A stretch of DNA of 64,000 nucleotides from a bacterium (GTDB taxonomy: Bacteria > Patescibacteriota > Minisyncoccia > Moranbacterales > DUUL01). The notes under the pieces were generated by a model, which had not been told where the DNA came from, searched no databases, and worked only from the letters and a program-made list of their open reading frames with translations. The DNA is taken from positions 81,288 to 145,287 of the forward strand of contig JABGXP010000014.1 of the NCBI GenBank assembly GCA_018675685.1, read 5' to 3'. Shown here piece after piece: positions 1 to 64,000 of the stretch. The position numbers were made by a program, and so were the translations under genes. Within the stretch, counting starts at the first letter, position 1. Each line of letters starts with the position of its first letter.

Positions 1-375
1 CAAAATATCGAAAAGTTCGAGCGAATTAAGAAAATGATCCATGCTGCCATAAAAGAAGCGGGTGGTAAAATTGAAATTATTGATACAATCTGTCGAGCAA
101 CCTTTGTGCGCCAAAAAGAGGCTTTTGTGATTGCAAAAGAAATGGATGCAGTAATTGTAATTGGTGGTAGGAGCAGTTCTAATACAAAACAGCTTTGGAA
201 AATAGCGAAAGATCAAAACCCAAATACAATTTGGATTGAAGACCCTAGTGAAGTAAAAAGCGATGAGAATAAGGAGTTTCTTCGAAGGGCTAAATCGATC
301 GGAATCATTTCTGGAGCCTCAACCTCTCCAGATGACATCAACATGGTTAGAAAAATGATCGAAAGTTCTGATTAG
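1..375 (+). CDS. ispH: 4-hydroxy-3-methylbut-2-enyl diphosphate reductase IspH, C-terminal part (5' end lies outside the window)
   Basis: Frame 1 is open from nt 1 to TAG at 373-375. The motif DAVIVIGGRSSSNTKQL matches the conserved IspH C-terminal 'vvGg-NSSN--L' signature, and the sequence around it (ICRATFVRQ..) also fits IspH. Confidence 0.7.
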   Translation, partial: QNIEKFERIKKMIHAAIKEAGGKIEIIDTICRATFVRQKEAFVIAKEMDAVIVIGGRSSSNTKQLWKIAKDQNPNTIWIEDPSEVKSDENKEFLRRAKSIGIISGASTSPDDINMVRKMIESSD

Positions 376-401
376 AAAGGATTTTGTAACTTTTTGAAAG
401 G

Positions 402-430
402 TTGACTGAATAGAAAATTGTTGTTATATT
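402..430 (+). promoter_or_regulatory. sigma70-like promoter: TTGACT, 17 nt, TATATT
   Basis: TTGACT at 402-407, 17-nt spacer, TATATT at 425-430, which ends 10 nt before ATG 441. Confidence 0.4.
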
Positions 431-440
431 GTGTAGTGTT

Positions 441-728
441 ATGAAACAAGAAGATGTTACATTGATTAGTTGCAGTGTTTGTGGTGAGAGATATCGCACA
501 GGCAGTGCAAAAATCGTAGGGAGTAGGAACAATTCTTTGATTGTTCATATTCATTGTGGAAGTTGTTATTCTTCTACGCTTACGATTATTTCCAAAAACT
601 CAACCGGTGAAAACACCATGACAATGGGAATGTTAACAGATTTAAGTTACAACGAAGCTGTGGAGTCAATGAATATGAGAGCAATCGATGCTGATGAAGT
701 GTTGGATATTATTGAGGAAACTCGATAG
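441..728 (+). CDS. small Cys-rich (CxxC...CxxC zinc-ribbon-like) hypothetical protein; the ATG at 441 is preferred over the TTG at 429
   Basis: ORF in the six-frame track with two CxxC pairs (CSVCGE, CGSC). A consensus promoter sits at 402-430, placing the transcription start only a few nt before ATG 441. Confidence 0.35.
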   Translation: MKQEDVTLISCSVCGERYRTGSAKIVGSRNNSLIVHIHCGSCYSSTLTIISKNSTGENTMTMGMLTDLSYNEAVESMNMRAIDADEVLDIIEETR

Positions 729-834
729 TAGTCGCAAAATCTCAATTCTTTTTTCACAATAAAGTTGTTCAATGTAGGCAAGTCTTTACTAAGTAATTAA
801 AGGGAAATTTCCCATAAGTGTTAAAAAAGTCAAG

Positions 835-1557
835 ATGGAAGAAATCACATTAAAAGCGAGAATTAGAAAAGAAGGTGAAAAATTAACAAAAGAAACTCGA
901 GAAATTCCTGCTGTTGTGTATGGAAAGAAGATCGGTAGTATTGCAATCTTCGTTAATTTATCTGAATTAAACAGAATATTTGATAAAGCAGGAGAGAGCA
1001 CGATTATAAACTTGCAAGTCGAGGATGAAAAAGGTAAAAACGAAATTTACAAAACGTTAATTTATGATTATCAAACAGAGGCCATTGGAAATGAATTTAT
1101 TCATGTTGATTTTTTTAACGTCAAGATGGACCAAAAAATTGAGACAAATGTCGAATTGGAATTTGTTGGAGAGTCAATCGCCGTGAAAGAGTTAGGTGGA
1201 ACTTTTGTTAGAGGTTTAGATTCAGTTGAAGTTCAGTGTTTGCCTGCTGATTTGCCCGGTAGTATTGAGATCGATATTTCAGTGTTGGATTCTTTCGATA
1301 AACATATTTATGTAAAAGATGTTATTGTTGGTGAAAAAATTAGTATTTTAACGGATGATACGATCGTTGTAGCGGCTGTCAGTGCTCCACGAACAAAGGA
1401 AGACGTTGAAAGTTTAGATGAAGCTGTTGATTCTGATATTTCACAAGTTGAGGGAATGGAAGAAATAGAGGCAGAAGGAGCGGCAGAAGGAGATGACGAA
1501 AAGAAAAAAGAAAAAGAGAGTAATGAGAATAAAGAGAAAAAGGAGAAAAAGGAATAA
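835..1557 (+). CDS. rplY: 50S ribosomal protein bL25 / general stress protein Ctc, with a K/E-rich C-terminal tail
   Basis: The N-terminal region (ARIRKEGEK.TKETREIPAVVYGKKIGSIAI.V) and the central beta-barrel region are typical of the Ctc-type L25. The C-terminus ends EKKKEKESNENKEKKEKKE. Confidence 0.8.
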   Translation: MEEITLKARIRKEGEKLTKETREIPAVVYGKKIGSIAIFVNLSELNRIFDKAGESTIINLQVEDEKGKNEIYKTLIYDYQTEAIGNEFIHVDFFNVKMDQKIETNVELEFVGESIAVKELGGTFVRGLDSVEVQCLPADLPGSIEIDISVLDSFDKHIYVKDVIVGEKISILTDDTIVVAAVSAPRTKEDVESLDEAVDSDISQVEGMEEIEAEGAAEGDDEKKKEKESNENKEKKEKKE

Positions 1558-1597
1558 TTAGTCCTTGGAATAAAAATTTTTAAGAGATAGCCTTGAA

Positions 1598-2884
1598 ATG
1601 TCTCAAAAAAAAAGAAAAATAAAATCTAGGATCTTTTTGATAACTATGACCTCACTGATTGTGATGTGGGGTCTAGTTTTTTCTTTTCCAAGTGATTATC
1701 TAAATTTTGCCATTGCTGCTAGTGATGATGAAGACGATAAAGAAAAGGAAGAGGAAGCTGAGGAGATTGAAGATGATGTTGAAAACCTAGAAGATGACCT
1801 AGAGAAAGCTCTAAAAGAGAAAGCTGTTAAGGAACAGGAAAAATTATTGATTTCAAATGAACTTTGGGCAATCCGAAAGAACATAACTGTTGTTGAGGCT
1901 GATATCGAAGAGACTGGCAATGAAATCAAGAAACTTGAAAGAGAAATTGTCGAGGCTATCGATGAAATTGCTTTAAAGAAAAAATTAATGGGGGCAATTT
2001 TGCGACAAATAAATCGAACAAACCGAGAGTTGCAGTTGATTGCTTACGGGAAAGAGAGTGGTTTGAGTGAGTATTTCTCGATTGTTGATGGTTTAGAGAA
2101 CATGGAGGGTAAGTTGTCGACATTGATTGTCGAGGTAAGACAGAAAAAAGAAGATCTAGAAAAGCAGAGAATCAAGCAAAAAGAGGGCTTGGCTTTACAT
2201 GATGACCAAAAAGAATTATTGGAGTATCAAAAAAATAAAAAAGGTTGGGTTCTTAGTCAAAAACAACAAGCTATCAACGAAGATGCTTCTGAGATCGGTC
2301 AAATTCAGGCCAAGATTTCTAAAATGAAATCAGAGATTTCTAAATTACTTGGAAAGGGGTATGATGCAAGTGATATTAAAAGTGCTGTTAAATATGCTAG
2401 TAAAAAGACGGGTGTTAGAAGAGATTTTTTGATGGGAATGTTAGTTGTCGAATCTAATTTAGGACGTTTCACTGGTGGGTGTAATTACAAAGAAAGTCGT
2501 ATGAGCGATTACCGAAAAACAATATTCAAGCAAATTTGTAAAGAAGTCGACAGAAATTATAAAAAAATGAAAGTCTCCTGCCCACCTTCTAATTACAAAG
2601 GAACTGGTGGTGCGATGGGAGTTCAGCAATTTATGTCAGACACTTGGTTAGGATATAAGGATAGAATTTCAGAAAAAACAGGTAATTATCCTCCTGACCC
2701 TTGGAATTTAACAGACGGAGTGATGGCGATGGCAATTAAACTTGGTAATGATGGAGCAACAAAAAAAAGCGGTGAATGGAGGGCTGCATCACGTTACCTT
2801 GGTACATGCCATACAAAAACCACCGAATTTTATTGTAGAGATGTTTTGTATTGGGCGGATAATTATGAAAAAGTTTTGAATTAA
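1598..2884 (+). CDS. membrane-anchored coiled-coil protein with a C-terminal lytic transglycosylase-like domain
   Basis: N-terminal TM/signal segment, an acidic stretch, and a long coiled coil. The C-terminal ESNLG...GAMGVQQFMSDTW resembles the ES...GAMG-MQFMP-TW motif of lytic murein transglycosylases. Confidence 0.5.
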   Translation: MSQKKRKIKSRIFLITMTSLIVMWGLVFSFPSDYLNFAIAASDDEDDKEKEEEAEEIEDDVENLEDDLEKALKEKAVKEQEKLLISNELWAIRKNITVVEADIEETGNEIKKLEREIVEAIDEIALKKKLMGAILRQINRTNRELQLIAYGKESGLSEYFSIVDGLENMEGKLSTLIVEVRQKKEDLEKQRIKQKEGLALHDDQKELLEYQKNKKGWVLSQKQQAINEDASEIGQIQAKISKMKSEISKLLGKGYDASDIKSAVKYASKKTGVRRDFLMGMLVVESNLGRFTGGCNYKESRMSDYRKTIFKQICKEVDRNYKKMKVSCPPSNYKGTGGAMGVQQFMSDTWLGYKDRISEKTGNYPPDPWNLTDGVMAMAIKLGNDGATKKSGEWRAASRYLGTCHTKTTEFYCRDVLYWADNYEKVLN

Positions 2885-3007
2885 TTTTGAAGCAATAGCA
2901 CAAAGCAAGTAATATTTTTTCTAGTTACTTGTTGGTGTAAAAAGACCGGAGTTTAACAACACAGGTCTTTTTTTGTTTTTTAAATTCTTGCTAAATGTAT
3001 AAATGTG

Positions 3008-3036
3008 TTGACGCGGAAATGAAAGTGGTGTAGAAT
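3008..3036 (+). promoter_or_regulatory. mraZ/dcw promoter: TTGACG, 17 nt, TAGAAT
   Basis: TTGACG at 3008-3013, 17-nt spacer, TAGAAT at 3031-3036, located ~115 nt upstream of mraZ. Confidence 0.5.
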
Positions 3037-3040
3037 GTAA

Positions 3041-3060
3041 GTGAAGTGGAGTGAAGTGGG
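3041..3060 (+). repeat. tandem 10-nt direct repeat GTGAAGTGG(A/G) x2 just downstream of the -10; candidate MraZ operator boxes
   Basis: GTGAAGTGGA at 3041-3050 and GTGAAGTGGG at 3051-3060, with a further GTGG at 3025-3028. MraZ autoregulation through GTGG/TGGG-type direct repeats at 10-bp periodicity is established for E. coli and Bacillus. Confidence 0.35.
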
Positions 3061-3151
3061 GAAAACACGAAACAAGTCTCTTAAGGGGAGGGATGGGAGT
3101 TGGACTCTTTGTCCTGCTCCCAGAGGCAATAAGAATTCATCCATTTATCTC

Positions 3152-3586
3152 ATGTTTATAGGTGAATACCAACACACAATTGACCCAAAGAAGCGGATTG
3201 CAATTCCGTCTAAGTTTAGGTTGCATTTTGAAGGTGGTGTGGTGGTGACAAGGGGCTTAGATAAATGCCTTTTTATCTATTCAAGAGAAGAGTGGTCAAA
3301 AATAGCTACAAAATTAGGAGAAATGCCAGTTGGTGAAAAATCAACCAGAAGTTTTGTTAGATTAATGCTCGCTGGTGCAGTTGATTCGAATCTCGACTCT
3401 CAAGGAAGAGTTTTAATTCCAGAGTATCTGAAAGAATACGCAAACTTAAAAAAACAAGTTATTGTTGCGGGCTTGTTTAATCGTTTAGAACTTTGGGATG
3501 AAAATGAGTGGAATAAATACAAAAAATCTGCTGAGGAGAATCAAGATGAAATAGCAGAGCAATTGGGGAAATTAGGAATGTACTAA
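3152..3586 (+). CDS. mraZ: transcriptional regulator MraZ
   Basis: The protein begins MFIGEYQHTIDPKKRIAIPSKFR and shows the two MraZ repeats. The GTG start at 3041 in the track is an upstream extension that overlaps the promoter and operator. Confidence 0.85.
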   Translation: MFIGEYQHTIDPKKRIAIPSKFRLHFEGGVVVTRGLDKCLFIYSREEWSKIATKLGEMPVGEKSTRSFVRLMLAGAVDSNLDSQGRVLIPEYLKEYANLKKQVIVAGLFNRLELWDENEWNKYKKSAEENQDEIAEQLGKLGMY

Positions 3587-3590
3587 AAAT

Positions 3591-4556
3591 ATGCACAAGA
3601 CAGTTTTATTAGCAGAATCAGCTTTTCAATTGAATCTAAAAAAAGGAGATGTAGTAGTCGATGCAACACTTGGAATGGGTGGACACACGATTGAACTTGC
3701 TAAAATAGTAGGTGAAAAAGGGAGAGTTATTGCAATTGATATGGATGCCGTTGCAATTCGTGAAGCAAAAAATCGAATTAAAAAAGAGCACAAAGAGTTT
3801 CTAGATAGAATAATTTTCGTAAAAGACAATTTCAAAAACATTGACAAAATAGTTGCTGGACAGGGGACTTCAGCAATTAAAGTAAAAGGTGTTTTAGCTG
3901 ATTTGGGCTGGAGAATCGAGCAAATCAATGATCCGGCATACGGTCTCAGCTTCAACGTTGATGCTAGACTCAATATGCGTCTAGATGAAGCTGGTGATAG
4001 TCCAGAAGACTCTGAGGATGCATTTGATATCATTAACTCTTGGTCAGCTGATGACCTAGAGAGATTATTCCGAGAGCTTGGAGAGGAGAGGTTTTCGAAG
4101 AGAATTGTTATTGCGATTAAAGAGGCAAGAAAAGAAAAGGAAATAAAAACAACGATGGAATTGGCCAATATTATAGAGGAATCAGTTGGTCACAGAGGAA
4201 GGAAAGGTGGGAGAAAAATACATCCAGCAACAAAAGTTTTTCAAGCACTTAGAATCCAAGTGAACAGTGAATTGAATAACTTAAATGTATTCTTGGAGAA
4301 CGCGCTTAAAGTATTGGAAAAGGATGGGCGTTTGGCAATTATCTCCTTTCATTCAATTGAGGATCGAATCGTGAAGAACTTTTGCAAGAGTGGTACAAAA
4401 GGATGTGTGTGTCCTAAGGAATTCCCAATCTGCAAATGTGGGAAAGAACCTAAATTGAAACTGATCACGAAAAAACCAATCATTCCTAGTGACTTGGAAC
4501 TTAAAGAAAATAGACGGGCAAGGAGTGCCAAGTTAAGGGTTATTCAAAAAAAATAG
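3591..4556 (+). CDS. rsmH: 16S rRNA (cytosine1402-N4)-methyltransferase RsmH
   Basis: SAM-binding GDVVVDATLGMGGHT, the RsmH/MraW fold, and position directly after mraZ. Confidence 0.9.
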   Translation: MHKTVLLAESAFQLNLKKGDVVVDATLGMGGHTIELAKIVGEKGRVIAIDMDAVAIREAKNRIKKEHKEFLDRIIFVKDNFKNIDKIVAGQGTSAIKVKGVLADLGWRIEQINDPAYGLSFNVDARLNMRLDEAGDSPEDSEDAFDIINSWSADDLERLFRELGEERFSKRIVIAIKEARKEKEIKTTMELANIIEESVGHRGRKGGRKIHPATKVFQALRIQVNSELNNLNVFLENALKVLEKDGRLAIISFHSIEDRIVKNFCKSGTKGCVCPKEFPICKCGKEPKLKLITKKPIIPSDLELKENRRARSAKLRVIQKK

Positions 4557-4604
4557 ACATAGAGGTATAAATAAAAAGTAAAAGTGTGAGGGGGCAACGT
4601 TGAT

Positions 4605-4970
4605 GTGGTAGCATATTCAGTTGCAACAAAAAAAGGAAAGATTGAAAGATGCAAAAAGATTCAAAAAAAGCATGAGTCTTCTTTTGGGTCTTCCTTATCT
4701 TCAATGGTTAACGCACTGACATTTGCGGTTGTTGTTGTTGGTGTGCTCTATGTAGCACAAACTAATAGACTAGCCACCATGGGGTATGAAATAAAAGAAA
4801 AAGAAAATGAAATCAACACACTATTTAAAGACAATGAAGCTCTTAAGATTAATGCCGCAGAGCTAAAATCGATGCATCATCTTGAGCTTAAGAAAGAAGA
4901 GATGAAACTAAGAAAGCCTCAAGAGATTGGTTATTTAGAGATTGATGATTCGGTAGCAATGGGGAGATAG
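4605..4970 (+). CDS. ftsL: cell-division protein FtsL-like (single TM plus coiled coil), GTG start
   Basis: Small bitopic protein (TM FAVVVVGVLYV followed by a coiled coil) sitting between rsmH and ftsI. A GAGGGGG Shine-Dalgarno lies 10 nt upstream of the GTG. Confidence 0.5.
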   Translation: MVAYSVATKKGKIERCKKIQKKHESSFGSSLSSMVNALTFAVVVVGVLYVAQTNRLATMGYEIKEKENEINTLFKDNEALKINAAELKSMHHLELKKEEMKLRKPQEIGYLEIDDSVAMGR

Positions 4971-4977
4971 GAACAAT

Positions 4978-6849
4978 ATGCTTAAAAAAGTTAAAAAAAG
5001 GAGAAAATCTGTGTCATCTGACTTGAAACAGAAAGTTCTACCAAGGTCCAGAGTGTATCTGGTTGTTTTTGCTATATTAATTTTTACGGGAATTATTGTT
5101 TTTCAATTGTATCGTCTACAAATCAAAGGCAATATTAAGTATACAAACCTAGCAAAAAAACAACACCAGGCAAGTAATAGAATTTTACCTTCAAGAGGCG
5201 AAATTTTTTTGTGTCAAAAAGAGGCAAAATTTTCATTAGCAGTTAACAAAGAACTTAAGACGGTTTTTGCTATGCCAAATGAGATTAAAGATCCAGTATT
5301 AACCGCGAGTATAATTGCCCCGATCTTAGACTTAGAAGAGACAGATGTTTTGAGAAAACTTTCAAAAAAAGGTGATTTATACGAAGTTTTAAGGCGTAAA
5401 ATTTCCAAAGAACTTTTCTTGAAGGTTGAAAAACTGAAATTGGAAGGGATTTATGGGGAAAGCGAATATTGGAGGTATTATCCAGGTAATTCGCTGGCAG
5501 CTCAAGTAGTTGGATTCGTTGGCTATAAAGAGGACAAACTATTTGGACAATATGGGATAGAGAGTAAATTAGAAGAAAGACTTAGTGGAAGAGAGGGTAT
5601 GATGGAACAAGAAAGGGATGTCTTTGGGAGGTGGATTTCAATTGGCTCCAAGTTAGTAACACCTGAGCGTGACGGACAAGATGTTGTTTTGACCTTGGAT
5701 CATGTTTTGCAGTTTAAGACAGAATCTGCACTTAAAAGTGCTATTAAAAGACACGATGCTGATAGTGGAAGAGTTATTATTACGAATCCAAGTACAGGCG
5801 AAATTTTAGCCATGGCTGCATACCCAACCTTTGATCCAAACGAATATTCAAAAGTTGAGGATATTAGTGTTTTTAAAAACTCTTTGATTTCAAATGAGTA
5901 TGAGTGTGGGTCTGTTTTTAAACCAATAACGATGGCTATTGGGCTAGACACAGAAAAAATTACACCAGAGACAACCTATATCGACAGAGGTTTTGTTGCA
6001 GAGGCTGGGTTTACTATTAATAATTCGGATAAAAAAGCATACCAAAAGCAAACAATGACACAGGTGATTGAGAAATCGCTAAATACAGGAGTTATCTTTG
6101 TTGAAAAAGAAATTGGAAATCAAGAATTTTATCGATATATAAAAGATTTTGGTTTCGGAGAAGTCACGGGTGTCTCCTTACCAGGAGAGGCTGACGGAAA
6201 CATCTCAAATTTAAAAAAGAATAGAGATATTGAATACTTCACTGCTTCTTTCGGGCAAGGAATTACTGTTACACCATTACAATTGGCAATGGCATACGGA
6301 GTGATGGCAAATGGAGGAGAGTTATTGAAGCCACAAATTATAAATAGTATTATTGATTTAAACGGAGCGGAAGAGAAATTTGAAACCAAGAAGGTTAAGT
6401 CTGTTATTTCTAAGAAAACATCTGAAGAGGTTTCTTTGATGCTAGAGAGTAATATTCTTAATGGACACGGGAAGTTAGCAGGAGTTCCAGGATACCGCAT
6501 CGCTGGTAAGACTGGAACAGCACAAATTCCTGATAAAGAGAACGGTGGATATTTAGAAGATGCAACCACTGGAACTTTCGCGGGATATGGACCTGTGGAA
6601 GATCCAATCTTTGCAATGGTTGTGATAATAGATTATCCTAAAGATGTGGAATGGGCAGAGAGTACAGCAGCCCCAGTTTTCGGAGAATTAGCGAAAGTAG
6701 TTCTTGATTATTATGGGGTAGAACCGACCGAGGAATATGATTTAAAGGATTTAGAAAAATTTGCAAAAACCCACAACTATCTTTTTAATAAAGAAGAAGA
6801 AATAAAAAATGAGTCATTAGAGACTGAAACAAGTAAGGATCAAGATTAA
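4978..6849 (+). CDS. ftsI: peptidoglycan D,D-transpeptidase (class B PBP, FtsI/PBP2-like)
   Basis: N-terminal TM and PBP dimerisation domain. Transpeptidase motifs SVFKP (SxxK), SNE, and KTGTA are present. Confidence 0.85.
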   Translation: MLKKVKKRRKSVSSDLKQKVLPRSRVYLVVFAILIFTGIIVFQLYRLQIKGNIKYTNLAKKQHQASNRILPSRGEIFLCQKEAKFSLAVNKELKTVFAMPNEIKDPVLTASIIAPILDLEETDVLRKLSKKGDLYEVLRRKISKELFLKVEKLKLEGIYGESEYWRYYPGNSLAAQVVGFVGYKEDKLFGQYGIESKLEERLSGREGMMEQERDVFGRWISIGSKLVTPERDGQDVVLTLDHVLQFKTESALKSAIKRHDADSGRVIITNPSTGEILAMAAYPTFDPNEYSKVEDISVFKNSLISNEYECGSVFKPITMAIGLDTEKITPETTYIDRGFVAEAGFTINNSDKKAYQKQTMTQVIEKSLNTGVIFVEKEIGNQEFYRYIKDFGFGEVTGVSLPGEADGNISNLKKNRDIEYFTASFGQGITVTPLQLAMAYGVMANGGELLKPQIINSIIDLNGAEEKFETKKVKSVISKKTSEEVSLMLESNILNGHGKLAGVPGYRIAGKTGTAQIPDKENGGYLEDATTGTFAGYGPVEDPIFAMVVIIDYPKDVEWAESTAAPVFGELAKVVLDYYGVEPTEEYDLKDLEKFAKTHNYLFNKEEEIKNESLETETSKDQD

Positions 6850-6873
6850 AGGCTAATTGATAAATTTCACCAT

Positions 6874-8199
6874 ATGAACAAGTCAAAGAAAGCAAGATTT
6901 TTAGAGAAAGTATTGCGTTTAATGGCAATTTGTGTTTTATGGCGACATAAACCAAAAGTTGTTGCAATTACGGGAAGTGTTGGGAAAACTACAACAAAAG
7001 ACATGACCTGGAAATTGTTGGAGAAGTATTTCAATGTCAGGAGGAATATTAAGAACTATAATAATGAAATTGGCGTTCCATTGACTATCATCGGCGTGGA
7101 GTCTGGGGAGAGCTCAATGATCAAATGGTTTTTTGTTTTCCTGAGTTGGGTGGGTGTTATGTTTTCTAGGAAATATCCAGAGATTTTGGTCTTGGAAATG
7201 GGTGCTGACAAGCCAGGTGATATCAAATACCTTACTAGTTTTGTGCCTATTGAGGTTGGAGTTATAACAAACATTGGGATTTCTCATCTTGAAAATTTTA
7301 AAACAAAAAAAGCGGTAGCTGTGGAAAAGGGGCATCTCCTAAGAAGTGTCCCTGTGAATGGACTGGCGATTTTAAATAGCGATGATGCTGAATGTCAAAA
7401 ACTAGCCCCACAGCTTAAAACCAACGTAATTAAGTGCGGTTTTGAGGAGGGGGCGTCAATGCTTGGAAGCGATATTATTTATGGTTATCGCTCATTGGAA
7501 ACCAGAAGTGGGAAAAAGATTAAGTTAGTTAAGGGGATTTTATTTAAATTAAACTATCAAGGTAAGATTATCCCAATTAAACTGAAGCACGCACTAGGTT
7601 ACCCTCAAGTTTATGCAGCACTCAATGCATTTGCTGTGGCAGAATACTTTAAACTGAATAAGCTTGAAGCCGCGGAAGCATTGCAGGATTTTCTTCCTCC
7701 ACCAGGAAGAATGGTTTTAATGCCAGGTATTAAAAATTCGGCAGTGATTGACGATACTTACAATAGTGCTCCGGAAAGTCTGAATGCTTGCCTTGTTACG
7801 CTTGATAAAATAAAAGCCGAAAGGAAAATTGTCGTCTTAGGTGATATGTTGGAGCTTGGAGAAGAAGAGGAGAGCGCTCATCGAGAGGCAGGAAAAAAAG
7901 TTGCCGAGTTACAACCAGAATTCTTCGTTGCTGTTGGAAAAAGAATGAAATATGCAGCGATAGAGTACAGGAAAAACACCCAAGATAAGGATTCAATAGG
8001 ATGCTTTAGCTCCCCCAACGAAGCAATGATTTTCATTCAGCATACGCTGAAAGAAGGAGATGTGGTTTTAGTGAAAGGATCACAGGGAATGAGAATGGAA
8101 AAAATTGTTGAAGAAATTATGAGGCAACCAGAAAAGAAAAAAGAATTGCTAGTTAGACAGGATGACACTTGGCAAACAAAGGATTTTATAGCGCCATAG
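6874..8199 (+). CDS. murF: Mur ligase, most likely UDP-MurNAc-tripeptide--D-Ala-D-Ala ligase MurF
   Basis: ATP-binding VVAITGSVGKTTTKDM, a Mur-ligase central and C-terminal domain, and a C-terminus DVVLVKGSQGMRMEKIVEEI typical of MurF. It follows ftsI. Confidence 0.6.
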   Translation: MNKSKKARFLEKVLRLMAICVLWRHKPKVVAITGSVGKTTTKDMTWKLLEKYFNVRRNIKNYNNEIGVPLTIIGVESGESSMIKWFFVFLSWVGVMFSRKYPEILVLEMGADKPGDIKYLTSFVPIEVGVITNIGISHLENFKTKKAVAVEKGHLLRSVPVNGLAILNSDDAECQKLAPQLKTNVIKCGFEEGASMLGSDIIYGYRSLETRSGKKIKLVKGILFKLNYQGKIIPIKLKHALGYPQVYAALNAFAVAEYFKLNKLEAAEALQDFLPPPGRMVLMPGIKNSAVIDDTYNSAPESLNACLVTLDKIKAERKIVVLGDMLELGEEEESAHREAGKKVAELQPEFFVAVGKRMKYAAIEYRKNTQDKDSIGCFSSPNEAMIFIQHTLKEGDVVLVKGSQGMRMEKIVEEIMRQPEKKKELLVRQDDTWQTKDFIAP

Positions 8200-8229
8200 A
8201 GAATACAACAGAGTGAATTCAAATAATAA

Positions 8230-8264
8230 AAAAGTCGCTATCTTTGTTTGGGTGACTTTTTTTA
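8230..8264. terminator. bidirectional intrinsic terminator between murF and the convergent rhodanese gene
   Basis: AAAGTCGC...GGTGACTTT stem flanked by an A-run and a T-run (TTTTTTT at 8257-8263). Confidence 0.4.
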
Positions 8265-8287
8265 AAACCAAACATGTTATTTATTTC

Positions 8288-9163
8288 CTATTTGTCAGCA
8301 GGCTCTTCTTTCCCAATATTAGCGATAGTATCCTTCATATCGTTGTAAGTGTCCTTACAGTTATATACACCAAGAACATTCATGTCATAGAGCCTTACTG
8401 CGGCTTGAAAGCTTCGAATAGGGTCTTTATCTAGAACAATAAAGCTTCTAACCGGTAATTTGTCTTTCTTTTTTTCTAATTCTTCTAAGGGGATATTAAT
8501 TGATCCATCGATATGATCAAGCGCAAAATCCACAGCTGAACGAGTGTCAATAAATTTCAGTCTAGACCCATCCAAGAGTTGTTCAATAATTTCCTTGGCT
8601 GTATAAGAAGTTACTTTCAGCAGATCTGATTGTATTAAGGGATTCCCAAGCGTAACCAAACCAAATTCGTTGTGAGCATAGTTTATGATCCCACCATCAA
8701 GATATTTTACAGTCAAACCCTCCTTCTGAAGATGTTCAGTGAGAATCCTACCATTAGGAGAATCTGTTCTATCTATAATTATTATAGTTTTTGTTTTGCT
8801 TAGTAAGTTTAGTTTATCCTCTAGTTTTGTCAGGGGTATATTAATCGAAGCTTCAATATGTTTTAAAATAAACTCATTCTCCTCTCGAATGTCCACCAAT
8901 TGAAAATCTTCGTTTCGAATTGCCCTTGAAGTTTCCTTTGGTGAAATTGTGGGAACTTGTAAATTAGCGTCTGCTTCTACCTGTTTGTTTTCAGAAAGTT
9001 TTTTTTCTAATGCACCCTTTTGTTTATTTATTTTTTTTACATAAAAAACACCAGAAATAGTTACTATTAGAATAAAAGCAACAAGGGCTGGCCAGATCAG
9101 AAAAGGTTGCGTCTTTTTTGACTCTTGGGAAATAATTTGTTTCCTTGGTGGTTGGTGTTGCAT
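8288..9163 (-). CDS. membrane-anchored protein with tandem rhodanese-like domains (no catalytic Cys seen in the CxxGxR position)
   Basis: N-terminal TM (FLIWPALVAFILIVTISGVF). Two repeats with rhodanese-like cores (DIREENEF..GHIEASINIPL and IDTRSAVDF..DHIDGSINIPL). Confidence 0.5.
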   Translation of the reverse strand: MQHQPPRKQIISQESKKTQPFLIWPALVAFILIVTISGVFYVKKINKQKGALEKKLSENKQVEADANLQVPTISPKETSRAIRNEDFQLVDIREENEFILKHIEASINIPLTKLEDKLNLLSKTKTIIIIDRTDSPNGRILTEHLQKEGLTVKYLDGGIINYAHNEFGLVTLGNPLIQSDLLKVTSYTAKEIIEQLLDGSRLKFIDTRSAVDFALDHIDGSINIPLEELEKKKDKLPVRSFIVLDKDPIRSFQAAVRLYDMNVLGVYNCKDTYNDMKDTIANIGKEEPADK

Positions 9164-9168
9164 ATATT

Positions 9169-10122
9169 TTATTTTAAAATTGTTTTTATGAAAGTTGGTC
9201 TTCCGTTTACAAAATCCTTGGCAGAAATTTCATTTTTCCCCTCTAATTGAACTGTTTTTAATAATAAAGCACCTTGGATTGTTTGAATTAACACCTCCTT
9301 GTCACGTTCGAACACTTGTCCTACCTCCATTGAATAGTTTTTTGAATCATAATCTTTGAAGGTCAATGTAACTCTTTTGTCTAAGTCAGCTTGTTTCCAG
9401 AAAGCACAAACTTTTGGCCAAACATTGAAGGCACGATATAAATTGAAGATATCTTCAGCATTTTGGTTCTGCCAAAGTATTTTCCCATCTTCTTTTCTTA
9501 TCATTCTTGTTGATGAAGACTGCTCATTGTTTTGCGGTGTAGAAGTAAGCTCTTTTTTTACAATCTTTTCAAGAGTCGGGATGAGTAATTGATTCGAAAT
9601 TTTAATTAGCTCATCTTCTAATCCTAAATAAGTAATATCTCTAGGTATAACAATGCTTTTTTGTGAAAAAATCTTACCAGTATCAACCCCTTCATCCATC
9701 AACATAATGGAAACACCAGTCTTCCCCCTACCATTTTTTAGTGCATTATGAATCGGAGAAGAACCGCGAAACTCTGGTAAAACTGAAGCATGAACATTGA
9801 TACAACCAAACAAGGGAATATCCAGAATTTCTTTTGGTAAGATGATTCCGTAGGCAGCAACAATTATTAGATCTGGCTGTTTGCTTCTTAAAAGGTTTAT
9901 TGCAGTAGCATTTAATTTTTCATATTGAATAACTTCAATGCCTTGTTTCTTAGCAATCTCCTTGACTGGACTTGCAAGCAGTTTACTTTTTCTTCCAATT
10001 GCTTTGTCTGGTTGAGTGAAAACACAATCTATTTTTATGCCTTCTTCAAGTAAATTCAATAAAATTTCACTTGCAAAGCGAGGGGTTCCCATGAAGACTA
10101 TTTTCTTGGAATCTAATAACAT
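9169..10122 (-). CDS. fmt: methionyl-tRNA formyltransferase
   Basis: N-terminal IVFMGTP.FA, the formyltransferase core (HASVLP..RG) and the C-terminal Fmt domain. It lies downstream of def. Confidence 0.9.
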   Translation of the reverse strand: MLLDSKKIVFMGTPRFASEILLNLLEEGIKIDCVFTQPDKAIGRKSKLLASPVKEIAKKQGIEVIQYEKLNATAINLLRSKQPDLIIVAAYGIILPKEILDIPLFGCINVHASVLPEFRGSSPIHNALKNGRGKTGVSIMLMDEGVDTGKIFSQKSIVIPRDITYLGLEDELIKISNQLLIPTLEKIVKKELTSTPQNNEQSSSTRMIRKEDGKILWQNQNAEDIFNLYRAFNVWPKVCAFWKQADLDKRVTLTFKDYDSKNYSMEVGQVFERDKEVLIQTIQGALLLKTVQLEGKNEISAKDFVNGRPTFIKTILK

Positions 10123-10129
10123 CTTTTAT

Positions 10130-10588
10130 TTATTTTGTAGTAGTATTGCTAGCTATTTTGTGGTCAATTAAAAGCGTTCCTTCAAGATGGTCAATTTCGT
10201 GTTGTAGCGCTCGGGCAAAGAACCCACGAGCCCTAATTATTTGTTTTTTGCCGTTTGCATCGATTGCCTTAACTTTTATTTTTTCGTATCGCTCAATTTG
10301 TAGGAATTTTCCAGGGAAAGAAAGGCAACCTTCCTCAGAAAGGATTTTTTCCCCTGAAAGTTTTTTAATTTCAGGATTAATCAATACAAAAAGTTCATCT
10401 TCGATTTCTATAATGCAAAGTTGAATATTTTCACCAACCTGCGGTGCTGCAAGTCCAACACCTTTATGTGCTCTTAAGGTATCTGTCATTTCGGTGATAA
10501 GGTTCTTAATCCTATCATTAGTTGGATCCATCACAGGAAGAGATTTTTTTCGTAAAATATCATTTGGGAAGGTCAGTAGTTCTAGCAT
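10130..10588 (-). CDS. def: peptide deformylase (likely start at the internal ATG 10586-10588; the track ORF extends to 10687)
   Basis: Motifs GVGLAAPQVG, EGCLSFPG and QHEIDHLEG. The longer ORF would overlap the priA 3' end by 41 nt. Confidence 0.8.
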   Translation of the reverse strand: MLELLTFPNDILRKKSLPVMDPTNDRIKNLITEMTDTLRAHKGVGLAAPQVGENIQLCIIEIEDELFVLINPEIKKLSGEKILSEEGCLSFPGKFLQIERYEKIKVKAIDANGKKQIIRARGFFARALQHEIDHLEGTLLIDHKIASNTTTK

Positions 10589-10646
10589 CAGACTGTAGTT
10601 AGATTTAATAAGTTGTTGAGAAAATTTACTTGATATTCTTATTGTA

Positions 10647-12611
10647 TTAGAAAATTGATTCAGAATCAACATCAATAATCCATTCATCAGGAACGATATT
10701 TGAAATACTCTTCCAAGTTTCAGATGTAAATGATGTTGTTTTCAAGAGAATGTGTTTTTCCCATCTCCCCCTGACCTTTTTGATAGTAGCAAAATAAGGT
10801 GGTTGAACCAAGGTTTTTGAGTTTCTAAAGTTTGTCGAAAGTTTATTGTAGGTTACTCTCGTTTTTTTAGCAAGAGTTGCTTCGTTAGGTTGCTTGAGAG
10901 TAAGACGAATTATATAAGAAAAAGGAGGGTAACTAAAAGCTTTTCTTGTCTCCAGTTCTTCCTTTGCAAATTCTAACCAATTTTGTTTCTGCACAGTTTC
11001 CAAGAGTTCACTTGCAGGGTCGTATGTTTGAATAATGCATTTTCCGTTTCGCTTGCTATTCACTCGATTTAGCCTTCCAGCCAATTGGAATAGATTTCCG
11101 ACCCATCTTTCGTCAAAACGAAAATCTGTTTGTCCAGCCCAATTATCAACGTTTATGGTAGCAGTGAGTTCAACGTTCGGTAAATCAAATCCTTTTGCAA
11201 TTGCATAGGTACCAACAAGAATATCAAGTTTATTATTCTGTAGTTTTTGAAAGAGTATCTTTCTGTCACTAATTTTTTCAAAAATTGTGCCATCAATAAG
11301 CTCGATTCTTGCGGAAGGGTAATGTTTCTTAAGGAAGCTGGCAACACCCTCTGTTCCAAACCCAATGTCCTTTAAGCGAAAACTTTTGCAAGAAGGACAT
11401 TGAGTCAGATTTGATGTTTTGAATGAGCAATGAAGACATTTATAGTTATTTTTTTCATGAACAAGAGGTAAGTTGCAAGAAGGGCATTGAAGTTTCTTCT
11501 TGCAATCAGTGCAATAGATAAGCTTACTTTTACCTCTTCTTGGAATGAGCACAAAAGAAAGCCCTTTCCTTTTAAGTGTTTTTGCAAGTTCAGTTTCCAG
11601 CTCTTCTGAAAAAGGAATCTCTCCTCTTTTAGTGTATATTTTTCTTAAATCAGGCAAAATAAACTCAGGTTCTATAACTTGGAAACCTTTTATTTTTAAT
11701 CTAGGGAGCTCCAAGAAGTAATATTTTCCATCTAGAGATTTTTTGACGGATTCCATCGACGGTGTACTTGAAATGAAAATAGTTTTAGTTTTGTAGATTT
11801 TCGTCATCATCTCCACTACAGTTCTTGCGTGATATCGAGGTGAACTATCCCATTGTTTATGCGAGATATCTTGCTCTTCATCAACAATGATTAATCCTAA
11901 ATTTTTAAACGGTAAGAAGAGCCCAATTCTGGTTGAAATTATAATATCAGCTGAACCTTCTTTTATTTGATTAAGCGCAAAAGTTACTTCCGTGGATTTC
12001 AATTTGGAATGGAAGAACAAGATGTTTTTTCCAGAAAATCTCTTTTTATATCTGATAATTTCTTGATTGGAGAGAAAAATTTCAGGAATAATTAAAAGAG
12101 ATTGTTTCTTTTCCTTGAGCATTTCTTGCATAGTAGTCATAGCCACCTCTGTTTTTCCGGCACAAGCAGGACCAAAGAGAAGAAATGGCTTTGTTGCGTT
12201 TCCATGTTTTATTTCTCCAATGACACTTTTTTGCTCTTTGGTGTGTTTTATTTTTTTTTGATCTTTCTCAGACTTAGACTGCTTAACAAAACAGGGAGTT
12301 TCTTTTTTGGCAAACTTTGGCACAAATTGTTTTGTGACAACACCAAGTGAGGTTAGATAATATACAGAAATTTGCCTTGCTAGTTTAATTTGCCTTGGAG
12401 TTAAAAATCCATAGCTAATAACTTTTGAAATAGGCCTTGTTTTGAATGTTGGGCGAGTTGTTTTTTTTGCTACAATCCCCGTAATCTTTTTTCTTCCGAA
12501 ATTAATCTCAACCAATGTTCCTATTGCTATTTCAATGTTATTTGAATAGGTGAAAAACTGAGGCTTATTCCGAGCCACCTTTGTTAGTGGGATGACATCA
12601 AAATAGTTCAT
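10647..12611 (-). CDS. priA: primosomal protein N' (PriA replication-restart helicase); the track ORF extends to a TTG at 12653
   Basis: Walker A GPACAGKTE and a DEEQD (DExH-type) box. There are two Cys4 zinc-binding clusters (CTDCKKKLQCPSC / CLHCSF...CPSC) and a C-terminal domain. The ATG at 12609-12611 gives the typical MNYFDVIPL start. Confidence 0.8.
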   Translation of the reverse strand: MNYFDVIPLTKVARNKPQFFTYSNNIEIAIGTLVEINFGRKKITGIVAKKTTRPTFKTRPISKVISYGFLTPRQIKLARQISVYYLTSLGVVTKQFVPKFAKKETPCFVKQSKSEKDQKKIKHTKEQKSVIGEIKHGNATKPFLLFGPACAGKTEVAMTTMQEMLKEKKQSLLIIPEIFLSNQEIIRYKKRFSGKNILFFHSKLKSTEVTFALNQIKEGSADIIISTRIGLFLPFKNLGLIIVDEEQDISHKQWDSSPRYHARTVVEMMTKIYKTKTIFISSTPSMESVKKSLDGKYYFLELPRLKIKGFQVIEPEFILPDLRKIYTKRGEIPFSEELETELAKTLKRKGLSFVLIPRRGKSKLIYCTDCKKKLQCPSCNLPLVHEKNNYKCLHCSFKTSNLTQCPSCKSFRLKDIGFGTEGVASFLKKHYPSARIELIDGTIFEKISDRKILFQKLQNNKLDILVGTYAIAKGFDLPNVELTATINVDNWAGQTDFRFDERWVGNLFQLAGRLNRVNSKRNGKCIIQTYDPASELLETVQKQNWLEFAKEELETRKAFSYPPFSYIIRLTLKQPNEATLAKKTRVTYNKLSTNFRNSKTLVQPPYFATIKKVRGRWEKHILLKTTSFTSETWKSISNIVPDEWIIDVDSESIF

Positions 12612-12637
12612 TTTGTTTAAATATTTTTTGCTATTCT

Positions 12638-13432
12638 CTAATTTATTTTCCAATGACCAACGAGATAACCAACTCCAATAGGCGCTTCATAGGAAAGTTG
12701 CTTAAAAGTGTGCCTATGATTCTCTAGTGCCCCAAGCGCAATAATAATCGAGCGTAGACCACATTCTCCAGCTTCTTCACAAAAATCAGGATTTAAATTC
12801 ATGATTTTAGAGGTCTCGTTTTTCTTGAGAAGCTCTATGAGCGTTTGATCAAATTTGACTCCATATGGAGAGAACCCAGCAGGGGCATCTTCAGTAAGAC
12901 GATGAGACATGTCTCCGCTGGCAATAATCGCAACATTTTCATTAACTTCGTCGATGACCTCACTTATGAATTTTCCGAAATTAAAATGTGTTTGCCAATC
13001 TAACGCTGTGTATGTCAAGGGAATAATCTTTGGCCTCCAACTCAAGTCTTTTAAGAGATGAAAAAGAGGAATAAGCACACCATGATCAATTTTTGACTCT
13101 CGAAGAACCTCTATCGGAAAATGTTTCTTCCTTAATTCAGAAAAAACTAGTTTTGCTAATTCTGGGTTGTTAGAAAAAGAAAAGTCGCTATTAGATGCTC
13201 CAAAATCAGAAAAACTACCCTTGAAATTATCTTCAAAGTTAATTGTGAATTTATCATATCTCATCGGTCCATGAGGTGAAACAATTATGATTGTCTCTGG
13301 TGCGGCTTTCTTGAATTCTTTCGCCAGTTTTTCCAGTGCATCAATTGTTTTTTTCGCAAGAGTAATTTGAGATCCTCCAATCTCTGGAATGATAAGTGGT
13401 GGATGAGGGCAAATTGCAGCAAAATTCAACAT
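12638..13432 (-). CDS. class III extradiol dioxygenase-like (LigB/DODA/MEMO-type fold) protein
   Basis: About 260 aa with a His-containing N-terminus (ICPHPPLIIPE, IIIVSPHGP) and a later DMSHRL motif, reminiscent of LigB-type catalytic subunits. No more specific assignment is possible. Confidence 0.4.
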   Translation of the reverse strand: MLNFAAICPHPPLIIPEIGGSQITLAKKTIDALEKLAKEFKKAAPETIIIVSPHGPMRYDKFTINFEDNFKGSFSDFGASNSDFSFSNNPELAKLVFSELRKKHFPIEVLRESKIDHGVLIPLFHLLKDLSWRPKIIPLTYTALDWQTHFNFGKFISEVIDEVNENVAIIASGDMSHRLTEDAPAGFSPYGVKFDQTLIELLKKNETSKIMNLNPDFCEEAGECGLRSIIIALGALENHRHTFKQLSYEAPIGVGYLVGHWKIN

Positions 13433-13466
13433 CTTTTTTTGTTATTTTCCATAAAAAACAAGATAA

Positions 13467-13488
13467 AAGTATTTTTTGTAAAATACTT
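13467..13488. promoter_or_regulatory. perfect 9-bp inverted repeat AAGTATTTT-ttgt-AAAATACTT in a divergent promoter region
   Basis: Seen directly in the sequence, 35 nt upstream of the minus-strand LigB-like start. Confidence 0.25.
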
Positions 13489-13579
13489 CAATGATTCTTT
13501 CGTCTATAACGATAGCAAAAGAGTTTGAAAAAGTCCAACTTCAGGGGCCCCAGAGACAATACGAATATATGCAAATGTA

Positions 13580-13608
13580 TTGACATTTTCATATAAATGT
13601 GTTAAAAT
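13580..13608 (+). promoter_or_regulatory. sigma70-like promoter: TTGACA, 17 nt, TAAAAT
   Basis: TTGACA at 13580-13585, 17-nt spacer, TAAAAT at 13603-13608. An AGAGGAGAG Shine-Dalgarno precedes ATG 13691. Confidence 0.45.
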
Positions 13609-13690
13609 TTTAAAAATGGTACTTTAAATCTATAAAATATACACAATAGAAAAAACGGTTTAAATTTTTTCAAAGAGAGGAGAGAATAAA

Positions 13691-13909
13691 ATGAATGCAT
13701 TGGTTCATGAGGTAGCAAAAGCTCTTTTTCTTACGGGAGCATTAGGTTTTTTAGTGCTTATAGTTGTGTCAATATATGGAGCACACAGAAAAAAACGGAG
13801 CAACGAAGATGGAATGCTGGACTATAAAAGGGATCTCAGACCTGTTTATTGGTTGCTTGCAACAATGGCGTTGATGATATCTGGAATTGGTTTGGGAATT
13901 TTTTTCTGA
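13691..13909 (+). CDS. small two-TM membrane protein, hypothetical
   Basis: 72-aa ORF with two hydrophobic helices, a strong Shine-Dalgarno, its own promoter, and a downstream terminator. Confidence 0.4.
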   Translation: MNALVHEVAKALFLTGALGFLVLIVVSIYGAHRKKRSNEDGMLDYKRDLRPVYWLLATMALMISGIGLGIFF

Positions 13910-13935
13910 CAACAGAAATTTTGTGAATATTTTTA

Positions 13936-13975
13936 AAAAGGCATGAACTAGAACTTCTAGTGCATGCCTTTTTAC
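13936..13975. terminator. bidirectional intrinsic terminator
   Basis: AAAAAGGCATGAACTAG..CTAGTGCATGCCTTTTT is a near-perfect hairpin flanked by A and T runs. Confidence 0.5.
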
Positions 13976-14091
13976 TTTTTGATTAACAGAAATCATTTTT
14001 TATAAGGATTTATTTGAACTATTTTTGAAATTATAACCAAAGTTTTTAATAAATACAACATTGCGGAATGAAGATTCTTTCATGTCAAGAG

Positions 14092-14120
14092 TTGACACCA
14101 TCCCAATGCAAGATTATAAT
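14092..14120 (+). promoter_or_regulatory. consensus sigma70 promoter TTGACA, 17 nt, TATAAT for nrdR-nrdD
   Basis: TTGACA at 14092-14097, 17-nt spacer, TATAAT at 14115-14120. Confidence 0.55.
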
Positions 14121-14147
14121 GTAGTAGTGTCATGGAGTACTTGATTG

Positions 14148-14163
14148 ACACAACATATTGTGC
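14148..14163 (+). promoter_or_regulatory. candidate NrdR box ACACAACATATTGTGC
   Basis: 16-bp near-palindrome matching the published NrdR-box consensus acaCwAtATaTwGtgt. It lies between the -10 and the nrdR start codon. Confidence 0.4.
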
Positions 14164-14197
14164 TATTATGTAGAAAAGAGTTAAATAAAACAAAATT

Positions 14198-14656
14198 ATG
14201 AAGTGTCCTTACTGTGGTCACAAGGAAACGAAGGTTGTTGATTCGCGAGAAATTGAAGACGGAAAGACGATCAGGAGGAGAAGGGAATGTGAGAAAGTGG
14301 AATGCAAGTTGAGATTTTCAACATATGAGCAAATTGAAACACTAAATTCGACTGTGTTGAAGCGCGACGGACAAAAAGAAGAATATAAAAGAGAGAAACT
14401 AGAAGAATCAATTAGAAGGGCAACAAACAAGAGATTGGAAGAATCTCAAATTGCACAAATTATTTCATCCGTTGAGTCCGAACTACGAACAAAGGGAAAA
14501 TGTGAGATGACTGCAAAGGAGATTGGAGAAGTAGTACTAACACATTTAAAAACACGCGATGAAGTTTCATATTTGCGATTTGCTTCAGTTTTTAAATCAT
14601 TTGGAACAGGAAAAAGATTTGTGAAAGAACTCGATAAGTTGGAGGAAAAAGAATAA
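14198..14656 (+). CDS. nrdR: transcriptional repressor NrdR
   Basis: N-terminal zinc ribbon MKCPYCGH...C..C followed by an ATP-cone (VLKRDGQKEEYKREKLEESIRRA). Confidence 0.9.
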   Translation: MKCPYCGHKETKVVDSREIEDGKTIRRRRECEKVECKLRFSTYEQIETLNSTVLKRDGQKEEYKREKLEESIRRATNKRLEESQIAQIISSVESELRTKGKCEMTAKEIGEVVLTHLKTRDEVSYLRFASVFKSFGTGKRFVKELDKLEEKE

Positions 14657-14764
14657 CAAAAAGATAAACACAAGAAAGGTAATTACATTTGGAAAGTTTT
14701 TGGCCAAAAATATTCCAATATTCCAATATCCATAATATATTAATTTTTGCGGGGGCAAACAAAA

Positions 14765-16894
14765 ATGAAAAAAGGGAAAAAACAGGTAGCTGCAAAGAAA
14801 GTGAACATTGCAAGAGCTACAAAAGGGGCGAAAACAAAGAAAAAAAGATTTGTACCGAAATTTAGCGAAGTTGTGAAAAGAGATGGCTCGGTGGTTAAAT
14901 TCTCTCAGAAAAAGATTTCAGAGGCTGTCTACAAGGCCTTCAAAGAGGTTGATGAGGGAAGTCTAGTGAAAGCAAGAGCTGTGTCAGAGAAAGCAGCTAG
15001 AATGCTGAGTAAGAACTGTGCACGTGGATATGTTCCGAGTATTGAAGAGGTTCAGGATACGGTTGAGAGAGTTTTAATGGTACTAGATTTTGAGGAAACA
15101 GCCAAAGCATATATCTTATATCGAGATAAGCGAAGAAAAATCAGAGACACAGAAGCTTCTTTGGAAGAAGCGGTTGAATTAGTGGATCAATACCTAAGAG
15201 AACTTGATTGGCAAGTGAAGGAAAATTCAAACATGGCATATTCCTTGCAAGGTTTGAATAATTACATTTCTTCAATTGTGAGTAGTAAGTACTGGATGGA
15301 AAGAATCTATGCAAAGAAAATTAAACGTTCGCATGAAGAAGGAGATCTACATATACATGACTTGGATAAATTAGCAGCTTATTGCTGTGGCTGGGATCTT
15401 CAAGATTTATTAAATAGAGGGTTCACAGGAGTTCCTGGAAAGATTTCCTGTAAACCACCACGACATTTTAGAACGGCGCTTGGACAATTAGTCAACTTCT
15501 TCTACACAACGCAGGGTGAAACAGCTGGAGCTCAAGCATTTTCAAACATTGATACATTGCTTGCACCATTTATTAAGTATGACAAGTTAGACTACAAAGC
15601 CGTGAAACAGGCTATTCAGGAATTTGTTTTCAATTTAAATGTTCCAACAAGGGTCGGATTTCAAACTCCATTTACCAATATCACATTAGACCTAGAGGTA
15701 CCAAAGATGTTCAAGGATCAGAATGTGATTAGGGGTGGTCAATTACAGGAAGACAAGTATGGTGATTTTCAAGAAGAGATGGACATGTTTAATCGGGCAT
15801 TTGCTGAAGTGATGAGCGAGGGTGATGCAAACGGAAGAGTGTTCACATTTCCAATTCCTACATATAACATTTCGAAGAAATTTAATTGGGATAACAAGAA
15901 TTTGGACAAAGTCTGGGAGATGACAGCTAAATATGGAATTCCATACTTTGCAAACTTCATTAATTCTGATATGGACCCAGAAGACGCTCGTTCAATGTGT
16001 TGCAGGCTAAGACTTGACAACAGAGAACTTCGGAAGAGAATGGGTGGCTTGTTTGGAGCTGCACCGCTAACAGGTTCAATTGGCGTTGTGACAATCAATC
16101 TTCCAAGAATTGGATACCTAGCAAAAGATAAAAAAGATTTCTATAAGAGATTAGATGTCCTAATGGATATCGCCAGAGACAGTTTGGAGGTCAAACGGAA
16201 GGTTATCGATAATTTTACAAAGAAAGGTTTGTATCCATATGCTGCATTCTATCTAGATGGGACGTTGCAAAGAAAGGGAAGTTGTTGGTCAAATCATTTC
16301 TCAACAATCGGCCTTGTGGGAATGAACGAGGCTGTTGTAAACTTGATTGGAAAATCAATTACCACAAAAACCGGAGTAAAATTCGCAGAAGAGGTTTTGG
16401 TTCATATGAGAGAGCGCATGATAAAATTCCAGACAGAAACTGATAATTTATATAACCTAGAAGCAACACCAGCAGAAGGAACAAGTTACCGACTAGCCCT
16501 CAAGGACCAAAAGCGTTTTCCAAAGATGATTTTTGCAAATAACGGAGCGGTAGAAGAAGGAGCTCAACCATATTACACAAACTCCTCGCAATTGCCTGTT
16601 GGACATACTGACGATCTATTTGAAGCACTGGACTTGCAAGATAAGTTGCAAACGAAGTATACTGGCGGGACTGTGCTACATGGATTTCTCGGAGAGCGAA
16701 TTAATGATATTAATACAACGAAAAGTCTTGTGAAAAAAATTGCCTCAAATTATGAGATGCCATATTTCACACTTTCTCCGACTTTCAGTGTTTGTCCAGT
16801 TCACGGGTATTTAACAGGAGAGCACAAGGCATGTCCAAAATGTGTTGCTCATTTGCCAGAGAAATATTCCAAGAAGTCTGCAGAGGTTAAATAA
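14765..16894 (+). CDS. nrdD: anaerobic ribonucleoside-triphosphate reductase NrdD (class III RNR) catalytic core; it lacks the glycyl-radical module
   Basis: Lys-rich N-terminus and an ATP-cone (VVKRDGSVVKFSQKKISEAV), then a large class III RNR barrel. It ends with a CPVHGY...CPKC zinc-ribbon-like segment but no RxxGY. ATG 14765 is preferred over the track's TTG 14747 because a GGGGG Shine-Dalgarno lies 8 nt upstream. Confidence 0.85.
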   Translation: MKKGKKQVAAKKVNIARATKGAKTKKKRFVPKFSEVVKRDGSVVKFSQKKISEAVYKAFKEVDEGSLVKARAVSEKAARMLSKNCARGYVPSIEEVQDTVERVLMVLDFEETAKAYILYRDKRRKIRDTEASLEEAVELVDQYLRELDWQVKENSNMAYSLQGLNNYISSIVSSKYWMERIYAKKIKRSHEEGDLHIHDLDKLAAYCCGWDLQDLLNRGFTGVPGKISCKPPRHFRTALGQLVNFFYTTQGETAGAQAFSNIDTLLAPFIKYDKLDYKAVKQAIQEFVFNLNVPTRVGFQTPFTNITLDLEVPKMFKDQNVIRGGQLQEDKYGDFQEEMDMFNRAFAEVMSEGDANGRVFTFPIPTYNISKKFNWDNKNLDKVWEMTAKYGIPYFANFINSDMDPEDARSMCCRLRLDNRELRKRMGGLFGAAPLTGSIGVVTINLPRIGYLAKDKKDFYKRLDVLMDIARDSLEVKRKVIDNFTKKGLYPYAAFYLDGTLQRKGSCWSNHFSTIGLVGMNEAVVNLIGKSITTKTGVKFAEEVLVHMRERMIKFQTETDNLYNLEATPAEGTSYRLALKDQKRFPKMIFANNGAVEEGAQPYYTNSSQLPVGHTDDLFEALDLQDKLQTKYTGGTVLHGFLGERINDINTTKSLVKKIASNYEMPYFTLSPTFSVCPVHGYLTGEHKACPKCVAHLPEKYSKKSAEVK

Positions 16895-16945
16895 TTAGCA
16901 AATAAATAGTTTACATATTTAATAAAACCATAAAAAACAAAAAAA

Positions 16946-17224
16946 ATGGTAAAAGTTACAAAACAAAAAATAGGGGAAAGTGAAATAGTTTGTCATGACT
17001 GCGGCAAGACAATGGCGGAAGGTGACATGTGCGTGCCTTATGATGTGGCAAAAAAAACTTTCTACAAGTGCGATAAATGCTTTGTAAAAGATGATTCATT
17101 AAGAAATTATCAAGAGACAGAGGTTTATTCTAGGATCGTTGGTTATATTAGACCAGTGAAGCAATGGAATGTTGGGAAGACAGCAGAATACGCTGATAGA
17201 AAAGAGTATTGTGTAGAAGCTTAA
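16946..17224 (+). CDS. stand-alone NrdD C-terminal module: Cys4 zinc ribbon plus glycyl-radical motif (RIVGY)
   Basis: CHDCGK..(18)..CDKC then YSRIVGYIRPVKQWNVGKTAEYADRKEY is the canonical class III RNR C-terminus. It is in the same frame as nrdD but separated from it by three in-frame stops (TAA, TAG, TAA) over 51 nt. Confidence 0.7.
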   Translation: MVKVTKQKIGESEIVCHDCGKTMAEGDMCVPYDVAKKTFYKCDKCFVKDDSLRNYQETEVYSRIVGYIRPVKQWNVGKTAEYADRKEYCVEA

Positions 17225-17300
17225 GTTTGCTGAAGGTGTAACGAAAGTTGCACCTTCTTCTTTTTACCTAGAAAAAAGAAATTAAAAATTAAGAAGTAAA

Positions 17301-18368
17301 ATGAGAAAAAGAATCGAGAAGTTTAAGGAAACATTTCATGCCCAGTCCTTCATTGCTGGAATCGTCGCGATTGTTTTTTTAGCGGGACTGTTTGTTTTTG
17401 TTTCTAATTTTAGTTTGGGTTTTAACGCAGTTGGGATCTCTACAATGATCGGTGAAGATAAGGTTGCTAGTATAATGAAGGATTTAGTGGAAAATAATTT
17501 AACTAAGAAGGGAACAGATGTAGCTGTCGAGAATGTTGAGTTTATTAAGGAACTGGGATTGTATGAAGTTAAGATGAAGCTTGCTGGGAAGGCAGAAACT
17601 AGTGCTTTTTTAAGTAGGGACGGGAAATATTTTGTTAAAGAGGCTGCAAGTTTGGAAGAAATTAAGTCAAAACGTGAGGCTCAAGAAGAGGCTGCAGCTG
17701 GGGAAGCGGAAAGAAAAAGAGATATCAAGATTCCCAAAACCAAAAAACCTAATGTTGAAGTTTTTGTGATGAGTCACTGTCCATTTGGAACACAGGTGCA
17801 AAAAGGTTTTCTACCTGTTATCAAAAAACTCGGAAGTAAGGCGGATATAAATTTCAAGTTTGTGGATTATTTAATGCATGGAAAAAAAGAATTGACTGAA
17901 AATTTGAATCAATATTGCATTGAGCAAGAGGAAAATAAAAAATACTTGAAATACCTGGAATGTTTTTTGGGTAGCACAGGAGAGGCGAGTGATTCAACGA
18001 GTTGTATGAAGGAGTTCGGAATTTCTGAAAAGAAAATTGCAAGCTGCAGTACCAAAGTTGATGAGAAATTTCTCATAAGTAAGCAGTTCGCAGACAAAAC
18101 TACTTGGCAAGGAGGAAAATACCCGCTTTTTAATTTGCAAAAAGAAGAAAATGACAAATATAAAGTTGGGGGATCACCAACTATCGTGATTAACGGTGTT
18201 ACCGTTGAACCAAACCGAGATCCGAAGAGTCTTTTAAAAACGGTATGCTCAGCCTTTGAGGAGGCTCCAAAGGAGTGTGAAGAGGTCGTTCCCTCTCAAA
18301 CACCGTCTCCGGGATTTGGCATTGGGAAGGCCCCAACAGTTTCAAGTGATGGAGGTTGCGAAGAATAG
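17301..18368 (+). CDS. membrane-anchored thioredoxin-fold thiol:disulfide oxidoreductase (DsbA-like, CPFG active site)
   Basis: N-terminal TM, a VFVMSHCPFGTQ CxxC motif, and GGSPTIVINGV (cis-Pro loop region). Ser/Gly/Cys-rich C-terminal tail. Confidence 0.55.
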   Translation: MRKRIEKFKETFHAQSFIAGIVAIVFLAGLFVFVSNFSLGFNAVGISTMIGEDKVASIMKDLVENNLTKKGTDVAVENVEFIKELGLYEVKMKLAGKAETSAFLSRDGKYFVKEAASLEEIKSKREAQEEAAAGEAERKRDIKIPKTKKPNVEVFVMSHCPFGTQVQKGFLPVIKKLGSKADINFKFVDYLMHGKKELTENLNQYCIEQEENKKYLKYLECFLGSTGEASDSTSCMKEFGISEKKIASCSTKVDEKFLISKQFADKTTWQGGKYPLFNLQKEENDKYKVGGSPTIVINGVTVEPNRDPKSLLKTVCSAFEEAPKECEEVVPSQTPSPGFGIGKAPTVSSDGGCEE

Positions 18369-18390
18369 AAGCTCTAAATTAGTATAAAAT

Positions 18391-18420
18391 AAAACCACCA
18401 GTTTTTGCCGGTGGTTTTAT
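18391..18420. terminator. bidirectional intrinsic terminator
   Basis: AAAACCACC-agtttttgcc-GGTGGTTTT hairpin between convergent genes. Confidence 0.45.
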
Positions 18421-18495
18421 TTATCAAAATTTCGTCTAACAACTCGTTATTTATTGATCGAGTTTAATCTAATTGAGCAATGTTAAAAAACTAGA

Positions 18496-20169
18496 CTATA
18501 ACCCTAGGAATCCGCCTCTATCAATTAGCTTTGAGCTATGAAGCCTTAGTTGACCATCAACGGATTTCTTGGAGTACAAAAGTTGAGTGTTTTTATCATA
18601 AATAACATCCCTGTTCTCTATTTCGACATCATTCTTTTGAACATTAACAAGCTCGATATGATCACGAGTATCAATCCCCGAAGACTTCACGGTGTCTCCA
18701 ATTGTAAAGAAGATGTTCTCATAATCTTCTATCCATTGAACGTTATAGATTGGAGCAGATGATCTGGTGATCATAAATTTCTCACCCTTTTCCCTGATTG
18801 GTTGGACCTCCCAGTCTCGTAACATAACGTACCAAATTTCATTATCACTCCAATATAAAAGCTTCTTCCCATCATCAGAAAATTGAATATCTTGAATTTC
18901 TCCTGAAAGTTCCTTGATGGAAACTTCACCTTCCTCTTTTTCATAATTAAAAAGAAAGAGTTTTTGATTAGGCGTCATGATTGCAATCCTGTATTGATCA
19001 TAAGTAACCATTTTTACAAAAGAGTCCTTATCTGTAATCGTTAAGATGCTGGCAATTTGTTTCTTAGTTTCAATATCGTTATTTTTGATTTCCCAAATTG
19101 AGTTGTCGACCAAATGGAAATAATAGATTCTGTTACCAGCAAAATCAAAGCCACCAACCTGATTGTCTAGTAAGAGTGCCTGATCTGGTTTTTGAATATC
19201 AACATAAAGAAGCTCGTGGTTTTTTGTTAAAATGACCAACTCATCGTTTTTATTGAACATCCAGCGAACTTGCTTGAACTCTATTTTATCAGAAGCATTT
19301 TCCGTAACATCATCTTTTATTTGTGTGGTTTCTGGGATGATTGTTGCTTGGTTTGTAGAAACTTCTTCGTTTAAACTTGGCACTGTAGAGATTTTTTGAT
19401 CAGCTTTTTTGCTAATTCCTTTTTCCTTTGATGTTTCTGTTTCCAAGCCTTTCTTGATTGTTACCCCATTTTCTTCTTTAAAAAGATCGTTTAGCACAAT
19501 AATGTCTTCTAGATTTTCTTTGTCTACCTTGGCAATTATGAAAATTTTCTCACCGTCAGATGATGAGAAGGGCATAAGAATCCTTTTATTGTCGCTGCTC
19601 CATTCAACATTCTCTTTTTCAGATTGTGGGAGGAAATTGAATTCAGAAGTTTCGTATATTGTTTTCACAGAGTTATCTTCAGTATTCAACAGAGCGACAA
19701 TTCTTAAGTCATCTTTTTCTGAAAAAAGGACAACTTCAGTATTGTTTCTTGGAGAAAGAAAGAATTGTTTTACATTTTCAACGATAAATGTGTTTTCCTC
19801 AAGCCCTGTATTGGGAAGCAGAAGAATATTCCAAAACTCTGTTGAGATTCCGGAGTGGACATTAATTGTTTTACTCCAAGAAGTATAGCCCTCCTTTTTG
19901 CAGGCAATAGTGTGTTTTCCTGGTCTAATACCATTCAATGTATAGGACCCATTAATAACGCTTAATTTACTCTTCTTTTGTTTTTTATTATCAACATAGA
20001 TGTCTATATCTCGAGGAGCACTTTTAATGGTAATAGACCCGCTATATACAAAAATGTTATTTACTGTGTCAAAGCGATATCCTTTTGCAAAGAGTACGAT
20101 TACAGGAGCTGTTAGAAAGAACAGAATGATAAAGAACAATAAATATAATCGTCTTTGGGTAATTGTCAT
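18496..20169 (-). CDS. membrane-anchored surface protein with a PEGA domain and beta-propeller-like repeats
   Basis: N-terminal TM and a PEGA-like segment (ITIKSAPRDIDIYVDNKK...IACKKEGYTSWSKTINV). Repetitive beta-rich C-terminal region. Confidence 0.45.
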   Translation of the reverse strand: MTITQRRLYLLFFIILFFLTAPVIVLFAKGYRFDTVNNIFVYSGSITIKSAPRDIDIYVDNKKQKKSKLSVINGSYTLNGIRPGKHTIACKKEGYTSWSKTINVHSGISTEFWNILLLPNTGLEENTFIVENVKQFFLSPRNNTEVVLFSEKDDLRIVALLNTEDNSVKTIYETSEFNFLPQSEKENVEWSSDNKRILMPFSSSDGEKIFIIAKVDKENLEDIIVLNDLFKEENGVTIKKGLETETSKEKGISKKADQKISTVPSLNEEVSTNQATIIPETTQIKDDVTENASDKIEFKQVRWMFNKNDELVILTKNHELLYVDIQKPDQALLLDNQVGGFDFAGNRIYYFHLVDNSIWEIKNNDIETKKQIASILTITDKDSFVKMVTYDQYRIAIMTPNQKLFLFNYEKEEGEVSIKELSGEIQDIQFSDDGKKLLYWSDNEIWYVMLRDWEVQPIREKGEKFMITRSSAPIYNVQWIEDYENIFFTIGDTVKSSGIDTRDHIELVNVQKNDVEIENRDVIYDKNTQLLYSKKSVDGQLRLHSSKLIDRGGFLGL

Positions 20170-20468
20170 AGATTTAAAAACAAATGATAAGCCAACAGCC
20201 TAGCCGTTCTTGAAGAAGGAAGAAAGGTTGTTGGTTTGTAATAATTAATATAGCACTGCCTTTATAGTATACTTGAAAAAAGATAGATTCTCAAACAGGA
20301 AAAGTATTAAGTTAAATCCTAAACTACCACCTATAATAATCAGCAATAAACTCCAGTAAGTAAAGCTCAATGCATGCAACTTGTCAAGGTTGTAAAGGTT
20401 TTTTATATATGTTAGATTTAAGTGAACAAGAGGGATTCTGGGGGAAGATAATTCTAGAGAAAAAATAT

Positions 20469-20840
20469 ATGGAAAACAAAGAAGTGAAAAGTGGTAGCAA
20501 AGAAGCGATTGTGAAGGAGGATAAAAAAACAGAATTGTTGCCAGTTAACGATTCTAAAGAGAGTAAGAATGGCGGTGTCTCTAAATACATTGACATTCGA
20601 ATTGTCATTCTGTTTGTAATAGGAGTTTTGTTTGGTTTTGCTATGAAAACGCAGACAACCAAAACAAACGTAATCGGAGCCAATGACCCACAACTCGAGA
20701 AAACGAGAGGTGATTATTTGTTCACCCAGTTTGAGCGAGAACAGGAACTTTCTGTGGAGGAAGCAGAGTTAATCGAAGCAGAAGCTGATGATTCAGTGAT
20801 AGAAGAAAGCGAAGATGTCTTGATAGATACAGAAGAGTAA
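20469..20840 (+). CDS. hypothetical single-TM protein with an acidic C-terminus (start uncertain; the track ORF begins at 20370)
   Basis: ORF only, with a TM segment IRIVILFVIGVLFGFAM. Confidence 0.25.
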   Translation: MENKEVKSGSKEAIVKEDKKTELLPVNDSKESKNGGVSKYIDIRIVILFVIGVLFGFAMKTQTTKTNVIGANDPQLEKTRGDYLFTQFEREQELSVEEAELIEAEADDSVIEESEDVLIDTEE

Positions 20841-20901
20841 AGGTAGTTTTAGGAGAAAAAATAAGGAGGATGATAGAATATTCAATAAATAAACAAAGGA
20901 T

Positions 20902-22230
20902 ATGTCAAAGAAAAAAAAGAAAAACGGGGGGCATGCAAAGAAAGAGATAATAGAATCAAACGTAAAAAAAGAAGCAATGAAAAAAGAAGACTCATTAAAG
21001 ACCGAGATGAAAAAAAGGGAAGAAGAAATCAAGGTGAACGCTGTCTCAAAAGAGGAAGTTAAATCAGAAGAAGAAATTGTTGGTCAAACAACACTTTCAG
21101 AATTGGATGAAAAGACAGAAAATCAAAAAACAATAAAAAATCTTGTTTCAGCTGTAATTTTGCTTTCAGGGATTGCAGTCGGTAGTTTTTTCGTTGATAT
21201 CGTCCAGTTTATGAGTGGTGATGGTTTCTCAAAGCGAGCTTTAGACAATTCCGAAGTATTGGTCGCAGGAGATCGAACCTGGGTAGCTTTTAATGAACCA
21301 GCCATTGATGTAAAAGTTTTGACTGTGAGTGAGGAAGAAATGAAGAATTGCAAGAATTGTGACACAAAGGAAGTGCTACTCTGGTTAAGGGATTACATTC
21401 CAACAATGGTAGTAAATAACGTGGATGCAGAATCAGAAGAAGGGAAGGCAATGATTGAAGCATATGAAATTAAATCATTACCAGCATTTTTCTTTTCTGA
21501 GGAAATCGAACAAACAAAGTTTTTCCAAGGTGAAGGTAGAGTTGTTTTCGCAGAAAAGAATGATTCTTTTATGCTAAATGCTGCTGGACTTGGAATCCCA
21601 GTCGGAAAGTATCTACAAACTCCTGAAGTAGGCGAAACAGATGCAATTCTTGGCAACAAAGAAGCGAAGGTGAAAGTGGTTGTTTTCTCTGATTTCCAGT
21701 GTCCATATTGTGGAGAACATTTTAAAAATGCAAAAGAAGCCGTTAAAGGTTTTAGCGAAGAAGAAGTTGCTCTTGTGTATAAAGACCTACCATTAAACTT
21801 TCATTTGCAAGGGAAAAATGCAGCAATGGCCGCAAGATGCAGTCAGGATCAAGAGAAATTTTGGGAAATGGGAGAACTGCTATATAGCTCACAAAAGGAT
21901 TGGCAGGACACTGAAGGAATTGCACAATTCAAAAAATATGCTAGAGAGCTAAAACTTGATACATTTAAATTTAACAAGTGTATGGATGATCGATCTGCAG
22001 AAGCTCTTGTTGATGAGGATTTGGCTCAGGCAAAGGAAATTGGAGTAACTGGAACACCAGCAACATTTGTTGGAACTCAGTTTGCAAGCGGAGTTGTTAC
22101 TGCACTAGAAATTAAAGCAATGATTCAAAATGAGTTGGATGGCGACATTGATGAGATGGACGCTGATATATTAGAAGATGTTTCAAGCGAAATGGAAGAA
22201 GAAACAGAAGAAGAAGTTAAAGTTCAATAA
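20902..22230 (+). CDS. membrane-anchored DsbA-family thiol:disulfide oxidoreductase (CPYC)
   Basis: Lys-rich N-terminus and a TM segment, then VVVFSDFQCPYCGEHF and the GVTGTPATFVG cis-Pro region of the DsbA/thioredoxin fold. Acidic C-terminal tail. Confidence 0.6.
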   Translation: MSKKKKKNGGHAKKEIIESNVKKEAMKKEDSLKTEMKKREEEIKVNAVSKEEVKSEEEIVGQTTLSELDEKTENQKTIKNLVSAVILLSGIAVGSFFVDIVQFMSGDGFSKRALDNSEVLVAGDRTWVAFNEPAIDVKVLTVSEEEMKNCKNCDTKEVLLWLRDYIPTMVVNNVDAESEEGKAMIEAYEIKSLPAFFFSEEIEQTKFFQGEGRVVFAEKNDSFMLNAAGLGIPVGKYLQTPEVGETDAILGNKEAKVKVVVFSDFQCPYCGEHFKNAKEAVKGFSEEEVALVYKDLPLNFHLQGKNAAMAARCSQDQEKFWEMGELLYSSQKDWQDTEGIAQFKKYARELKLDTFKFNKCMDDRSAEALVDEDLAQAKEIGVTGTPATFVGTQFASGVVTALEIKAMIQNELDGDIDEMDADILEDVSSEMEEETEEEVKVQ

Positions 22231-22251
22231 CTATTTATTCCTACGGGAATT

Positions 22252-22818
22252 ATGAAAAATAAAAACAAATACGAGATAATTATCCATGGCCGTGGGGGTC
22301 AGGGTGCTAAGACTACGGCTGAAATTTTGGTGCAAGCTGCTATTTTGAAGGGAAAATTTGTACAGGCTTTTCCAAATTTTGGCCCGGAACGAACAGGTGC
22401 TCCGATGTGTGCATTTGTGAGAATTTCCAATGAGCCAATCAGGACTCGCGAACCAGTCGTTGATCCTGATTGTGTTTTGGTCTTAGATGAAACGATTACC
22501 GATGTGATTGATGTAACAAAAAACGTAACAGATACGGAGGCTTTAATCATAAATTCGACAAAAGAAAAACAAGAATTGGCGAAGAAACTGAAGTTTGAGG
22601 GAAATCTTATCCCCATCGATGCTAGTGGGATGTCCCAAGAGATTATTGGTGAGAATAGACCTAATACAGTAATTATAGGTAGATTTGCTTTTGCTTCTCA
22701 TATTGTTGAACTGGAGGATGTAATAAAAGTTTTCCGCAATAAATATGAAAATAAAATTGGAAAAGAAAAGACTGATAAAAATATAAAAGCAATCGAAAAA
22801 GCTTTTAGGCATCACTAG
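22252..22818 (+). CDS. porG: pyruvate:ferredoxin oxidoreductase gamma subunit
   Basis: The IIIHGRGGQGAKTTAEIL signature. Confidence 0.8.
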   Translation: MKNKNKYEIIIHGRGGQGAKTTAEILVQAAILKGKFVQAFPNFGPERTGAPMCAFVRISNEPIRTREPVVDPDCVLVLDETITDVIDVTKNVTDTEALIINSTKEKQELAKKLKFEGNLIPIDASGMSQEIIGENRPNTVIIGRFAFASHIVELEDVIKVFRNKYENKIGKEKTDKNIKAIEKAFRHH

Positions 22819-22843
22819 AGTTAAGTTTTTTAGGTTTACAAAA

Positions 22844-23179
22844 ATGACACAAATAAAACAAACAAAAAGCACCCATTTTAGAAAAATAGCAGCAAAAACA
22901 AAACAGGAGAAGACCCAAATGGGGAAAGAATTAGGTGCTGCAATTGAAAATAAGGCTGAAAAATACCCTTCAATTGGAGAGTGGAAGAGTTCGATCTTCA
23001 CTGTCAAGGAGAAATGTATTGGCTGTGAAATGTGCGTAAAGCATTGTCCGGAGGCTGCTATAACAACAAAGGAAATCGGGGATAAAAAAAGAGCAGAAAT
23101 TGACCAATCTTTCTGTAAGGGTTGCGGGATATGCGAGAATGTTTGTCCAGTTGAAGCGATTGAGGTGAAGAAAATGTAA
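22844..23179 (+). CDS. porD: pyruvate:ferredoxin oxidoreductase delta subunit (2x[4Fe-4S] ferredoxin)
   Basis: Two CxxCxxCxxxCP motifs (CIGCEMCVKHCP and CKGCGICENVCP). Confidence 0.8.
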   Translation: MTQIKQTKSTHFRKIAAKTKQEKTQMGKELGAAIENKAEKYPSIGEWKSSIFTVKEKCIGCEMCVKHCPEAAITTKEIGDKKRAEIDQSFCKGCGICENVCPVEAIEVKKM

Positions 23180-23199
23180 GAGTTAAAAAGAAGGAATAA

Positions 23200-23871
23200 A
23201 TGGAAAAAAAATGTGGCAAGTTCAACTTGGTGATTGACTTTGACAGTACATTCATCAAATTGGAAGCCCTTGATGAACTGGCAAAGATTGCCCTGGAGAA
23301 TGATTCAAGAAAGGAAGAAAAAACTGCAGAGATACAGAAAATCACAAATCGTGGGATGGTAGGAGAAATCTCTTTTCCAGAATCACTACAATCAAGACTT
23401 GATTTGTTCAGTATAAAGAGAGAACATATAGAGAAGTTAATTAAGAAACTAAAAGGGAGTATTTCAGAATCCTTTTTGCGGAATAGAGATTTTTTTCTAA
23501 AAAATAAGGAGCATATATATATAATTTCAGGAGGTTTTCTCGACTATATTTTACCAGTTGCTCAAAATTTTGGAATTTCGAAAGAGCATATTTTAGCAAA
23601 TAGATTTGTTTTCGAAGGGGAGGATGTTATTGGTTTCGATAAGACAAGTTTTTTAGCGCAGGAAAGCGGTAAAGTGAAAGCTGTAAAAAATCTTGGAATT
23701 GGAAAAGTTGTGGTTGTCGGTGATGGATGGACTGATTATGAAATTAAAGAAACAGGTAATGCTGAAAACTTCTTTGCTTTTTCAGAGAATGTGAAGAGAG
23801 TAAAAGTAATAGAAGTTGCAGACGTAGAATGTTTTGACCTCGAACAAGTTATTGAAAAAATAAAGTCGTGA
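23200..23871 (+). CDS. HAD-superfamily hydrolase, phosphoserine phosphatase (SerB)-like, embedded in the por operon
   Basis: Motif I IDFDSTFI (DxDST), GMVGEISFPESLQSRL, and a motif IV VVGDGWTD; the architecture resembles SerB. Confidence 0.6.
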   Translation: MEKKCGKFNLVIDFDSTFIKLEALDELAKIALENDSRKEEKTAEIQKITNRGMVGEISFPESLQSRLDLFSIKREHIEKLIKKLKGSISESFLRNRDFFLKNKEHIYIISGGFLDYILPVAQNFGISKEHILANRFVFEGEDVIGFDKTSFLAQESGKVKAVKNLGIGKVVVVGDGWTDYEIKETGNAENFFAFSENVKRVKVIEVADVECFDLEQVIEKIKS

Positions 23872-23903
23872 AAATAGGCTAACACATTTATTGTTATATA
23901 AAG

Positions 23904-25031
23904 ATGAATACAAAAAATAAAAAAATTGCGCTTACTGGCGGTTATGCTGTTGGTGAGGCGATGCGACAAATTAATCCAGACGTTGTTGCAATGTACCCGA
24001 TTACTCCACAAACTCCAATTATTGAATATTTTGCTAAACAAAAAGCAAACGGAAAAGTGAAAACGGAGGTTGTCACTGTTGAGTCAGAGCACAGTGCTAT
24101 GAGTGCTTGTATTGGCTCTTCAGCATCAGGTGCACGAACTTTAACAGCTTCAAGCTCTCAGGGGATCATGTATATGTTTGAAGTTTTGCCAGTCGCTTCT
24201 TCAATGAGATTGCCAATTTTAATGGCAGTTTCAAATCGTGCAATTTCAGGGCCAATCAATATCCATGGTGATCATTCTGATGCCATGGCGATGAGAGATA
24301 CAGGCTGGATTCAAATTTTTGCCGAAAACACTCAGGAGGCATACGACAACACGATTATCGGAATGAAATTGGCAGAAAAAGCTCTTTTGCCTCTTGCGAC
24401 TAACATGGATGGATTTTTTGTTTCACATAGCGTTGAAAACCTAGAACTACTCGAAGACGAAGAAGTAAAAGGATTTATTGGTGAATATTCCCCTAAACAA
24501 AGTTTGTTTGACTTTGACAATCCGAAAACCTTTGGACCTGTTGCTTTGCAGAATTCTTATTTTGAGTTTAGAAAACAAATTCAGGATGCAATGCTGAAAA
24601 CTTCAAAAATGTTTGAAGAGGTGGCAGAAGAGTTTGAAAAAATATCCAAAAGAAAATATGGTTTTGTCGAGGAATATCGAACTGAAGACGCAGGTAAGGT
24701 AATAGTTGCGATGGGGAGTGTTTGCGGAACCATCAAAGAAACAGTTGATCGCCTAAGAGACGAAGGGAAGAACGTTGGGTTGTTGAAAATAAGACTTTTC
24801 AGACCATTTCCTTATAAGCAGGTTGCCAAAGCGCTAAAAGGTGTGCAAGATATTATTGTAATGGATCGAAACTTAGCATTTGGAACGAAGCAGGTTTTAG
24901 CATCTGAGATTGAACATGCAACAGGAAAGAAAGTACAAAGCGTTGTTTATGGGTTGGGAGGAAGAGATGTCTTCGAGAAACAGATTGAAGAGTTGTTCTT
25001 GGAAGAGAAATCCCCAGAATATTTAATGTAA
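23904..25031 (+). CDS. porA: pyruvate:ferredoxin oxidoreductase alpha subunit
   Basis: N-terminus ALTGGYAVGEAMRQINPDVVAMYPITPQT and the PFOR domain I/II fold. Confidence 0.85.
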   Translation: MNTKNKKIALTGGYAVGEAMRQINPDVVAMYPITPQTPIIEYFAKQKANGKVKTEVVTVESEHSAMSACIGSSASGARTLTASSSQGIMYMFEVLPVASSMRLPILMAVSNRAISGPINIHGDHSDAMAMRDTGWIQIFAENTQEAYDNTIIGMKLAEKALLPLATNMDGFFVSHSVENLELLEDEEVKGFIGEYSPKQSLFDFDNPKTFGPVALQNSYFEFRKQIQDAMLKTSKMFEEVAEEFEKISKRKYGFVEEYRTEDAGKVIVAMGSVCGTIKETVDRLRDEGKNVGLLKIRLFRPFPYKQVAKALKGVQDIIVMDRNLAFGTKQVLASEIEHATGKKVQSVVYGLGGRDVFEKQIEELFLEEKSPEYLM

Positions 25032-25069
25032 AAAGGCAATAATTTAAAAATAAGTCTTAGATTTGAAAT

Positions 25070-25990
25070 ATGAACAAAACATATAAAAAACAAAAATTTA
25101 CTGCAGCTACGACTTGTGCTGGTTGCCCAATTGGAGTTGTGGCTCGCACCGTTTTAAATGCAACCGATGATCCCATCGTGGTTACTAATGCAACCGGATG
25201 TATGGAGGTAACTTCTACTATATATCCCAATACCTCCTGGAAAGTTCCATATATACATAGCGTTTTTGGTAATGCTGGTGCAACTGCTTCGGGGATTGAA
25301 GCTGCTGTAAAATCTCTCAGTAAACAAGGAAAAGTTGATGAAAAAGTTAAAGTTATTGCTTTTGCTGGCGATGGTGGAACCTATGATATTGGCTTTCAGG
25401 CACTTTCTGGTGCGCTAGAAAGAGGCCATGACTTCTTGTATGTTTGTTATGATAATGGAGCTTATATGAACACAGGGAATCAGAGAAGTGGAGCAACTCC
25501 TTTAGGGGCTAGCACACAAACAACTCCTTTTGGAAAAGAAGCTTTCGGAAAGCAAACCAGAAGAAAAGATATTATGACAATTGTGGCTGGTCACCATGTT
25601 CCGTATGCAGCAACAGCAAATATTGGTTTTCTGGAAGATTTTAAAGCTAAGGTCAAAAAAGCTCTAGCAATTAAAGGCCCAAAATTTATTCTAGTTTTTT
25701 CACCCTGTGTTGCACTTTGGAAGTTTCCACCTGCAAAGACCTTTGAGGTTGCAAAGCTCGGCACAGAGACTAATTTTTGGCCTTTGTATGAGATTGAAAA
25801 TGGGCACTATAAGTTCTCCTATGAACCAAAAAAGCGAAAACCAATTGAAGAATTTTATGGCACCCAGGGAAGGTTCAAACATATCTTCAAAAGAGACGAC
25901 AAAGAAGCTTTATTGCAAAAAATTCAAAAAGAAATTGACGATGATTTTGCAAGAATTAAAGCAACAGTTGAATCACATCAAAAAGTATAA
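25070..25990 (+). CDS. porB: pyruvate:ferredoxin oxidoreductase beta subunit (TPP-binding)
   Basis: TTCAGCPIG Cys cluster and the TPP-binding GDGG..N motif (FAGDGGTYDIG...YDNGAYMNTGNQ). Confidence 0.85.
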   Translation: MNKTYKKQKFTAATTCAGCPIGVVARTVLNATDDPIVVTNATGCMEVTSTIYPNTSWKVPYIHSVFGNAGATASGIEAAVKSLSKQGKVDEKVKVIAFAGDGGTYDIGFQALSGALERGHDFLYVCYDNGAYMNTGNQRSGATPLGASTQTTPFGKEAFGKQTRRKDIMTIVAGHHVPYAATANIGFLEDFKAKVKKALAIKGPKFILVFSPCVALWKFPPAKTFEVAKLGTETNFWPLYEIENGHYKFSYEPKKRKPIEEFYGTQGRFKHIFKRDDKEALLQKIQKEIDDDFARIKATVESHQKV

Positions 25991-26060
25991 AATACATTAA
26001 AAAGCAATTAAGCTTTTAATTAATTGTAGAAGCTAAATAACTTTGAACAGGAAATAGTAT

Positions 26061-27200
26061 ATGGGAATTGAAATCATCATCATTGGAGTTTTTATAATCG
26101 CTGGCTTTATTGGCTTAGGTTTTTTTCTTAATGGAAAATTCTCAAACGTTCAAACCCAAGACAAAGGAAAAGAGCTCTTGCTTTTACAGCAACAAATGGG
26201 ACAAGTGATCCAGGTATTGGACCAAAGATTAGCTGAAAATAAACAAGAACTAGATCGAAAACTTTCAGAATCTAATATGATATCCAAAAATCAATCAACT
26301 GAAAATATTCGTGTGATTCAAGATATTTCACGTGATAGTCAAGACCAAGTTGCTAGAATCAACAAGCAATTATTAGGCGTGACACAGCAGATGACAAAAT
26401 TAGATGAAACAAACCGTCAAGTGATGGACTTTTCTTCCCAATTAAAGAATTTACAGGATATTTTAAAAAACCCGAAACAAAGGGGAGTGCTAGGGGAATA
26501 TTTTTTAGAAGAAACTTTGAAAAATGTACTACCTCCGAATAGTTACAAGATGCAATATGGATTTAAGGATGGAGTGATTGTGGATGCCGTTGTTTTTGTT
26601 AAGGAGAAGATTATCCCGATTGATTCGAAGTTTTCCTTAGAAACCTATGAAAAACTCTTAAGTTGCACTGATGCGAAACAAAGAACAATCCTGGAAAAAC
26701 AGTTTAAACAAGATTTGAAGAATCGAATTGACGAAACTTCAAAATATGTTAAACCAAACGAGCAAACGGTGGATTTTGCATTTATGTTCATTCCGTCAGA
26801 AGCGATTTATTACGACCTTCTTGTAAATAAAGTTGGTTCCGCGCAAGTTTCTTCACGAGATTTAATTGAGTATGCATTTAAAGACAAGCATGTGATTATT
26901 GTTTCACCTACATCATTTTTAGCCTATCTACAAACAGTTTTACAGGGATTGAGAGCCTTGGAAATTGAAGAATCAGCAAAAGAAATCCAAAAAAATGTTG
27001 AAAAACTCGGAAAACATCTCAGCCAATATTCTATATATCATGATAAACTTGGAAATACCTTAAAGACAACAGTTAATCATTTCAATAACTCCAGTAAAGA
27101 ATTCAATAAGGTTGATAAGGATATCATGAAAGTTACAAACACGAAAAAAAAGTTGGATTTAGAGGGGGAGGAAGTTGAATCTCCGAAGCTAGAGGCCTGA
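26061..27200 (+). CDS. rmuC: DNA recombination protein RmuC
   Basis: N-terminal TM and a long coiled coil. The C-terminal RmuC domain shows GVLGEYFLEETL...DAVVFV..KIIPIDSKFSLETY...FMFIPSEAIYY. Confidence 0.7.
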   Translation: MGIEIIIIGVFIIAGFIGLGFFLNGKFSNVQTQDKGKELLLLQQQMGQVIQVLDQRLAENKQELDRKLSESNMISKNQSTENIRVIQDISRDSQDQVARINKQLLGVTQQMTKLDETNRQVMDFSSQLKNLQDILKNPKQRGVLGEYFLEETLKNVLPPNSYKMQYGFKDGVIVDAVVFVKEKIIPIDSKFSLETYEKLLSCTDAKQRTILEKQFKQDLKNRIDETSKYVKPNEQTVDFAFMFIPSEAIYYDLLVNKVGSAQVSSRDLIEYAFKDKHVIIVSPTSFLAYLQTVLQGLRALEIEESAKEIQKNVEKLGKHLSQYSIYHDKLGNTLKTTVNHFNNSSKEFNKVDKDIMKVTNTKKKLDLEGEEVESPKLEA

Positions 27201-27221
27201 AAATCGAAATAATTTGCAATG

Positions 27222-27261
27222 AAAAGACGAGTCGGAGGAATTTCTCCTGACTCGTCTTTTG
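27222..27261. terminator. bidirectional intrinsic terminator
   Basis: AAAAGACGAGTCGGAG-gaattt-CTCCTGACTCGTCTTTT is a perfect 14-16 bp stem with an A-run before and a T-run after. Confidence 0.6.
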
Positions 27262-27281
27262 GTTATACCAAGATTCACAAT

Positions 27282-27734
27282 CTACCATCTCCATTGATTA
27301 CTTTGATGAAAGAGCGCTTTTAAATTCTGAGCACTTAACTTAAAGGCTTCTTCTATCTCATCAACACTCTTGTTGTATTGAAGAAGTTTCTTGGAGAACG
27401 CCGGATCCCCATTGATTGGTTTTGATAGAAAGGTTTTAGGCTCATAAACATGGCCCCGAATTTCAAGGGATAAACAACTACAGTAGAGTGCCTTTATTAG
27501 ATTACTACTCTCTTTTGTACTCTCGCTTTCTTCCCCTCCTCCTTTTTTGCATGGCTCAATTTTTGCTATGCAAACAGGAAAGAGAATCAATATCTCATGA
27601 AATATATCCTTGCCAACTGCAGCTTCTAGGGCATCCTTTCCGAGAAGATTTGTTTTGGGATGATAAAGATACATCTTACTACATTCTATTTCGATAGAAT
27701 TAACTTGGATTGTTCCTGTGGAAAGTTCTGTCAT
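27282..27734 (-). CDS. hypothetical protein (150 aa, several Cys; family not recognised)
   Basis: ORF only. It was compared mentally with QueF, QueD, FolE and MsrB motifs and no convincing match was found. Confidence 0.3.
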   Translation of the reverse strand: MTELSTGTIQVNSIEIECSKMYLYHPKTNLLGKDALEAAVGKDIFHEILILFPVCIAKIEPCKKGGGEESESTKESSNLIKALYCSCLSLEIRGHVYEPKTFLSKPINGDPAFSKKLLQYNKSVDEIEEAFKLSAQNLKALFHQSNQWRW

Positions 27735-27950
27735 GACGTATCTCCTAAAGGGTTTTTTGCTGTAATTAAGAAAGTTTCAAAGAACTAGTTAACAAAAAAT
27801 GGTATATTGAAAAACACATTTGTAACGATTAATATAGCACGCTTTATTTTTTTGTAAATGGCAACTTGCTGTATTTTATCTAAAAACATACCTATAAAAC
27901 AAAAAACAACCCAATAATAAAAAGAGTTGTACTTGGTTTTAGCTGTTTTT

Positions 27951-30650
27951 CTAAAGTGAGATCCTTAGAATATCACCATTTTTAGTGCTAATAAATGCTC
28001 GATCCTGTTTTTCATTGACCCAGAAGTGTTCAGCATCTATGAATTTTTCACTGAATTTTTTCACTGTCTCCGATTGATTGCTCTTTAAAATCTTCATAAG
28101 AACCCCGTTTTTTGAGTCCAAAGAATATATATTACTTGGTTGAGACCTAGTTTCGATATCGACAATTCTTGTCTCTTCATAATCATCATTTTTTGCAGAG
28201 AAAGAAGTTTTTAATTTTCCTTCAAAGTATTGTTGAATTTCTCCGTTTTCAGATGCCACCAAAAGTGAATCATCAACCGCTAAGTCAATTGCTGCTGAAA
28301 AGAATTGTTGGTTCGGTATCCTGATTTTATAATTATGAAAACCTCCTGGTTTGCGAGGAAATTGATAGATATTCTTTGAATTATTATCAAGAATATAAAG
28401 ATATTGGAGATAAACCCCAGCTCCTCCAATGGCAAGATTGTTAGGGAGTTTAATATCAACATCTGTAAAGCGATTTGTTACGGGGCTATAAGAAAAAACA
28501 CGCTTTTCTGAAATAAGGAAGACCAGTCTAAGGGTCGGCATAGATACAAGTGTTTTGGTTTCTTTCATATCATTCTTAAGAGGGACTTCTTTCAAATTAT
28601 TATTGGTGATGTCTAATCGGAAGAATTTTCCTGAAGCTGTGAGGATGAATAATTCGTCCTTATCTCCAGTTAAAGCTTTAATCTCCTCATTAACAGCTGC
28701 TATTGTTGTTGTTTCTGTCTCACTTTCGGAACCTCCTCTTTTTTGATCATTTATTATCTCGGTAGTTGAGGTTTCATTGAAAGCTTTATTTCCAATTAAT
28801 TTAGACAAAAATGAGAATAAGAAAATCAACGCCAAGAGAGAAATCGTGCCTATAAGAATTATTTTTTTGTATTTTCTTGTAAGCAAAACAAACTTTCTCT
28901 TGAGTCTCCCCAAATCTTTTTGTTTTGAGATTGCTATAACAGAGGTAATTGAACTCGTCATGGCATCTCGAAAAGAAGTTTTTATTTGTGTATCAGTTGG
29001 TTTTGTACTTTCGCTGGCAATGTTATTTCCCTTCCCGATTCTCTTCTCTCCAGAGACAAGAGAATTAATCTTAGCATGCATAGCTGTGTAGAGCTCCTTG
29101 ATTTTTTCTGTCAATTTAAGGAATATAGACTTTAGCTCATTCAGAATCCTTTGAAAATCAATTAAATCAAGTTTCTCTTTCACTTTTTTTAAATAGACGC
29201 CAATGGTTCTTCGAACACTCTTGGCTTGTTTTTCTTTAAATGTAGACTCTTCTTTTTTTCGTATCTCTCCATTTTTTACACGCATAAACTCTCTTTCTTT
29301 ACGAATCGTTTCTTTTTCTGCCTCCATTTTTTCTTGCTCCTCTAGTTCTTTCGATGGTTCAATGGGGTAGGATATGCTGTTATTGAAAGAGAGGTCTTTT
29401 ATGTTGTCATCTGATTTCCCAAGCTTAATTTTCGAAATTAAAGGGATTGAACTTGCTGAAATATTGTTATTTTTTTTCAAATCCTCAAGAGTTTTTTTGG
29501 CTTTATTTAAAATAGAATTAAAGCTCTTCTCATTGGTGTCGTCAATTTCCTTCATTTCAAGAACTTCTTTATTCCCATCAGCTTCTTTAATAAAAAGTTC
29601 CGGTTGCTCTTCAAACGGAGAAATAGGAGATGATCCCACAGTTTTGTTTTTTTGTTCCGTAGGCGCAGTTGGTTTGTTCGGAATATTCACTGCCCCTTTC
29701 TTTGCCTTTTTAGACAATTCTATTTCTCCGTCTCTTGTCTTTTTTGGTATTAATGAGGAGATTGGGGCCTCTGTCGTGATACTAACTTCTTTGTCTTTGG
29801 TATTTTTAGTCTCCTGTTCTATGTTTTTTAGTGAGCGGCATCTTTTGCCTAGAGAGGTCTTTGGAGTGAACGCTTCACTTTCTCCAAAAAAATTAAGCTT
29901 TGCGAGATCTTTTTCTTTTGGAGCCGAAGTCACGCTTTTCTCTTTGATGTTAGTGATAACAACCCCCACATCCTCTCCCTCTAAGTCCAAAGTTGATTTG
30001 AGAATATTATCAAATTCACTGGAAGTAAAGGTTTTTGTGTGGCGAGTGATTTCCTCCCAAGAAAGGGAGTCAAAAAGTTTCTTTGTTGAAAAAATAAGTT
30101 TATCTCCAATTGAGAGTTCACCATAAGAAATATCAGAAAATGTTTTCACAGGGTGCACGTTTTTTTCCTCATTTAACCCCTTTGATATTTCAGCAATTTT
30201 TTTATTCTTGGAGAGAAAAATTTGTCCATTCCCAAGCTTAGTAAAATGGAGTTCATTTCCGCTGATAACTCCAATAACAGCATCTAAATTATTGATCCAG
30301 TTTGTTATTTCATGTTGAGCAAGATCCTCTAATGCCAGGTTGATCTTATTAAGGGCACTTCCAAAACTTTCCTCTGTTCCCCTGTTTGGTTTTAAGAAGA
30401 ATTCTCGCTTAATCACCTGGGAAAGAAGATTCGGAAGATAGGCGGATCCTTCTGAGTTGTCATTACTTCTGATTATACCAAAAAGGTCTCCCAATTTACG
30501 TTGGGCTGGATTCTCTCCCTCAAAATGAAAAGTGTTTGAAAATGGTTGCAAAGCTTTATCTTTACAGACCGCCACCAAGAAGGAATCTAATTCAATTTCA
30601 ATTTTAGATTTTTTTTCTTTAATATTGTTGTGCATAGCAAAATATTTCAA
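27951..30650 (-). CDS. large (899 aa) membrane protein with an N-terminal cytoplasmic domain, a low-complexity/coiled-coil linker, one TM, and an extracytoplasmic beta-rich domain
   Basis: Long intact ORF with a TM at IILIGTISLLALIFLFSFL, a K/E-rich coiled-coil middle section, and a repetitive beta-strand-like C-terminus. Confidence 0.5.
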   Translation of the reverse strand: MKYFAMHNNIKEKKSKIEIELDSFLVAVCKDKALQPFSNTFHFEGENPAQRKLGDLFGIIRSNDNSEGSAYLPNLLSQVIKREFFLKPNRGTEESFGSALNKINLALEDLAQHEITNWINNLDAVIGVISGNELHFTKLGNGQIFLSKNKKIAEISKGLNEEKNVHPVKTFSDISYGELSIGDKLIFSTKKLFDSLSWEEITRHTKTFTSSEFDNILKSTLDLEGEDVGVVITNIKEKSVTSAPKEKDLAKLNFFGESEAFTPKTSLGKRCRSLKNIEQETKNTKDKEVSITTEAPISSLIPKKTRDGEIELSKKAKKGAVNIPNKPTAPTEQKNKTVGSSPISPFEEQPELFIKEADGNKEVLEMKEIDDTNEKSFNSILNKAKKTLEDLKKNNNISASSIPLISKIKLGKSDDNIKDLSFNNSISYPIEPSKELEEQEKMEAEKETIRKEREFMRVKNGEIRKKEESTFKEKQAKSVRRTIGVYLKKVKEKLDLIDFQRILNELKSIFLKLTEKIKELYTAMHAKINSLVSGEKRIGKGNNIASESTKPTDTQIKTSFRDAMTSSITSVIAISKQKDLGRLKRKFVLLTRKYKKIILIGTISLLALIFLFSFLSKLIGNKAFNETSTTEIINDQKRGGSESETETTTIAAVNEEIKALTGDKDELFILTASGKFFRLDITNNNLKEVPLKNDMKETKTLVSMPTLRLVFLISEKRVFSYSPVTNRFTDVDIKLPNNLAIGGAGVYLQYLYILDNNSKNIYQFPRKPGGFHNYKIRIPNQQFFSAAIDLAVDDSLLVASENGEIQQYFEGKLKTSFSAKNDDYEETRIVDIETRSQPSNIYSLDSKNGVLMKILKSNQSETVKKFSEKFIDAEHFWVNEKQDRAFISTKNGDILRISL

Positions 30651-30735
30651 GGAGACAACCAGTCTCCACGATATCGCTTTTCTTCTTTATTATAAAGCAA
30701 CTCTATTTTTTGTGCAAAGAAAAGAGGATAAAGTT

Positions 30736-30909
30736 ATGTTAAAGAATTTCAAAAAAGACGGTTTGCTAAATTTTAGCAAACCGTCTGTTCCAATTGAGAG
30801 TAAAATGTACAAGGTGGAACCTCCGATTGAATTAGAGTATTGCTCTGGGTGCACGTTTTTTCCAGTTCCATGGAAAAACGTTGAATTGGTCGCCAAACAT
30901 AATCATTAA
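30736..30909 (+). CDS. small (57 aa) hypothetical ORF with a CxxC pair
   Basis: An AAGAGGA Shine-Dalgarno lies 6 nt upstream of ATG 30736. It overlaps the minus-strand small ORF, so at most one of the two is likely real. Confidence 0.2.
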   Translation: MLKNFKKDGLLNFSKPSVPIESKMYKVEPPIELEYCSGCTFFPVPWKNVELVAKHNH

Positions 30910-31032
30910 TCCAGCAATAAATGTGGTGAAAAAACTGCAAATACAGCAAGAGGCAAGAAAAAGAGCCTCTCCAGTTCCGTGGCTACGGTTTGCTTGGCAA
31001 ATTTTTTCCAACGAAGGTTGATACTGTTCCAT
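30832..31032 (-). CDS. small (66 aa) membrane protein, hypothetical
   Basis: An AGGAG Shine-Dalgarno lies 7 nt upstream of the ATG, and there is a hydrophobic segment LFLASCCICSFFTTFIAGLMIMF. Its 3' end overlaps a plus-strand small ORF. Confidence 0.25.
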   Translation of the reverse strand: MEQYQPSLEKICQANRSHGTGEALFLASCCICSFFTTFIAGLMIMFGDQFNVFPWNWKKRAPRAIL

Positions 31033-31105
31033 AAGATATCTCCTCTTCTTTTGATTGAAAGAATCAAGCTATTAACAGTTTTAATTATATGCTAAGTAAA
31101 AAGAT

Positions 31106-31134
31106 TTGACAAATATTTGGAGCTGTCATACAAT
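31106..31134 (+). promoter_or_regulatory. hrcA operon promoter: TTGACA, 17 nt, TACAAT
   Basis: TTGACA at 31106-31111, 17-nt spacer, TACAAT at 31129-31134. Confidence 0.55.
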
Positions 31135-31138
31135 GATA

Positions 31139-31165
31139 TTAGCAGTCGATGGGGTAGAGTGCTAA
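31139..31165 (+). promoter_or_regulatory. CIRCE operator (HrcA binding site) TTAGCAGTC-N9-GAGTGCTAA
   Basis: It matches the CIRCE consensus TTAGCACTC-N9-GAGTGCTAA with one mismatch. It sits immediately after the -10 and 23 nt upstream of the hrcA ATG. Confidence 0.75.
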
Positions 31166-31187
31166 ATAACGAATTAACAAAAAATAG

Positions 31188-31958
31188 ATGCTTTCAGACA
31201 GACAAGGAAAAATTCTAGCGTTAATCGTTCAAGAGTACACAAGATCGGCAGTCCCAGTCAGCAGCTCTTCTATTATGAAGGCTTTTAGAGAAAATATTTC
31301 TTCAGCAACAATTCGAAATGAAATGTTCGAACTTGAGAGAATAGGGTTTCTATTGAAACCACATGTTTCAGCAGGTAGAACACCATCAGACGCTGGATAT
31401 CGATACTTTATTGACAATCTTTTGAAAAATCGCAAACTCACACAAGATGATCAAAAGACGTTGCAAGTCGAGATGCTAAAGTTGAAAGCGCAAAATACGA
31501 GACTTTCAAGAACTCTTGCAAAAACACTCTCAACAACATCAAGATGCATGGCTTTGTCAGGAATGATTGAAAAAAAGGACTATTATGATTTTGGAATGCA
31601 CACATTGATGGATGATCCAGAATTCAACGAACTCGATGAAGTTTCGCGAATTGCTGCCTCACTTGACGTGATTGATGAGAAAATGGAGAAACTTCTAGAC
31701 CACCTAGAAGACGGAGAAATAAGAATATTCATCGGAGAAGAGAATCCAATTGAAGAGATTCGTAAATGTTCCATGATTATTTCACCATATCGACTGGAAA
31801 ACGGTGAACGAGGAGTCTTGGCGATTATTGGCCCTAAAAGGATGGAATATGGAAAGAACAAGAATTTAATTGATTTTGTAAGTGGATTCTTCAGTAATAA
31901 AAGCACAAAAGCTTTCTTCATAACAGCGACAACAGCGAATTTAGTTAACTTAATTTAG
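31188..31958 (+). CDS. hrcA: heat-inducible transcription repressor HrcA
   Basis: N-terminal winged helix (ILALIVQEYTRSAVPVSSSSI...SSATIRNEMFELERIGFL) and the HrcA C-terminal domain. A CIRCE operator lies upstream and grpE/dnaK downstream. Confidence 0.85.
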   Translation: MLSDRQGKILALIVQEYTRSAVPVSSSSIMKAFRENISSATIRNEMFELERIGFLLKPHVSAGRTPSDAGYRYFIDNLLKNRKLTQDDQKTLQVEMLKLKAQNTRLSRTLAKTLSTTSRCMALSGMIEKKDYYDFGMHTLMDDPEFNELDEVSRIAASLDVIDEKMEKLLDHLEDGEIRIFIGEENPIEEIRKCSMIISPYRLENGERGVLAIIGPKRMEYGKNKNLIDFVSGFFSNKSTKAFFITATTANLVNLI

Positions 31959-32023
31959 CAAAGCTTAGAGCCCAAGCGCATATCAATAGAATAAGCAGGA
32001 TTAATAAAAAAAATAAAATAGCG

Positions 32024-32956
32024 ATGATGAACTTAGGGAGAAAAATTAAAAATAAGCAACAAACCGAAGATAAGATGAAAAAAGATAATTTTGATTTTGA
32101 AAACAGTAGTATACGACCGATGGCAATTACAGTGAAGATTGTAGTTTTAAACTCCGATCAGAAAGTTCTTCTCTTAAAAAGGAGCAAAAAGTCTTTGAAT
32201 CCGAAGAAATGGGACTTGCCGGGTGGGCATATCGACGAAGGAGAGTCTATAGAAGAAACAATCAAGAGAGAGGTCTTGGAAGAAACAGGGCTTTCTGTAG
32301 AGATTGGGCCAATCATCAACGTAGTTGAGTTTGCCAAGGATCACAAGGCATTTAAAGAGGAAAAAAGAGGTTTGCGATATATTGCACTAACAACTGATAC
32401 GGAAGTTGTACTAAACGAGGACGAGCATTCAGAATTCAAATGGCTTTCCTTTGATGAAGCAATTGCTAGCTTGGAAGACAAGGGGTTTGAAGGGGAGAAA
32501 AAACAAACCATCAAAGAAGCGAAAAATCGAATGGAACTCGAAAAATCATTAAATGGTTGGCACAGAACACTAGCCGAGTTTGATAATTTTAAAAAGAGAA
32601 CTGAAAAATCAAATGATGAATTCCGAAAATTTTGCCTCGAAAACTTTATCATGGAACTTTTACCAGTAATTGACAACTTTGAAATGGCAACGCAGCATAT
32701 TCCGACAGAACAACAGGAAGAGGGATGGGTTGTGGGCGTGATGCATATTAAAAATCAACTACTTGGAGTTTTGGAGGCTAATGGAGTGACAGAAGTTCCC
32801 ACCGCAAAAGGAGATGATGTAAATGAATCGATCCATGAGATACTGAAAGCTTCAGAAAAAAAAGATGGTGAAGGCGGAAAGGTTAAGAAGGTTTTGAAGA
32901 AGGGGTATCAAATCGAAAAGCGGATAATTCGACCAGCGACCATTGAAGTAGAATGA
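32024..32956 (+). CDS. grpE: fusion protein: N-terminal Nudix hydrolase domain plus C-terminal GrpE nucleotide-exchange factor
   Basis: A perfect Nudix box GGHIDEGESIEETIKREVLEETGL (Gx5Ex7REUxEExGU) at residues ~67-90. From residue ~165 the GrpE core appears: AEFDNFKKRTEK...LLPVIDNFEMA...GVMHIKNQLLGVLEANGVTEV...GYQIEKRIIRPATIEV. The reading frame is uninterrupted. Confidence 0.8.
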   Translation: MMNLGRKIKNKQQTEDKMKKDNFDFENSSIRPMAITVKIVVLNSDQKVLLLKRSKKSLNPKKWDLPGGHIDEGESIEETIKREVLEETGLSVEIGPIINVVEFAKDHKAFKEEKRGLRYIALTTDTEVVLNEDEHSEFKWLSFDEAIASLEDKGFEGEKKQTIKEAKNRMELEKSLNGWHRTLAEFDNFKKRTEKSNDEFRKFCLENFIMELLPVIDNFEMATQHIPTEQQEEGWVVGVMHIKNQLLGVLEANGVTEVPTAKGDDVNESIHEILKASEKKDGEGGKVKKVLKKGYQIEKRIIRPATIEVE

Positions 32957-33105
32957 TAAGTTGCATTGAAATGAAAGACGAATAAATAGTTTGAGTGCAT
33001 ATCTTGGTGATATTTCTTGTCGCCAAGGATATGGATTTAAAATAAGGGAGGGACAACCCCTGTAAAAATAGATCCAATTTTAATAAGTTAAGTGAAAATA
33101 AAGTT

Positions 33106-35049
33106 ATGGGAAAAATCCTAGGAATCGATTTAGGAACAACCAACTCTGCGATGGCTATCGTGGAAGGCGGAACTCCTGAGATCGTAGAAAACAAAGAAGG
33201 GAACAGAACAACTCCTTCAGTAGTCGCGATTAATAAAGGTGGTGAAAGATTAGTAGGTCTTTTAGCAAAAAGGCAAGCTGTGACAAATCATGAGAATACA
33301 ATCTATTCAGCAAAACGTTTGATTGGGCGAAAGTTTTCAGATGCAGAGGTAAAGGAAACTGCTACAAAACTTCCTTTTAAAATTACTTCAGGTAAAAATG
33401 AAGCCGTTAATATCACAATGAACGGAAAAGCATACCGACCAGCTGAAATTTCAGCAATGGTTTTGCAGAAATTAAAAGCTGATGCAGAGGAAAAACTCGG
33501 AGAAAAAATCGAAGAAGCTGTGATTACAGTTCCTGCATATTTTGACGATGCTCAAAGAAAAGCGACAAAAGATGCTGGAGAAATTGCTGGGCTCAAGGTG
33601 ATGCGAATCATCAATGAACCAACAGCTGCAGCACTTGCGTATGGTTTTAACAAGAAAAAAGACGAAAAAATTGCTGTCTATGATCTTGGAGGAGGAACTT
33701 TCGATATTTCAATTTTGGAAGTTGCTGAAGACACTGTGGAAGTTAAAGCTACAAATGGTGATACTTATCTTGGTGGAGATGATTTTGATGAAAAAATCAT
33801 AACTTGGATTCTAGATGAATTCAAGAAAGCAGAAGGAATTGATCTTTCAAAAGATCCACTTGCTCTTCAGAGAATCAAAGAATCTGCTGAGAAAGCGAAA
33901 ATTGAACTTTCAACAGCACAAGAAAGTGAAATCAACCAACCATTTATCACTTCAGGTGATGATGGACCAAAACATCTTGTGATGAAAATTTCAAGAGCTA
34001 AATTGGAAGAACTAGTAGGAGATTTAGTAGACAAAACACTTGAACCAGTGAAAAAGGCATTGGCTGACGCAAAATTCAAAGCAGCTGATATCAATGAAAT
34101 TGTGATGGTTGGAGGAATGACAAGAATGCCATTGGTTTTGAAGAGAGTAGAAGAATTCTTTGGAAAGAAACCATCGACCAGTGTTAATCCAGATGAAGTT
34201 GTGGCAATGGGTGCTGCAATTCAGGGTGGAGTTCTTCAAGGCGATGTCAAAGATGTATTGTTACTTGATGTGACACCACTTACTCTTGGAATTGAAACAA
34301 TGGGTGGAGTTTTAACACCACTTATTGAACGAAATACTACAATTCCAACAACAAAGTCACAAATATTTTCAACTGCAGCTGATAATCAACCTGGTGTTGA
34401 AATTCATGTTTTGCAGGGTGAACGAAAAATGGCTGCAGACAGCAAACCACTTGGAAGATTTATGTTGGATGGAATTCCACCAGCACCAAGAGGAGTGCCA
34501 CAAGTTGAAGTTTCTTTCGACATCGATGCAAATGGAATCTTGAATGTAAAAGCAATTGACAAAGCAACAAATAAAGAGCAATCAATTCGTATTGAAGCTT
34601 CAAGCGGAATGTCTGAGGAAGAGATTGAGAAAATGAAAAAGGATGCTGAACTGCATGCTGAAGAAGACAAAAAGAAAGCTGAGGAAATTGAAATAAAGAA
34701 CACAGCTGATGCAATCGTTCATTCGACCGAAAAAACTTTTAAAGAGGTTGGAGACAAGATTTCTGATGACAAGAAAAAACCAGTTGAAGAAAAGCTTGAA
34801 GCCTTGAAAAAAATAAAAGATGGTGATGACTTTGAGGCAATCAAAAAAGCTTCTGAAGAGCTTTCAACTGAGGCTCAGAAAATTGGCGAAGAGATGTATA
34901 AAGCAGCTCAAGAAGCAGAAGCAGCTAAAGCAGCACCTGAAGGAGAAGAGAAAAAAGAAGAGGGTGATGTAAAAGAGGCTGAAGTTGAAGAAAAAGAAGA
35001 AGAAAAGAAGGAAGAGAAGAAAGACGAAAAAGAAGAAGAAAAGAAATAG
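33106..35049 (+). CDS. dnaK: molecular chaperone DnaK (Hsp70) with a K/E-rich C-terminal tail
   Basis: GIDLGTTNS and all Hsp70 signatures are present. The C-terminus ends [20 protein letters not shown]. Confidence 0.95.
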
Positions 35050-35064
35050 TTCGGTTCTAGATAG

Positions 35065-35096
35065 ACGGGGGGCATCAGAGTGCCCCCCGTTTGTTC
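35065..35096 (+). terminator. intrinsic terminator after dnaK
   Basis: ACGGGGGGCA-tcagag-TGCCCCCCGT GC-rich hairpin followed by TTGTTC. Confidence 0.6.
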
Positions 35097-35137
35097 TAAA
35101 GAGGAACTTTATTGAATTAAGGACTGAGGAGAACATA

Positions 35138-35169
35138 GTCATTACATATGTAAGTACACATGTAATGAC
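35138..35169. promoter_or_regulatory. 10-bp perfect inverted repeat GTCATTACAT-N12-ATGTAATGAC upstream of the 35286 gene
   Basis: Seen directly in the sequence; a possible operator. Confidence 0.25.
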
Positions 35170-35285
35170 ATCACAACCTAGATAAAATTTAAGTACAAAA
35201 TCTTTCAAGTCAAAGATGAACACATGTAGTGTTAATTTACAAAAAGGGAATAAAACTAAATTAAAAATAATTAAACCCCAATAAA

Positions 35286-35591
35286 ATGAACCAAAACCAA
35301 CAACCCCAAGCGGGTCAACAACAAATCCAGATCAAAGCCAATGATGAGGATTTGAAGGGGAAGTATTCAAACACAGTCCAGATGATGCACACTAAAGAGG
35401 AATTTGTTTTAGATTTTTTGAATATCTTCCCTCCAACAGGCACACTCAATTCACGTGTGATTGTTTCTCCTTCACATTTCAAAAGAATGACTGCTGCAAT
35501 GAGCGACAATTTGAAGAAATATGAAGAGAAGTTCGGAAAGATCAAGGACGTGAAAGGGGAGGAAAGTGGAAAAATGGGATTTGTGGGATAG
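35286..35591 (+). CDS. small conserved hypothetical protein (resembles the DUF3467 family)
   Basis: 101-aa ORF with a Q/N-rich N-terminus. The core motif SNTVQMMHTKEEFVLDFLNIFPP recalls DUF3467 proteins; this comes from memory of the family, not from a search. Confidence 0.35.
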   Translation: MNQNQQPQAGQQQIQIKANDEDLKGKYSNTVQMMHTKEEFVLDFLNIFPPTGTLNSRVIVSPSHFKRMTAAMSDNLKKYEEKFGKIKDVKGEESGKMGFVG

Positions 35592-35618
35592 GAAAAAACT
35601 AAAAACGCCGAGTTAGTC

Positions 35619-35652
35619 AACTGCGCAATTTTTTAATTGGGCAGTTTTTTTA
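35619..35652 (+). terminator. intrinsic terminator
   Basis: AACTGCGCAATT-tttt-AATTGGGCAGTT (one mismatch) followed by TTTTTTATTT. Confidence 0.5.
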
Positions 35653-35747
35653 TTTGCTAAAAAGATGAAAACGTTGTATCATCTGAAGTTGGAATTTTAG
35701 ATTTTAACGAGTACTTATTTTAAATATTTTTTTTACGGGGGTGTATC

Positions 35748-36450
35748 ATGATGGGGGGCAATCAAGAACGTGTTTGGAAACCAGTTTTTGAAATCGACAC
35801 AAGTAAAGAACCTTTTTTAACTCAAAGGATGCCAAAACCAGGAGTCTTGCATGAACTTTTTCGTTTGATGTTAAACCTAAGAGTAGTTCATTACGTTACT
35901 GATGATTTTTTGGAAGAATACAGTCCATCATTGGCAATGTTGGCAAAGGTTGAAGTTAGCAGGGGTTTCAATGTCTTTGTTAAAAAAAATTACCAGCAAG
36001 AAAAGAGTTGCAGAAACACTCAGACTTTTGCGGAAAGGAGTTATTGCTAAAGCAGTCTTTGAAGCCGATGGGTACTTCCAGGATGTCTCGTTCTGCTTTG
36101 GGTCATTTTGTTTTCACGCTGGACCTGATGATATGGATGGACGGGAAAAGGTGCTTGCAAACGACATCAAAATCTTTGACGGAGTGGAGATTGTCTTTGA
36201 TTACGAGCGTTGGAAGAACGGATCCCATTTGTCATGGGGCGTTGAACTTTCCTTTGGGTGGGCAAACACTCTTGAACTTGGGTGTAAAGGCTCAATACGA
36301 GCAGATTCAAGGGAAGATACCATCAATGCATTGTTGGCGTATCTGAAAGAGGGGAAGAAGCACATTAAACCTCGCTTTCAAAAGGATCGCAAAAAACTGA
36401 TTGAGGCATTGAATCGGTTCGGGGATTCATATTGGTATTTCAAAATTTGA
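35748..36450 (+). pseudogene. unknown-function gene (~234 aa if intact) interrupted by a frameshift at an A8 homopolymer (35982-35989); GC-richer than its surroundings
   Basis: Track ORFs 35748..36050 (frame 0) and 35902..36450 (frame +1) overlap. Deleting one A from the A8 run fuses them into one continuous ORF (..SRGFNVFVKK/ITSKKRVAETL..). A GGGGGTG Shine-Dalgarno lies 7 nt upstream of ATG 35748. Confidence 0.5.
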
Positions 36451-36471
36451 GCAGTAAGCGCAAATGCGCGA

Positions 36472-36510
36472 GAAGACTTGGTCTAATTTAGATCAAGTCT
36501 TCTTAATTTA
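36472..36510 (+). terminator. intrinsic terminator after the frameshifted gene
   Basis: GAAGACTTG-N14-CAAGTCTTC perfect 9-bp stem followed by TTAATTTA. Confidence 0.45.
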
Positions 36511-36522
36511 CAGATAACAAAA

Positions 36523-36556
36523 AACAGGACCCTTTGAAATTTCAAAGTGTCCTGTT
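36523..36556. terminator. 34-nt near-perfect palindrome (stem ~17 bp, one mismatch) between convergent genes
   Basis: AACAGGACCCTTTGAAAT|TTCAAAGTGTCCTGTT. It is a likely terminator for the minus-strand gene ending at 36619, or a protein-binding palindrome. Confidence 0.4.
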
Positions 36557-36618
36557 TAGAAGAGATGAGAGAATTATTTTTTACACAAGTCCATTTTAGG
36601 TTCTTTCCCCACTAAATT

Positions 36619-36885
36619 TTAGCCTTGCATTGCATCTTTGATGATCTCCACAGTACCTTCATTCGAGATTTTTTCCAAGAGATTACGTAGTTGCTTTTCC
36701 AAATAGCTGGTTTCGGAAAAGATCATATCGACTAGGTGTTGTGGATCAACATCCCTGCCAAGTCCTATCTCCTGAATATAATCCTTAGTAGCTCCACTTA
36801 ATTTTTGCGTAGAAATAGCAGTTATTACAACCAACTTTGTAAGATCCGAAATGACCGTTGCTTGTTTTTTGAGCTTGCTATCCAT
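36619..36885 (-). CDS. small hypothetical protein (88 aa from the internal ATG; the track ORF extends to 36936)
   Basis: ORF only. No family recognised. Confidence 0.3.
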   Translation of the reverse strand: MDSKLKKQATVISDLTKLVVITAISTQKLSGATKDYIQEIGLGRDVDPQHLVDMIFSETSYLEKQLRNLLEKISNEGTVEIIKDAMQG

Positions 36886-37040
36886 GACCCCATCCCTCCC
36901 TTTTTGGTGTACGCAATAATGTGCACGAAAATTCAAACTAAAAAGTGCTATTGAATGATTTATTTATATACCATATAACAAGATTTGTCAATAGAATAAA
37001 ATGAAGAAGCTATTACCTAGTAAAGAGGTTTTTCTCTATC

Positions 37041-37823
37041 ATGAAAGAACATGCTATACTGAAATCAACTAGAATCAACTTAAAACGAAAATATAAAACT
37101 AAAATCATGCAACTCGAAGAACTTAAAAAAAGGGAACTGGGAATTAGAGCGGCCAGAATAAAAAAATTGAAACAGGAGAGAAGTAAAATGCAAAAGATTG
37201 ATTTCAAGGTTTCTGAGGCGAAGTTCAGTATTGGAGGACAAATTATTACAACTTGGGTCACTTTCTTCATAGTAGCTTCCATAACAGCATTTTTGATTTG
37301 TTTTATCGCTTTTGGTGACACAAGAGTATCTGTTTGTGATAGCCAAATTTCCTCAACCATTACAAATTTTTGTATTGGTTGGCAATCTTTGTTTATGCTC
37401 ACATTTTCAATTATTATTCTCCCAATAACTTTTTTGATTGGGACTGTGGAGTTTTTTCAAAGCATCAAGCAAGGGACGACCTTGAAGGAATTAAGTGAAC
37501 AATTGCAGTTTCAAAAGGATTTGAACACTGTTAGTAAGGTCTTGGTTTATTCATTGTTTATCCTGTCTATTCAAATTTTGATTTATTTTGGAACTTTTGA
37601 GATACTTCCAGATGTCTTGAAATTACCATTTATTGTTTTTGATACGGATGCAATGTTACCAATTGCGCTAGCCCTTTTATATTATTCTGTACATCAGAGA
37701 ATTGTATTTTTCTCAACAAGTACTAGGCTTTTATATACTGTGATTATTGTCAATCTTGCATCGATAGTTTTCTCCAGAGGAGTGCAATTAGTTTGGGAGG
37801 TTAGCTTCGGAAGATTATTCTAA
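37041..37823 (+). CDS. polytopic membrane protein with a basic coiled-coil N-terminus, hypothetical (start uncertain)
   Basis: N-terminal K/R/E-rich helix, then 5-6 hydrophobic helices. Confidence 0.4.
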   Translation: MKEHAILKSTRINLKRKYKTKIMQLEELKKRELGIRAARIKKLKQERSKMQKIDFKVSEAKFSIGGQIITTWVTFFIVASITAFLICFIAFGDTRVSVCDSQISSTITNFCIGWQSLFMLTFSIIILPITFLIGTVEFFQSIKQGTTLKELSEQLQFQKDLNTVSKVLVYSLFILSIQILIYFGTFEILPDVLKLPFIVFDTDAMLPIALALLYYSVHQRIVFFSTSTRLLYTVIIVNLASIVFSRGVQLVWEVSFGRLF

Positions 37824-38066
37824 GATAAGCATTGAATTTTTTTAAAACTCAGGACTTTTAACAAGGAGACAAACGTTCATTTTCAGCTATTATCTGTTTG
37901 GTCCATTTTTTCTTTTTAAAAAAATAAAAACCCTTGAAATTACTTTATCTCTAGTGTAATATTGATGAGGGTAAAATAATAAGATTATTTCTCCAAAGAA
38001 CAGAAAGTGTTTGACTTGTTTGTTTACATGAGAAATAGGCGCCTTTAATTAATAGTTTTAATTTTT

Positions 38067-39329
38067 ATGAATACAGAAGTAATACTAGGGGGATTGCGAA
38101 GCAAAAAGAAAGGACACTGGTTTTTGATCAGTGCTGCCCTGGTTTTAATAATTGTTTTGGTTTTCAATTTTGGATCCAATGCAAAAGGTGAGGACAAAGA
38201 AGGAGACACAATAGATATATCGCAGAAAGTTGTCGCATATGTTGAGACGGTGACACTAGGTGAAGGATCTTCAGATGCAGCCAAGCTTGAAAGAACGGCT
38301 ATTTTTCGTTCCGCACAAGCTGGAAATGTTGTCGCTGAAAACACAGGAAGGATTAAACAAGTCAATTTTGAAATTGGTGATTTTGTAAGGCAGGGCCAGG
38401 TCCTAGCCGTATTTGATCAATCTAGCTTGAAAACAACAGCTGTAACGGCTCTATCTTCAGCAAGCGCTGGATTGGAAATTGCCTTGGATACTCAAAAAAA
38501 GACAGAAAAAGTTGCAAAAGAGAGCTTGGAGCTAACTAAAAACGCAAGAAAAATTGCTAAAATGCAATATGAAAATGCAAAAAATGATCCCACGGAAGAT
38601 GAGGACATTGCAAAGAGAGCGTATGAAAACGCAAAAGATCTAGAGGATCAAGCTGAGCAAAATGTTAAGATCCAAAAGAATCAAGCACAGTTACAAGTTA
38701 ACGGTGCTAAGCAGACAATGGATGGTGCAAGAGTTGTTTTTGAAAAAACTATTCTTAGAGCTCCAATTTCTGGGACAGTTGTTTCTAAGAATGTTGCAAT
38801 TAGTGATTATATTACAAGTGGTTCTCGAATCGCTGGAGTTGTTGGAGAAGGAAAACTGCAAACAGTCGTTTCCTTGAATGCTGATCAAATCTCCAGAATA
38901 AAAATTGGCGACGAAGTTGCTATTGCGATTGGAAAAAGCCAGCACAAGGGGAAAATTGTCTCCCTTTCAACGATTGCAAAAACAACAAATCAAAGGTTTG
39001 ATGTTAAGATTGAAACTTTAAAGGAAGTTATGACAAACGCGAACAAGACAGGCAAAGTTCTTTTTTCGTTAGCGCTAGAAGAGGAAGTAGTAGAGCCCTC
39101 TGAGCAGAAGATTTTCTTCGCTCCGATAAGTTCTGTGAATTTAGGACAAAGGAGATCTGTCGTGTTTATCTTAGAAGAAGGGAAAGCCATTGCCAGAGAA
39201 ATTGAAGTTGGCGAAATTGTTGGTGATAAAATTGAAATAACAAAAGGAGTTTCTTTTGGAGAGAAGTTGATTATTGTTAATTCAAGAAATCTTACAGATG
39301 GTCAAGCAGTCACCACCAAAAAGGATTAG
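38067..39329 (+). CDS. efflux RND transporter periplasmic adaptor (membrane fusion protein)
   Basis: N-terminal TM and a coiled-coil hairpin. A lipoyl/beta-barrel region shows ILRAPISGTVVSKNVAISDYITSG. It lies directly upstream of the RND pump gene. Confidence 0.8.
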   Translation: MNTEVILGGLRSKKKGHWFLISAALVLIIVLVFNFGSNAKGEDKEGDTIDISQKVVAYVETVTLGEGSSDAAKLERTAIFRSAQAGNVVAENTGRIKQVNFEIGDFVRQGQVLAVFDQSSLKTTAVTALSSASAGLEIALDTQKKTEKVAKESLELTKNARKIAKMQYENAKNDPTEDEDIAKRAYENAKDLEDQAEQNVKIQKNQAQLQVNGAKQTMDGARVVFEKTILRAPISGTVVSKNVAISDYITSGSRIAGVVGEGKLQTVVSLNADQISRIKIGDEVAIAIGKSQHKGKIVSLSTIAKTTNQRFDVKIETLKEVMTNANKTGKVLFSLALEEEVVEPSEQKIFFAPISSVNLGQRRSVVFILEEGKAIAREIEVGEIVGDKIEITKGVSFGEKLIIVNSRNLTDGQAVTTKKD

Positions 39330-39380
39330 AAGATAAGGCTTGCAAAGAGCACAAATAAGAAATCGAAAAGAACTATTACA

Positions 39381-42300
39381 ATGAATAGCACAGAAAATTC
39401 TAGTGAAAACAAAGATTCTCGGGTGAAAAAATTGAAACTCAGAGAAAAAATCGTTCGAGAGTTGGAAGAATTTGAAAATTCTCCCTGGGTTTTTTTGATT
39501 AGGAAAAGCAAGCTTACAATCTTGATTATTATTGCATTATTAATCTTTGGGATAGCAACAATTAAAAACATGCCACGGGAACTGAACCCTGAGATAGAAA
39601 TTCCTTTTGCTATTGTTGTGACAGTTTTTCCGGGAGCGTCACCCTTGGATATTGAACAGCAAGTTACAAAAAAGATTGAGAGCGAAATAAGCGATCTAAA
39701 CGGAATCAAAAGAATTGACTCCTCGAGTTCTCTTGGATTTTCTTCTATTTTTGTTGAATTTGAGGCCGGCGAGGATATTGATAAATCAATCAAAGAACTT
39801 AAAGATAAGGTTGACAATGCCAAAACTGAGCTGCCAGAAGATGCTAGTGAACCAAAAACAGTTGAGGCTAAAATCGATGATCGGCCCGTAATGGAAGTGA
39901 CTCTTGTCTCAGAGGAATATGACGTCGCTGAGCTAAAACAGTTTGCCGAAAACTTAAAAGATGAGATAAAAGGAGTCCCTTTTGTGTCAGAGGTTAATAT
40001 TTCAGGAGGAAGAGATCGAGTGATCAAAGTTGATTTTGATCAAGATATTCTTGCAAAAAAAGGATTAACGGTGCAAGGAGTGCTAGGTGTCTTGAGTGCT
40101 AATAATGTTAATTTTCCTGCAGGTTCTATTGTGATTGAAAAATCAAGATATAATGTAAGAATCCAAGGAGAATTCAAGGATTCTTCCGAAGTAGGAATAT
40201 TTCCAATTGGTGCGAATAATGATGGAAGTTTGATTTATCTTGAAGATGTTGCGAAAGTAAAAGACGATTTTTCAAAAGAATTTTCCCGATCGAGATTTTC
40301 AATTGCTGGTGATGAGCCACTTGATGCAGTGTCAATTCAAATTTACAAAAAAACTGGGGGTGACGTGACAGCGCTAGCTAGTGAAGTTAGAGATCGAATC
40401 GAAAATGAGAAAGGTTCTGCATATCCAGAAAATGTAACAGTTGAGGTGACAAATGATTTTTCAAAGTTTGTGACTGATAGTATCAATACCTTGGTTGGTA
40501 ATGGTTTGGCAACTGTATTTTTAATCCTCTTGCTCTTATTGATTTTTCTAGGTTGGCAAGAAGCTTTTTTGGCTGGACCTGCTGTACCTTTTTCATTTTT
40601 CATTGCTTTTATCGTGATGGCAAGTGTTGGAGAGAGTTTGAACACTATTTCACTTTTTGCGCTTGTCTTATCCCTCGGTCTCTTGGTTGATAGTGCTATT
40701 GTAATTGTTGAGGGGATGCATAATAAGGTTGAAAAGTACAAATTAACAGGTTATCAAGCGGCTATTTCAACAGTAAGAGAATATGCAGCACCATTACTTG
40801 CAGGAATGCTAACAACAGTAGCAGCCTTTTTCCCGCTATTGTTTGTGAAAGGAATCTTCGGGTCCTTCATTAGAACAATTCCAATTGTTGTGATTTCGAC
40901 ACTTATCGCTGGGTTGTTTGTTTCCGTATCAATTATTCCAGCACTCGGCACATATCTTATTAAACCCGTTAGAAAGAAGAAAGAAGAACCTTGTGGCAGA
41001 AATTTTTTCACAAAAGTTTGCTTGAAAATGAAACAAATTTTTAAGGGAAAGCCACGAAAAGAGCGATTTTCTTCAAAAATGTTTGACTGGATCGCTAAGG
41101 TATACAGAAGGAATATTCCAAAAATTTTAACCAGTCGTAAAAGACGCATTCAAGTAATCGCTGGGATTTGGATATTTTTCTTTATTTCGATGGCATTGCC
41201 GGTGTTTGGTTTGATTAAAATGCAAGCTTTTGGTCAGGATGATTCTGATTTTTTCTACATCAACCTCGAAATGCCAAACGGAACTGTTTTGGAAAGAACG
41301 GATGAAATAACCAAGAAAATTGAGAATGAACTTCGGAAAGAATCTGAAATTGAGAATTTCGTTACTAACATAGGGAGCGCTATAGGTGGAGATGGCGCAA
41401 CTTCAGCTTCTGAAGGGGATAGCAACAAGGCTTTTATTCAAATTAATCTTATAGATAAAAAAGAACGTGAGACTTATAGTTTTGAGTTTGTTTCGGAGCT
41501 AAGAAAGAAACTCGAACCAATTGTCACCCAAGGGGACATTCGCTTTGTAGAGCTTGATTCAGGCCCCCCAGCAGGTAAGCCAATCGAACTTAGAGTAAGC
41601 GGTCCAGACCTTTTGATATTGGAGGAATTTGCTGAAAAAATTGCCGATGAATTGAAAAGCATTCCAACAACAATTGATGTGGAAACCTCTGTTAAACTTG
41701 CTGCAGGAGAGTTGGTTTTTACCCCAAACAAAGAAATCTTAGCTAAAAATGGAATTTCAGTGATTCAAATTGCTGGTGAGTTGAGGAGCAAGGTTGCTAG
41801 GAACGACGACATTGAGATTACCAGGGATGGTGATGAAGTGAAGATTGACACAGGAATTAATGACAAACAGTTATCAAGCACAGAAGACATCAAAGGGCTT
41901 TCTGTTTTAAATTCTAAGGGAGAGAAATTCTCAATCACTGAATTGGGCATGCTGACCTTTGAGCCTTCCCTTGCTACAATCAATAGGAGGGACAATGAAA
42001 GAATTGTCTTGATAACAGGGGATTCTGATGGAGGAAACACAACTGAAATCACTCAACAGCTTTTGGGTGAGATTGAAAAAATGTCATTGCCAAGTGGATA
42101 TACTGTTTCTTCTGGAGGTGAAGCGCAGGAGATGATGGAAGTTTATATCGATATGTTCTTGAAGATGATTTTGGGAATTGTGCTTATTCTGTTTATTCTT
42201 GTTTTGCAGTTCAATTCATATCGACAAACCATGATTATCATATTCACTATTCCGCTCGCAATGATCGGTGTGCTTTGGGGGATGACGATCTTTAGAATGA

Positions 42301-42638
42301 CATTGGATATCCCAGCTTTTATTGGAATTATTTCCTTGGCCGGGATTGTTGTTAATAACGCAATTATTCTTATTGATCAAATCAACCGTGAATTGAAGGA
42401 GGGAAGTGGATTGATTGATGCAGCTAAAAATGCAGGTTACATTCGTTTAAGGCCAATCTTCCTTACAACAATCACTACAATCATTGGTTTGTTACCACTT
42501 TCAATCACACAGCCAATTTGGAGAAATCTCGGTTTTGCGATTATTTTCGGACTGGCATTTTCAACGCTATTAACATTGATCATTGTACCAACAATGTTCG
42601 TGAGTCTTTATCGAAAAGAATATCCTCTTGAGAAGTAA
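39381..42638 (+). CDS. RND family efflux transporter permease (AcrB/HAE-type, 12 TM)
   Basis: 1085 aa with two large periplasmic loops and two 6-TM bundles. The N-terminal region reads ...ITLVLSLGLLVDSAIVIVEGMHNKVEKYKL and is typical of AcrB-like pumps. Confidence 0.9.
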   Translation: MNSTENSSENKDSRVKKLKLREKIVRELEEFENSPWVFLIRKSKLTILIIIALLIFGIATIKNMPRELNPEIEIPFAIVVTVFPGASPLDIEQQVTKKIESEISDLNGIKRIDSSSSLGFSSIFVEFEAGEDIDKSIKELKDKVDNAKTELPEDASEPKTVEAKIDDRPVMEVTLVSEEYDVAELKQFAENLKDEIKGVPFVSEVNISGGRDRVIKVDFDQDILAKKGLTVQGVLGVLSANNVNFPAGSIVIEKSRYNVRIQGEFKDSSEVGIFPIGANNDGSLIYLEDVAKVKDDFSKEFSRSRFSIAGDEPLDAVSIQIYKKTGGDVTALASEVRDRIENEKGSAYPENVTVEVTNDFSKFVTDSINTLVGNGLATVFLILLLLLIFLGWQEAFLAGPAVPFSFFIAFIVMASVGESLNTISLFALVLSLGLLVDSAIVIVEGMHNKVEKYKLTGYQAAISTVREYAAPLLAGMLTTVAAFFPLLFVKGIFGSFIRTIPIVVISTLIAGLFVSVSIIPALGTYLIKPVRKKKEEPCGRNFFTKVCLKMKQIFKGKPRKERFSSKMFDWIAKVYRRNIPKILTSRKRRIQVIAGIWIFFFISMALPVFGLIKMQAFGQDDSDFFYINLEMPNGTVLERTDEITKKIENELRKESEIENFVTNIGSAIGGDGATSASEGDSNKAFIQINLIDKKERETYSFEFVSELRKKLEPIVTQGDIRFVELDSGPPAGKPIELRVSGPDLLILEEFAEKIADELKSIPTTIDVETSVKLAAGELVFTPNKEILAKNGISVIQIAGELRSKVARNDDIEITRDGDEVKIDTGINDKQLSSTEDIKGLSVLNSKGEKFSITELGMLTFEPSLATINRRDNERIVLITGDSDGGNTTEITQQLLGEIEKMSLPSGYTVSSGGEAQEMMEVYIDMFLKMILGIVLILFILVLQFNSYRQTMIIIFTIPLAMIGVLWGMTIFRMTLDIPAFIGIISLAGIVVNNAIILIDQINRELKEGSGLIDAAKNAGYIRLRPIFLTTITTIIGLLPLSITQPIWRNLGFAIIFGLAFSTLLTLIIVPTMFVSLYRKEYPLEK

Positions 42639-42715
42639 TGCTTATTCTATGAAGAGTTTAAAGTGAAAATCTTCTCATCGAAGTTATAACAGAGGTGAAT
42701 TTTAGAAAAACTGAA

Positions 42716-42757
42716 GAGGTTGACATGTTTAAATCAAATATGTCGACCTCTTTTTTA
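42716..42757 (+). terminator. intrinsic terminator after the RND operon
   Basis: GAGGTTGACAT-N13-ATGTCGACCTC (one G.U wobble) followed by TTTTTT. Confidence 0.5.
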
Positions 42758-42770
42758 TTTCTTGCTAATT

Positions 42771-42779
42771 TGCTATAAT
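42771..42779 (+). promoter_or_regulatory. extended -10 element TGcTATAAT upstream of murG
   Basis: TATAAT at 42774-42779 with TG at 42771-42772. No good -35 was found. Confidence 0.3.
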
Positions 42780-42847
42780 TAGATTAAATAAGAGAACTAG
42801 AACAATTCTGGAGGTCTAGCAAGTCTAAACAAATAAAATATTAAAAT

Positions 42848-43990
42848 ATGTCATTAAAAGTAGTATTAGCCGGTGGTGGAACAGGCGGTCACCTCTTCCC
42901 GTTAGTGACCGTGGCAAAATATATAGAGAAGGATTTAATGACTAAAGGCGGGGCCCAGTTTTTGTATATTGGACCAAGGGGAGCGATGGAGAAGGAGGTA
43001 ATGACTAAAAACAATATTCCTCAAAAAACAATTCTCACAGGTAAACTTCATCGATACTTCACTCCAAGATATTTTCTTGACATCTTTAAGGCTCCTTTAG
43101 GCACTCTACAGTCTTTGTGGATTTTGCTTTGGTTCACTCCCGATGTTGTTTTTGCAAAAGGCGGCTTTGCTTCCGTACCAGTTGTGATTGCAGCAAAAAT
43201 GTATAATATTCCTGTTTTGATACATGAGTCAGATGCAATACCTGGTTTGGCAAATAAGTTCCTAGGATCGATTGCTAATAAAGTAATAATTTCTTTTGAG
43301 AGAGCAAGAATGTATTTCCCTAAATCCAAAACAGTACTAGCAGGAGTCCCGATTAAAGAGGATGCCATAGATGGAGATGCTAAAATAGGAAGGGAACTTT
43401 TGAATCTGCACAAAGAAGCAAAACCCGTAATATTCTTTATTGGGGGCTCTCAGGGGGCGCAAATTATAAATGAACGCGTCATGCTTATTTTGCCAGAATT
43501 AATTAAGAAATATCAAGTTATTCACCAAACAGGGAAATCCCATTATGACTTTATAGTCTCACAAGCTCAAAAACAGGGGTATAAAATTGGACACAGTGAT
43601 TATTACCCAATTGCATTTATTGGAGAGGAATTGAAACATATTTTTGCACTTGCCGATGTGGTTGTCTCGCGTGCTGGAGCAACTGCAATATTTGAAATTG
43701 CAGCAAATGAAAAACCAAGTATTTTGGTTCCAATCACAAACAGCGCGAATAATCATCAGCGAATCAACGCCTATGAAGTTTCAAAAGTGGGTGGAGCTGT
43801 AGCAATTGAAGAAGCTAATTTTCAAGAGCACCTTCTCTTGCACACTATTGATCAAATCGTGGGTGATCAAGAAATAAGGAGCAAAATGCAAGAGGGAATC
43901 AAATCTCTCTATTTTCCTCACTCCACAGAACAAATTGCAGAGGAATTAGTAACTCTAGCTAAGAAGTCAACAGCGGAAATAAATGATTAA
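42848..43990 (+). CDS. murG: UDP-N-acetylglucosamine--N-acetylmuramyl-(pentapeptide)-PP-undecaprenol N-acetylglucosamine transferase MurG
   Basis: VLAGGGTGGHLFP at the N-terminus and the GT28 C-terminal domain (GGSQGAQ..N). Confidence 0.9.
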   Translation: MSLKVVLAGGGTGGHLFPLVTVAKYIEKDLMTKGGAQFLYIGPRGAMEKEVMTKNNIPQKTILTGKLHRYFTPRYFLDIFKAPLGTLQSLWILLWFTPDVVFAKGGFASVPVVIAAKMYNIPVLIHESDAIPGLANKFLGSIANKVIISFERARMYFPKSKTVLAGVPIKEDAIDGDAKIGRELLNLHKEAKPVIFFIGGSQGAQIINERVMLILPELIKKYQVIHQTGKSHYDFIVSQAQKQGYKIGHSDYYPIAFIGEELKHIFALADVVVSRAGATAIFEIAANEKPSILVPITNSANNHQRINAYEVSKVGGAVAIEEANFQEHLLLHTIDQIVGDQEIRSKMQEGIKSLYFPHSTEQIAEELVTLAKKSTAEIND

Positions 43991-44030
43991 GTTTATTATC
44001 AAAACCGACCCAAATTTCTGTTTGTAACTA

Positions 44031-44058
44031 TTGACATCTGTGAGAATTGATATATAAT
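44031..44058 (+). promoter_or_regulatory. atp operon promoter: TTGACA, 16 nt, TATAAT
   Basis: TTGACA at 44031-44036 and TATAAT at 44053-44058. Confidence 0.5.
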
Positions 44059-44096
44059 GTCGGTGTAAAGCTAGCAAAGTGTAGAAAAGTAAAGAT

Positions 44097-44405
44097 ATGG
44101 AACGTTCTTCAAAGGAAGAGGGGGGAGAAGAGGCAGCTTGGTGGCAACCTAGTTTAATTCTTTTTTCAAAATTGAGCGGTTGGATTGGCGTGCCAATCAT
44201 AATCGCACTCTTTATCGGCAAATGGCTTGATGAAAGATATGAAACAGAGCCATGGCTGTTTTTGTTTTCAATTGGAATTGCCTTCGTCGGTTCATCAATT
44301 GGAATTGTAAAAGAGGCCAAAAGAGCAATGGATGAGATTGTAAGAGAAGACGAAGCGAAAAAGGCGAAGGAGAAGAAGGAGACGAAAAAAAAGAATTTTA
44401 GTTAA
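44097..44405 (+). CDS. AtpZ/AtpI-like small membrane protein (ATP synthase operon gene 1)
   Basis: Two-TM small protein (SGWIGVPIIIALFIGKWLDERYETEPWLFLFSIGIAFVGS) lying before atpB. Confidence 0.45.
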   Translation: MERSSKEEGGEEAAWWQPSLILFSKLSGWIGVPIIIALFIGKWLDERYETEPWLFLFSIGIAFVGSSIGIVKEAKRAMDEIVREDEAKKAKEKKETKKKNFS

Positions 44406-44459
44406 GTTTGATCGACAGGCGATGACGAGAGTATTATTTATTTATATTCGGAGATTACA

Positions 44460-45296
44460 ATGAAACAAGGAAATACCCAGGGCGCTAGTGAACAAGTGCA
44501 ACATGAGATTACGTTGTTCGCAGAGCCAGTGCTAAAATTTGAAAATTTCACAATTACCAACTCTTTGTTGAATAGTTTTGCGACAGTGCTTATCTTGGTG
44601 CTGTTTTTTATTGCCGCAGGAAGAAAAATCAAACAGATTCCAAAAGGAATTCAAAACTTTTTTGAAATGATTCTTGAGGAGTCTTTAACTTTTGCAGACA
44701 CAGTTACTGGTAGTCGTAAGAACTCAAAAAGATTTTTACCGATTGTGCTTTCGCTCTTCCTCTTTATATTAGTGAATAATTGGTTAGGGATTTTTCCAGG
44801 AATTGGAACCATCGGGTTCGTCGATTCACATGAAGGACACAAAGTATTTGTGCCCTTTTTTCGTGGTGGAACTGCGGATTTGAACACAACACTTGCGTTG
44901 GCACTTATTTCTATTGTCGGTTCACATGTTTTCGGAGTCATTACAGTTGGTGCTTGGAACTATCTAAATAGGTTTATCAATATCAAAGCATTGCTGGAGA
45001 TTCCAAGCAAGTTTAGAAAAGACCCTTCGGTCATACTAGTGAACCCAATTAAAGTAATGGTGGGAATGATTGAGATTGTTTCTGAAATTGCAAAAGTTGC
45101 TTCATTGTCATTTAGGCTTTTCGGAAATATTTTTGCAGGAGAGGTTCTGTTAGTTTCCATGATGGCGCTATTTGCATTTCTTTTGCCACTGCCATTTATG
45201 TTTATGGAAATTTTAGTTGGTTTTATTCAGGCATTAGTTTTCGCAATTTTGGTTTTAGTATTTTTCACAATGGCCACCGCTAGTGCTGAGCATTAA
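44460..45296 (+). CDS. atpB: F0F1 ATP synthase subunit a
   Basis: LSFRLFGNIFAGEVLL signature, including the essential Arg. Confidence 0.9.
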   Translation: MKQGNTQGASEQVQHEITLFAEPVLKFENFTITNSLLNSFATVLILVLFFIAAGRKIKQIPKGIQNFFEMILEESLTFADTVTGSRKNSKRFLPIVLSLFLFILVNNWLGIFPGIGTIGFVDSHEGHKVFVPFFRGGTADLNTTLALALISIVGSHVFGVITVGAWNYLNRFINIKALLEIPSKFRKDPSVILVNPIKVMVGMIEIVSEIAKVASLSFRLFGNIFAGEVLLVSMMALFAFLLPLPFMFMEILVGFIQALVFAILVLVFFTMATASAEH

Positions 45297-45447
45297 TATA
45301 TTGTTTTTGCGTTTGAGGTTTGAGACGAAAAGGATGAGCATGCTTTTTGTCTGAAGTCTTAAAAGAGGCTTATTTAATTATTTTCTTATTTTCTTTTGGT
45401 GTGTTTGTAAAACCGACGTTAAATAAATATCCCCGTCGATCAAGTAA

Positions 45448-45720
<273 letters not shown>

Positions 45721-45831
45721 ATATTGTTTACTTTAGACTTCTTTCTGCTGAGCAGACAGCTAGCAGAAGAGGTCCTCTAGTGAATATTATTTAGAAGTTA
45801 TTAATTTAAACAGACTAAAAGATCGAAAATT

Positions 45832-46332
45832 ATGGAAGAGTTAATTAAAACATTTCACATTGACTATAAGATGCTAGCAGCGCAGATGGTTAATTTTGCT
45901 ATTGTTATTGCTGTTCTTTATAAATTCGCGTACAAACCACTTTTAGTAAAAATGGATGAAAGAAGTGATACGATTGAAAAAGGCTTGAATGACGCAAGAG
46001 AAGCTGGAGAAAAACTAGAAGCTGCAGCAGAAGAAAGGGAAAAGCAGATTCAAGAAGCAAAAAAAGAAGCAAGACAAATTATCGACCAGGCGCAAAGACA
46101 ATCTGACAGAAACAAAGAAGAAGCAGTTGGTCAAGCAAGAATTGATGCTCAAAAGGTTGTTGACCAAGCTAAGAAGCAAATTCAAGCCCAGAAAGAAAAA
46201 ATGGTAGTTGAAATCAAGAGAGAAGTTGGAATGCTCGTTACCCTTGCAGTAAAGAAGGTTATTAATGAGAAATTAGACAGCAAGAAAGACGAAGAGTTGA
46301 TTGAGAAAGCGATTGCGGATGTGAAAAACTAA
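45832..46332 (+). CDS. atpF: F0F1 ATP synthase subunit b
   Basis: N-terminal TM and a long charged helix, in operon position. Confidence 0.8.
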   Translation: MEELIKTFHIDYKMLAAQMVNFAIVIAVLYKFAYKPLLVKMDERSDTIEKGLNDAREAGEKLEAAAEEREKQIQEAKKEARQIIDQAQRQSDRNKEEAVGQARIDAQKVVDQAKKQIQAQKEKMVVEIKREVGMLVTLAVKKVINEKLDSKKDEELIEKAIADVKN

Positions 46333-46344
46333 TCAAAAGAACAC

Positions 46345-46752
46345 ATGAATATTTCAAACAATCAATATGCCGAACTTGCCAAATTCATTCTTGATGAATC
46401 GAAAGACAAGAAAGCAGCCAAGGAAGGTGTTGTTAAATTAGCAAAACTAATCGTTGAAAATCGTGATCAAGGTGGATTTGAGAGGATTGTAAAACAGTTT
46501 AACAATTTAATAGAGAAAGAGGCCGGAGTTGTAAATGTGAACATTGTCAGCGCAAAAGAACTATCCAGCAAACAAGAGAAGCTTTTACAGGAGTCTATTG
46601 CAAAGAAATTGGACATCAAAAAAGATTTAATTGAAATTTTCAAGGAAGTTGATGAATCATTAATAGGCGGGATTAGTATTCAGATTGGAGCGAAAGTTAT
46701 AGATGGAAGTTTGAGGGCTAAAATAGAGAAATTGGAAAATTCACTACTATAA
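46345..46752 (+). CDS. atpH: F0F1 ATP synthase subunit delta (short form, 135 aa)
   Basis: Operon position. The C-terminal LIGGISIQIGAKVIDGSLRAKIEKL matches the delta/OSCP C-terminal motif. Confidence 0.65.
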   Translation: MNISNNQYAELAKFILDESKDKKAAKEGVVKLAKLIVENRDQGGFERIVKQFNNLIEKEAGVVNVNIVSAKELSSKQEKLLQESIAKKLDIKKDLIEIFKEVDESLIGGISIQIGAKVIDGSLRAKIEKLENSLL

Positions 46753-46785
46753 ACTATAAACTAACTTATAAATATCCTAAAAGAT

Positions 46786-48369
46786 ATGAACAAAGATTAT
46801 ATAATTGACGAACTTAAGAAACAAATTGCGAATGTTGATACCTCTTCAGAACTGAAAAGTGTCGGGAAAGTATTAGAAGTTGGAGACGGAGTGGCAAAAG
46901 TCGCTGGTCTTGATGATCTGATGATGTCTGAGATGGTTAAATTCGACACAGAAGATGGAGAAAACCTATTCGGTGTTGCATTGAACCTTGAAGATGGAAG
47001 AATTGGTGTAATCATCATTGGAGAAGTTTCGAGGGTAAGAGAGGGAATGAAGGTTTCTGCGACTGGTAAAATTCTTTCAATCCCGGTTTCTGATGAAATG
47101 ATTGGACGAGTTGTTGATCCAATCGGAACGATTATTGATGATGGTGATCAAATCAAAAAAGGGGAGTATTATCCAATCGAAAAAATTGCACCTGGTGTGA
47201 TGACTCGAGCTGGCGTTAGCCAACCTTTGCAAACCGGAATCAAATCAATTGATTCAATGATTCCAATTGGACGAGGACAAAGAGAATTGATTATTGGGGA
47301 TCGACAAACTGGAAAAACCGCAATTGCAATTGATACAATTATCAATCAAAAAGGTGAAGATGTGATTTGTATCTATGTTGCGATTGGACAAAAGAAATCA
47401 AAAATTGCTCAAATTGTTGAAAAGTTGAAAGAAAATGACGCAATGGAGCATACAATTATTGTTGTTGCTGGTTCTTCTGATCCTGCTGCATTTTCATTCA
47501 TTTCTCCATATTCTGGATGCGCAATTGGTGAATATTTCATGGAACAAGGAAAAGATGTACTAATTGTGTTTGATGATCTTTCTAAGCATGCTTGGGCATA
47601 TCGACAACTTTCATTACTTCTAAAGAGACCGCCAGGGCGAGAAGCATATCCTGGAGATGTTTTCTATTTACATTCAAGGCTTCTAGAGAGAAGTGCTAAA
47701 TTGAACAAAGAGAATGGCGGTGCTTCAATGACTGCTTTGCCAATCATTGAAACTCAAGCTGGAGATATTTCGGCATTTATTCCTACAAATGTGATTTCAA
47801 TTACAGATGGTCAAATTTTCTTGGAGTCAGATTTGTTTTATCAAGGAATTCGGCCAGCTATTAATGTCGGTCTTTCAGTTTCACGTGTAGGCTCTGCTGC
47901 TCAAACAAAAGCGATGAAAAAAGTTGCTGGTAAGATCAAGCTGGAATTAGCACAATTTCGAGAATTGGAAGCTTTCACAAAATTTGGTTCAGAATTGGAT
48001 GATCGAACAAAGCAAAAGATTGATCGAGGATACCGAACAATTGAAATTCTAAAACAAGCTCAATATGCTTCAATGCTAATGGAGGATCAAGTTGCAATCA
48101 TGTGGGCTTTGACAAAGGGATATATCGATGAAGTGGAAGTGGAAAAAGTAAAGGAGTGGGAAGCAAAGTTCAGTGAATATATGCAAAAAACTGGCAAAGA
48201 CGCTTTGAGGGCAATTAAAGAGGAAAAGAATATTTCTGAAGAACTCGAAGAGAAGCTAGTTAGCTTAACTGAGGATTTCAATAGTACCTGGAAGGAAGAG
48301 AATGAAGAGGAACAAGAAAAAGAAGAAAAGGAGGAGAAGAAAGAGGTACAGATGAAAAAGGCCGAGTAA
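46786..48369 (+). CDS. atpA: F0F1 ATP synthase subunit alpha with a ~25-aa E/K-rich C-terminal extension
   Basis: GDRQTGKTAIAIDTIINQ P-loop. The C-terminus ends EENEEEQEKEEKEEKKEVQMKKAE. Confidence 0.95.
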   Translation: MNKDYIIDELKKQIANVDTSSELKSVGKVLEVGDGVAKVAGLDDLMMSEMVKFDTEDGENLFGVALNLEDGRIGVIIIGEVSRVREGMKVSATGKILSIPVSDEMIGRVVDPIGTIIDDGDQIKKGEYYPIEKIAPGVMTRAGVSQPLQTGIKSIDSMIPIGRGQRELIIGDRQTGKTAIAIDTIINQKGEDVICIYVAIGQKKSKIAQIVEKLKENDAMEHTIIVVAGSSDPAAFSFISPYSGCAIGEYFMEQGKDVLIVFDDLSKHAWAYRQLSLLLKRPPGREAYPGDVFYLHSRLLERSAKLNKENGGASMTALPIIETQAGDISAFIPTNVISITDGQIFLESDLFYQGIRPAINVGLSVSRVGSAAQTKAMKKVAGKIKLELAQFRELEAFTKFGSELDDRTKQKIDRGYRTIEILKQAQYASMLMEDQVAIMWALTKGYIDEVEVEKVKEWEAKFSEYMQKTGKDALRAIKEEKNISEELEEKLVSLTEDFNSTWKEENEEEQEKEEKEEKKEVQMKKAE

Positions 48370-48402
48370 TAATAAAAGAATAATTTAATTTCCAGCAATA
48401 AT

Positions 48403-49368
48403 ATGGCAGGTAATTCAAAGGAAATACAACGAAGAATAAAGTCTATTGGAAATACTCGAAAAATTACTCGGGCTATGGAGATGGTTTCAGCATCCAAGAT
48501 GAAAAAAGAGATTAATCGGGTGTTGCAAGTCAGGGAATATGCACGAGCTTCTTGGGGTGTTTTGACAAACCTTTCGAAGGCTTTTGATCGACTGGAGCAC
48601 GGTCTCTTGGAGGTGCGTGAAGTTAAACGAGTTTTGATAGTGCTAATCACTTCAAACAGAGGTTTATGCGGAGCATATAATGCTCAAATAATTAAAAAAC
48701 TTTCCCAGCAAGTGAAAAATCCGAAATTGTTGAAAATTAACAGAATCGGGAATGAGAAAATTGGTTCAACGATAAAAGATGAAGATTTGGAGTTTGATTA
48801 TATTGCTGTTGGAAAAAAAGGTTTTAATTATCTTGCAAGGCGAGACAAGGATGTAGTTGCAAGTTTTGAAGATTTCAATTATTCGCCTTCAGTTGAGGCA
48901 GTCAGGTCACTGGCTAGAATTGTGATTGATGACTATGTAAGTGGAAAATATGATAAAGTTGTGGTTGCGTATACTGATTTTAAGAATACAGCCGTTCAAG
49001 TGCCAAAACTGAGACAGCTTTTGCCAATTTCAAAGATTGATATCGAAAAGCAAATCGAAGAAATGAACAGAGAAGATGATGTTAAAGATCTAAAAGAGAA
49101 AGAAGAGATTATTGATTACAAGATTGAACCAAAGCCGATCAAAGTTCTTCAGCAACTTTTGCCAAGGTTAGTGGAGGTGCAACTGTACCATGCAGTGCTT
49201 GAATCAAACGCTTCAAAAGAATCAGCAAGAATGTTGGCAATGAAGAATGCCTCTGATGCGGCAGCTGATATGATAACAGAATTGCAATATTCATATAATC
49301 AGATTCGTCAGACAGGAATTACGCAAGAGATTGCGGAAATTACTTCTGGTCGAGCTGCATTGGAATAA
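48403..49368 (+). CDS. atpG: F0F1 ATP synthase subunit gamma
   Basis: N-terminus IQRRIKSIGNTRKITRAMEMVSASKM and the C-terminal helix ..IRQTGITQEIAEITSG. Confidence 0.9.
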   Translation: MAGNSKEIQRRIKSIGNTRKITRAMEMVSASKMKKEINRVLQVREYARASWGVLTNLSKAFDRLEHGLLEVREVKRVLIVLITSNRGLCGAYNAQIIKKLSQQVKNPKLLKINRIGNEKIGSTIKDEDLEFDYIAVGKKGFNYLARRDKDVVASFEDFNYSPSVEAVRSLARIVIDDYVSGKYDKVVVAYTDFKNTAVQVPKLRQLLPISKIDIEKQIEEMNREDDVKDLKEKEEIIDYKIEPKPIKVLQQLLPRLVEVQLYHAVLESNASKESARMLAMKNASDAAADMITELQYSYNQIRQTGITQEIAEITSGRAALE

Positions 49369-49390
49369 AAAAGGACATAATTAATTTTAG

Positions 49391-50809
<1,419 letters not shown>

Positions 50810-50832
50810 CAAAGGAATTATTAATAGTGTAA

Positions 50833-51285
50833 ATGATGAAAACCATTAAACTTAAAGTTACTACACCAGAGCGAGTTGTTTTGGAGACCCAGGTGGAACA
50901 AATAACACTTTCAACGCAGGTTGGTAAGGTTACAATCTTGCCAAATCATGTGCCGCTCCTCAGCATTATCGTTCCTGGAATAATTGAAACCAAACAAGAG
51001 GGTCAAATAGAGCATATGGCCACCTCAGGAGGTTTTTTGGAGTTTCATGATAATGAGCTCACAATCTTGGCCGACACCGCTGAGAGGGCTGATGAGATTG
51101 ATCTGGAGCGTGCCCAAGAGGCAAGAGAGAAGGCAGCAGAAATGAAAAAAGATCAACAAATGCACATAGATGAAAATCAATATGCAATTGTTGTTTCTGG
51201 AATTGAAAAACAATTAGCAAGAATTAGGGTTGCAAAGAAATACCGACCGAAAGGACTCGGCAATAAAGGAGTGCCAAGAAATTAG
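50833..51285 (+). CDS. atpC: F0F1 ATP synthase subunit epsilon
   Basis: Operon position, with a beta-sandwich N-terminus and a helical C-terminus. Confidence 0.8.
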   Translation: MMKTIKLKVTTPERVVLETQVEQITLSTQVGKVTILPNHVPLLSIIVPGIIETKQEGQIEHMATSGGFLEFHDNELTILADTAERADEIDLERAQEAREKAAEMKKDQQMHIDENQYAIVVSGIEKQLARIRVAKKYRPKGLGNKGVPRN

Positions 51286-51304
51286 CAATATTATGAAATA
51301 GGAA

Positions 51305-51341
51305 AGAGGGTAACCAGGAACTTTGGTCACCCTCTTTTTTG
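51305..51341 (+). terminator. intrinsic terminator of the atp operon
   Basis: AGAGGGTAACC-aggaacttt-GGTCACCCTCT followed by TTTTTT. Confidence 0.55.
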
Positions 51342-51372
51342 AAAATCCTCTTTGCAAGACTTTTTAAAAAGA

Positions 51373-51401
51373 TTAACAAGGGTGGCCTTTCGTGGTATAA
51401 T
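51373..51401 (+). promoter_or_regulatory. orphan consensus-like promoter TTAACA, 17 nt, (TGg)TATAAT with no downstream ORF
   Basis: TTAACA at 51373-51378, 17-nt spacer, extended -10 TGGTATAAT at 51393-51401. Confidence 0.4.
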
Positions 51402-51407
51402 GTTTGC

Positions 51408-51566
51408 GTATGTAATTGAAAATAAATACATACAAAAAAAGAGACGTGTTTGACTCCCGATTTAACGGAGGAAAACACAGAACCATAGATCCCGTTCATT
51501 GGAAGCGGGTTTTATGGTATATGGATATTAAATAGCAAAGAGAGTGTACAGTGCATTCTCTTTTTG
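51408..51566 (+). ncRNA. candidate small RNA (~160 nt) defined by the upstream promoter and a downstream intrinsic terminator; identity unknown
   Basis: No ORF of 60 aa or more lies on the plus strand here. The terminator hairpin GAGAGTG-tacagtg-CATTCTC plus TTTTT sits at 51540-51565. Internal stems such as CCCG-ttcattggaag-CGGG are present. No recognisable tRNA, SRP or tmRNA motifs were found. Confidence 0.25.
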
Positions 51567-51571
51567 CAATA

Positions 51572-51601
51572 AATAATCATCGACTTTCATCGATGATTAT
51601 T
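51572..51601. promoter_or_regulatory. perfect 12-bp inverted repeat AATAATCATCGA-ctttca-TCGATGATTATT
   Basis: Seen directly in the sequence, 45 nt downstream of the stop of the minus-strand gene 51647..52606. It could be that gene's terminator or a protein-binding site. Confidence 0.35.
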
Positions 51602-51646
51602 AAAAATAGCTTTTTAGATTTGAGTTCTTTAATCTTAAATATCGAA

Positions 51647-52606
51647 TCAAGTTGTGCTTTTTCTTCCTAGCATTTCAAGGAGAGAGGGGAGTGCAAAGTG
51701 AACGACAATTCCAATTCCAATAGCTGAAAGTGGCACCCAGTAGAGCGCGTGACAATTTTCAAGGAGATACCAAGTTGCAACGAGAGCCGTTACTCCTGCA
51801 GTATCAAACTTCCAACCATAATCGCTGAGTTCTACATGTTTCCAGGTATTAGCAATAAGAGCTATTGCCAAAACGATAAGCGCTAGTACCCACGGCAACT
51901 TTTTTGTATTTTCGCAAGTAGTTGATGTCCCCTTAACATCTCCAGCATTTTCTGATCCTGCTCCTTCCTCGGAAATTATTGGTGTGTTTTCGCCGAGAAC
52001 TTCAGCCTCTTCTTCTGGTAAGTTCTCTGTTAGACCAAGCACGCGTCCTTGGTCAGTAAGAATATCTTCCTCGGTTTCATCTTCTGTTGCTACGCGTGAT
52101 TCTATTTCAAATTCAATATCAAATTTTGCTTCTAAGTTTTGATATTCATTACCAGCATCTTCATCGAATTTTATTTTAATGCGATATTCTTTGCCTTTTG
52201 TAGCGCTCAGACGGTCCATGTATAACTCTTCTTCATCTGCCTTTTTCAAGTCATAGCGGTCCCCTGGTCCGCCAATCCGATAACTCCCATTCTCAACCCT
52301 GATAACATATAGTTTCAATTCTTCTGCTAATTTCTTGTCACCCTTAAGGTCAATAGTAAAAAATAAATTAATATCATCTGTTTCGCTGTCATTTTCCACT
52401 CTAATAGTTTTCTTTTCTTGCCAACCAGGCAGGATGTTAGTGAAATCGAAAATAGCACTTTCATTTAAATTTGTTCCCACTGGATATTCAACATCGATTT
52501 TGTCATCTGCCCAAGCAATGTTTGTGAAAAAAACTCCACTAAAAAGCAAGCTTATTGTAAGTAAGAAGAATTTTTTCAGTCCAAATTTTATACCATCTTT
52601 TTTCAT
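51647..52606 (-). CDS. TasA/camelysin-like secreted protein with a C-terminal multi-TM membrane anchor
   Basis: Signal peptide, then a TasA-like domain (ILPGWQEKKTIRVEN; AGNEYQNLEAKFDIEFEIE, paralleling NAGNEYQGDQMTFNIELY in the 55591 gene). An acidic linker and 2-3 hydrophobic helices follow at the C-terminus. Its start overlaps the upstream gene's stop by 4 nt. Confidence 0.45.
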   Translation of the reverse strand: MKKDGIKFGLKKFFLLTISLLFSGVFFTNIAWADDKIDVEYPVGTNLNESAIFDFTNILPGWQEKKTIRVENDSETDDINLFFTIDLKGDKKLAEELKLYVIRVENGSYRIGGPGDRYDLKKADEEELYMDRLSATKGKEYRIKIKFDEDAGNEYQNLEAKFDIEFEIESRVATEDETEEDILTDQGRVLGLTENLPEEEAEVLGENTPIISEEGAGSENAGDVKGTSTTCENTKKLPWVLALIVLAIALIANTWKHVELSDYGWKFDTAGVTALVATWYLLENCHALYWVPLSAIGIGIVVHFALPSLLEMLGRKSTT

Positions 52607-54948
52607 GCCAATATGTTATTGATAATTAACATTACTATTTCTCCCAGATCATTCTCTTCCTCTTTTTTTTCTTCTTCCTTTAACTCTTCTTTTTCTTCTG
52701 ACTCTTCTTCTTTAATCGCTTCTAGTTCTACTTGTTCCTCTTTGGGTTCCTCAGATGTTTCGTTTTCTGCTTCCTCTGCTTTCTCGTCTTTTAATTCAGG
52801 GGTTTCATTGTTAGCTGATTCTTCTTCTACACTTTCCAATTTCTCTTCTTCTGGGGCTACCTCCTCTGCAATTTCTGGTATCGAGTCTTCTTCTTTGGAG
52901 TTTTCATTATTTAAATCAGAATCCTTGTCGTCAGTTTGGTTTTCTTCACTCTCAATAGAAGACTCTTCGCCCGAATCTTCTTCAGGTAGTTCAACTTGCT
53001 CAGTATCGGTTTGCTTTATGTTTTCTTCTTGGGCCTGATCAGTTTCTCCTTTAGAAGTATCCTCCCCTTTAATGGCATCGAGGAAAACTTCATCGCCATC
53101 TTCCTTTTTTTCATCTTCGTCTTCTTCTTGCGATTCCAAAGCAATTTCTGCTAGGATTTCGCGATAAACATCTTTGGGCATTTCATCATCATTTTCATCA
53201 TCTAAAAGACCCAAGTATTCCAAGAAAACTCCCTTGCAAAATGGATGTTCTTCCTCTCTGTCGAAATCTCTTTTGTCGAAACATTCTTCCAGAACTATTG
53301 CTTGATAATAATCTTTTTCATCGCTAGAGAGTTTGTTTTCTTTGCCTAAGCGAGGATTTGGGTCAACAAAAGGACCAACACCATCTGGGATTCGTTGAAA
53401 CGCTTTATTTTCAAAGAAATCGCTTGGCTTTTGATAATCATAGTGATCATTTTCAATTTCAACACTGCCATAACGAGCAATCAGATATAATTCACCGTTG
53501 TTGTTATTATCAAAGAATTCAGCTGGATTAAATTGTCCGTCTGCATACACAACTAGATCATCGCCAGCTGGAACAATGGTCTCACCACTATCTGAAGGGT
53601 TGTCATCATTGTCGCCGTTGGAAGTCGAAATAATAATTTCATCTCCGTCTTTATTGGCAATGATCCAACCAGCCACATCCCAGTCCTTGTCATCATTATT
53701 CCAAAGTTCAATCACTTCACCATTTGGCATTGGCGCTACGTCACTTCCAGATGGATTTGCCACAAACTCATTTAAAACTATTGGCAAGAGGTTTTGTCCA
53801 CCAGGCGTGCCATAGTTATTGATTTCATCTTCCCAAAAGTCAGTATCATTAGCAGCTGGGTGATTTGTCGTGAACCAATTTTTAGCATCCGTGCCATCTC
53901 CTGGGAGAGGCATTCTTTGCATTGAACGATAATCCGAACCATTTTCTCCTGCTGGCCAAGCTGAATCTTTCCAGGCGACGTCAACTGTTGTACCAGCTTT
54001 GTTTGCAAGTAAAAGTCCCTCGCCGTCATTGTGGAGACTCACATTTGATTTATGGGTGATTCCTTTATCAGAGTCTAGATTGCTGGAGAGGCCAATAGCT
54101 GTTTCATTCCATTTTTTTCTCAAGATCAAGAAATATCCATTAGCTTTGATGCTATATCCATGTGGAATTTCTAGGTGTGCCATTGCCCCTGCGCCATGGC
54201 CAAGACCATGAACATTCCAATTTGAAAGGTCAATCTCTTTGTCTGTCATGTTGCGAAGTTCAATCCATTCGTCAGAACTTCCTTCTTCTGATCCCATCCA
54301 CATAATCTCGTTGATAACAACAGCTTGGCTAGCTGACCACTGGTCGGAAGTAACACGGTTACTCGTAGTTTCAATATCAGAAAAGCCATCAGCTCCATGG
54401 GTCGAACCTGTTTGCCAAGCTTCAAATTTAAAATCAAAATCACAAACTTTATCAGCCAGGGAAGGATTGCCATCAGTTAATTTAACGGTAAAGTTCCAAG
54501 TTTCTTTTGAAATATTTTGTGTACTCGAAAAAAGATAGTCAGCTAATTTTTGATAGGTATTTGTTTGATCGTCTTTGATTTCCAATTTTTCACAAAGATC
54601 TAAGTCGCCAGAAAGATTTGTAGTTGAAACTTTGTAATTAAAATCCAGTATCCCGAGTTTTGAAAGCGAAACAGATTTAGAAGTTTCTGTGGAGGGTGAA
54701 ACTTTGGGAGAGAAACTGTCGTCGGAAGGAATGGAAAAGTCTAGAGTGGAAGCGCCCAGAGTGTTATTTGCGCCCTCTTCTTTGTCTGAAAAACTAGCAT
54801 TAGTGCCCCCAGGAAAATTCAGTGAAAAAGAAAAAACTGATATCAAAAGACAAATTCCCACTTTTTTGAGCGAGCTTAGGATTCTTCTTGTGATAACTGA
54901 TTTATATCTCCTTTTCTTCTTTGACATCGTCTTTTTTAGTATTATCAT
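52603..54948 (-). CDS. large secreted protein with a SipW-cognate (TasA-type) signal peptide, a TasA-like N-terminal domain, two lamin-tail domains (LTD), and a ~250-aa acidic tail
   Basis: Signal region ...VFSFSLNFPGGTNASFSDKEEGANNTLGASTLDFS carries the AxFSDxE motif. LTD signatures VVINEIMWMGSEEGSSDEWIELRNMTDKEIDLSNW and VLNEFVANPSGSD..GEVIELWNNDDKDWDVAGW are present. The E/D-rich C-terminus ends in a short hydrophobic LGEIVMLIINNILA. An alternative start MSKKK lies at 54927. Confidence 0.6.
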   Translation of the reverse strand: MIILKKTMSKKKRRYKSVITRRILSSLKKVGICLLISVFSFSLNFPGGTNASFSDKEEGANNTLGASTLDFSIPSDDSFSPKVSPSTETSKSVSLSKLGILDFNYKVSTTNLSGDLDLCEKLEIKDDQTNTYQKLADYLFSSTQNISKETWNFTVKLTDGNPSLADKVCDFDFKFEAWQTGSTHGADGFSDIETTSNRVTSDQWSASQAVVINEIMWMGSEEGSSDEWIELRNMTDKEIDLSNWNVHGLGHGAGAMAHLEIPHGYSIKANGYFLILRKKWNETAIGLSSNLDSDKGITHKSNVSLHNDGEGLLLANKAGTTVDVAWKDSAWPAGENGSDYRSMQRMPLPGDGTDAKNWFTTNHPAANDTDFWEDEINNYGTPGGQNLLPIVLNEFVANPSGSDVAPMPNGEVIELWNNDDKDWDVAGWIIANKDGDEIIISTSNGDNDDNPSDSGETIVPAGDDLVVYADGQFNPAEFFDNNNNGELYLIARYGSVEIENDHYDYQKPSDFFENKAFQRIPDGVGPFVDPNPRLGKENKLSSDEKDYYQAIVLEECFDKRDFDREEEHPFCKGVFLEYLGLLDDENDDEMPKDVYREILAEIALESQEEDEDEKKEDGDEVFLDAIKGEDTSKGETDQAQEENIKQTDTEQVELPEEDSGEESSIESEENQTDDKDSDLNNENSKEEDSIPEIAEEVAPEEEKLESVEEESANNETPELKDEKAEEAENETSEEPKEEQVELEAIKEEESEEKEELKEEEKKEEENDLGEIVMLIINNILA

Positions 54949-55495
54949 TCTCTAATTCATCTGCTTTGCGTTTTTTTGTTCTTCTTCGATAATCAAGTTT
55001 TTTCAATATTTCTTTCTTGATGGTCAAAATTTCATCATAGATAATAATAACTGCGGGAACAATGATGATTAGAACAAAACCAATCGGTTTTTGCGCAGCA
55101 TTCACGGCATATCCTAAAAATGGAACAGAGAAGAGCACTTTTCCAATAACTTCATTTTTTGAGACTTGTTTGTGGTCTTTCGCATTATTAGCATCTCCTT
55201 TAGTGATGTATTTTTCGATATCGTCATTTTTTTCTATGGCTGTGATTCTATGTGTGGTCGGTGTTTTCATTTTGGAGGACTCTCCAAAAGTGATCACATC
55301 ACCAACTTGATAATTTTCAGCTGGTTTTGTGGCTACTATGCTTCCTGTGCGAATTTTTGGTTCCATTGAGCCAGAAAGCACGATAAATGATTTATAACCA
55401 CCTTTTATGGGAATAGCAGACAGAACTAAAAAAACGGCAATAATTGCAATTGCAAGGATAAATAGGTAATAGAAAGTTTTGAAGATTTTTTTCAT
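54902..55495 (-). CDS. sipW: signal peptidase I, archaeal/ER type (SipW-like)
   Basis: N-terminal TM then SGSMEP (catalytic Ser box) ...GDVITF, with a second TM and a basic tail. This is the typical size and architecture of SipW-type SPases. Confidence 0.7.
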   Translation of the reverse strand: MKKIFKTFYYLFILAIAIIAVFLVLSAIPIKGGYKSFIVLSGSMEPKIRTGSIVATKPAENYQVGDVITFGESSKMKTPTTHRITAIEKNDDIEKYITKGDANNAKDHKQVSKNEVIGKVLFSVPFLGYAVNAAQKPIGFVLIIIVPAVIIIYDEILTIKKEILKKLDYRRRTKKRKADELENDNTKKDDVKEEKEI

Positions 55496-55590
55496 TAGAG
55501 GTGTGTTTCTTGGTAGTTGCTTGTTTAAAAACAGGAATAGTTAACTTATTGACTGCCCGAGAGTTCAGGCAGTCTAAAGTCAACTAACTA

Positions 55591-56643
55591 TTAGTAAGAA
55601 CTAACTATTAGTAAGTCAGTATCTTCATACCAAATCAAACCAGTCTCCCAGAGCCATTTGTCCATTTGAGTCCATTGAATAGCTCCATCATTCCATGCAG
55701 TCTTTGGGAGCAACCAAACCTTAACATCTTTCATGTCTTTTCCAAGCTCCATATCTCCGGTGAAATTGATATCACCACTTCCGTTTGATATGCTTTCTCC
55801 TAGGTATGTATCAACATTAGTACCACCATCATATCCAGCAGCTAATACATACGTTGTGTTAGGCAAAGCAACTTTTCCGTCAAATTCAAAATCAAAAGTT
55901 GGATTTTTAACTTCATAGGTTAGTGTGCCTTTGAAATCATCATCTTGAAGCACGTTCCAAGGTCCAGAAGTGTCTTTATTTTCTAGCCAAGCCTCCCCAT
56001 GAAGTTGTTCAGCATAGAGCTCAATGTTGAAAGTCATTTGATCACCTTGATATTCGTTGCCAGCGTTTTCATTCATGTGATAGCTTTGTCTAACTTGCAT
56101 GTAGCCATTAGCAGGAATCATTCCTAAGAACACTTTTTTAGCACCAGCATAGACATCATCAAGAGTTTTACCTTCTGAATCAAGGTAGAGGGTTTGTTCC
56201 CAGATAGGAGTATTACTTGAATCGTATACTTCAACGTATAGATCATAAATAATAACACTAGAGAGATCATTATTGTCAGTTGCACCACCCCAAGAACAAG
56301 CATCATTACTCCAATTACCACCTTGGCCATCACATTCAGGCTCTGATACTACACCTGTTATTTCTACAATTTCGGTGATATCCTTCCAAACATTAACAGG
56401 GTTTGCACTCTCTCCCTCATTTTCAATTTCAAAGTTGATATAATCGATATAATCTGGTTTCATGTCATCCATGGCGAAGCTTTCACTCCAAGGATTCATG
56501 TTATTTACTGAAATATCAATTGTTCCAGCAGTGAAAGTGTTGCCGACTGATTTTTCTTCATCTGAAAAATAGGCTACCGTACCACCGATTGCTACTGCTG
56601 CAACGGCTGTGATAACCATTAAACTTTTTAAAATCTTTTTCAT
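55591..56643 (-). CDS. TasA/camelysin-family secreted protein with a SipW-cognate signal peptide
   Basis: The N-terminus MKKILKSLMVITAVAAVAIGGTVAYFSDEEKSVGNTFTAGTIDIS is the hallmark SipW-cognate class signal (AYFSDxE). A camelysin-like beta-rich body follows. Confidence 0.7.
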   Translation of the reverse strand: MKKILKSLMVITAVAAVAIGGTVAYFSDEEKSVGNTFTAGTIDISVNNMNPWSESFAMDDMKPDYIDYINFEIENEGESANPVNVWKDITEIVEITGVVSEPECDGQGGNWSNDACSWGGATDNNDLSSVIIYDLYVEVYDSSNTPIWEQTLYLDSEGKTLDDVYAGAKKVFLGMIPANGYMQVRQSYHMNENAGNEYQGDQMTFNIELYAEQLHGEAWLENKDTSGPWNVLQDDDFKGTLTYEVKNPTFDFEFDGKVALPNTTYVLAAGYDGGTNVDTYLGESISNGSGDINFTGDMELGKDMKDVKVWLLPKTAWNDGAIQWTQMDKWLWETGLIWYEDTDLLIVSSY

Positions 56644-57035
56644 TTTTTCTTGTTAAATTTTTATACTAAATTTCTCCCTCTAGCAATTTAGTTAGTTTGG
56701 TTTAAGCTCTAATAGTTTAAACCAGAGAACCGTGCACAAATGTTTTTGGGTAGCTTATTCCTTCCTAGTGTTAATATTTAGTGTTTTATCTTAAACTTTG
56801 TTCATTTAACTAGATTTAAGGTAACAAAAAAATCAGAAACTTTTTGCTCCGTTGTTTTTTAGGGTTTTTTGATTTTGTTTTTCTTTCTTTTCAGGAATGC
56901 TCTTTCCATATCTGTTATTTAATCATTTAACAAAAATAATAAACAGACTCTTTCACAAACTAGCAACCAGGACCCCTCTTTTAATAACGAGTATAGCAAG
57001 TCATTTTCAAACGTCAAATGGGATTAAACTTATAA

Positions 57036-57061
57036 CCCTGTTTTTAGGGCAAAAAACAGGG
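57036..57061. other. perfect 10-bp hairpin CCCTGTTTTT-agggc-AAAAACAGGG in the long 5' intergenic region
   Basis: Seen directly in the sequence. A TTGACA (57095-57100) lies ~35 nt downstream. Confidence 0.3.
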
Positions 57062-57225
57062 GGATTCCTTTTTCCGAAAAAATGTTAAATCTAATTGACA
57101 TTTCCTGGTATTTATGTTCAAATTAATGAGCAGAAAATTATCTGGTAACAGTTTTTTTACAAAAAGCACGAAAAAGCAGTTAAACAAAAAACCTAGACTA
57201 GGCTATTTCCAAAGGAGAAAGGTTC

Positions 57226-57741
57226 ATGAAAAATAGAAGAGAAGAAAGAAGATTGTTGAGAGAAGAAGGTCTCCCAATTGAAAGAATGAGAATCATCGAC
57301 ACAGCAGAGACGTTGGATTTGCAAATCAAAGAATTTCTGGGTTGTCATGTATCCGTGAGTGGTTGTGGTTCTTCGAAAGAGCAGACACTGGATCTCTCAT
57401 TGGTGAGAGAGTTTGTCGGAGCAATTCCGGTTGCCAACGTTTTGTTCGAAGCACCTCGCTTTGCATGGACCAATGAGGAAGATGATATTCCTGTCAGGGC
57501 GATTGTTCTGGAAGTTTTGGCTGGTAGCAAAGGAGATGACCTTCTGAATGGCATTTTCGATGATGTTGGCATGATCTTTGAGGATATTCGTTTTTTGAAC
57601 TTTCTCTCAGTTATCCAAGCGACGTTGTCGCCAGTGTTTCCAGTTTGTGAGCTGGAGGTTTTGCTGAAAATGATTAATGATTTCAAAAAAAGTCCGGTGA
57701 TCCAAAAATCAGACATGGGGGATGAAAATATCAATGAATAG
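57226..57741 (+). CDS. hypothetical protein (171 aa), the first gene of a GC-richer island
   Basis: Intact ORF preceded by an AAAGGAGAAAGG Shine-Dalgarno. Its local GC content is visibly higher than that of the flanking genes. Confidence 0.4.
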   Translation: MKNRREERRLLREEGLPIERMRIIDTAETLDLQIKEFLGCHVSVSGCGSSKEQTLDLSLVREFVGAIPVANVLFEAPRFAWTNEEDDIPVRAIVLEVLAGSKGDDLLNGIFDDVGMIFEDIRFLNFLSVIQATLSPVFPVCELEVLLKMINDFKKSPVIQKSDMGDENINE

Positions 57742-57971
57742 CTCCTTTTGTCGAATAGTTCGTTCTATTGAATGTTTGCGAGGTGTCTAGTGGAAAATTC
57801 CGCTGGACACCTTTTTTTGAATAATTTTTGTCGATTTTCATTGACAAAAGTAACAAAATCATGTATGGTTATTGGAATGATCCAAATCTCTTTTGAGTCA
57901 AGGTCATTTGCTAGTTCTTCGTCAATTTGGAATTTTAGAAAAAAACTTTTTAATTTTTTTGGAGGTAAGTC

Positions 57972-58367
57972 TTGAAAGAAGAGCATGGAAGGATAAATGT
58001 TTTAATCGTGGATAGCGAGGAAGATGATGCTATAATTCTCGATATCAGAAAGTTGATCATCAATTTACATCAAAAACAAGGGAGCAAAAAAGAGCTAGCT
58101 ATTAGCTTAATTGATAGCCAAGTGAATCTTTTTGCACATCATTTAGAGTTTGATTTTCAAATTGTTATTCTGTTAAACAACAATGAAAAAAGCGATTTGA
58201 TTTTTCAATATCTAAATGGGTTTTTTTCTGGCAAGGCAAAGTTTATTGTCATTGGCCCTGAAATTGAAACTGCGGCTAAGCACGCGAAGTTTGAAGGTGC
58301 TTGGGTTGTTTCAAACACCTTTAATGAAGTGATCCCACAGTTCGAAACATTGATGGGAGAGAAGTAG
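57972..58367 (+). CDS. stand-alone receiver (CheY-like REC)-like domain protein, probably degenerate
   Basis: INVLIVDSEEDD (acidic pocket) .. LAISLIDS (candidate acceptor-Asp position) .. FIVIGPEIETAAK .. GAWVVSNTF, spaced as beta-alpha units like a receiver domain. Confidence 0.4.
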   Translation: MKEEHGRINVLIVDSEEDDAIILDIRKLIINLHQKQGSKKELAISLIDSQVNLFAHHLEFDFQIVILLNNNEKSDLIFQYLNGFFSGKAKFIVIGPEIETAAKHAKFEGAWVVSNTFNEVIPQFETLMGEK

Positions 58368-58426
58368 TTTAAACGGTCAATCAGCAAAGTAAACTGCAAA
58401 GGTTTACTGAAGATGGGGAGGATGCT

Positions 58427-58603
58427 ATGGACAGATATCTTGACCCAGAAATACGACAAAGGCGCAGAAACAAACTAGTAAGTGGCAAGTGCACTGTTTG
58501 TTCAAATGACGCTGCAATTCCTTGGAAGCAACATCAATATTGTTACGACTGCTGGGTAATTGCAGAGGTTTATTTCATGAAAGAACTGCGGAATGAAAAA
58601 TAA
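58427..58603 (+). CDS. unlisted 58-aa ORF encoding a CxxC..CxxC zinc-ribbon-like peptide (MDRYLDPEIRQRRRNKLVSGKCTVCSNDAAIPWKQHQYCYDCWVIAEVYFMKELRNEK)
   Basis: Translated by hand from ATG 58427 to TAA 58601-58603. It is below the 60-aa cutoff of the track and fills the gap between two island genes. Confidence 0.3.
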   Translation: MDRYLDPEIRQRRRNKLVSGKCTVCSNDAAIPWKQHQYCYDCWVIAEVYFMKELRNEK

Positions 58604-58653
58604 GGAGAGCGAAAGATTAATTTAACCTATCAATCAGCAAAGGTGGTAAGAAG

Positions 58654-59619
58654 ATGGAGAAAAGAAAAAAAGGAGATAAAAAACCAGAGAATGTAAGAAT
58701 CATTTTTGTTTCTGCTGTCTGCGGAAAAGAACCAGAGCTCATGACCAGTTTTCTTGAAGAGTTTGATTCTTTCGCGAAGAAGCAGGACAAAAAAACTTTT
58801 GTCTTGATTTTCTGCGGAAAAGCAAGCGACCCAAGCAAGCTTTTGCGAAAGGCTGACATTCTGGTAACTGATCCCGTGATCACTTGGGGTGGAAGAAAGA
58901 CATTCCTTCCTCAGCTAGGTTCTGCCAACGATGAGCGCGAGAATGGAAAACGCAGAATCATTATCGTTCTTCCAAGAAAGAAGGATGAAAGAAATAAATT
59001 CTTTGCTGACCCCCGGTGTTTTGCAAAGACATTGATGCCAAATGTGGAGCATCCTCGGAAAGTTGAAAAAATCTCGCATATTCCTTTGAATGGCAAGACT
59101 CTGGAAAAAATCGAAGATGAAGTCATTTTCGAACTACCAGAACATTGTTCAGCCCCGAGAGTGATGATCGCACTTTCTAATTCTTTTGAAATGATTGAAG
59201 CGAAAAAACTGAAGGAGACAATTGAGGCACAATTTGCCCTTGAGGTGATGGTGGTTCCTTGGAAAAGCTTCCGAGCTTCAATGGCCGCCGAAGCGGATGT
59301 TTTGATTACTAGCACTGTTCAACAGCTCGATAGACTCCCAACACCTGCAAGAGTTCCCACTAATAGGCACAATGGTAGAAACAACAAGTTTGTCGAATCA
59401 AAAGTTCACACCTATCAAAACTTGGCGCATGTTGACATGTCCAAGAAGGCTAATCCAGCCCTGCAGGTTGTTCTTTTGGGAAGGGAAGTGACAGCGTTCA
59501 TTGTTCGTTATGCGGACATCCTATCCGGCTTCTTAGAGTTTCCGCCAACAAAGGCTTCTTTGTCAGCAGCTTTACAAAGAGCAGCTTTGAAAAGCGAAAA
59601 ATCAGTTCTTATCAATTAG
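58654..59619 (+). CDS. hypothetical protein (321 aa) with two internally similar alpha/beta (receiver/flavodoxin-like) halves
   Basis: Repeat of the pattern R[IV]...S......F.....(V/I)L..........AD(I/V)L(V/I)T(D/S) at residues ~15-73 and ~168-220. An AGGTGG Shine-Dalgarno is present. Confidence 0.4.
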   Translation: MEKRKKGDKKPENVRIIFVSAVCGKEPELMTSFLEEFDSFAKKQDKKTFVLIFCGKASDPSKLLRKADILVTDPVITWGGRKTFLPQLGSANDERENGKRRIIIVLPRKKDERNKFFADPRCFAKTLMPNVEHPRKVEKISHIPLNGKTLEKIEDEVIFELPEHCSAPRVMIALSNSFEMIEAKKLKETIEAQFALEVMVVPWKSFRASMAAEADVLITSTVQQLDRLPTPARVPTNRHNGRNNKFVESKVHTYQNLAHVDMSKKANPALQVVLLGREVTAFIVRYADILSGFLEFPPTKASLSAALQRAALKSEKSVLIN

Positions 59620-59686
59620 GAAAATATCAAGTACATCAGGCTTAATTCTAAAGCAAGTTCTAAAACTAAAGTTTCAAAAAATGATT

Positions 59687-59726
59687 GAGGCATGCAGGAA
59701 ATTTTTCCTTCGCATGCCTCTTTTTG
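59687..59726 (+). terminator. strong intrinsic terminator closing the island
   Basis: GAGGCATGCAGGAAA-tt-TTTCCTTCGCATGCCTC followed by TTTTT. Confidence 0.6.
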
Positions 59727-59898
59727 TCAATTAAAGTTGACGTTTTAGCTAGAATATGCTAAAAAGAAATATTATACTTTTCAAAAAGAGATTACTTTTA
59801 TTTTCAATGAATATTTCGATTTGCTAGTCGCCGGGAAGCAAATTGATTTTGTAAGAAGATTTGTTAGAATGGTTTTGCATTACAAGTAATATGACTTT

Positions 59899-60507
59899 AT
59901 GGAGCTTAAAGAGTATTTAAAAGTTTTGAAGAAATACAAAACAACCTTTGTTGTCATCTGGGTTGGAGCGATTGCTTTTGGATTGATTGCAGCGTCTCTT
60001 GTTCCACAGAGATACAAAACGACTTTTTCAATTGATATCACAAGAGATACGCAGGAAGAAGGAACTCAGGAATATGACTTTGATCAATTCTATCGTTTAG
60101 AAGCAGACGATCGATTCGGCAGGACAATTGTAGAATGGTTTAGTGATGGTGCAATTGTAAACAACATTCACGCTGTCGCAAGAAGCGTGGAAGAGAATTT
60201 TGAAAATGAAGAACTCGAAACGAAATTTAAAGCAAAAAAGCTCGCAAATAGCTATTTGAGGGTTAGCTTCTTGGTTTCAGAGAAAAAAGAAGTAAAACCA
60301 CTTTTTCTGGGAGTGAAAAAAGTTCTAAATGAGAAAACCAAGGAGTTTAATGGCGGTTTCAATAAACAAAGCAGCTTTAAGCTCATTTTTAATGGACCAA
60401 CTATTGCAAATGCTACAATTCCACTTACCCCACTACTTATCAGTTTGATTGGCAGTGGTTTTTTCTTGGCAGCATTCGGGATTATGTTTAGAAAGTATCT
60501 AGAATAA
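59899..60507 (+). CDS. Wzz/YveK-like polysaccharide chain-length determinant protein (short form)
   Basis: N-terminal ELKEYLKVLKKYKTTFVVIWVGAIAFGLIAASLV (Wzz N-terminal motif plus TM1) and a C-terminal TM (LISLIGSGFFLAAFGIMF). Confidence 0.5.
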   Translation: MELKEYLKVLKKYKTTFVVIWVGAIAFGLIAASLVPQRYKTTFSIDITRDTQEEGTQEYDFDQFYRLEADDRFGRTIVEWFSDGAIVNNIHAVARSVEENFENEELETKFKAKKLANSYLRVSFLVSEKKEVKPLFLGVKKVLNEKTKEFNGGFNKQSSFKLIFNGPTIANATIPLTPLLISLIGSGFFLAAFGIMFRKYLE

Positions 60508-60515
60508 GAATCATT

Positions 60516-61664
60516 ATGAAAATAGGGATTGATATTAGATGTTTAGCAGAAGGGAATCGAACTGGTGTTGAGGAATACACGATTAGCTTTTTGAAGCGTC
60601 TTTTTGAGCAGGATTCGAAGAACGAATACCTGCTTTTTATTAACTCTTTTAAGAAAGTTAAAGAAGACCTTTCCTGGTTAGAGGAGTATCCAAACGTTGA
60701 AATGAGAAACTTTGGTTTTCCTAATAAACTTTTAAACTTTGCAATGTGGTTTTTGCGTTGGCCAAAAATTGACCTTTTGCTTGGAGGAGTTGACCTTTTT
60801 TTTGCACCAAACATTTCTTTCATAGCTCTTTCTGATAAATGTAAGTTCACTCTCACTGTTCACGATCTTTCATTTGAAAGATTCCCCGAACACTTTTCCG
60901 CTAAAAGAAGATTATGGCACTATGTTGTGAATCCAAGATTGCTTTGCAAGAGAGCTGACAAGATCTTAGCTGTATCAAATTCAACAAAAGATGACCTGAC
61001 GATGCTTTATCGAATCAGTGAAAGTAAAATAGAAGTAGCTTATCCTCGTTTGGAGACTAAAAATTTCACAGAACCCAATATTTCTGGAGACAAAACAATG
61101 AGAATGATCAGAGATTATAGCTTGCCTGATGAATTTGTCTTGTATTTAGGAACAATTGAGCCAAGGAAAAACATTATCTCACTTGTAAAAGCATTTGAGC
61201 ATTTGAAAAAAAGCGGCAAAGTATATAAAAACTTAAAACTGGTGATTGCGGGAAGAGTTGGGTGGTCGTATGAAAGAATAATTAAGGCCGTGGAATCAAG
61301 CCCTAATAAAAAAGATATTCTGTTTACTGGCTTTGTGCATGACTCTGATAAAGCTATTTTATATAAATTAGCAAAGGTTTTTGTCTATCCATCTTTCTTT
61401 GAAGGCTTTGGTTTTCCTCCGGTAGAGGCAATGGCAAGTGGTGTTCCTGTGATTACTTCAAATTGTTCTTCTATCCCAGAGGTCGTGCAAGATGCCGCAG
61501 TATTAATTGATCCATATCGGCCAGCTGAAATTTCACTAGCGATCAAACTTCTTTTGGAGGACAAAATATTGTATAATGATTTTATCAAGAAAGGAAGAAT
61601 GCACGTTGAAAAAATTGAAAAGCGATATTTGGAAGAGAATATTCTTTCTTATCTCAAGATATAG
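60516..61664 (+). CDS. family 4 (GT-B) glycosyltransferase
   Basis: EGFGFPPVEAMASGVPVITSNCSSIPEV (EX7E motif region) and the overall GT4 architecture. Confidence 0.85.
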   Translation: MKIGIDIRCLAEGNRTGVEEYTISFLKRLFEQDSKNEYLLFINSFKKVKEDLSWLEEYPNVEMRNFGFPNKLLNFAMWFLRWPKIDLLLGGVDLFFAPNISFIALSDKCKFTLTVHDLSFERFPEHFSAKRRLWHYVVNPRLLCKRADKILAVSNSTKDDLTMLYRISESKIEVAYPRLETKNFTEPNISGDKTMRMIRDYSLPDEFVLYLGTIEPRKNIISLVKAFEHLKKSGKVYKNLKLVIAGRVGWSYERIIKAVESSPNKKDILFTGFVHDSDKAILYKLAKVFVYPSFFEGFGFPPVEAMASGVPVITSNCSSIPEVVQDAAVLIDPYRPAEISLAIKLLLEDKILYNDFIKKGRMHVEKIEKRYLEENILSYLKI

Positions 61665-61739
61665 CAATTGTTTATGGTGATGGCGAGAAAAAACTCAAGC
61701 TTGAAACAAAAGATATAAAAAAGTTAGGAAAAACAAAAG

Positions 61740-62876
61740 ATGAAAAAAATTGGAATCGATGCTCGTTTTTATGGACCAACAGGGAAGGGTCTTGGAAGGT
61801 ATGCGCAGAAACTAGTTGAATACTTGGAAATGGTTGATGGAGGGAATAAGGAACGACAATATGTTGTTTTTTTGAGGAAAGATAATTTTGATCTGTATCA
61901 ACCAAAACATGAGAACTTTACTAAGGTACTGGCTGATTTTAGCTGGTATTCTTTTGCGGAACAATTAGGGTTTCCGCTTTTTTTATATGCTCAGAAGCTT
62001 GATTTGGTGCATTTTTGTCATTTCAATGTGCCACTTTTATATTGTAAGCAATTTGTTGTTACGATTCATGATTTAATCTTATTCCACCACCCGACTGTTA
62101 GGAATACGACTTTGAATAAATATTTCTATTTTTTGAAACTATTTGCATACAGGCTGGCGATCAGAAGGGCAGCAAAAAAGGCAAGGAAGATTATTGCAGT
62201 TTCGGAGTTCACAAGAAGCGATATTGTAGCCAATCTTGGTGTTACTAAAGAGCAAGTTGAAATGACCTATGAAGGCTGTGAATACCAATGTTTTTTGAAC
62301 AGTAAATGCGATGATGATGTTTTAACAAAGTATGGTATAATGAAACCATATCTGCTTTATGTCGGCAATGCTTATCCACACAAGAATCTAGAGAGACTAG
62401 TGGCGGTGTTTAGCAGACTTAGAAATAAAAATGATAAACTCCAATTAGTACTTGTTGGAGGAAAGGATTTTTTCTATGAAAATTTGGAAAAATTTGTTTT
62501 TGATGGGGGGTATGAGGGAATAATTTTCCCTGGCTATGTTCCAGATCGAGAACTTGATGTTTTGTATAAAAGAGCAGAACTCTATGTCTTTCCTTCTCTT
62601 TATGAAGGGTTCGGCTTACCACCACTAGAAGCTCTAGCTAAGAGCACAATGGTAGTCTCATCTTGCAGGACTTCTATGCCAGAAATTTTGCAAGACGCTG
62701 TTAGTTATTTTGACCCAGAAGATCTCGATTCAATGGAAAAATCAATTTTATTTGCCTTAGAAAACAAGCCCCCAAAAAAGGAGCTTCCCAAAAAAGCAAT
62801 TAAGGTTTTGGCAAAATTTTCTTGGAGAAAGATGGCGGAAGAGACATTAGATATATATAAAAAAGTTTTAAGGTAG
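61740..62876 (+). CDS. family 4 (GT-B) glycosyltransferase
   Basis: EGFGLPPLEALAKSTMVVSSCRTSMPEI and the overall GT4 architecture. Confidence 0.85.
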   Translation: MKKIGIDARFYGPTGKGLGRYAQKLVEYLEMVDGGNKERQYVVFLRKDNFDLYQPKHENFTKVLADFSWYSFAEQLGFPLFLYAQKLDLVHFCHFNVPLLYCKQFVVTIHDLILFHHPTVRNTTLNKYFYFLKLFAYRLAIRRAAKKARKIIAVSEFTRSDIVANLGVTKEQVEMTYEGCEYQCFLNSKCDDDVLTKYGIMKPYLLYVGNAYPHKNLERLVAVFSRLRNKNDKLQLVLVGGKDFFYENLEKFVFDGGYEGIIFPGYVPDRELDVLYKRAELYVFPSLYEGFGLPPLEALAKSTMVVSSCRTSMPEILQDAVSYFDPEDLDSMEKSILFALENKPPKKELPKKAIKVLAKFSWRKMAEETLDIYKKVLR

Positions 62877-62895
62877 CACAGTTTTTAAAATAAAA

Positions 62896-64000
62896 ATGAG
62901 CAAAATTCTAGATCATAGAACTAGCAAAACATACGATATTAAACCCGTTGACAAAAGGGGTAATCTTGACGAAGAAAAATTAAGAGAAGGGGAAGACTTG
63001 GTGCAACTCAGGGATCTAGAAAGAGAAGGGAAGAGTGCTCAAATGCTCAAAAAATTTGAAGAAGAAAAAGAGAGGGTCTCGCAAGACAGACTCATTTTTG
63101 ATATTGGAATTAAAGCTGAAGCTTTGGAAGTGGAAACACAAGGACAAGAAGAGAGACTGATAGAAAACCAAATAGCAGAAGATCAAATAGACCAAAAAGA
63201 AAAGGAAAAGGAAGATATTTCTGTTTTTGAATCGCCGCAACCACAAATAGAAAGAGAAGAAGACGGTATTGAAAATGTTGATGGCTTTGAAGTTGCTGAA
63301 GATGAATCTCCTGAAGATGTTCTAAAAAAATTCAAAGAAACCTTCGAGGAAAAAGATCAATCTGAAGAGGTTCTTTCTGATATCCAAATACAAGAAGAAG
63401 TGTCGATTCCAAAGAGAACTATTGAAGAGGTTCGCTTTGAAGAATCTGAAGAGAGAGAAGTAGAAGAAACGGAAACAGGTCTTGTGAGTGAAGAAGTTTT
63501 GCAGAATGAAGTTGAACATGAGAATTATGTTATTTTTGAGGGTAACCGTGCATTTACGCCAGAAGAAAGACCTGAAATTAAGGTTTTAAAGATTCAAATT
63601 TCGGGATTGCAGAAATTTGAAAAGAAACAAGAACAAGAACAAGAACAAGAACTCAATGGACAGCTTAAAGAGGAGAGAAGTCTAGATTGTAAACTAGAAA
63701 AGACAAGAAAGAGACAAGAAAACGCAGAACTCTTGGATCAATGGATGTCGGAGGATAAGAAAGAACAAGAGGGAATTGTAGAAGAGCAAAGATTAATAAG
63801 CGAAGAGTCGCAAGCAAGAGCTATTTTAATAGAGCAAAACAGGAAGGATGCCGAGGAAAGAAAGGAGGCAAAAAGAGAGCGAGAAGAAAAATTGGAGCTA
63901 GAAAAACAAGAAAAGGCCCAAGAGAGAGCTATTTTAATAGAGCGAAATAGGAAGGATGCCGAAGAAAGAAAAGAGGCAAAAAGAGAACAAGAGGAGAGAT
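62896..64000 (+). CDS. highly charged E/K/Q-rich repeat (coiled-coil-like) protein, 3' end beyond the window; not in the ORF track because no stop is reached
   Basis: Hand translation from ATG 62896 gives 368 codons with no in-frame stop up to nt 64000. It contains an in-frame 108-nt tandem repeat and a (CAAGAA)4 tract. Antisense track ORFs at 63016..63246 and 63322..63519 are mirror artefacts. Confidence 0.5.
   Translation, partial: MSKILDHRTSKTYDIKPVDKRGNLDEEKLREGEDLVQLRDLEREGKSAQMLKKFEEEKERVSQDRLIFDIGIKAEALEVETQGQEERLIENQIAEDQIDQKEKEKEDISVFESPQPQIEREEDGIENVDGFEVAEDESPEDVLKKFKETFEEKDQSEEVLSDIQIQEEVSIPKRTIEEVRFEESEEREVEETETGLVSEEVLQNEVEHENYVIFEGNRAFTPEERPEIKVLKIQISGLQKFEKKQEQEQEQELNGQLKEERSLDCKLEKTRKRQENAELLDQWMSEDKKEQEGIVEEQRLISEESQARAILIEQNRKDAEERKEAKREREEKLELEKQEKAQERAILIERNRKDAEERKEAKREQEER
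63628..63651 (+). repeat. (CAAGAA)x4 hexanucleotide microsatellite encoding QEQEQEQE
   Basis: Seen directly in the sequence. Confidence 0.6.
63817..64000 (+). repeat. 108-nt (36-aa) tandem repeat, at least 1.7 copies (RAILIEQNRKDAEERKEAKRE...), truncated by the window end
   Basis: Unit 1 starts at 63817 and unit 2 at 63925; they are ~90% identical at the nucleotide level. Confidence 0.6.

What the first reader, a model, noticed from the sequence alone, without database searches (positions are those of the whole stretch)
14765..17224. Class III RNR (NrdD) split so that the zinc-ribbon plus glycyl-radical module is a separate 92-aa ORF
The 715-aa NrdD core ends without an RxxGY glycyl-radical motif. 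After three in-frame stops and a 51-nt spacer, a 92-aa ORF encodes exactly the canonical NrdD C-terminus (CxxC-18-CxxC followed by RIVGYIRPV...WN.GK..E). Both ORFs are intact, so the radical-bearing module would be a separate polypeptide. This is conceptually like the spare-part protein GrcA/YfiD for pyruvate formate-lyase, and I do not recall it being described for RNRs. The core additionally ends with its own CPVHGY..CPKC segment. No NrdG activase (CxxxCxxC radical-SAM) was found anywhere in the 64 kb, although nrdR sits directly upstream.
Basis: partly seen in the sequence, partly recalled or inferred. Interest (0 to 1): 0.65.

Follow-up and report, generated by a model that had tools for sequence, protein, structure and literature searches.

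The report
Two-piece anaerobic ribonucleotide reductase
In this uncultured (Moranbacteria-like) bacterium the oxygen-sensitive enzyme that makes DNA building blocks has lost its radical-carrying tail. That tail is instead encoded by a conserved 92-residue gene next door, which belongs to a large, apparently undescribed family of candidate "spare-part" radical proteins for this enzyme.

Summary
The NrdD core (14765/14747-16894) keeps its ATP-cone, barrel and zinc ribbon but stops before the glycyl-radical loop. After 51 nt with three in-frame stops, a 92-aa ORF (16946-17224) encodes a second zinc ribbon plus EVYSRIVGY...QWNxGK.

It is not an artefact or a unique lesion.
- 35-37 of the 120 closest NrdD cluster representatives are truncated in the same way, in about 8 separate clades.
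- 7 of 7 truncated cores chosen blind have the small ORF directly downstream.
- Both genes are under purifying selection.

The small ORF family is large: the best 150 profile hits are all 42-159 aa. It occurs in three settings:
- downstream of full-length NrdD, as in cultured Minisyncoccus;
- unlinked in genomes that hold a full NrdD;
- inside PerR/rubrerythrin/superoxide-reductase clusters, and in phages.

One locus (L250) shows the core's own tail freshly frameshifted.

Best reading: a GrcA/YfiD-like spare-part paralogue for class III RNR arose first. In this lineage the core then lost its own radical domain, leaving an obligate two-subunit enzyme. A 2026 review states that no spare part is known outside pyruvate formate-lyase.

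Open points: nrdG was not found for this lineage, and no biochemistry exists.

The parts
14092..14120 (+). Sigma-70-like promoter (TTGACA-17-TATAAT, 12 of 12) upstream of nrdR
   Evidence: This is a consensus match only; function is inferred.
14148..14163 (+). NrdR-box-like palindrome ACACAACATATTGTGC, 35 nt upstream of the nrdR start
   Evidence: It has 2 mismatches to the ACACWATATATWGTGT consensus, which I recalled from memory. It is the only such site in the window. About 0.9 such sites are expected by chance, so the argument rests on its position and is weak.
14198..14656 (+). nrdR (152 aa): Zn-ribbon_NrdR + ATP-cone repressor
   Evidence: PF22811 E 4.5e-20; PF03477 E 3e-18. The order nrdR-nrdD-small ORF is conserved in relatives.
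14765..16894 (+). NrdD core lacking the glycyl-radical loop. It holds the ATP-cone (about 14867-15136), the barrel with the SMCCRLRL finger loop, and the zinc ribbon CPVH...CPKC at 16793-16843. A 16-aa non-conserved tail follows at 16844-16891, then the stop at 16892-16894. The longest ORF starts at TTG 14747.
   Evidence: The core aligns to T. maritima NrdD 4COI residues 104-612. P0267 is a 100% identical protein on 7 contigs. pN 0.07-0.08 against pS 0.71-0.79 versus relatives.
16895..16945 (+). A/T-rich 51-nt spacer with two further in-frame stops (TAG 16907, TAA 16931). No Shine-Dalgarno-like motif and no terminator.
   Evidence: No Rfam family matched in 14000-18000 at E<=1. Spacer length and relative frame vary among relatives.
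16946..17224 (+). 92-aa stand-alone glycyl-radical domain protein. Zinc ribbon C16/C19...C42/C45 (16991-17080). Radical motif EVYSRIVGY (17120-17146) with the predicted radical Gly66 at 17141-17143. C-terminal helix QWNVGKTAEY.
   Evidence: Invariant columns across 32 homologues are listed. The profile tail aligns to 4COI 612-644. The AF2 model has pLDDT 78.8, with a beta-hairpin at 59-62/67-70 and a helix at 71-83. pN 0.09-0.145 against pS 0.75-0.83.
17232..17267 (+). Intrinsic terminator-like hairpin (11-bp stem, GAAGGTGTAACGAAAGTTGCACCTTC) plus a T-run, directly after the small ORF
   Evidence: It is the only + strand terminator-like site between nrdR and the next gene. This suggests an nrdR-nrdD-small ORF transcription unit (inferred).

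Best explanation
The locus encodes a class III (glycyl-radical) ribonucleotide reductase made of two polypeptides. The roughly 80-kDa core carries the ATP-cone, the catalytic barrel with the thiyl-radical finger loop, and a zinc ribbon, but no radical glycine. The 92-aa protein is a complete, free-standing copy of the NrdD C-terminal glycyl-radical domain: zinc site, Gly loop and tail.

Proposed mechanism (inferred):
- An NrdG activase, encoded elsewhere in the genome, installs the radical on Gly66 of the small protein.
- The small protein docks into the core barrel and places Gly66 next to the finger-loop cysteines, so catalysis proceeds as in one-piece NrdD.
- Oxygen would then destroy only the cheap 10-kDa subunit, which can be replaced.

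Proposed history (supported by comparative data):
1. The small gene arose as a paralogue of the NrdD tail and served beside full-length NrdD as a GrcA/YfiD-like spare part. This state is still seen in Minisyncoccus, other CPR bacteria, Desulfobacterales and phages.
2. In several lineages, including this one, the core's own radical tail then decayed, making the small protein obligatory.
For: Shown:
1. The two ORFs divide the NrdD profile exactly. NF006126 positions are 3-655 against 641-682, and 4COI residues are 104-612 against 612-644.
2. The split recurs. 37 of the 120 closest NrdD cluster representatives keep the zinc ribbon but lack the Gly motif. After the two intein-containing proteins are removed, 35 of 118 are truncated; these form 8 all-truncated clades needing at least 8 changes. 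An NJ tree of the loci also places truncated cores in at least 4 positions.
3. Blind test: 7 of 7 truncated cores, picked by core sequence alone, have a PF13597 small ORF of 81-103 aa directly downstream.
4. Decay series of core tails...EQKTEVFLKVGEE...TVYLKVVMAD...EVYSQIVS*...QVYSRIVD*. In L250 the old tail is still readable out of frame with an internal stop, beside an intact small ORF and nrdG.
5. Purifying selection acts on both genes although synonymous sites are saturated. 20 columns are invariant across 32 small ORFs, including four zinc-ligand positions (C16, C19, C42, C45), His17, and the R-x-V-G-Y of the radical motif.
6. Where the core is full-length, the small ORF's 30-aa tail is 83-100% identical to its own core's tail, against about 78% to other cores. 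Some loci show gene-conversion tracts and others show diverged synonymous sites. Unlinked pairs in the same MAG match at 26 of 30 positions. The tail therefore tracks its cognate NrdD.
7. nrdG follows the small ORF in truncated-core loci L008, L011, L015, L016 and L250.
8. Stand-alone copies in CPR bacteria sit in FUR-family/rubrerythrin/desulfoferrodoxin/SOD/hemerythrin clusters. Phages also carry copies.
9. Published structures describe the NrdD glycyl-radical domain as a Zn site + Gly loop + tail that moves as a rigid, highly dynamic body (PMC11226230).
Against: - No NrdG was found in the 64-kb window, and none could be tied to this lineage's contigs. The whole sub-clade lacks an adjacent nrdG.
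- There are no biochemical, transcript or peptide data.
- The AF2 model of a fused core+small construct was poor (pLDDT 62.6, tail below 50), so docking is not supported structurally. Foldseek with the small-ORF model gave no significant hit.
- The core keeps its own zinc ribbon, so the complex would hold two zinc modules. How both fit is unknown.
- There is no Shine-Dalgarno motif before the small ORF.
- The rest of the genome is unseen, so another RNR or pure salvage cannot be excluded.
Confidence: 0.75

Rival explanations
1. The small protein is real and conserved but is not the catalytic radical donor. It might act as a regulator, an NrdG decoy or chaperone, a radical or oxygen sensor, or a stress protein. 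The truncated core would then have a non-reductase role or be inactive.
For: - No docking model is available.
- Stand-alone copies sit in stress operons that could fit a sensor role.
- No nrdG was located for this lineage.
- The extra zinc ribbon is unexplained.
Against: - The truncated cores stay under strong purifying selection over the whole barrel, including the MCCRL finger loop.
- They remain under nrdR.
- In 7 of 7 blind cases they keep the small ORF.
- The small ORF's tail tracks the cognate NrdD tail, as expected if both must fit the same pocket.
- The core's tail decays only where a small ORF is present.
Confidence: 0.13
2. The NrdD pathway in this lineage is a decaying relic: a pseudogenised NrdD with a leftover fragment, in a symbiont that salvages deoxynucleotides.
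For: - CPR bacteria have reduced metabolism (general knowledge).
- nrdG is absent from the window.
- The core's tail is clearly degenerate.
Against: - pN/pS is about 0.1 for the core and 0.11-0.19 for the small ORF, with saturated synonymous sites.
- The arrangement is kept across an 8-member clade and seven other truncated clades.
- Neither ORF contains a frameshift or internal stop.
- The core scores 1032 bits against NF006126, whose cutoff is 548.
Confidence: 0.04
3. One polypeptide is made after all, by stop-codon read-through, frameshifting, ribosomal bypass of the 51-nt gap, an intron, or split-intein trans-splicing.
For: The two ORFs are in the same frame in the window and in L004. T4 nrdD is known to contain an intron, and T4 gene 60 has a 50-nt bypass (own knowledge).
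Against: - The gap holds three stops of two kinds.
- The relative frame is 0, 1 or 2 and the gap runs from about 4 to more than 100 nt in relatives.
- No Rfam intron matched.
- The small ORF has a conserved Met start and exists unlinked, in phages, and beside full-length NrdD.
- The flanks are too short for split-intein halves and have no HN/C junction (sequence).
Confidence: 0.02
4. The split is an assembly or sequencing artefact.
For: None beyond the prior that metagenome assemblies contain indels.
Against: The identical core protein occurs on 7 contigs. The same architecture appears in JGI, ENA, NCBI and Logan assemblies from different samples.
Confidence: 0.01

Closest known systems
GrcA/YfiD of E. 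coli and Y06I of phage T4 (autonomous glycyl-radical cofactors, or spare parts, for pyruvate formate-lyase)
   Same: [quoted passage not shown]
- It coexists with the full-length enzyme in many genomes.
- It is linked to oxygen-stress genes.
- Phage-encoded versions exist.
- It is expected to be activated by the parent enzyme's activase.
   Different: - The parent enzyme is different (NrdD, PF13597). There is no match to the PFL-type Gly_radical family at E<=0.01; that GrcA belongs to PF01228 is my own knowledge.
- It carries a zinc ribbon, where GrcA has a disordered N-terminus (PMC13450708).
- In this window and about 8 clades the parent enzyme has lost its own radical domain, so the small protein is obligatory rather than a spare. 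This is not known for PFL.
- Function is untested.
Canonical one-piece class III RNR (NrdD with NrdG; T4, E. coli, T. maritima, P. copri)
   Same: ATP-cone, barrel, finger-loop Cys, zinc site and RxVGY...WNxGK tail are all present in the locus. nrdR control and nrdG adjacency are seen in relatives.
   Different: The radical glycine is on a separate gene product. The zinc module is duplicated, one copy on each polypeptide. nrdG is not adjacent in this sub-clade.
Class I RNR (catalytic alpha subunit plus a separate radical-harbouring beta subunit)
   Same: The stable radical sits on a small separate subunit that must dock onto the catalytic subunit. This is a functional analogy and is inferred.
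   Different: The small subunit is unrelated (a ferritin-like metallo-radical protein versus a glycyl-radical hairpin). Class I uses long-range radical transfer, whereas here the Gly loop would insert directly into the barrel.
Genes-in-pieces RNRs in phages (Aeromonas phage Aeh1 nrdA split by the mobE homing endonuclease; T4 nrdD group I intron). Recalled from memory.
   Same: An RNR catalytic subunit is interrupted at the gene level yet remains functional.
   Different: No homing endonuclease, intron or intein lies in the gap. The split follows duplication of the domain and loss of one copy, not an insertion. It is vertically conserved in cellular lineages.

Membership tests
Class III RNR catalytic subunit NrdD (PF13597 / TIGR02487 / NF006126) | N-terminal ATP-cone plus 10-stranded alpha/beta barrel core | tested here: met
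   Pfam gives ATP-cone E 1.7e-20 and NRDD E 2.7e-185 over positions 1-528 of 562. NF006126 scores 1032 bits against a cutoff of 548. The core aligns to 4COI, 8P23 and 9D3X.
Class III RNR catalytic subunit NrdD (PF13597 / TIGR02487 / NF006126) | Finger-loop cysteine(s) that carry the thiyl radical | tested here: met
   SMCCRLRLDNRE is present in the core. M411, C412, C413, R414 and L415 are invariant among 31 aligned homologues. Assigning this loop as the thiyl site rests on published NrdD knowledge.
Class III RNR catalytic subunit NrdD (PF13597 / TIGR02487 / NF006126) | C-terminal structural zinc site | tested here: met
   The core has CPVH-x9-CPKC (16793-16843). The small ORF has its own CHDC-x22-CDKC. 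Metal binding itself was not tested.
Class III RNR catalytic subunit NrdD (PF13597 / TIGR02487 / NF006126) | Glycyl-radical motif (RxxGY) on the same polypeptide as the barrel | tested here: not met
   The core ends 16 aa after CPKC without the motif. The motif is on the separate 92-aa ORF.
Class III RNR catalytic subunit NrdD (PF13597 / TIGR02487 / NF006126) | Cognate radical-SAM activase NrdG | tested here: inconclusive
   Absent from the 64-kb window. Present right after the small ORF in relatives L008, L011, L015, L016, L250 and Minisyncoccus. Not linked to this lineage's contigs. The rest of the genome is unavailable.
GrcA/YfiD-type spare-part protein (autonomous glycyl-radical cofactor) | Small stand-alone protein that is a copy of the parent enzyme's glycyl-radical domain | tested here: met
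   The 92-aa ORF matches only the last ~50 positions of the NrdD profiles. The best 150 hits among 1.84 billion representatives are all 42-159 aa.
GrcA/YfiD-type spare-part protein (autonomous glycyl-radical cofactor) | Sequence membership in the GrcA / PFL Gly_radical family | tested here: not met
   Pfam lists only PF13597 at E<=0.01. The resemblance is therefore analogy, not family membership.
GrcA/YfiD-type spare-part protein (autonomous glycyl-radical cofactor) | Coexists with an intact full-length parent enzyme | tested here: not met
   Not met in this window, where the core is truncated. Met in relatives: 12 loci have a full-length NrdD followed by the small ORF, and two Desulfobacterales MAGs hold unlinked pairs.
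GrcA/YfiD-type spare-part protein (autonomous glycyl-radical cofactor) | Radical installed by the parent's activase; restores activity of the oxygen-cleaved enzyme | not testable with these tools
   This needs anaerobic biochemistry (EPR and activity assays). The only indirect support is oxidative-stress gene neighbourhoods in 7 of 8 CPR stand-alone loci.
Gene split by an intron, intein or homing endonuclease | Self-splicing RNA, intein domains or an endonuclease ORF at the junction | tested here: not met
   No Rfam hit in 14000-18000 at E<=1. The gap is 51 nt with no ORF. Intein-bearing NrdD homologues do exist elsewhere (P0367 and P0378, 1027 aa), but not here.

The most novel reading that the evidence does not exclude
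A widespread, so far unrecognised family of autonomous glycyl-radical proteins is dedicated to class III ribonucleotide reductase. It is found in CPR/Patescibacteria, Desulfobacterota, archaea and their viruses. It would be the first spare-part system for a glycyl-radical enzyme other than pyruvate formate-lyase. In about eight lineages, including this window's, it would have become the obligatory radical subunit. Class III RNR would then be a two-subunit enzyme (catalytic core plus small radical-bearing subunit), as class I RNRs are.
Probability: 0.65. Interest if true: 0.9.

Novelty: new variant of a known kind. Interest (0 to 1): 0.85.

Why it matters
All glycyl-radical enzymes are cut at the radical glycine by oxygen. 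Only pyruvate formate-lyase is known to have a replaceable spare part. Papers from 2021 and 2026 state that whether other such enzymes have one is an open question (PMC8683613, PMC13450708).

This locus and its relatives offer concrete candidates for the enzyme that makes all DNA precursors in anaerobes. Some come from a cultured organism (Minisyncoccus archaeiphilus) and from phages. The truncated cores are a natural knock-out of the built-in domain and make the idea directly testable.

- It would show that the glycyl-radical domain of an RNR can work in trans.
- It would suggest how minimal-genome anaerobes and their viruses cope with transient oxygen.
- It would give an evolutionary example of a one-piece radical enzyme becoming a catalytic-plus-radical two-subunit enzyme.
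- It would correct annotation. These 80-140-aa genes are currently named as whole reductases; the ANMV-1 virus 'nrdD' is one example.

Tried and rejected
1. Intron: the Rfam E-value scan of 14000-18000 found nothing.
2. Structure of a fused core+small construct, built on 30 full-length homologues: mean pLDDT 62.6 and tail below 50, so it is uninformative for docking.
3. Foldseek of the small-ORF model against the PDB: only generic zinc fingers at E>0.1. phmmer of the small ORF alone against the PDB also missed NrdD. Only the family profile aligned to 4COI 612-644, and that at a non-significant whole-sequence E-value of 0.03.
4. Locating nrdG for this lineage. All four attempts came back empty:
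   - motif scan of the window;
   - tblastn with a relative's NrdG;
   - metagenome scan with an NrdG alignment;
   - protein search followed by matching on contig lengths.
5. dN/dS proper: synonymous sites are saturated, so only pN and pS are reported.
6. Neighbour clustering of the Desulfobacterales stand-alone loci: no recurrent functional partner. The genes look monocistronic.
7. Read-through, bypass and split-intein readings were rejected on variable frame and spacing, the stop codons, and the short flanks.
8. Literature: eight full-text searches found no description of a split NrdD or an RNR spare part. The library holds open-access papers only.
Full report
**1. Observation**

- The window is 36.5% G+C. 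Its genes (PBP, PriA, DnaK, AcrB-like, ATP synthase) and its closest relatives (Candidatus Moraniibacteriota / Parcubacteria MAGs) mark it as CPR/Patescibacteria chromosome.
- ORF 14747..16894 (715 aa from TTG; ATG at 14765 is the likelier start) is ATP-cone + NrdD (PF13597 positions 1-528 of 562, E 2.7e-185). It ends ...CPVHGYLTGEHKACPKCVAHLPEKYSKKSAEVK* with no glycyl-radical motif.
- The stop at 16892 is followed by in-frame TAG (16907) and TAA (16931). ATG 16946 opens a 92-aa ORF with CHDC-x22-CDKC and ETEVYSRIVGYIRPVKQWNVGKTAEYADRKEY.
- This ORF matches only the last ~50 positions of the NrdD profiles (Pfam 510-562, E 1.1e-11; NF006126 641-682).
- Against T. maritima NrdD the core covers residues 104-612. 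The small-ORF family profile picks up at 612-644. The two genes therefore divide the enzyme at one point, but the zinc ribbon is present on both.
- nrdR lies upstream and a strong terminator-like hairpin follows the small ORF.
- No radical-SAM CxxxCxxC ORF and no NrdG-like sequence is in the 64 kb.

**2. Not an artefact, not a unique lesion**

- A protein identical to the core is on 7 contigs.
- The same nrdR-nrdD(truncated)-small ORF order, within the same def-priA-ligB synteny, appears in independent JGI, ENA, NCBI and Logan assemblies.
- Of the 120 closest NrdD cluster representatives, 37 keep the zinc ribbon but lack the Gly motif.
- After the two intein-containing proteins are removed, 118 remain and 35 are truncated. 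On an NJ tree these form 8 all-truncated clades, and Fitch parsimony needs at least 8 changes (no support values). The window sits in an 8-member clade.
- As a blind test I picked seven truncated cores by core sequence only. All seven have a PF13597 ORF of 81-103 aa directly downstream.
- Between the window and two relatives, synonymous sites are saturated (pS 0.71-0.83). pN is 0.07-0.08 for the core and 0.09-0.145 for the small ORF. Both are under purifying selection.
- Across 32 small ORFs 20 columns are invariant, including four zinc-ligand positions (C16, C19, C42, C45), His17, the R-x-V-G-Y of the radical motif, and QWN.

**3. What the small ORF is**

- A search with the 92-aa ORF returned 179 proteins. 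Nearly all of the 120 listed are 65-130 aa.
- A profile search of 1.84 billion cluster representatives gave 4261 hits at E<=1e-3 and 771 at E<=1e-10. The best 150 are all 42-159 aa.
- No Pfam, NCBIfam or PHROGs model is dedicated to this family.
- In 80 genome loci the family occurs in three contexts:
  - (A) Directly downstream of a full-length NrdD that keeps its own EVYSRVVGY tail. There are 12 such loci, including the cultured Minisyncoccus archaeiphilus, where nrdG follows.
  - (B) Downstream of a truncated core, as in the window.
  - (C) Alone, with no nrdD within 6 kb. There are 24 such loci from Desulfobacterales, Syntrophales, Saccharibacteria and other CPR bacteria, and a Methanophagales MAG.
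- Two Desulfobacterales MAGs hold both an unlinked small gene and a full nrdD-nrdG locus. The small protein's tail is 26/30 identical to that NrdD's tail.
- In class A the 30-aa tail is 83-100% identical to its own core's tail, against about 78% to other cores. Some loci show long identical nucleotide runs (59 nt in L024), which points to gene conversion. Others have diverged synonymous sites, which points to selection.
- The small protein therefore follows its cognate NrdD.

**4. Direction of evolution**

- Truncated cores carry remnants of the lost motif...EQKTEVFLKVGEE (L008)...TVYLKVVMAD (L015)...EVYSQIVS*...EVYSEIVS*, and ...QVYSRIVD*. The last group stops essentially at the radical glycine.
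- L250 is a snapshot of the process. Its core ends ...CEVHLA**. The old tail is still legible in another frame with an internal stop (VVGYLCPTS*WNTGKAEEYANRKEFV). The small ORF and nrdG downstream are intact.
- The order of events is therefore duplication first (full enzyme plus small copy), then repeated loss of the built-in domain.
- A second kind of split also exists. Here the core has a zinc ribbon and a low-complexity tail, followed by a 45-55-aa ORF that is only M..K/R..CEVYSRVVGYLRPVxQWNxGK, followed by nrdG (L113, L114, L125, L137, L139, L167).

**5. Functional clues**

- In 7 of 8 CPR stand-alone loci the small gene is flanked by oxidative-stress genes, verified with Pfam:
  - FUR-family regulator - small ORF - rubrerythrin - desulfoferrodoxin (L026);
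  - rubrerythrin with or without desulfoferrodoxin (L023, L028);
  - FUR - small ORF - Fe/Mn SOD (L033);
  - FUR (L036, L045);
  - hemerythrin (L040).
- In IMG/VR, most of the best 80 loci are stand-alone small ORFs without nrdD or nrdG within 4 kb. Their neighbours are phage genes: RNA ligase, polynucleotide kinase, RuvC- and SbcC-like proteins, tape measure.
- The GenBank archaeal virus ANMV-1 has a 144-aa member annotated 'anaerobic ribonucleoside triphosphate reductase'. Its paper read this gene as a whole RNR (PMC4372165).
- Together these mirror GrcA/YfiD and T4 Y06I for pyruvate formate-lyase.
- Published cryo-EM and HDX work on P. copri NrdD describes the glycyl-radical domain as Zn site + Gly loop + tail, moving as a rigid and highly dynamic body (PMC11226230). 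That makes action in trans plausible.
- The AF2 model of the small ORF (pLDDT 78.8) has a zinc-ribbon hairpin, a beta-hairpin with Gly66 at its tip, and a C-terminal helix.

**6. Mechanism (inferred)**

- NrdG makes the radical on Gly66 of the small protein.
- The small protein docks in the core barrel next to the MCCRL finger loop, and catalysis proceeds as in one-piece NrdD.
- Oxygen cleaves only the small subunit, which can be replaced.
- In genomes with a full-length NrdD, the same protein would rescue oxygen-cleaved enzyme.
- Confidence that the split is real and selected is about 0.97. Confidence that the small protein is the radical donor is about 0.75.

**7. Weak points**

- nrdG was not found for this lineage. 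The sub-clade lacks an adjacent nrdG, and my scans did not hit its contigs.
- The fused AF2 model was poor and Foldseek gave nothing.
- Two zinc modules would have to coexist in the complex.
- No expression or biochemical data exist.
- The trees have no support values.

**8. Comparison and novelty**

- The locus works like GrcA/YfiD but is not a member of that family. The small ORF matches only PF13597 and carries a zinc ribbon.
- The core is an NrdD that fails one defining feature: the radical glycine is not on the same chain.
- Full-text searches found no description.
- A June 2026 review states that formate lyases are the only glycyl-radical enzymes with identified spare parts, and that it is 'yet to be determined' whether others exist (PMC13450708). 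See also PMC8683613.
- I rate it a new variant of a known kind, with high interest (0.85).

Noticed in passing
L113 1781-1951, L114 2634-2813, L125 2831-3001, L137 537-887, L139 612-803, L167 2837-3004 (also L110 and L156, which are ambiguous): A second, different split of NrdD. The core keeps its zinc ribbon (CPxCDEEIGY...) and a low-complexity tail. A 45-55-aa ORF follows that is only the Gly-radical loop (M...CEVYSRVVGYLRPVxQWNxGK) with no zinc ribbon of its own, and then nrdG. It was seen on several independent metagenome contigs.
   Followed up: partly
L250 5030-5530 (GCA_053939025.1, JBMXOQ010000003.1): A freshly decayed core tail. NrdD ends ...CEVHLA**, and the former tail is still readable out of frame with an internal stop. 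It sits beside an intact 86-aa small ORF and nrdG.
   Followed up: yes
L026 5639-7273; L028 5905-7265; L023 5872-6898; L033 4596-6102; L036; L040; L045: Stand-alone small NrdD-tail genes in CPR bacteria sit in oxidative-stress clusters: a FUR-family regulator, rubrerythrin, desulfoferrodoxin, Fe/Mn SOD, hemerythrin.
   Followed up: yes
L170-L249 (IMG/VR); L253 3857-4291 = ANMV-1 virus KP703175.1, AJP62049.1: Phage and archaeal-virus contigs carry stand-alone small NrdD glycyl-radical proteins without nrdD or nrdG nearby. The ANMV-1 copy (144 aa) is annotated, and was published, as a whole anaerobic RNR.
   Followed up: partly
L024 (core 3860-6001 versus small ORF 6013-6303); also L014 and L021: The first 59 nt of the tail region (from the EVYSR codons) are identical between the full-length NrdD and the adjacent small ORF. 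This suggests gene conversion between the two copies.
   Followed up: partly
window 14148-14163: An NrdR-box-like palindrome, ACACAACATATTGTGC, lies in the nrdR promoter region. It is the only such site in the window, and none is evident in the 108-nt nrdR-nrdD gap.
   Followed up: partly
window 17301-18368 and 20902-22230: Two thioredoxin-fold proteins lie near the RNR genes. The first is a 355-aa protein directly downstream with an apparently hydrophobic N-terminal segment (read from the sequence, not tested) and weak GILT, Thioredoxin_4 and DF-family hits; it is conserved at this position in L004/L005. The second is a 442-aa Thioredoxin_4/DsbA protein. Any relation to RNR reduction is unknown.
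   Followed up: no
P0367 and P0378 (1027-aa NrdD homologues): These close truncated-type NrdD homologues carry intein or LAGLIDADG domains (PF14890; PF14528 in P0367 only) inside the core.
   Followed up: no
window 27951-30650 (-), 18496-20169 (-), 52603-54948 (-): Large ORFs of 899 and 557 aa have no Pfam match at E<=1e-5. A 781-aa ORF carries lamin-tail domains.
   Followed up: no
L013, L014, L051, L069, window, L004, L006, L086-L089, L251, L252: This whole NrdD sub-clade lacks an nrdG next to nrdD, whereas sister clades have nrdD-(small ORF)-nrdG. The activase gene appears to have moved elsewhere in these genomes.
   Followed up: partly

Follow-up and report, generated by a model that had tools for sequence, protein, structure and literature searches.

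The gene that lies between hrcA and dnaK in the window (the whole stretch of 64,000 nucleotides that was analysed) encodes a real Nudix–GrpE fusion protein, in which a folded Nudix domain replaces only the disordered acidic pseudo-substrate tail of GrpE. The explanation preferred here, held with slightly better than even confidence, is that the fusion is the organism's GrpE with a MutT-like Nudix domain in place of the tail, and that this domain has a role in the DnaK–GrpE complex. No description of a Nudix–GrpE fusion was found in the literature searched.

Gene structure and integrity of the domain junction

The open reading frame contains no internal stop, and both of its halves are recognised by Pfam. 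The NUDIX profile (PF00293) covers residues 35–153 (E = 2.6e-25; 89.4 bits, cutoff 21.1) and the GrpE profile (PF01025) covers residues 158–309 (E = 2.5e-36; 125.3 bits, cutoff 25.8), the latter spanning profile positions 15–163 of 165 and hence a near-complete domain. The original prediction of a Nudix domain and GrpE joined in one uninterrupted 310-aa frame, with a textbook Nudix box and a full GrpE core, is therefore confirmed: both domains are significant, the Nudix region well above its profile cutoff, the box is complete from G68 to L90, and the long helix, the bundle and the β-domain of GrpE are all there (Table 1).

That two separate genes were joined by an overlooked stop, a frameshift or chimeric assembly has practically no probability as an explanation, because the same architecture recurs in independent assemblies. 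The search of related genomes for the same fusion yielded 272 homologues, drawn from NCBI, JGI, ENA, and Logan and in some cases located on contigs of 1.13–1.55 Mb, and a split pair of nudix and grpE genes was absent from every locus examined. In addition, a separate short ENA contig (P0001) carries an identical 247-aa N-terminus that spans the domain junction, and residues 2–309 are matched in a single 927-nt stretch (309 codons) of UBA2772 (L001) without sign of a broken frame. A scan of genome contigs with the single protein recovered mostly ordinary GrpEs, on account of the AEFDNFKK motif that they have in common with it, with L001 as the sole fusion among its matches.

Operon and predicted heat-shock control

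The genes and signals around the fusion agree with the hrcA–grpE–dnaK operon and near-consensus CIRCE element that had been proposed, with hrcA upstream and dnaK downstream by profile matches and an operator that departs from the consensus at one position (Table 1). This operator is the sole CIRCE match in the window, where 0.02 matches would be expected by chance, and it lies directly downstream of the sigma-70-like promoter. As CIRCE follows the promoter and hrcA is present, the operon is a predicted member of the HrcA/CIRCE heat-shock regulon. Neither the Rfam scan nor the tRNA scan of the window gave a match.

Table 1. Features of the fusion gene and its operon, with positions in the window.
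Feature	Position	Strand	Description and basis
Sigma-70-like promoter	31106..31134	+	TTGACA-17 nt-TACAAT; 11/12 consensus matches; predicted, consensus match only
CIRCE operator (predicted HrcA site)	31139..31165	+	TTAGCAGTC-N9-GAGTGCTAA; 1 mismatch to consensus
hrcA	31188..31958	+	Short 256-aa form; PF01628 E = 5.5e-24; TIGR00331 199.4 bits, cutoff 197.2
Nudix–GrpE fusion gene	32024..32956	+	310 aa plus stop; ATG start
N-tail, residues 1–33	32024..32122	+	Lys-rich, disordered; pLDDT <50 at residues 1–3 and 8–25, low conservation
Nudix domain, residues 34–153	32123..32482	+	α/β/α fold; PF00293, AF2, Foldseek
Nudix box	32225..32293	+	G68-x5-E74-x7-R82-E83-V-x-E86-E87-x-G89-L90; read from sequence
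Connector and GrpE long helix into first bundle helix, residues 154–224	32483..32695	+	AF2; alignment to 1dkg/4ani/3a6m
Rest of GrpE four-helix bundle and C-terminal β-domain, residues 225–310	32696..32953	+	AF2; alignment
dnaK	33106..35049	+	Partner chaperone, 647 aa; PF00012 E = 8.7e-256

Distribution of the fusion

The 272 collected fusions share one architecture and represent at least 270 related sequence clusters, and all of those that carry a taxon name belong to Patescibacteria. In all nine fusion loci that were fetched (L081–L083, L089–L093, and the window), the fusion gene lies directly 3' of hrcA, and dnaK follows wherever the contig reaches that far. Of the 272 fusions, 229 (84%) have all six Nudix signature residues and every one has W140, and mean pairwise identity is ∼50% in the Nudix half and in the GrpE half alike. 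Double-Nudix variants also occur in the family. Where sources name the fusions at all, the name is just "nucleotide exchange factor GrpE" or "molecular chaperone GrpE," and annotation as GrpE alone conceals the enzyme domain.

Other arrangements are found in the same clade. For example, some Moranbacteria have a plain GrpE at the orthologous locus, and DUF3850, DUF1653, and unassigned small domains are also present on GrpE N-termini. A neighbor-joining tree of the 150-column GrpE domain gave 23 changes between the fused and unfused states; it was judged unresolved, and gains and losses were not counted from it.

The GrpE half and its DnaK-contact residues

The AF2 model of the fusion has a mean pLDDT of 88.6, with the Nudix fold at residues 34–150 followed by a single continuous helix at 154–224 (pLDDT >90). 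The GrpE half consists of this helix, a second helix at 234–252 and strands between 255 and 309, mostly at pLDDT >90. The alignment to E. coli GrpE (1dkg) relates the two proteins by an offset of +117, so that the start of the helix at residue 154 falls at about E. coli residue 37; the half was also aligned to 4ani and 3a6m. It follows from the 1dkg alignment and the continuous modelled helix that the long helix is intact. The disordered and long-helix thermosensor region of canonical GrpE had been expected to be replaced by the Nudix domain, which holds for the disordered tail of ∼35 residues and fails for the long helix, which is retained.

Interface residues were mapped as defined for the DnaK–GrpE complex (PMC12915176). 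E. coli F86, G122, R183, and R186 correspond to F203, G238, R300, and R303 of the fusion, and the DnaK-SBD (substrate-binding domain) contact motif L63–R75 corresponds to residues 180–192, while the LLPVIDNF motif lies within residues 154–224 (E. coli I91–D110 was among the contact regions tested). G238, G263, and G294 are invariant in the family, R303 is near-invariant, and conservation also holds for the DnaK SBD contact residues. The half is thus a GrpE by its profile, by its three-part architecture and by conservation of the DnaK-contact residues (F86, G122, R183, L63–R75, and I91–D110). The NCBIfam GrpE equivalogs (PRK14140 and others) all score below cutoff (best 97.2 against 137 bits), which reflects divergence in a domain that is still present, because these models are clade-specific and full-length.

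The Nudix half and its relatives

The Nudix domain is modelled at pLDDT 91–98, and Foldseek matched it to more than 600 Nudix chains, the best of which was 3grn (E = 2.6e-11; TM 0.75 normalised to the target), a Methanosarcina mazei "MutT related protein" that is itself without known function and shares 30% identity with the domain. The PF00293 score, the GX5EX7REUXEEXGU box, and the α/β/α fold place it in the Nudix superfamily. Every NCBIfam Nudix equivalog scored far under its cutoff against this domain, including MutT (TIGR00586, 39.9 against 97.9 bits), RppH (PRK00714, 39.5 against 116 bits), and NudB (PRK09438, 50.4 against 103 bits), and the Ap4A-type structures 3i7u, 4mpo, 1vc8, and 5cfi stood among many equally scoring Nudix matches in the PDB sequence search and in Foldseek. 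A subfamily assignment was accordingly set aside, as NCBIfam, the PDB sequence search, and Foldseek gave no discrimination. Residues on the C-terminal side of the Nudix box mark specificity in this superfamily, with Pro in ADP-ribose pyrophosphatases and Tyr in ApnA hydrolases; these markers were not relied on here, as their register is uncertain. The GC and GC3 contents of the Nudix and GrpE halves do not differ notably in the window, and so there is no compositional trace of recent acquisition.

Loss of the pseudo-substrate tail and probable position of the Nudix domain

In GrpE, a Glu-flanked IIM motif of the tail binds the groove of the DnaK SBD (PMC12915176), and the SBD docks near the N-terminal end of the GrpE long helix (PMC10803776). 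The tail of the fusion is 33 aa long and Lys-rich, without an acidic IIM-like motif; its residues 1–3 and 8–25 have pLDDT <50, and mean pairwise identity in the tail is 26%. An IIM-type motif was found in 25 of 91 unfused GrpEs as against 4 of 266 fusions. Syntenic unfused GrpEs of Moranbacteria carry the sequence EEEIVVEQ, and many unfused GrpEs of Patescibacteria have hardly any tail.

Because only the tail is replaced, the Nudix domain would stand beside the DnaK SBD, ∼75 Å from the nucleotide cleft. A helix of ∼50 residues separates it from the β-domain that opens the cleft, and the distance of ∼75 Å is derived from the length of this helix. Local clean-up of nucleotides at the DnaK nucleotide site, one of the functions suggested by the original prediction, is therefore geometrically unlikely, as the Nudix domain is located at the far end of the helix. 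Going by the published GrpE–DnaK geometry, the Nudix domain would instead contact the SBD. The coupling to ADP-ribose, Ap4A or 8-oxo-dGTP that was also suggested by the original prediction is hypothetical.

Connector, loss of the catalytic box, and module exchange

The Nudix domain passes into the tip of the long helix through a conserved connector of ∼4–5 residues (G154, F155, E156, x, E158, K159). The spacing from W140 to AEFDNFKK is 40–45 aa in 216 of 227 sequences, with modes at 40/41 and 44/45; the length of the connector is quantised by one helical turn, and helical phase is preserved. In one subclade (P0142 and its relatives), the catalytic box has been lost, and the N-domain is nevertheless 50–77% identical, free of gaps and modelled as a Nudix-like fold with pLDDT 88.2.

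The Nudix half can also differ between otherwise close relatives. Among 284 close pairs, Nudix identity has a bimodal distribution, and in the pairs with module exchange, the GrpE halves are 87–94% identical and the Nudix halves 28–30%. When the Nudix halves were grouped by single linkage at 42%, almost all of them chained together and module types did not separate; this bimodality and the DNA mosaic were used instead. Exchange is documented at the DNA level in one case, L093 compared with L092, where the upstream DNA is 87% identical, a stretch of ∼410 bp that encodes the Nudix shows no identity, and the DNA that begins at codon ∼141 and runs on into dnaK is 94% identical. From these sequence comparisons, the Nudix module appears to be swapped for a different Nudix in the manner of a cassette, with sharp DNA breakpoints. 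Since the module is replaced by another Nudix, the presence of a Nudix domain at the GrpE N-terminus appears to be selected. The exchanged modules are mutually ∼28–32% identical. The fused modules share just 26–32% identity with the standalone Nudix gene of L081, which is therefore not an obvious donor.

Proposed explanation and alternatives

In the preferred explanation, the fusion would dimerise as GrpE does and exchange ADP for ATP on DnaK normally, and the dimer would display two Nudix domains beside the DnaK SBD, at the place where the canonical tail competes with clients. The Nudix domain encoded in the window would be an active, heat-shock-induced hydrolase of some nucleoside-diphosphate-X compound, and besides hydrolysis, it would most plausibly modulate client release or SBD dynamics in the stead of the lost tail. 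A role inside the DnaK–GrpE complex is suggested because catalytically dead variants keep the fold, helical phase is kept, and a Nudix is replaced only by another Nudix; the domain may thus be functionally coupled to DnaK. The plain GrpE at the orthologous locus of some Moranbacteria counts against this explanation, and the unrelated N-domains on GrpE, together with the near-tailless unfused GrpEs, fit a merely permissive attachment site.

The same observations bear on a rather doubtful alternative, in which a house-cleaning Nudix (MutT-like or Ap4A-hydrolase-like) became fused to GrpE in reduced genomes and the two halves act independently, the gain being heat-shock regulation and fixed stoichiometry with nothing done to DnaK; the result would be a neat but unremarkable Rosetta-stone fusion. 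In its favour, the Nudix domain is of a generic kind with its catalytic residues mostly preserved, other standalone Nudix genes exist in fusion genomes (L081), and a permissive site is suggested by DUF3850 and DUF1653 on GrpE N-termini and by the plain GrpE at the same locus in some relatives. However, the subclade without a catalytic box still has a conserved, gap-free and confidently folded N-domain, the short, conserved connector changes length in steps of one turn, unlike a variable flexible linker, and a module that is exchanged gives way to another Nudix.

Two further readings would assign the Nudix head a more specific task. In one, which is improbable, the head would be an exchangeable nucleotide sensor and hydrolase on the DnaK SBD that has taken over the part of the pseudo-substrate tail, and its ligand state would gate client release: occupancy by a heat- or oxidative-stress nucleotide, for example the dinucleoside polyphosphate Ap4A, would alter coiled-coil or SBD interactions and thereby tune this step, hydrolysis serving as the timer; if true, an alarmone would be wired directly into the Hsp70 cycle, and cassette exchange would retune which nucleotide is sensed. 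The placement next to the SBD docking site, the loss of the pseudo-substrate tail, the rigid connector with preserved helical phase, and the fold that is kept without catalysis in one subclade are all consistent with it, as are the photo-crosslinking of Ap4A to DnaK, GroEL, and ClpB and the heat sensitivity of apaH mutants, according to later accounts of the original work (Johnstone and Farr, 1991, via PMC7705103, PMC10148737). However, catalytic residues are conserved in 84–89% of members, a pattern usual for enzymes and not for sensors, no particular ligand is supported, and the swapped modules are so different from each other that one conserved specific ligand is argued against. The other reading, a very improbable one, explains cassette diversification by the targeting of GrpE or DnaK by phages or in host–symbiont antagonism, with the Nudix domain destroying a nucleotide effector or signal. 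It would account for the sharp, cassette-like exchange between near-identical loci and for the several alternative N-domains in the clade, but that exchange is single at the DNA level, and the operon is a core heat-shock operon with defence genes absent nearby at the loci examined. The weak similarity to the PADLOC candidate PDC-S07 (E = 3.9e-17) was rejected as evidence of defence, being a generic Nudix match to an unvalidated family.

Significance and comparison with known systems

Few co-chaperones are as uniform in architecture as GrpE, and that its tail drives client release as a pseudo-substrate was settled only in 2024–2026. The fusions form a large natural family in which an enzyme domain stands in the place of this tail, and the family has built-in controls, namely syntenic relatives with normal tails, dead variants, double-Nudix variants, and two non-homologous Nudix modules on one GrpE backbone. 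It makes testable whether a folded domain is tolerated or used beside the DnaK SBD, whether Hsp70 client release can be coupled to small-molecule chemistry, and whether the old link between stress dinucleotides and DnaK has a physical basis.

That the N-terminal region of GrpE is plastic in evolution and serves regulation is seen in the mitochondrial and chloroplast homologues Mge1, GrpEL1/2, and CGE1, where the modifications are targeting peptides, extended coiled-coils or redox-sensitive residues and no enzyme domain. Among Nudix proteins, the non-catalytic regulatory Nudix of NrtR (3gz8) was listed as a structural match and resembles the dead-box subclade in that the fold is kept and the box lost, whereas the protein in the window and 84% of the family keep the catalytic residues, and the fusion is without a DNA-binding partner domain. 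The MutT-like single-domain proteins (3grn, NUDT15, AtNUDX1, and the Ap4A/Ap6A hydrolases 3i7u, 4mpo, and 1vc8) share the box, the fold and a length of ∼120 aa with the fused domain; they are free-standing, whereas the C-terminal Nudix helix of the fusion enters the GrpE coiled-coil within ∼4 residues. Canonical GrpE (E. coli 1dkg, Geobacillus kaustophilus 4ani, and Mycobacterium tuberculosis 8gb3) has in common with the fusion the long helix, the bundle, the β-domain, the LLPVxDNF motif, and the hrcA–grpE–dnaK position under CIRCE. Unlike canonical GrpE, which has a disordered acidic tail of 33–44 residues with an IIM-type motif that the fusion is without, the fusion carries a folded Nudix domain of 120 residues after a short Lys-rich tail.

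The fusion gene and its operon

The single ORF originally predicted to join a Nudix domain to GrpE reads through without interruption, and Pfam recovers both domains, NUDIX at residues 35–153 (E = 2.6e-25; 89 bits, cutoff 21) and the GrpE core at residues 158–309 (E = 2.5e-36; 125 bits, cutoff 26), the latter spanning profile positions 15–163 of 165. Residue numbers refer to the fusion protein unless E. coli is stated. The textbook Nudix box read from the sequence is complete (G68-x5-E74-x7-R82-E83-V-x-E86-E87-x-G89-L), the gene is flanked by hrcA and dnaK as expected of an hrcA–grpE–dnaK operon, and the near-consensus CIRCE element ahead of the operon is the sole such site in the window. Neither a second grpE nor a close copy of the fused Nudix domain was found within the 64-kb window. 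A missed stop or frameshift between the halves is contradicted by P0001, a match on a short, separate ENA contig with an identical 247-aa N-terminus across the domain junction.

Features of the fusion operon and its surroundings (window coordinates)
Feature	Position	Strand	Remarks
ORF, 899 aa	27951-30650	-	divergent from hrcA operon; no Pfam match
ORF, 66 aa	30832-31032	-	GAGGAG Shine-Dalgarno-like sequence ahead
Promoter TTGTCA-17-TATAAT	31084-31112	-	11/12; divergent from and overlapping hrcA promoter
Promoter TTGACA-17-TACAAT	31106-31134		consensus match; CIRCE directly after
CIRCE element	31139-31165		one mismatch; directly follows promoter
hrcA	31188-31958		upstream of fusion gene
Nudix-GrpE fusion gene	32024-32956	+	uninterrupted 310-aa ORF, two Pfam domains
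Spacer	32957-33105		149 bp
Hairpin-like element	around 33045-33061		short, GC-rich
dnaK	33106-35049		downstream of fusion gene
DnaK C-terminal tail	34900-35049		extreme Glu/Lys-rich low-complexity stretch
DUF3467 gene	35286-35591	+	after dnaK

The fusion recurs in related genomes, where the original prediction had proposed to look for it. Word-indexed searching gave about 96 clusters at the 90% level in which both Pfam domains occur. Another 68 fusion representatives (50% identity) came from exhaustively searching 1.84 billion representatives with HMMER, and a profile search seeded with divergent members added roughly a hundred further fusions. The 272 Nudix–GrpE proteins collected carry one Nudix domain (261), two in tandem (10), or another layout (1). 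All those with a source taxon name come from Patescibacteria (Moranbacteria/Moraniibacteriota, Pacebacteria or Parcubacteria), are annotated merely as "nucleotide exchange factor GrpE" or "molecular chaperone GrpE", and the longest contigs bearing a fusion measure 1.13, 1.18, 1.29, and 1.55 Mb. At the nine fusion loci fetched (L081–L083, L089–L093, and the window), hrcA lies immediately 5′ of the fusion in every case, with dnaK 3′ wherever the contig reaches. The closest genome-level relative (locus L090; 77% identity) shares the order TPP enzyme–RmuC–888-aa ORF–hrcA–fusion–dnaK–DUF3467. The fusion is a real, family-wide feature of Patescibacteria in which the Nudix domain takes the place of the pseudo-substrate tail of GrpE; a full-text literature search found no published description of it.

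Several neighboring features were also recorded. The HrcA proteins of this clade are unusually short (220–257 aa in the window and loci L081, L082, L083, L086, and L089, against the 338 positions of the TIGR00331 model), and the window protein barely passes that model (199.4 against a cutoff of 197.2 bits), matching in two stretches. The 888-aa ORF of L090 keeps the position of the 899-aa ORF in the window, and the 66-aa ORF, which would be transcribed away from the heat-shock operon in a back-to-back arrangement, may encode a small hydrophobic protein. In L090, an HSP20 gene (6984–7433) separates the fusion gene from dnaK, where the window has only a spacer. In another fusion locus (L081), a DUF3467 gene is found some kb further downstream, adjoining a RelA_SpoT-domain gene; DUF3467 may be part of the same stress locus.

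Exchange of the Nudix module

Among 284 pairs with GrpE identity of at least 75%, Nudix identity is bimodal (20–40%, n = 91; 40–50%, n = 12; ≥50%, n = 181), as in the fusions P0297 and P0344, whose Nudix halves are 28% identical beside GrpE halves at 94%. At the DNA level, loci L093 and L092 are 87% identical over the 3′ end of hrcA and the intergenic region, show no similarity over ∼410 bp of Nudix coding sequence, and are 94% identical from codon ∼141 through GrpE into dnaK. Both exchanged modules are genuine Nudix domains, each with its own relatives on 70–96% identical GrpE backbones. Such alignments indicate that the Nudix module has been exchanged. Family-wide, the two halves co-diverge only moderately (r = 0.52, reached in 0 of 300 Mantel permutations). 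The ten proteins with two Nudix domains before GrpE, in two arrangements, are plausible intermediates of exchange. The nearest GrpE-less kin of the fused domain are tandem Nudix–Nudix proteins and one Nudix–Nudix–Nudix protein (P0178, P0208, P0210, P0215, P0251, P0253, P0189, P0221, P0100, and P0102), and this lineage seems inclined to tandem duplication.

Nudix activity and candidate substrates

Mean pairwise identity among 90 close fusions is about 50% in the Nudix and GrpE halves alike. All six signature residues (G68, E74, R82, E83, E86, and E87) are present in 229 of 272 fusions (84%), the Glu triad is kept in 243 (89%), and W140 is invariant, a conservation pattern expected of an active hydrolase. 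The closest solved structure is 3grn (30% identity), an uncharacterized "MutT related protein," with comparable scores from Ap4A/Ap6A hydrolases, NUDT15, plant NUDX1, NudC, and others; all NCBIfam Nudix equivalogs scored far under cutoff against the fused domain. Whichever substrate is used would be handled under heat shock, because CIRCE is predicted to control the fusion gene. Ap4A is a reasonable candidate in a general sense only; stressed cells accumulate it and it can be photo-crosslinked to DnaK, GroEL, and ClpB, with the specificity of this binding doubted by the reviewers themselves (PMC7705103, PMC10148737). The window fusion (32024–32953) and the P0321 and P0297 modules also match PDC-S07, a candidate family of PADLOC (E = 3.9e-17 to 6e-10); as this defence candidate is unvalidated, the matches probably reflect no more than general likeness among Nudix domains.

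What the Nudix domain replaces

It had also been proposed that the Nudix domain replaces the N-terminal region of GrpE, described as a disordered/long-helix thermosensor; this is right for the disordered tail and wrong for the long helix. In an alignment to the E. coli GrpE structure 1dkg, fusion numbering runs 117 residues ahead of E. coli numbering, and the AlphaFold2 model (mean pLDDT 88.6) has a Nudix alpha/beta/alpha fold at residues 34–150, followed by a four-residue turn, an unbroken helix (154–224), the second bundle helix, and the beta-domain. Residue 154 thus corresponds to about E. coli residue 37, the onset of the ordered long helix. The whole helix is kept, including the stretch contacting the DnaK substrate-binding domain (SBD; E. 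coli L63–R75, fusion 180–192), and so are the DnaK-contact residues. W179, R181, A184, D185, N188, K190, and R192, in or near the SBD-contact stretch, are near-invariant, and E. coli F86, G122, R183, and R186 have kept equivalents in F203, G238 (invariant), R300, and R303. The G122/G238 position is the grpE280 site. In the window DnaK, the SBD residues in contact with the coiled coil (NTTIPT and FDIDA) are conserved.

Role of the fused domain

A bifunctional protein is the reading that we slightly favor: the GrpE half would be a normal nucleotide-exchange factor, the window's Nudix half an active, heat-shock-induced pyrophosphohydrolase, and the latter would add a role at the SBD. Its main rival, which we consider rather unlikely, holds that the fusion serves co-expression only. 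Some observations count against selection of a Nudix domain at this position. The GrpE N-terminus is a hot-spot of domain accretion in this clade: close-kin GrpEs (P0249, P0376, P0166, P0235, and P0175, outside the window) carry DUF3850 (PF12961), DUF1653 (PF07866), a Cys-rich tail, or two domains without family assignment (about 110–140 aa, one with a GS...DxD-like motif). Many unfused Patescibacteria have an almost tail-less GrpE, and some Moranbacteria an ordinary one, about 70% identical to the nearest fused GrpE half; the N-terminus thus appears to be a permissive attachment point at which Nudix is not indispensable.

Several patterns suggest that the fold itself is selected, among them the module exchange and the double-Nudix variants described above. 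A catalytically dead subclade (P0142, P0336, P0337, P0360, P0363, P0366, and P0367) has lost the Nudix box (e.g., SKDIGKE for REUxEE) and retains the fold, with N-domains 50–77% identical with zero gaps and GrpE halves 66–85% identical, near-identical pairs and the outlier P0174 being left out of these ranges. P0142 occupies the same operon slot as other fusions, matches NUDIX slightly under the Pfam threshold, and is modeled by AlphaFold2 with the same fold (pLDDT 88.2). The connector motif GFExEK is conserved, and the distance from W140 to AEFDNFKK is 40–45 residues in 216 of 227 fusions, with peaks at 40/41 and 44/45. The two peaks differ by one turn of helix, which would be expected were a defined domain orientation on the helix required. 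Position and family patterns together suggest an extra Nudix role at the DnaK SBD. Direct handling of DnaK-bound ADP is unlikely, since some 50 helical residues, roughly 75 Å, would separate the Nudix domain from the beta-domain, which opens the nucleotide cleft.

Removal of the disordered GrpE tail preceding the helix blocks substrate release (PMC10803776), and the E. coli tail docks in the canonical substrate groove via a Glu-flanked 17-IIM-19 motif seen by NMR, whose high conservation among bacteria the authors point out (PMC12915176). Such a tail, with EEEIVVEQ, is present where Moranbacteria have an unfused GrpE at the orthologous locus (cysS–corA–yidD–hrcA–grpE–dnaK). Fusion N-tails are short (median 15 aa) and Lys-rich, and a Glu-flanked aliphatic run, found in 25 of 91 unfused GrpEs, occurs in only 4 of 266 fusions. 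The GrpE dimer would set two Nudix domains beside the SBD, where the tails normally act.

Follow-up and report, generated by a model that had tools for sequence, protein, structure and literature searches.

A locus of four genes (g1 to g4) in an ultrasmall, Moranbacteria-like CPR bacterium appears, with odds slightly better than even (about 0.55 by our estimate from the sequences), to encode a TasA-type extracellular fibre built by donor-strand exchange, with g3 at its tip, g1 as its shaft and g4 as its anchoring terminator. The genes are co-directional on the minus strand, as confirmed by an ORF check of the whole 64-kb window, by which we mean the entire stretch of DNA that was analysed (Table 1). 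They follow one another closely, at the coordinates and with the overlaps and short gaps that the sequence-only reading had described: g1 and g2 are 95 nt apart, while g3 overlaps with g2 and, by 4 nt, with g4. What tells most about the locus is probably that g4 and its whole family lack the signal-plus-donor motif.

Table 1. Features of the four-gene locus and its flanks (window positions; protein residues where applicable)
Feature	Residues	Position	Strand	Remark
Locus g1-g2-g3-g4		51647-56643	-	
Promoter-like site upstream of g1		56990-57017	-	TTGACG, 16-nt spacer, TG-TATACT
g1		55591-56643	-	350 aa
g1 signal peptide	1-24	56572-56643	-	predicted cleavage between GGTVA and YFSD
g1 donor-strand-like segment	25-35	56539-56571	-	YFSDEEKSVGN
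g1 TasA-like jelly-roll	36-214	56002-56538	-	
g1 extra C-terminal beta-sandwich	215-350	55594-56001	-	
g2		54902-55495	-	197 aa
g3		52603-54948	-	781 aa as called; 774 aa from the probable start M8 at 54927
g3 signal	1-51	54796-54948	-	predicted cleavage between GGTNA and SFSD
g3 donor-strand-like segment	52-62	54763-54795	-	SFSDKEEGANN
g3 compact TasA-related domain	~63-200	54349-54762	-	conserved Cys pair C119/C169
g3 LTD1	205-324	53977-54336	-	
g3 LTD2	~385-520	53389-53796	-	boundaries estimated from internal repeat
g3 acidic tail	~596-770	52639-53163	-	
g4		51647-52606	-	319 aa
g4 A-x-A signal (predicted)	1-33	52508-52606	-	cleavage between IAWA and DDKIDVEY
g4 compact TasA-related beta-domain	34-172	52091-52507	-	
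g4 linker	173-232	51911-52090	-	conserved EILxxQGR, then acidic/Gly stretch
g4 three TM helices	~233-312	51671-51910	-	
Terminator-like hairpin downstream of g4		51477-51495	-	weak; consensus scan, pattern match
Terminator-like hairpin downstream of g4		51303-51337	-	14-bp stem; consensus scan, pattern match

By its profile matches, g1 is a member of the TasA/Peptidase_M73 family with a SipW-type signal, as had been proposed. It scores 55.4 bits against PF12389 (Peptidase_M73; gathering score 22.5, E 9e-15) and 34.3 bits against TIGR04088, the cognate_SipW profile (cut-off 19), and its homologues are already annotated with PF12389. The donor-strand segment is the best-conserved part of the family; behind it lie a jelly-roll of TasA-like fold and an additional sandwich that is SOD-like. 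Sequence searches of the PDB with g1, with the g1-family profile and with the g4-family profile returned chance matches only, and TasA was recovered by fold comparison alone; for g1 the Foldseek match to 5of1 is weak (E 0.012).

The second gene was likewise correctly identified: g2 is, judging by its motifs and profile scores, an archaeal/ER-type signal peptidase I with intact catalytic residues. It matches TIGR02228 with 124.8 bits (cut-off 51.85), and the catalytic candidates Ser43 (SGSMEP), His82 (tHR) and Asp101 (KGDaN) are kept. In an alignment with human SEC11A/C (7p2p, 7p2q; E 7e-9) these three residues coincide with the SGSMEP, HR and GDNN motifs of the human proteins, and g2 has TM segments at both termini. 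With 126.7 bits against NF046067, the Bacillus SipW equivalog, it stays under the cut-off of 190; g2 thus reads as SipW-like, yet not as an orthologue of Bacillus SipW. It is the sole SPase-like ORF in the window, where no bacterial-type LepB occurs.

The signal of g3 scores 14.3 bits against TIGR04088, below the cut-off of 19. We nevertheless count it as SipW-type because hhalign relates g3 to the g1 family with a probability of 97.7% (E 1.7e-12), over the signal, the donor strand and the first strands only. The compact domain that follows resembles the g4 domain (hhalign probability 96%, E 3.7e-9); the Pfam scan gave no direct PF12389 match in g3. Relatives of this domain were missed by a word-indexed homology search with residues 1-210, and an exhaustive HMMER search with residues 70-205 recovered 485 of them. 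Among 61 sampled proteins with the g3 N-domain, 48 have an LTD and 14 match PF12389 itself (best E 2.5e-10). The g3 N-domain and g4 are best described as divergent, compact TasA relatives.

The remainder of g3 consists of cargo. Its LTD match (PF00932) reaches 83.3 bits over two stretches, against a gathering score of 34.3. The sequence-only reading of a SipW-type signal, a TasA-like domain and two LTDs is supported; the acidic tail, given there as ~250 aa, measures about 186 aa, with 78 D/E against 17 K/R and a net charge of about -60. A short hydrophobic C-terminus (IVMLIINNILA) was considered as a membrane anchor and rejected, as it is not conserved among homologues. Pfam and NCBIfam scans found no TapA-family match in g3 or g4, and g3 matched LTD only. 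The likeness of g3 to TapA, which lies in the donor-like N-terminus, the Ig-like domains and the acidic tail, is architectural and not homologous. By analogy, the TapA-like logic is also followed by the minimal g3 homologue of a Levybacteria locus (L017), which at 229 aa comprises a signal, a donor strand and an LTD. The cargo on the tip-type protein varies between LTD, Laminin_G_3, F5/8-C and fn3-like domains, which suggests a modular adhesin platform.

In TasA, residues 28-38 form the donor strand, and their deletion leads to defective fibre formation (PMC9674648). Sequence comparison places an equivalent segment directly after the SipW-cognate signal in g1 and g3. A donor-motif HMM scored at least 10 bits in all 23 g1-like proteins and in 13 of 18 and 56 of 61 g3-like proteins. 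None of the g4-like proteins (0/23 and 0/31) reached this score, the maximum in all 54 being 6.5 bits.

The proposal that g4 is a TasA-like protein ending in a multi-helix anchor is supported by hhalign, Foldseek and AF2; its inclusion among the SipW-type substrates fails, both on its A-x-A signal and on the absence of the motif from all 54 relatives. No Pfam or NCBIfam model matches g4, TIGR04088 included. About 35 homologues were found, and all named ones are from Moranbacteria. The TasA-like nature of g4 rests on hhalign and Foldseek. The hhalign match to the g1 family is modest (E 5.4e-5, probability 67%), and the alignment begins at TAGTIDISV, the strand after the donor segment. Among PDB structures, Foldseek ranks the TasA fibre 8aur first (E 1.4e-5, with a TM-score of only 0.39) and then, as further donor-strand pilins, CfaB, CanA, CS17 and AbpA (7ueg); the TM-scores are low (0.29-0.39). 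The AF2 model has a beta-domain with pLDDT 84-91 and high-confidence helices at residues 236-260, 265-282 and 290-312. Two Cys are conserved in the family, and C-terminal TM segments are present in most g4-like proteins, with none detected in some (L017, L025, L010). The beta-domains of g1, g3 and g4 are all TasA-related, and g4 combines such a domain, without a donor strand, with an ordinary A-x-A signal and three predicted TM helices.

The conservation check that had been suggested for the cassette returned 17 independent complete loci with the order g1-g2-g3-g4 among unrelated flanking genes. They span Moranbacteria, Levybacteria, Saccharibacteria, WWE3 and unclassified CPR, and the same arrangement was found whether a locus was reached from the g4, the g1 or the g3 side. 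Wherever flanking sequence exists, the g3-g4 pair is accompanied by g1-type genes, often in two or three copies; on the truncated contigs L008, L012 and L014 the adjacency of g3 and g4 is retained. The family matches of g1 to g4 are far above chance level, and the cassette stays linked across CPR lineages.

We propose the following model of the fibre, in which polymerisation, polarity and the contact between g1 and g4 are drawn from homology. Sec export and signal cleavage of the subunits would come first. TapA has a TasA-like N-terminus, its Ig fold is complete and its C-terminus acidic, and it is possible only at the filament start (PMC10151520). The TapA segment 44-57 accelerates polymerisation. 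Similarly, the first strand would pass from g3 to a g1 subunit, leaving g3 at the distal tip with its two lamin-tail (Ig-like) domains and polyacidic tail exposed as an adhesive or cation-binding head. Because g3 in this window carries a TasA-like acceptor domain of its own, it might also sit elsewhere in the fibre. The g1 subunits would form a head-to-tail shaft, each N-terminal strand entering the next subunit, and the extra C-terminal sandwich would decorate the fibre surface. As a protein able to accept a strand and unable to donate one, g4 would receive, at the end nearest the cell, the one donor strand still free. This capping would stop growth, and the TM helices together with the ~60-aa linker would tie the fibre to the cytoplasmic membrane. 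Assembly would involve no chaperone or usher. The fibre likely serves an episymbiotic cell for attachment or for forming a matrix.

The same genes can be read as a two-part anchored adhesin, in which the donor strand of g3 sits in the g4 domain, so that the LTDs and the acidic tail are displayed at the surface of the cell, and g1 forms separate, unanchored matrix fibres or takes part occasionally. The 4-nt overlap suggests translational coupling of g3 and g4, their beta-domains are closer to each other (E 3.7e-9) than either is to that of g1 (5.4e-5 for g4), and the two remain neighbours even on truncated contigs. We nonetheless consider this reading unlikely: g1-type genes are always found beside the pair where flanks exist, and the donor strand of g3 is like that of g1, just as that of TapA is like that of TasA. 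Contacts of g4 with g3 and with g1 could also both occur.

It is more doubtful still that g4 is an assembly factor, that is, a membrane chaperone or platform that binds subunits transiently and catalyses strand exchange in the manner of a minimal usher or of CapP from Bacillus cereus. The sipW-tasA-capP(bc1280)-calY heteropilus of that species resembles the cassette in being multi-component and SipW-processed, with more than one TasA paralogue and with a wall- or membrane-associated accessory factor that sets growth start and stop; CapP controls the polymerisation of CalY and TasA (bioRxiv 10.1101/2024.02.27.582368). Embedded in the membrane by three helices that are predicted with confidence, and with two conserved Cys, g4 would suit such a role, and the Pyrobaculum ABP operon also encodes multi-TM proteins to which no role is assigned (PMC9245690). 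The ectodomain of g4, however, itself has a TasA-related fold like that of a subunit. In its description CapP is a chaperone composed of an N-domain and C-terminal repeats, not a TasA fold with TM helices; the family scans detected no homology between it and g4, and g4, with no Pfam match, has no similarity to TapA or to chaperone/usher families either. TasA and CanA fibres assemble by themselves, with no catalyst (PMC9674648, PMC9245690). The B. cereus system also differs from the cassette in having no LTD protein.

That there is no fibre at all seems improbable. Under this reading g2 would be a general signal peptidase, like the ER/archaeal-type enzymes of archaea, and g1, g3 and g4 would be monomeric secreted or surface beta-sandwich proteins (adhesins, S-layer-like or wall-associated). 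The window encodes no bacterial-type LepB, and monomeric TasA is stable (PMC9674648). Such proteins would, however, leave unexplained a donor-strand segment that exceeds every other part of the g1 family in conservation, occurs in exactly two of the three classes and is systematically absent from the third; the co-migration of four genes across deep CPR lineages and the nearest structural matches, which are fibre-forming donor-strand proteins, also speak against it. The Pfam name of PF12389 (Peptidase_M73, 'Camelysin metallo-endopeptidase'; MEROPS M73) would make g1 a camelysin-like metalloprotease and the locus a secreted-protease system, a reading we reject as very improbable, since g1 has few His and lacks HExxH and any other zincin motif, and those members of the family with a characterised structure are fibre subunits.

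For the fibre reading, the closest precedent is the Bacillus subtilis tapA-sipW-tasA operon (8aur, 5of1; PMC9674648, PMC10151520), where a SipW-type peptidase is likewise encoded with its substrates. The parallel to this operon, with different accessory parts, was anticipated and holds, with TasA-related domains in g1, g3 and g4. B. subtilis TasA and g1 both belong to PF12389 and have an N-terminal donor strand directly after a SipW-type cleavage site; TapA and g3 share a mature N-terminus that mimics the donor strand, followed by one or more Ig-like domains and a negative C-terminus. In contrast to the Bacillus operon, the host here is a CPR bacterium and the gene order is subunit, peptidase, accessory protein, anchor. 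The g1 protein has an additional SOD-like beta-sandwich that B. subtilis TasA lacks. No domain homology of g3 to TapA emerged from the Pfam and NCBIfam scans: g3 has a compact TasA-related domain, two LTDs and a much longer acidic tail. For g4, a donor-less TasA-related domain fused to three TM helices, there is no Bacillus counterpart.

A second precedent is AbpA/AbpB of Pyrobaculum calidifontis (7ueg; PMC9245690), in which, as here, a donor-strand pilin homologous to TasA is paired with a TapA-like partner, the latter a proposed filament starter with distal adhesin-like beta-domains. This operon also encodes several signal-peptide-bearing multi-TM proteins, which are not reported to have a pilin-like domain (PMC9245690). 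In contrast to the cassette, it has no dedicated peptidase and no LTDs.

The three-part logic is shared, as a functional analogy only, by chaperone-usher pili (FimH/PapG at the tip, PapH as terminator) and sortase pili (tip, shaft and basal pilin); CfaB and CS17 pilins occur among the structural matches of g4. In chaperone-usher pili, asymmetric end subunits that lack a donor strand or an exchangeable groove set polarity and termination. The cassette differs in having no chaperone, usher or outer membrane, and its polarity would be opposite, with a donor strand on the initiator and none on the terminator. Unlike in sortase pili, the linkage would be non-covalent.

TasA homologues in Patescibacteria are already known. 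The earlier statement that a TasA system had not been described for CPR-like lineages has to be withdrawn: Wang et al. 2022 list Patescibacteria among the phyla with PF12389 (PMC9245690), and relatives already bear the name 'TasA family protein' at NCBI. The conserved four-gene cassette and the anchored donor-less subunit are apparently new; no description of either was found in the literature on TasA, SipW, camelysin or lamin-tail proteins in CPR, where Wang et al. 2022 was the only paper retrieved. Tentatively, the cassette might represent a class of donor-strand-exchange pilus, so far undescribed, that CPR bacteria anchor in the cell and build with neither chaperone nor usher, with a TapA-like LTD/polyacidic tip, a TasA shaft and a donor-strand-deleted TM terminator. 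If true, the tip, shaft and terminator logic of chaperone-usher pili would have a monoderm counterpart of reversed polarity, possibly a means by which episymbionts attach to hosts.

The start, stop and cell attachment of TasA-type fibres are unsettled even in Bacillus, where TapA is published as the starter and its anchoring role is unresolved. The cassette holds an apparent natural answer in the form of a subunit-like, accept-only protein built into the membrane, and the question of polarity and termination thereby becomes directly testable. In addition to type IV pili, the cassette indicates a second appendage that is widespread on the surface of CPR bacteria. Attaching to host cells lies at the heart of the CPR way of life, and the cassette ranges from Moranbacteria to Saccharibacteria, WWE3 and Levybacteria.

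The immediate surroundings of the cassette offer candidate boundaries of a transcription unit. The promoter-like site upstream of g1 has 10 of 12 consensus matches and an extended -10 TG in a consensus scan, CPR promoters as such not being validated; both terminator-like hairpins (51303-51495) sit in the convergent gap between g4 and atpC. The GC content of the window is uniform. No tRNA genes or Rfam elements were found in the 64 kb, so nothing suggests that the cassette lies in a mobile island. Sortase genes adjoin the cassette in two of the related loci (L021 and L025).

The neighbouring Wzz-like/GT4 cluster had been taken for a partner in a joint surface layer. We rejected it as a part of the module, as the flanks differ in every related locus. 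Three unannotated plus-strand ORFs lie between it and the cassette. The putative Wzz ORF (59899-60507) scores 24.0 bits against PF02706, under the gathering score of 25.5 and over its N-terminal 53 residues only; the two neighbouring GT4 glycosyltransferases are clear, at 132.9 and 100.6 bits.

The sequence-only reading had described four minus-strand genes, and all four ORFs were found at exactly its coordinates. A gap of 95 nt separates the gene of the TasA-family subunit (g1) from that of the SipW-type signal peptidase (g2), which overlaps g3, the gene of a protein with a SipW-type signal, a TasA-related domain, two lamin-tail domains (LTDs) and an acidic tail. The latter in turn overlaps by 4 nt with g4, which encodes a TasA-related protein with C-terminal transmembrane (TM) helices. 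The mechanical g3 ORF, with the N-terminus MIILKKTM..., begins at 54948. Judging by the public gene call of 774 aa and by homologues beginning MKKKRYKS..., the real start is probably M8 (position 54927), which would reduce the g2/g3 overlap to 26 nt. The scaffold is metagenomic and 242 kb long (ENA ERZ23491529, HAWL17-1 scaffold_13; locus tag HOB25_00460). Since all named g4 relatives come from Candidatus Moranbacteria, the earlier label "CPR-like" is correct.

Features of the cassette and its surroundings (window positions)
Feature	Position	Strand	Description
F1Fo ATP synthase operon	~44460-51285	plus	c, b, delta, alpha, gamma, beta, epsilon (precomputed Pfam); converges on g4 end
Hairpin in g4/ATP synthase gap	51303-51337		strong, bidirectional-looking
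Terminator-like hairpins	convergent gap g4/atpC, including 51303-51337		pattern match only
g4	51647-52606	minus	319 aa
Conserved g4 linker/helix region	51671-52090		residues 173-312
g3	52603-54948	minus	781 aa (mechanical ORF)
g2	54902-55495	minus	197 aa
g1	55591-56643	minus	350 aa
Promoter-like site	upstream of g1		pattern match only
Three ORFs between cassette and glycosyltransferase cluster	57226-59619	plus	171, 131, 321 aa; no Pfam match at E <= 0.1
Polysaccharide-type cluster	59899-62876		Wzz-like ORF, two clear GT4 glycosyltransferases

The peptidase scores above the cut-off of TIGR02228 (124.8 bits; cut-off 51.85) and below that of the Bacillus SipW equivalog (126.7 bits; cut-off 190). 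Aligned to human SEC11A/C, it conserves Ser43 (SGSMEP), His82 and Asp101, and thus the Ser/His pair on which its earlier assignment as SipW depended. It is the only SPase-like ORF in the 64-kb window.

BLASTP similarity to g1 is limited to the signal and first strands in g3, and to the C-terminal 'AGNEYQ' strands in g4, for which Pfam and NCBIfam scans return no family match. Profile comparisons match the g3 N-terminus to the g1 family (probability 97.7%, E 1.7e-12), g3 residues 66-177 to the entire g4 beta-domain (96%, E 3.7e-9) and g4 residues 33-169 to the g1 family (67%, E 5.4e-5). In the predicted g4 model the beta-domain (residues 37-172) is confident, and three helices lie within 236-312; the best PDB match of the model is the TasA fibre 8aur (E 1.4e-5), followed by the donor-strand-complemented pilins CfaB, CanA/CanX cannulae, CS17 and AbpA. 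Searching exhaustively with residues 70-205 of g3 recovered 485 cluster representatives, in which the domain nearly always directly follows the N-terminal signal of proteins of 200-1,200 aa. Among 61 sampled relatives, 48 carry LTDs, 14 have their own PF12389 match, and a few contain Laminin_G_3, F5/8-C or fn3-like domains. By these profile comparisons, the match of the model and the family survey, g3 and g4 are predicted to have the TasA fold in common, in a compact and divergent version, in line with the TasA-likeness initially proposed for both. In the g3 class this domain is an N-terminal module carrying variable cargo. In g3 itself the cargo consists of two LTDs (83.3 bits) and a tail of ~186 aa (78 D/E, 17 K/R), whose acidity is kept among homologues while its sequence is not. 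An 'EILxxQGR' motif in the linker is strongly conserved across the g4 family (alignment A2 of the family), two cysteines are nearly invariant (C231 immediately ahead of TM1, C285 in the stretch from TM2 to TM3), and the helices have conserved Trp residues; residues 173-312 yielded no family matches.

In mature B. subtilis TasA, residues 28-38 (AFNDIKSKDAT) form the donor strand entering the next subunit, and their deletion makes fibre formation defective (PMC9674648). TapA has a near-identical N-terminal AFHDI; its Ig fold is already complete and its C-terminus is acidic, and for these reasons it is restricted to the filament start (PMC10151520). Cleavage predicted by alignment leaves such a segment on both g1 (...GGTVA\YFSDEEKSVGN-TFTAGTIDIS) and g3 (...GGTNA\SFSDKEEGANN-TLGASTLDFS). 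The predicted g4 site is a plain A-x-A (...IAWA\DDKIDVEY), and the mature end aligns with 'AGTIDISV', directly past the donor segment. A mini-HMM of the signal-plus-donor segment, built from the g1 family and scored on every protein collected, reached at least 10 bits in 23/23 g1-like proteins, 13/18 g3-like proteins from the loci and 56/61 of the g3-domain sample, and in none of the 23 g4-like proteins from the loci (maximum 6.5 bits) or the 31 of the g4 family. In the 64-kb window the motif occurs in g1 and g3 only. Hence, of the three SipW-type substrates first proposed, g1 and g3 stand but g4 does not. Most g4-like proteins have one to five C-terminal hydrophobic segments; some have no detectable C-terminal TM segments.

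Cassette-bearing loci were reached from g4 (on three metagenomic contigs and in 16 GTDB species representatives), from g1 (L021 of WWE3, L022, L024) and from the g3 domain (L025, L026). All those with enough flank keep a constant order: one to three TasA-family subunits, peptidase, donor-strand/cargo protein, donor-less g4-like protein. This gives 17 complete cassettes that are independent of one another; their hosts are Moranbacteria, Levybacteria, Saccharibacteria, WWE3 and unclassified CPR. At 229 aa, the g3 homologue of Levybacteria is pared down to a signal, a donor strand and a single LTD.

We assign a probability of about 0.7 to a TasA-type fibre system based on donor strands, in which the accessory protein is TapA-like and a paralogue lacking the donor strand is membrane-bound. 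After Sec export, g2 would cleave g1 and g3; g3 would supply a g1 subunit with the first strand and form the distal tip, exposing the LTDs and polyacidic tail; g1 subunits chained by donor-strand exchange would form the shaft; and g4, able to accept but not to donate, would receive the last strand left free at the cell-proximal end, which would both end the fibre and fix it to the membrane. This exact order of tip, shaft and anchor is tentative, at somewhat less than even odds. Against a tip-only role, g3 in the window also has an acceptor-type domain. Direct contact in a g3-g4 complex is equally simple. Alternatively, g4 may serve as a platform for assembly and not as the terminal subunit. 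The Wzz-like and GT4 genes are rejected as components, being mere neighbours, because the genes flanking the cassette differ across all loci.

The fibre mechanism proposed here matches the published TasA/TapA polarity. Its tip/shaft/base architecture resembles chaperone-usher or sortase pili, but without chaperone, usher or covalent linkage. The closest known system is tapA-sipW-tasA, as the sequence-only reading had recognized; further relatives are B. cereus sipW-tasA-capP-calY and the archaeal AbpA/AbpB operon. The claim of that reading that nothing of this kind was described for CPR is too strong, since Wang et al. 2022 (PMC9245690) had noted that Patescibacteria have PF12389 homologues, and relatives are already named 'TasA family protein' or 'SipW-dependent-type signal peptide-containing protein' at NCBI. 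Across the literature that could be searched, the principal CPR genetics and perspective papers among it, neither the conserved four-gene cassette nor the LTD/acidic-tail initiator class nor the TM-anchored donor-less subunit was found described.

The polysaccharide-type cluster, whose Wzz-like ORF is sub-threshold (24 bits; cut-off 25.5) and whose GT4 genes are followed just beyond the window by a 1,206-aa DUF4012 protein (L001 128-3748), is not conserved beside the cassette in other genomes; the suggested combined protein-and-polysaccharide surface layer thus loses its link. Within a few genes of the cassette, four loci (L002, L003, L022, L025) encode secreted CAP-domain proteins (PF00188), and in two (L021 13831-14475, L025 3572-4186) a sortase gene (PF04203) adjoins it; the cassette may be functionally tied to wall anchoring or belong to a wider neighbourhood of surface-protein genes. 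In L003 (4517-5728), an AAA_14/DUF4143 ATPase gene separates the M73 gene from that of the peptidase, and in L021 (4202-5464) one is found immediately upstream of the cassette; this is perhaps a mobile or defence-type gene that has landed nearby more than once. Five loci from ENA MAGs titled 'uncultured Bdellovibrionales bacterium' (L008, L010, L011, L012, L013) carry a Moranbacteria-type cassette with 36-55% identity to g4; as they look like CPR genomes, the titles are probably taxonomic mislabels.
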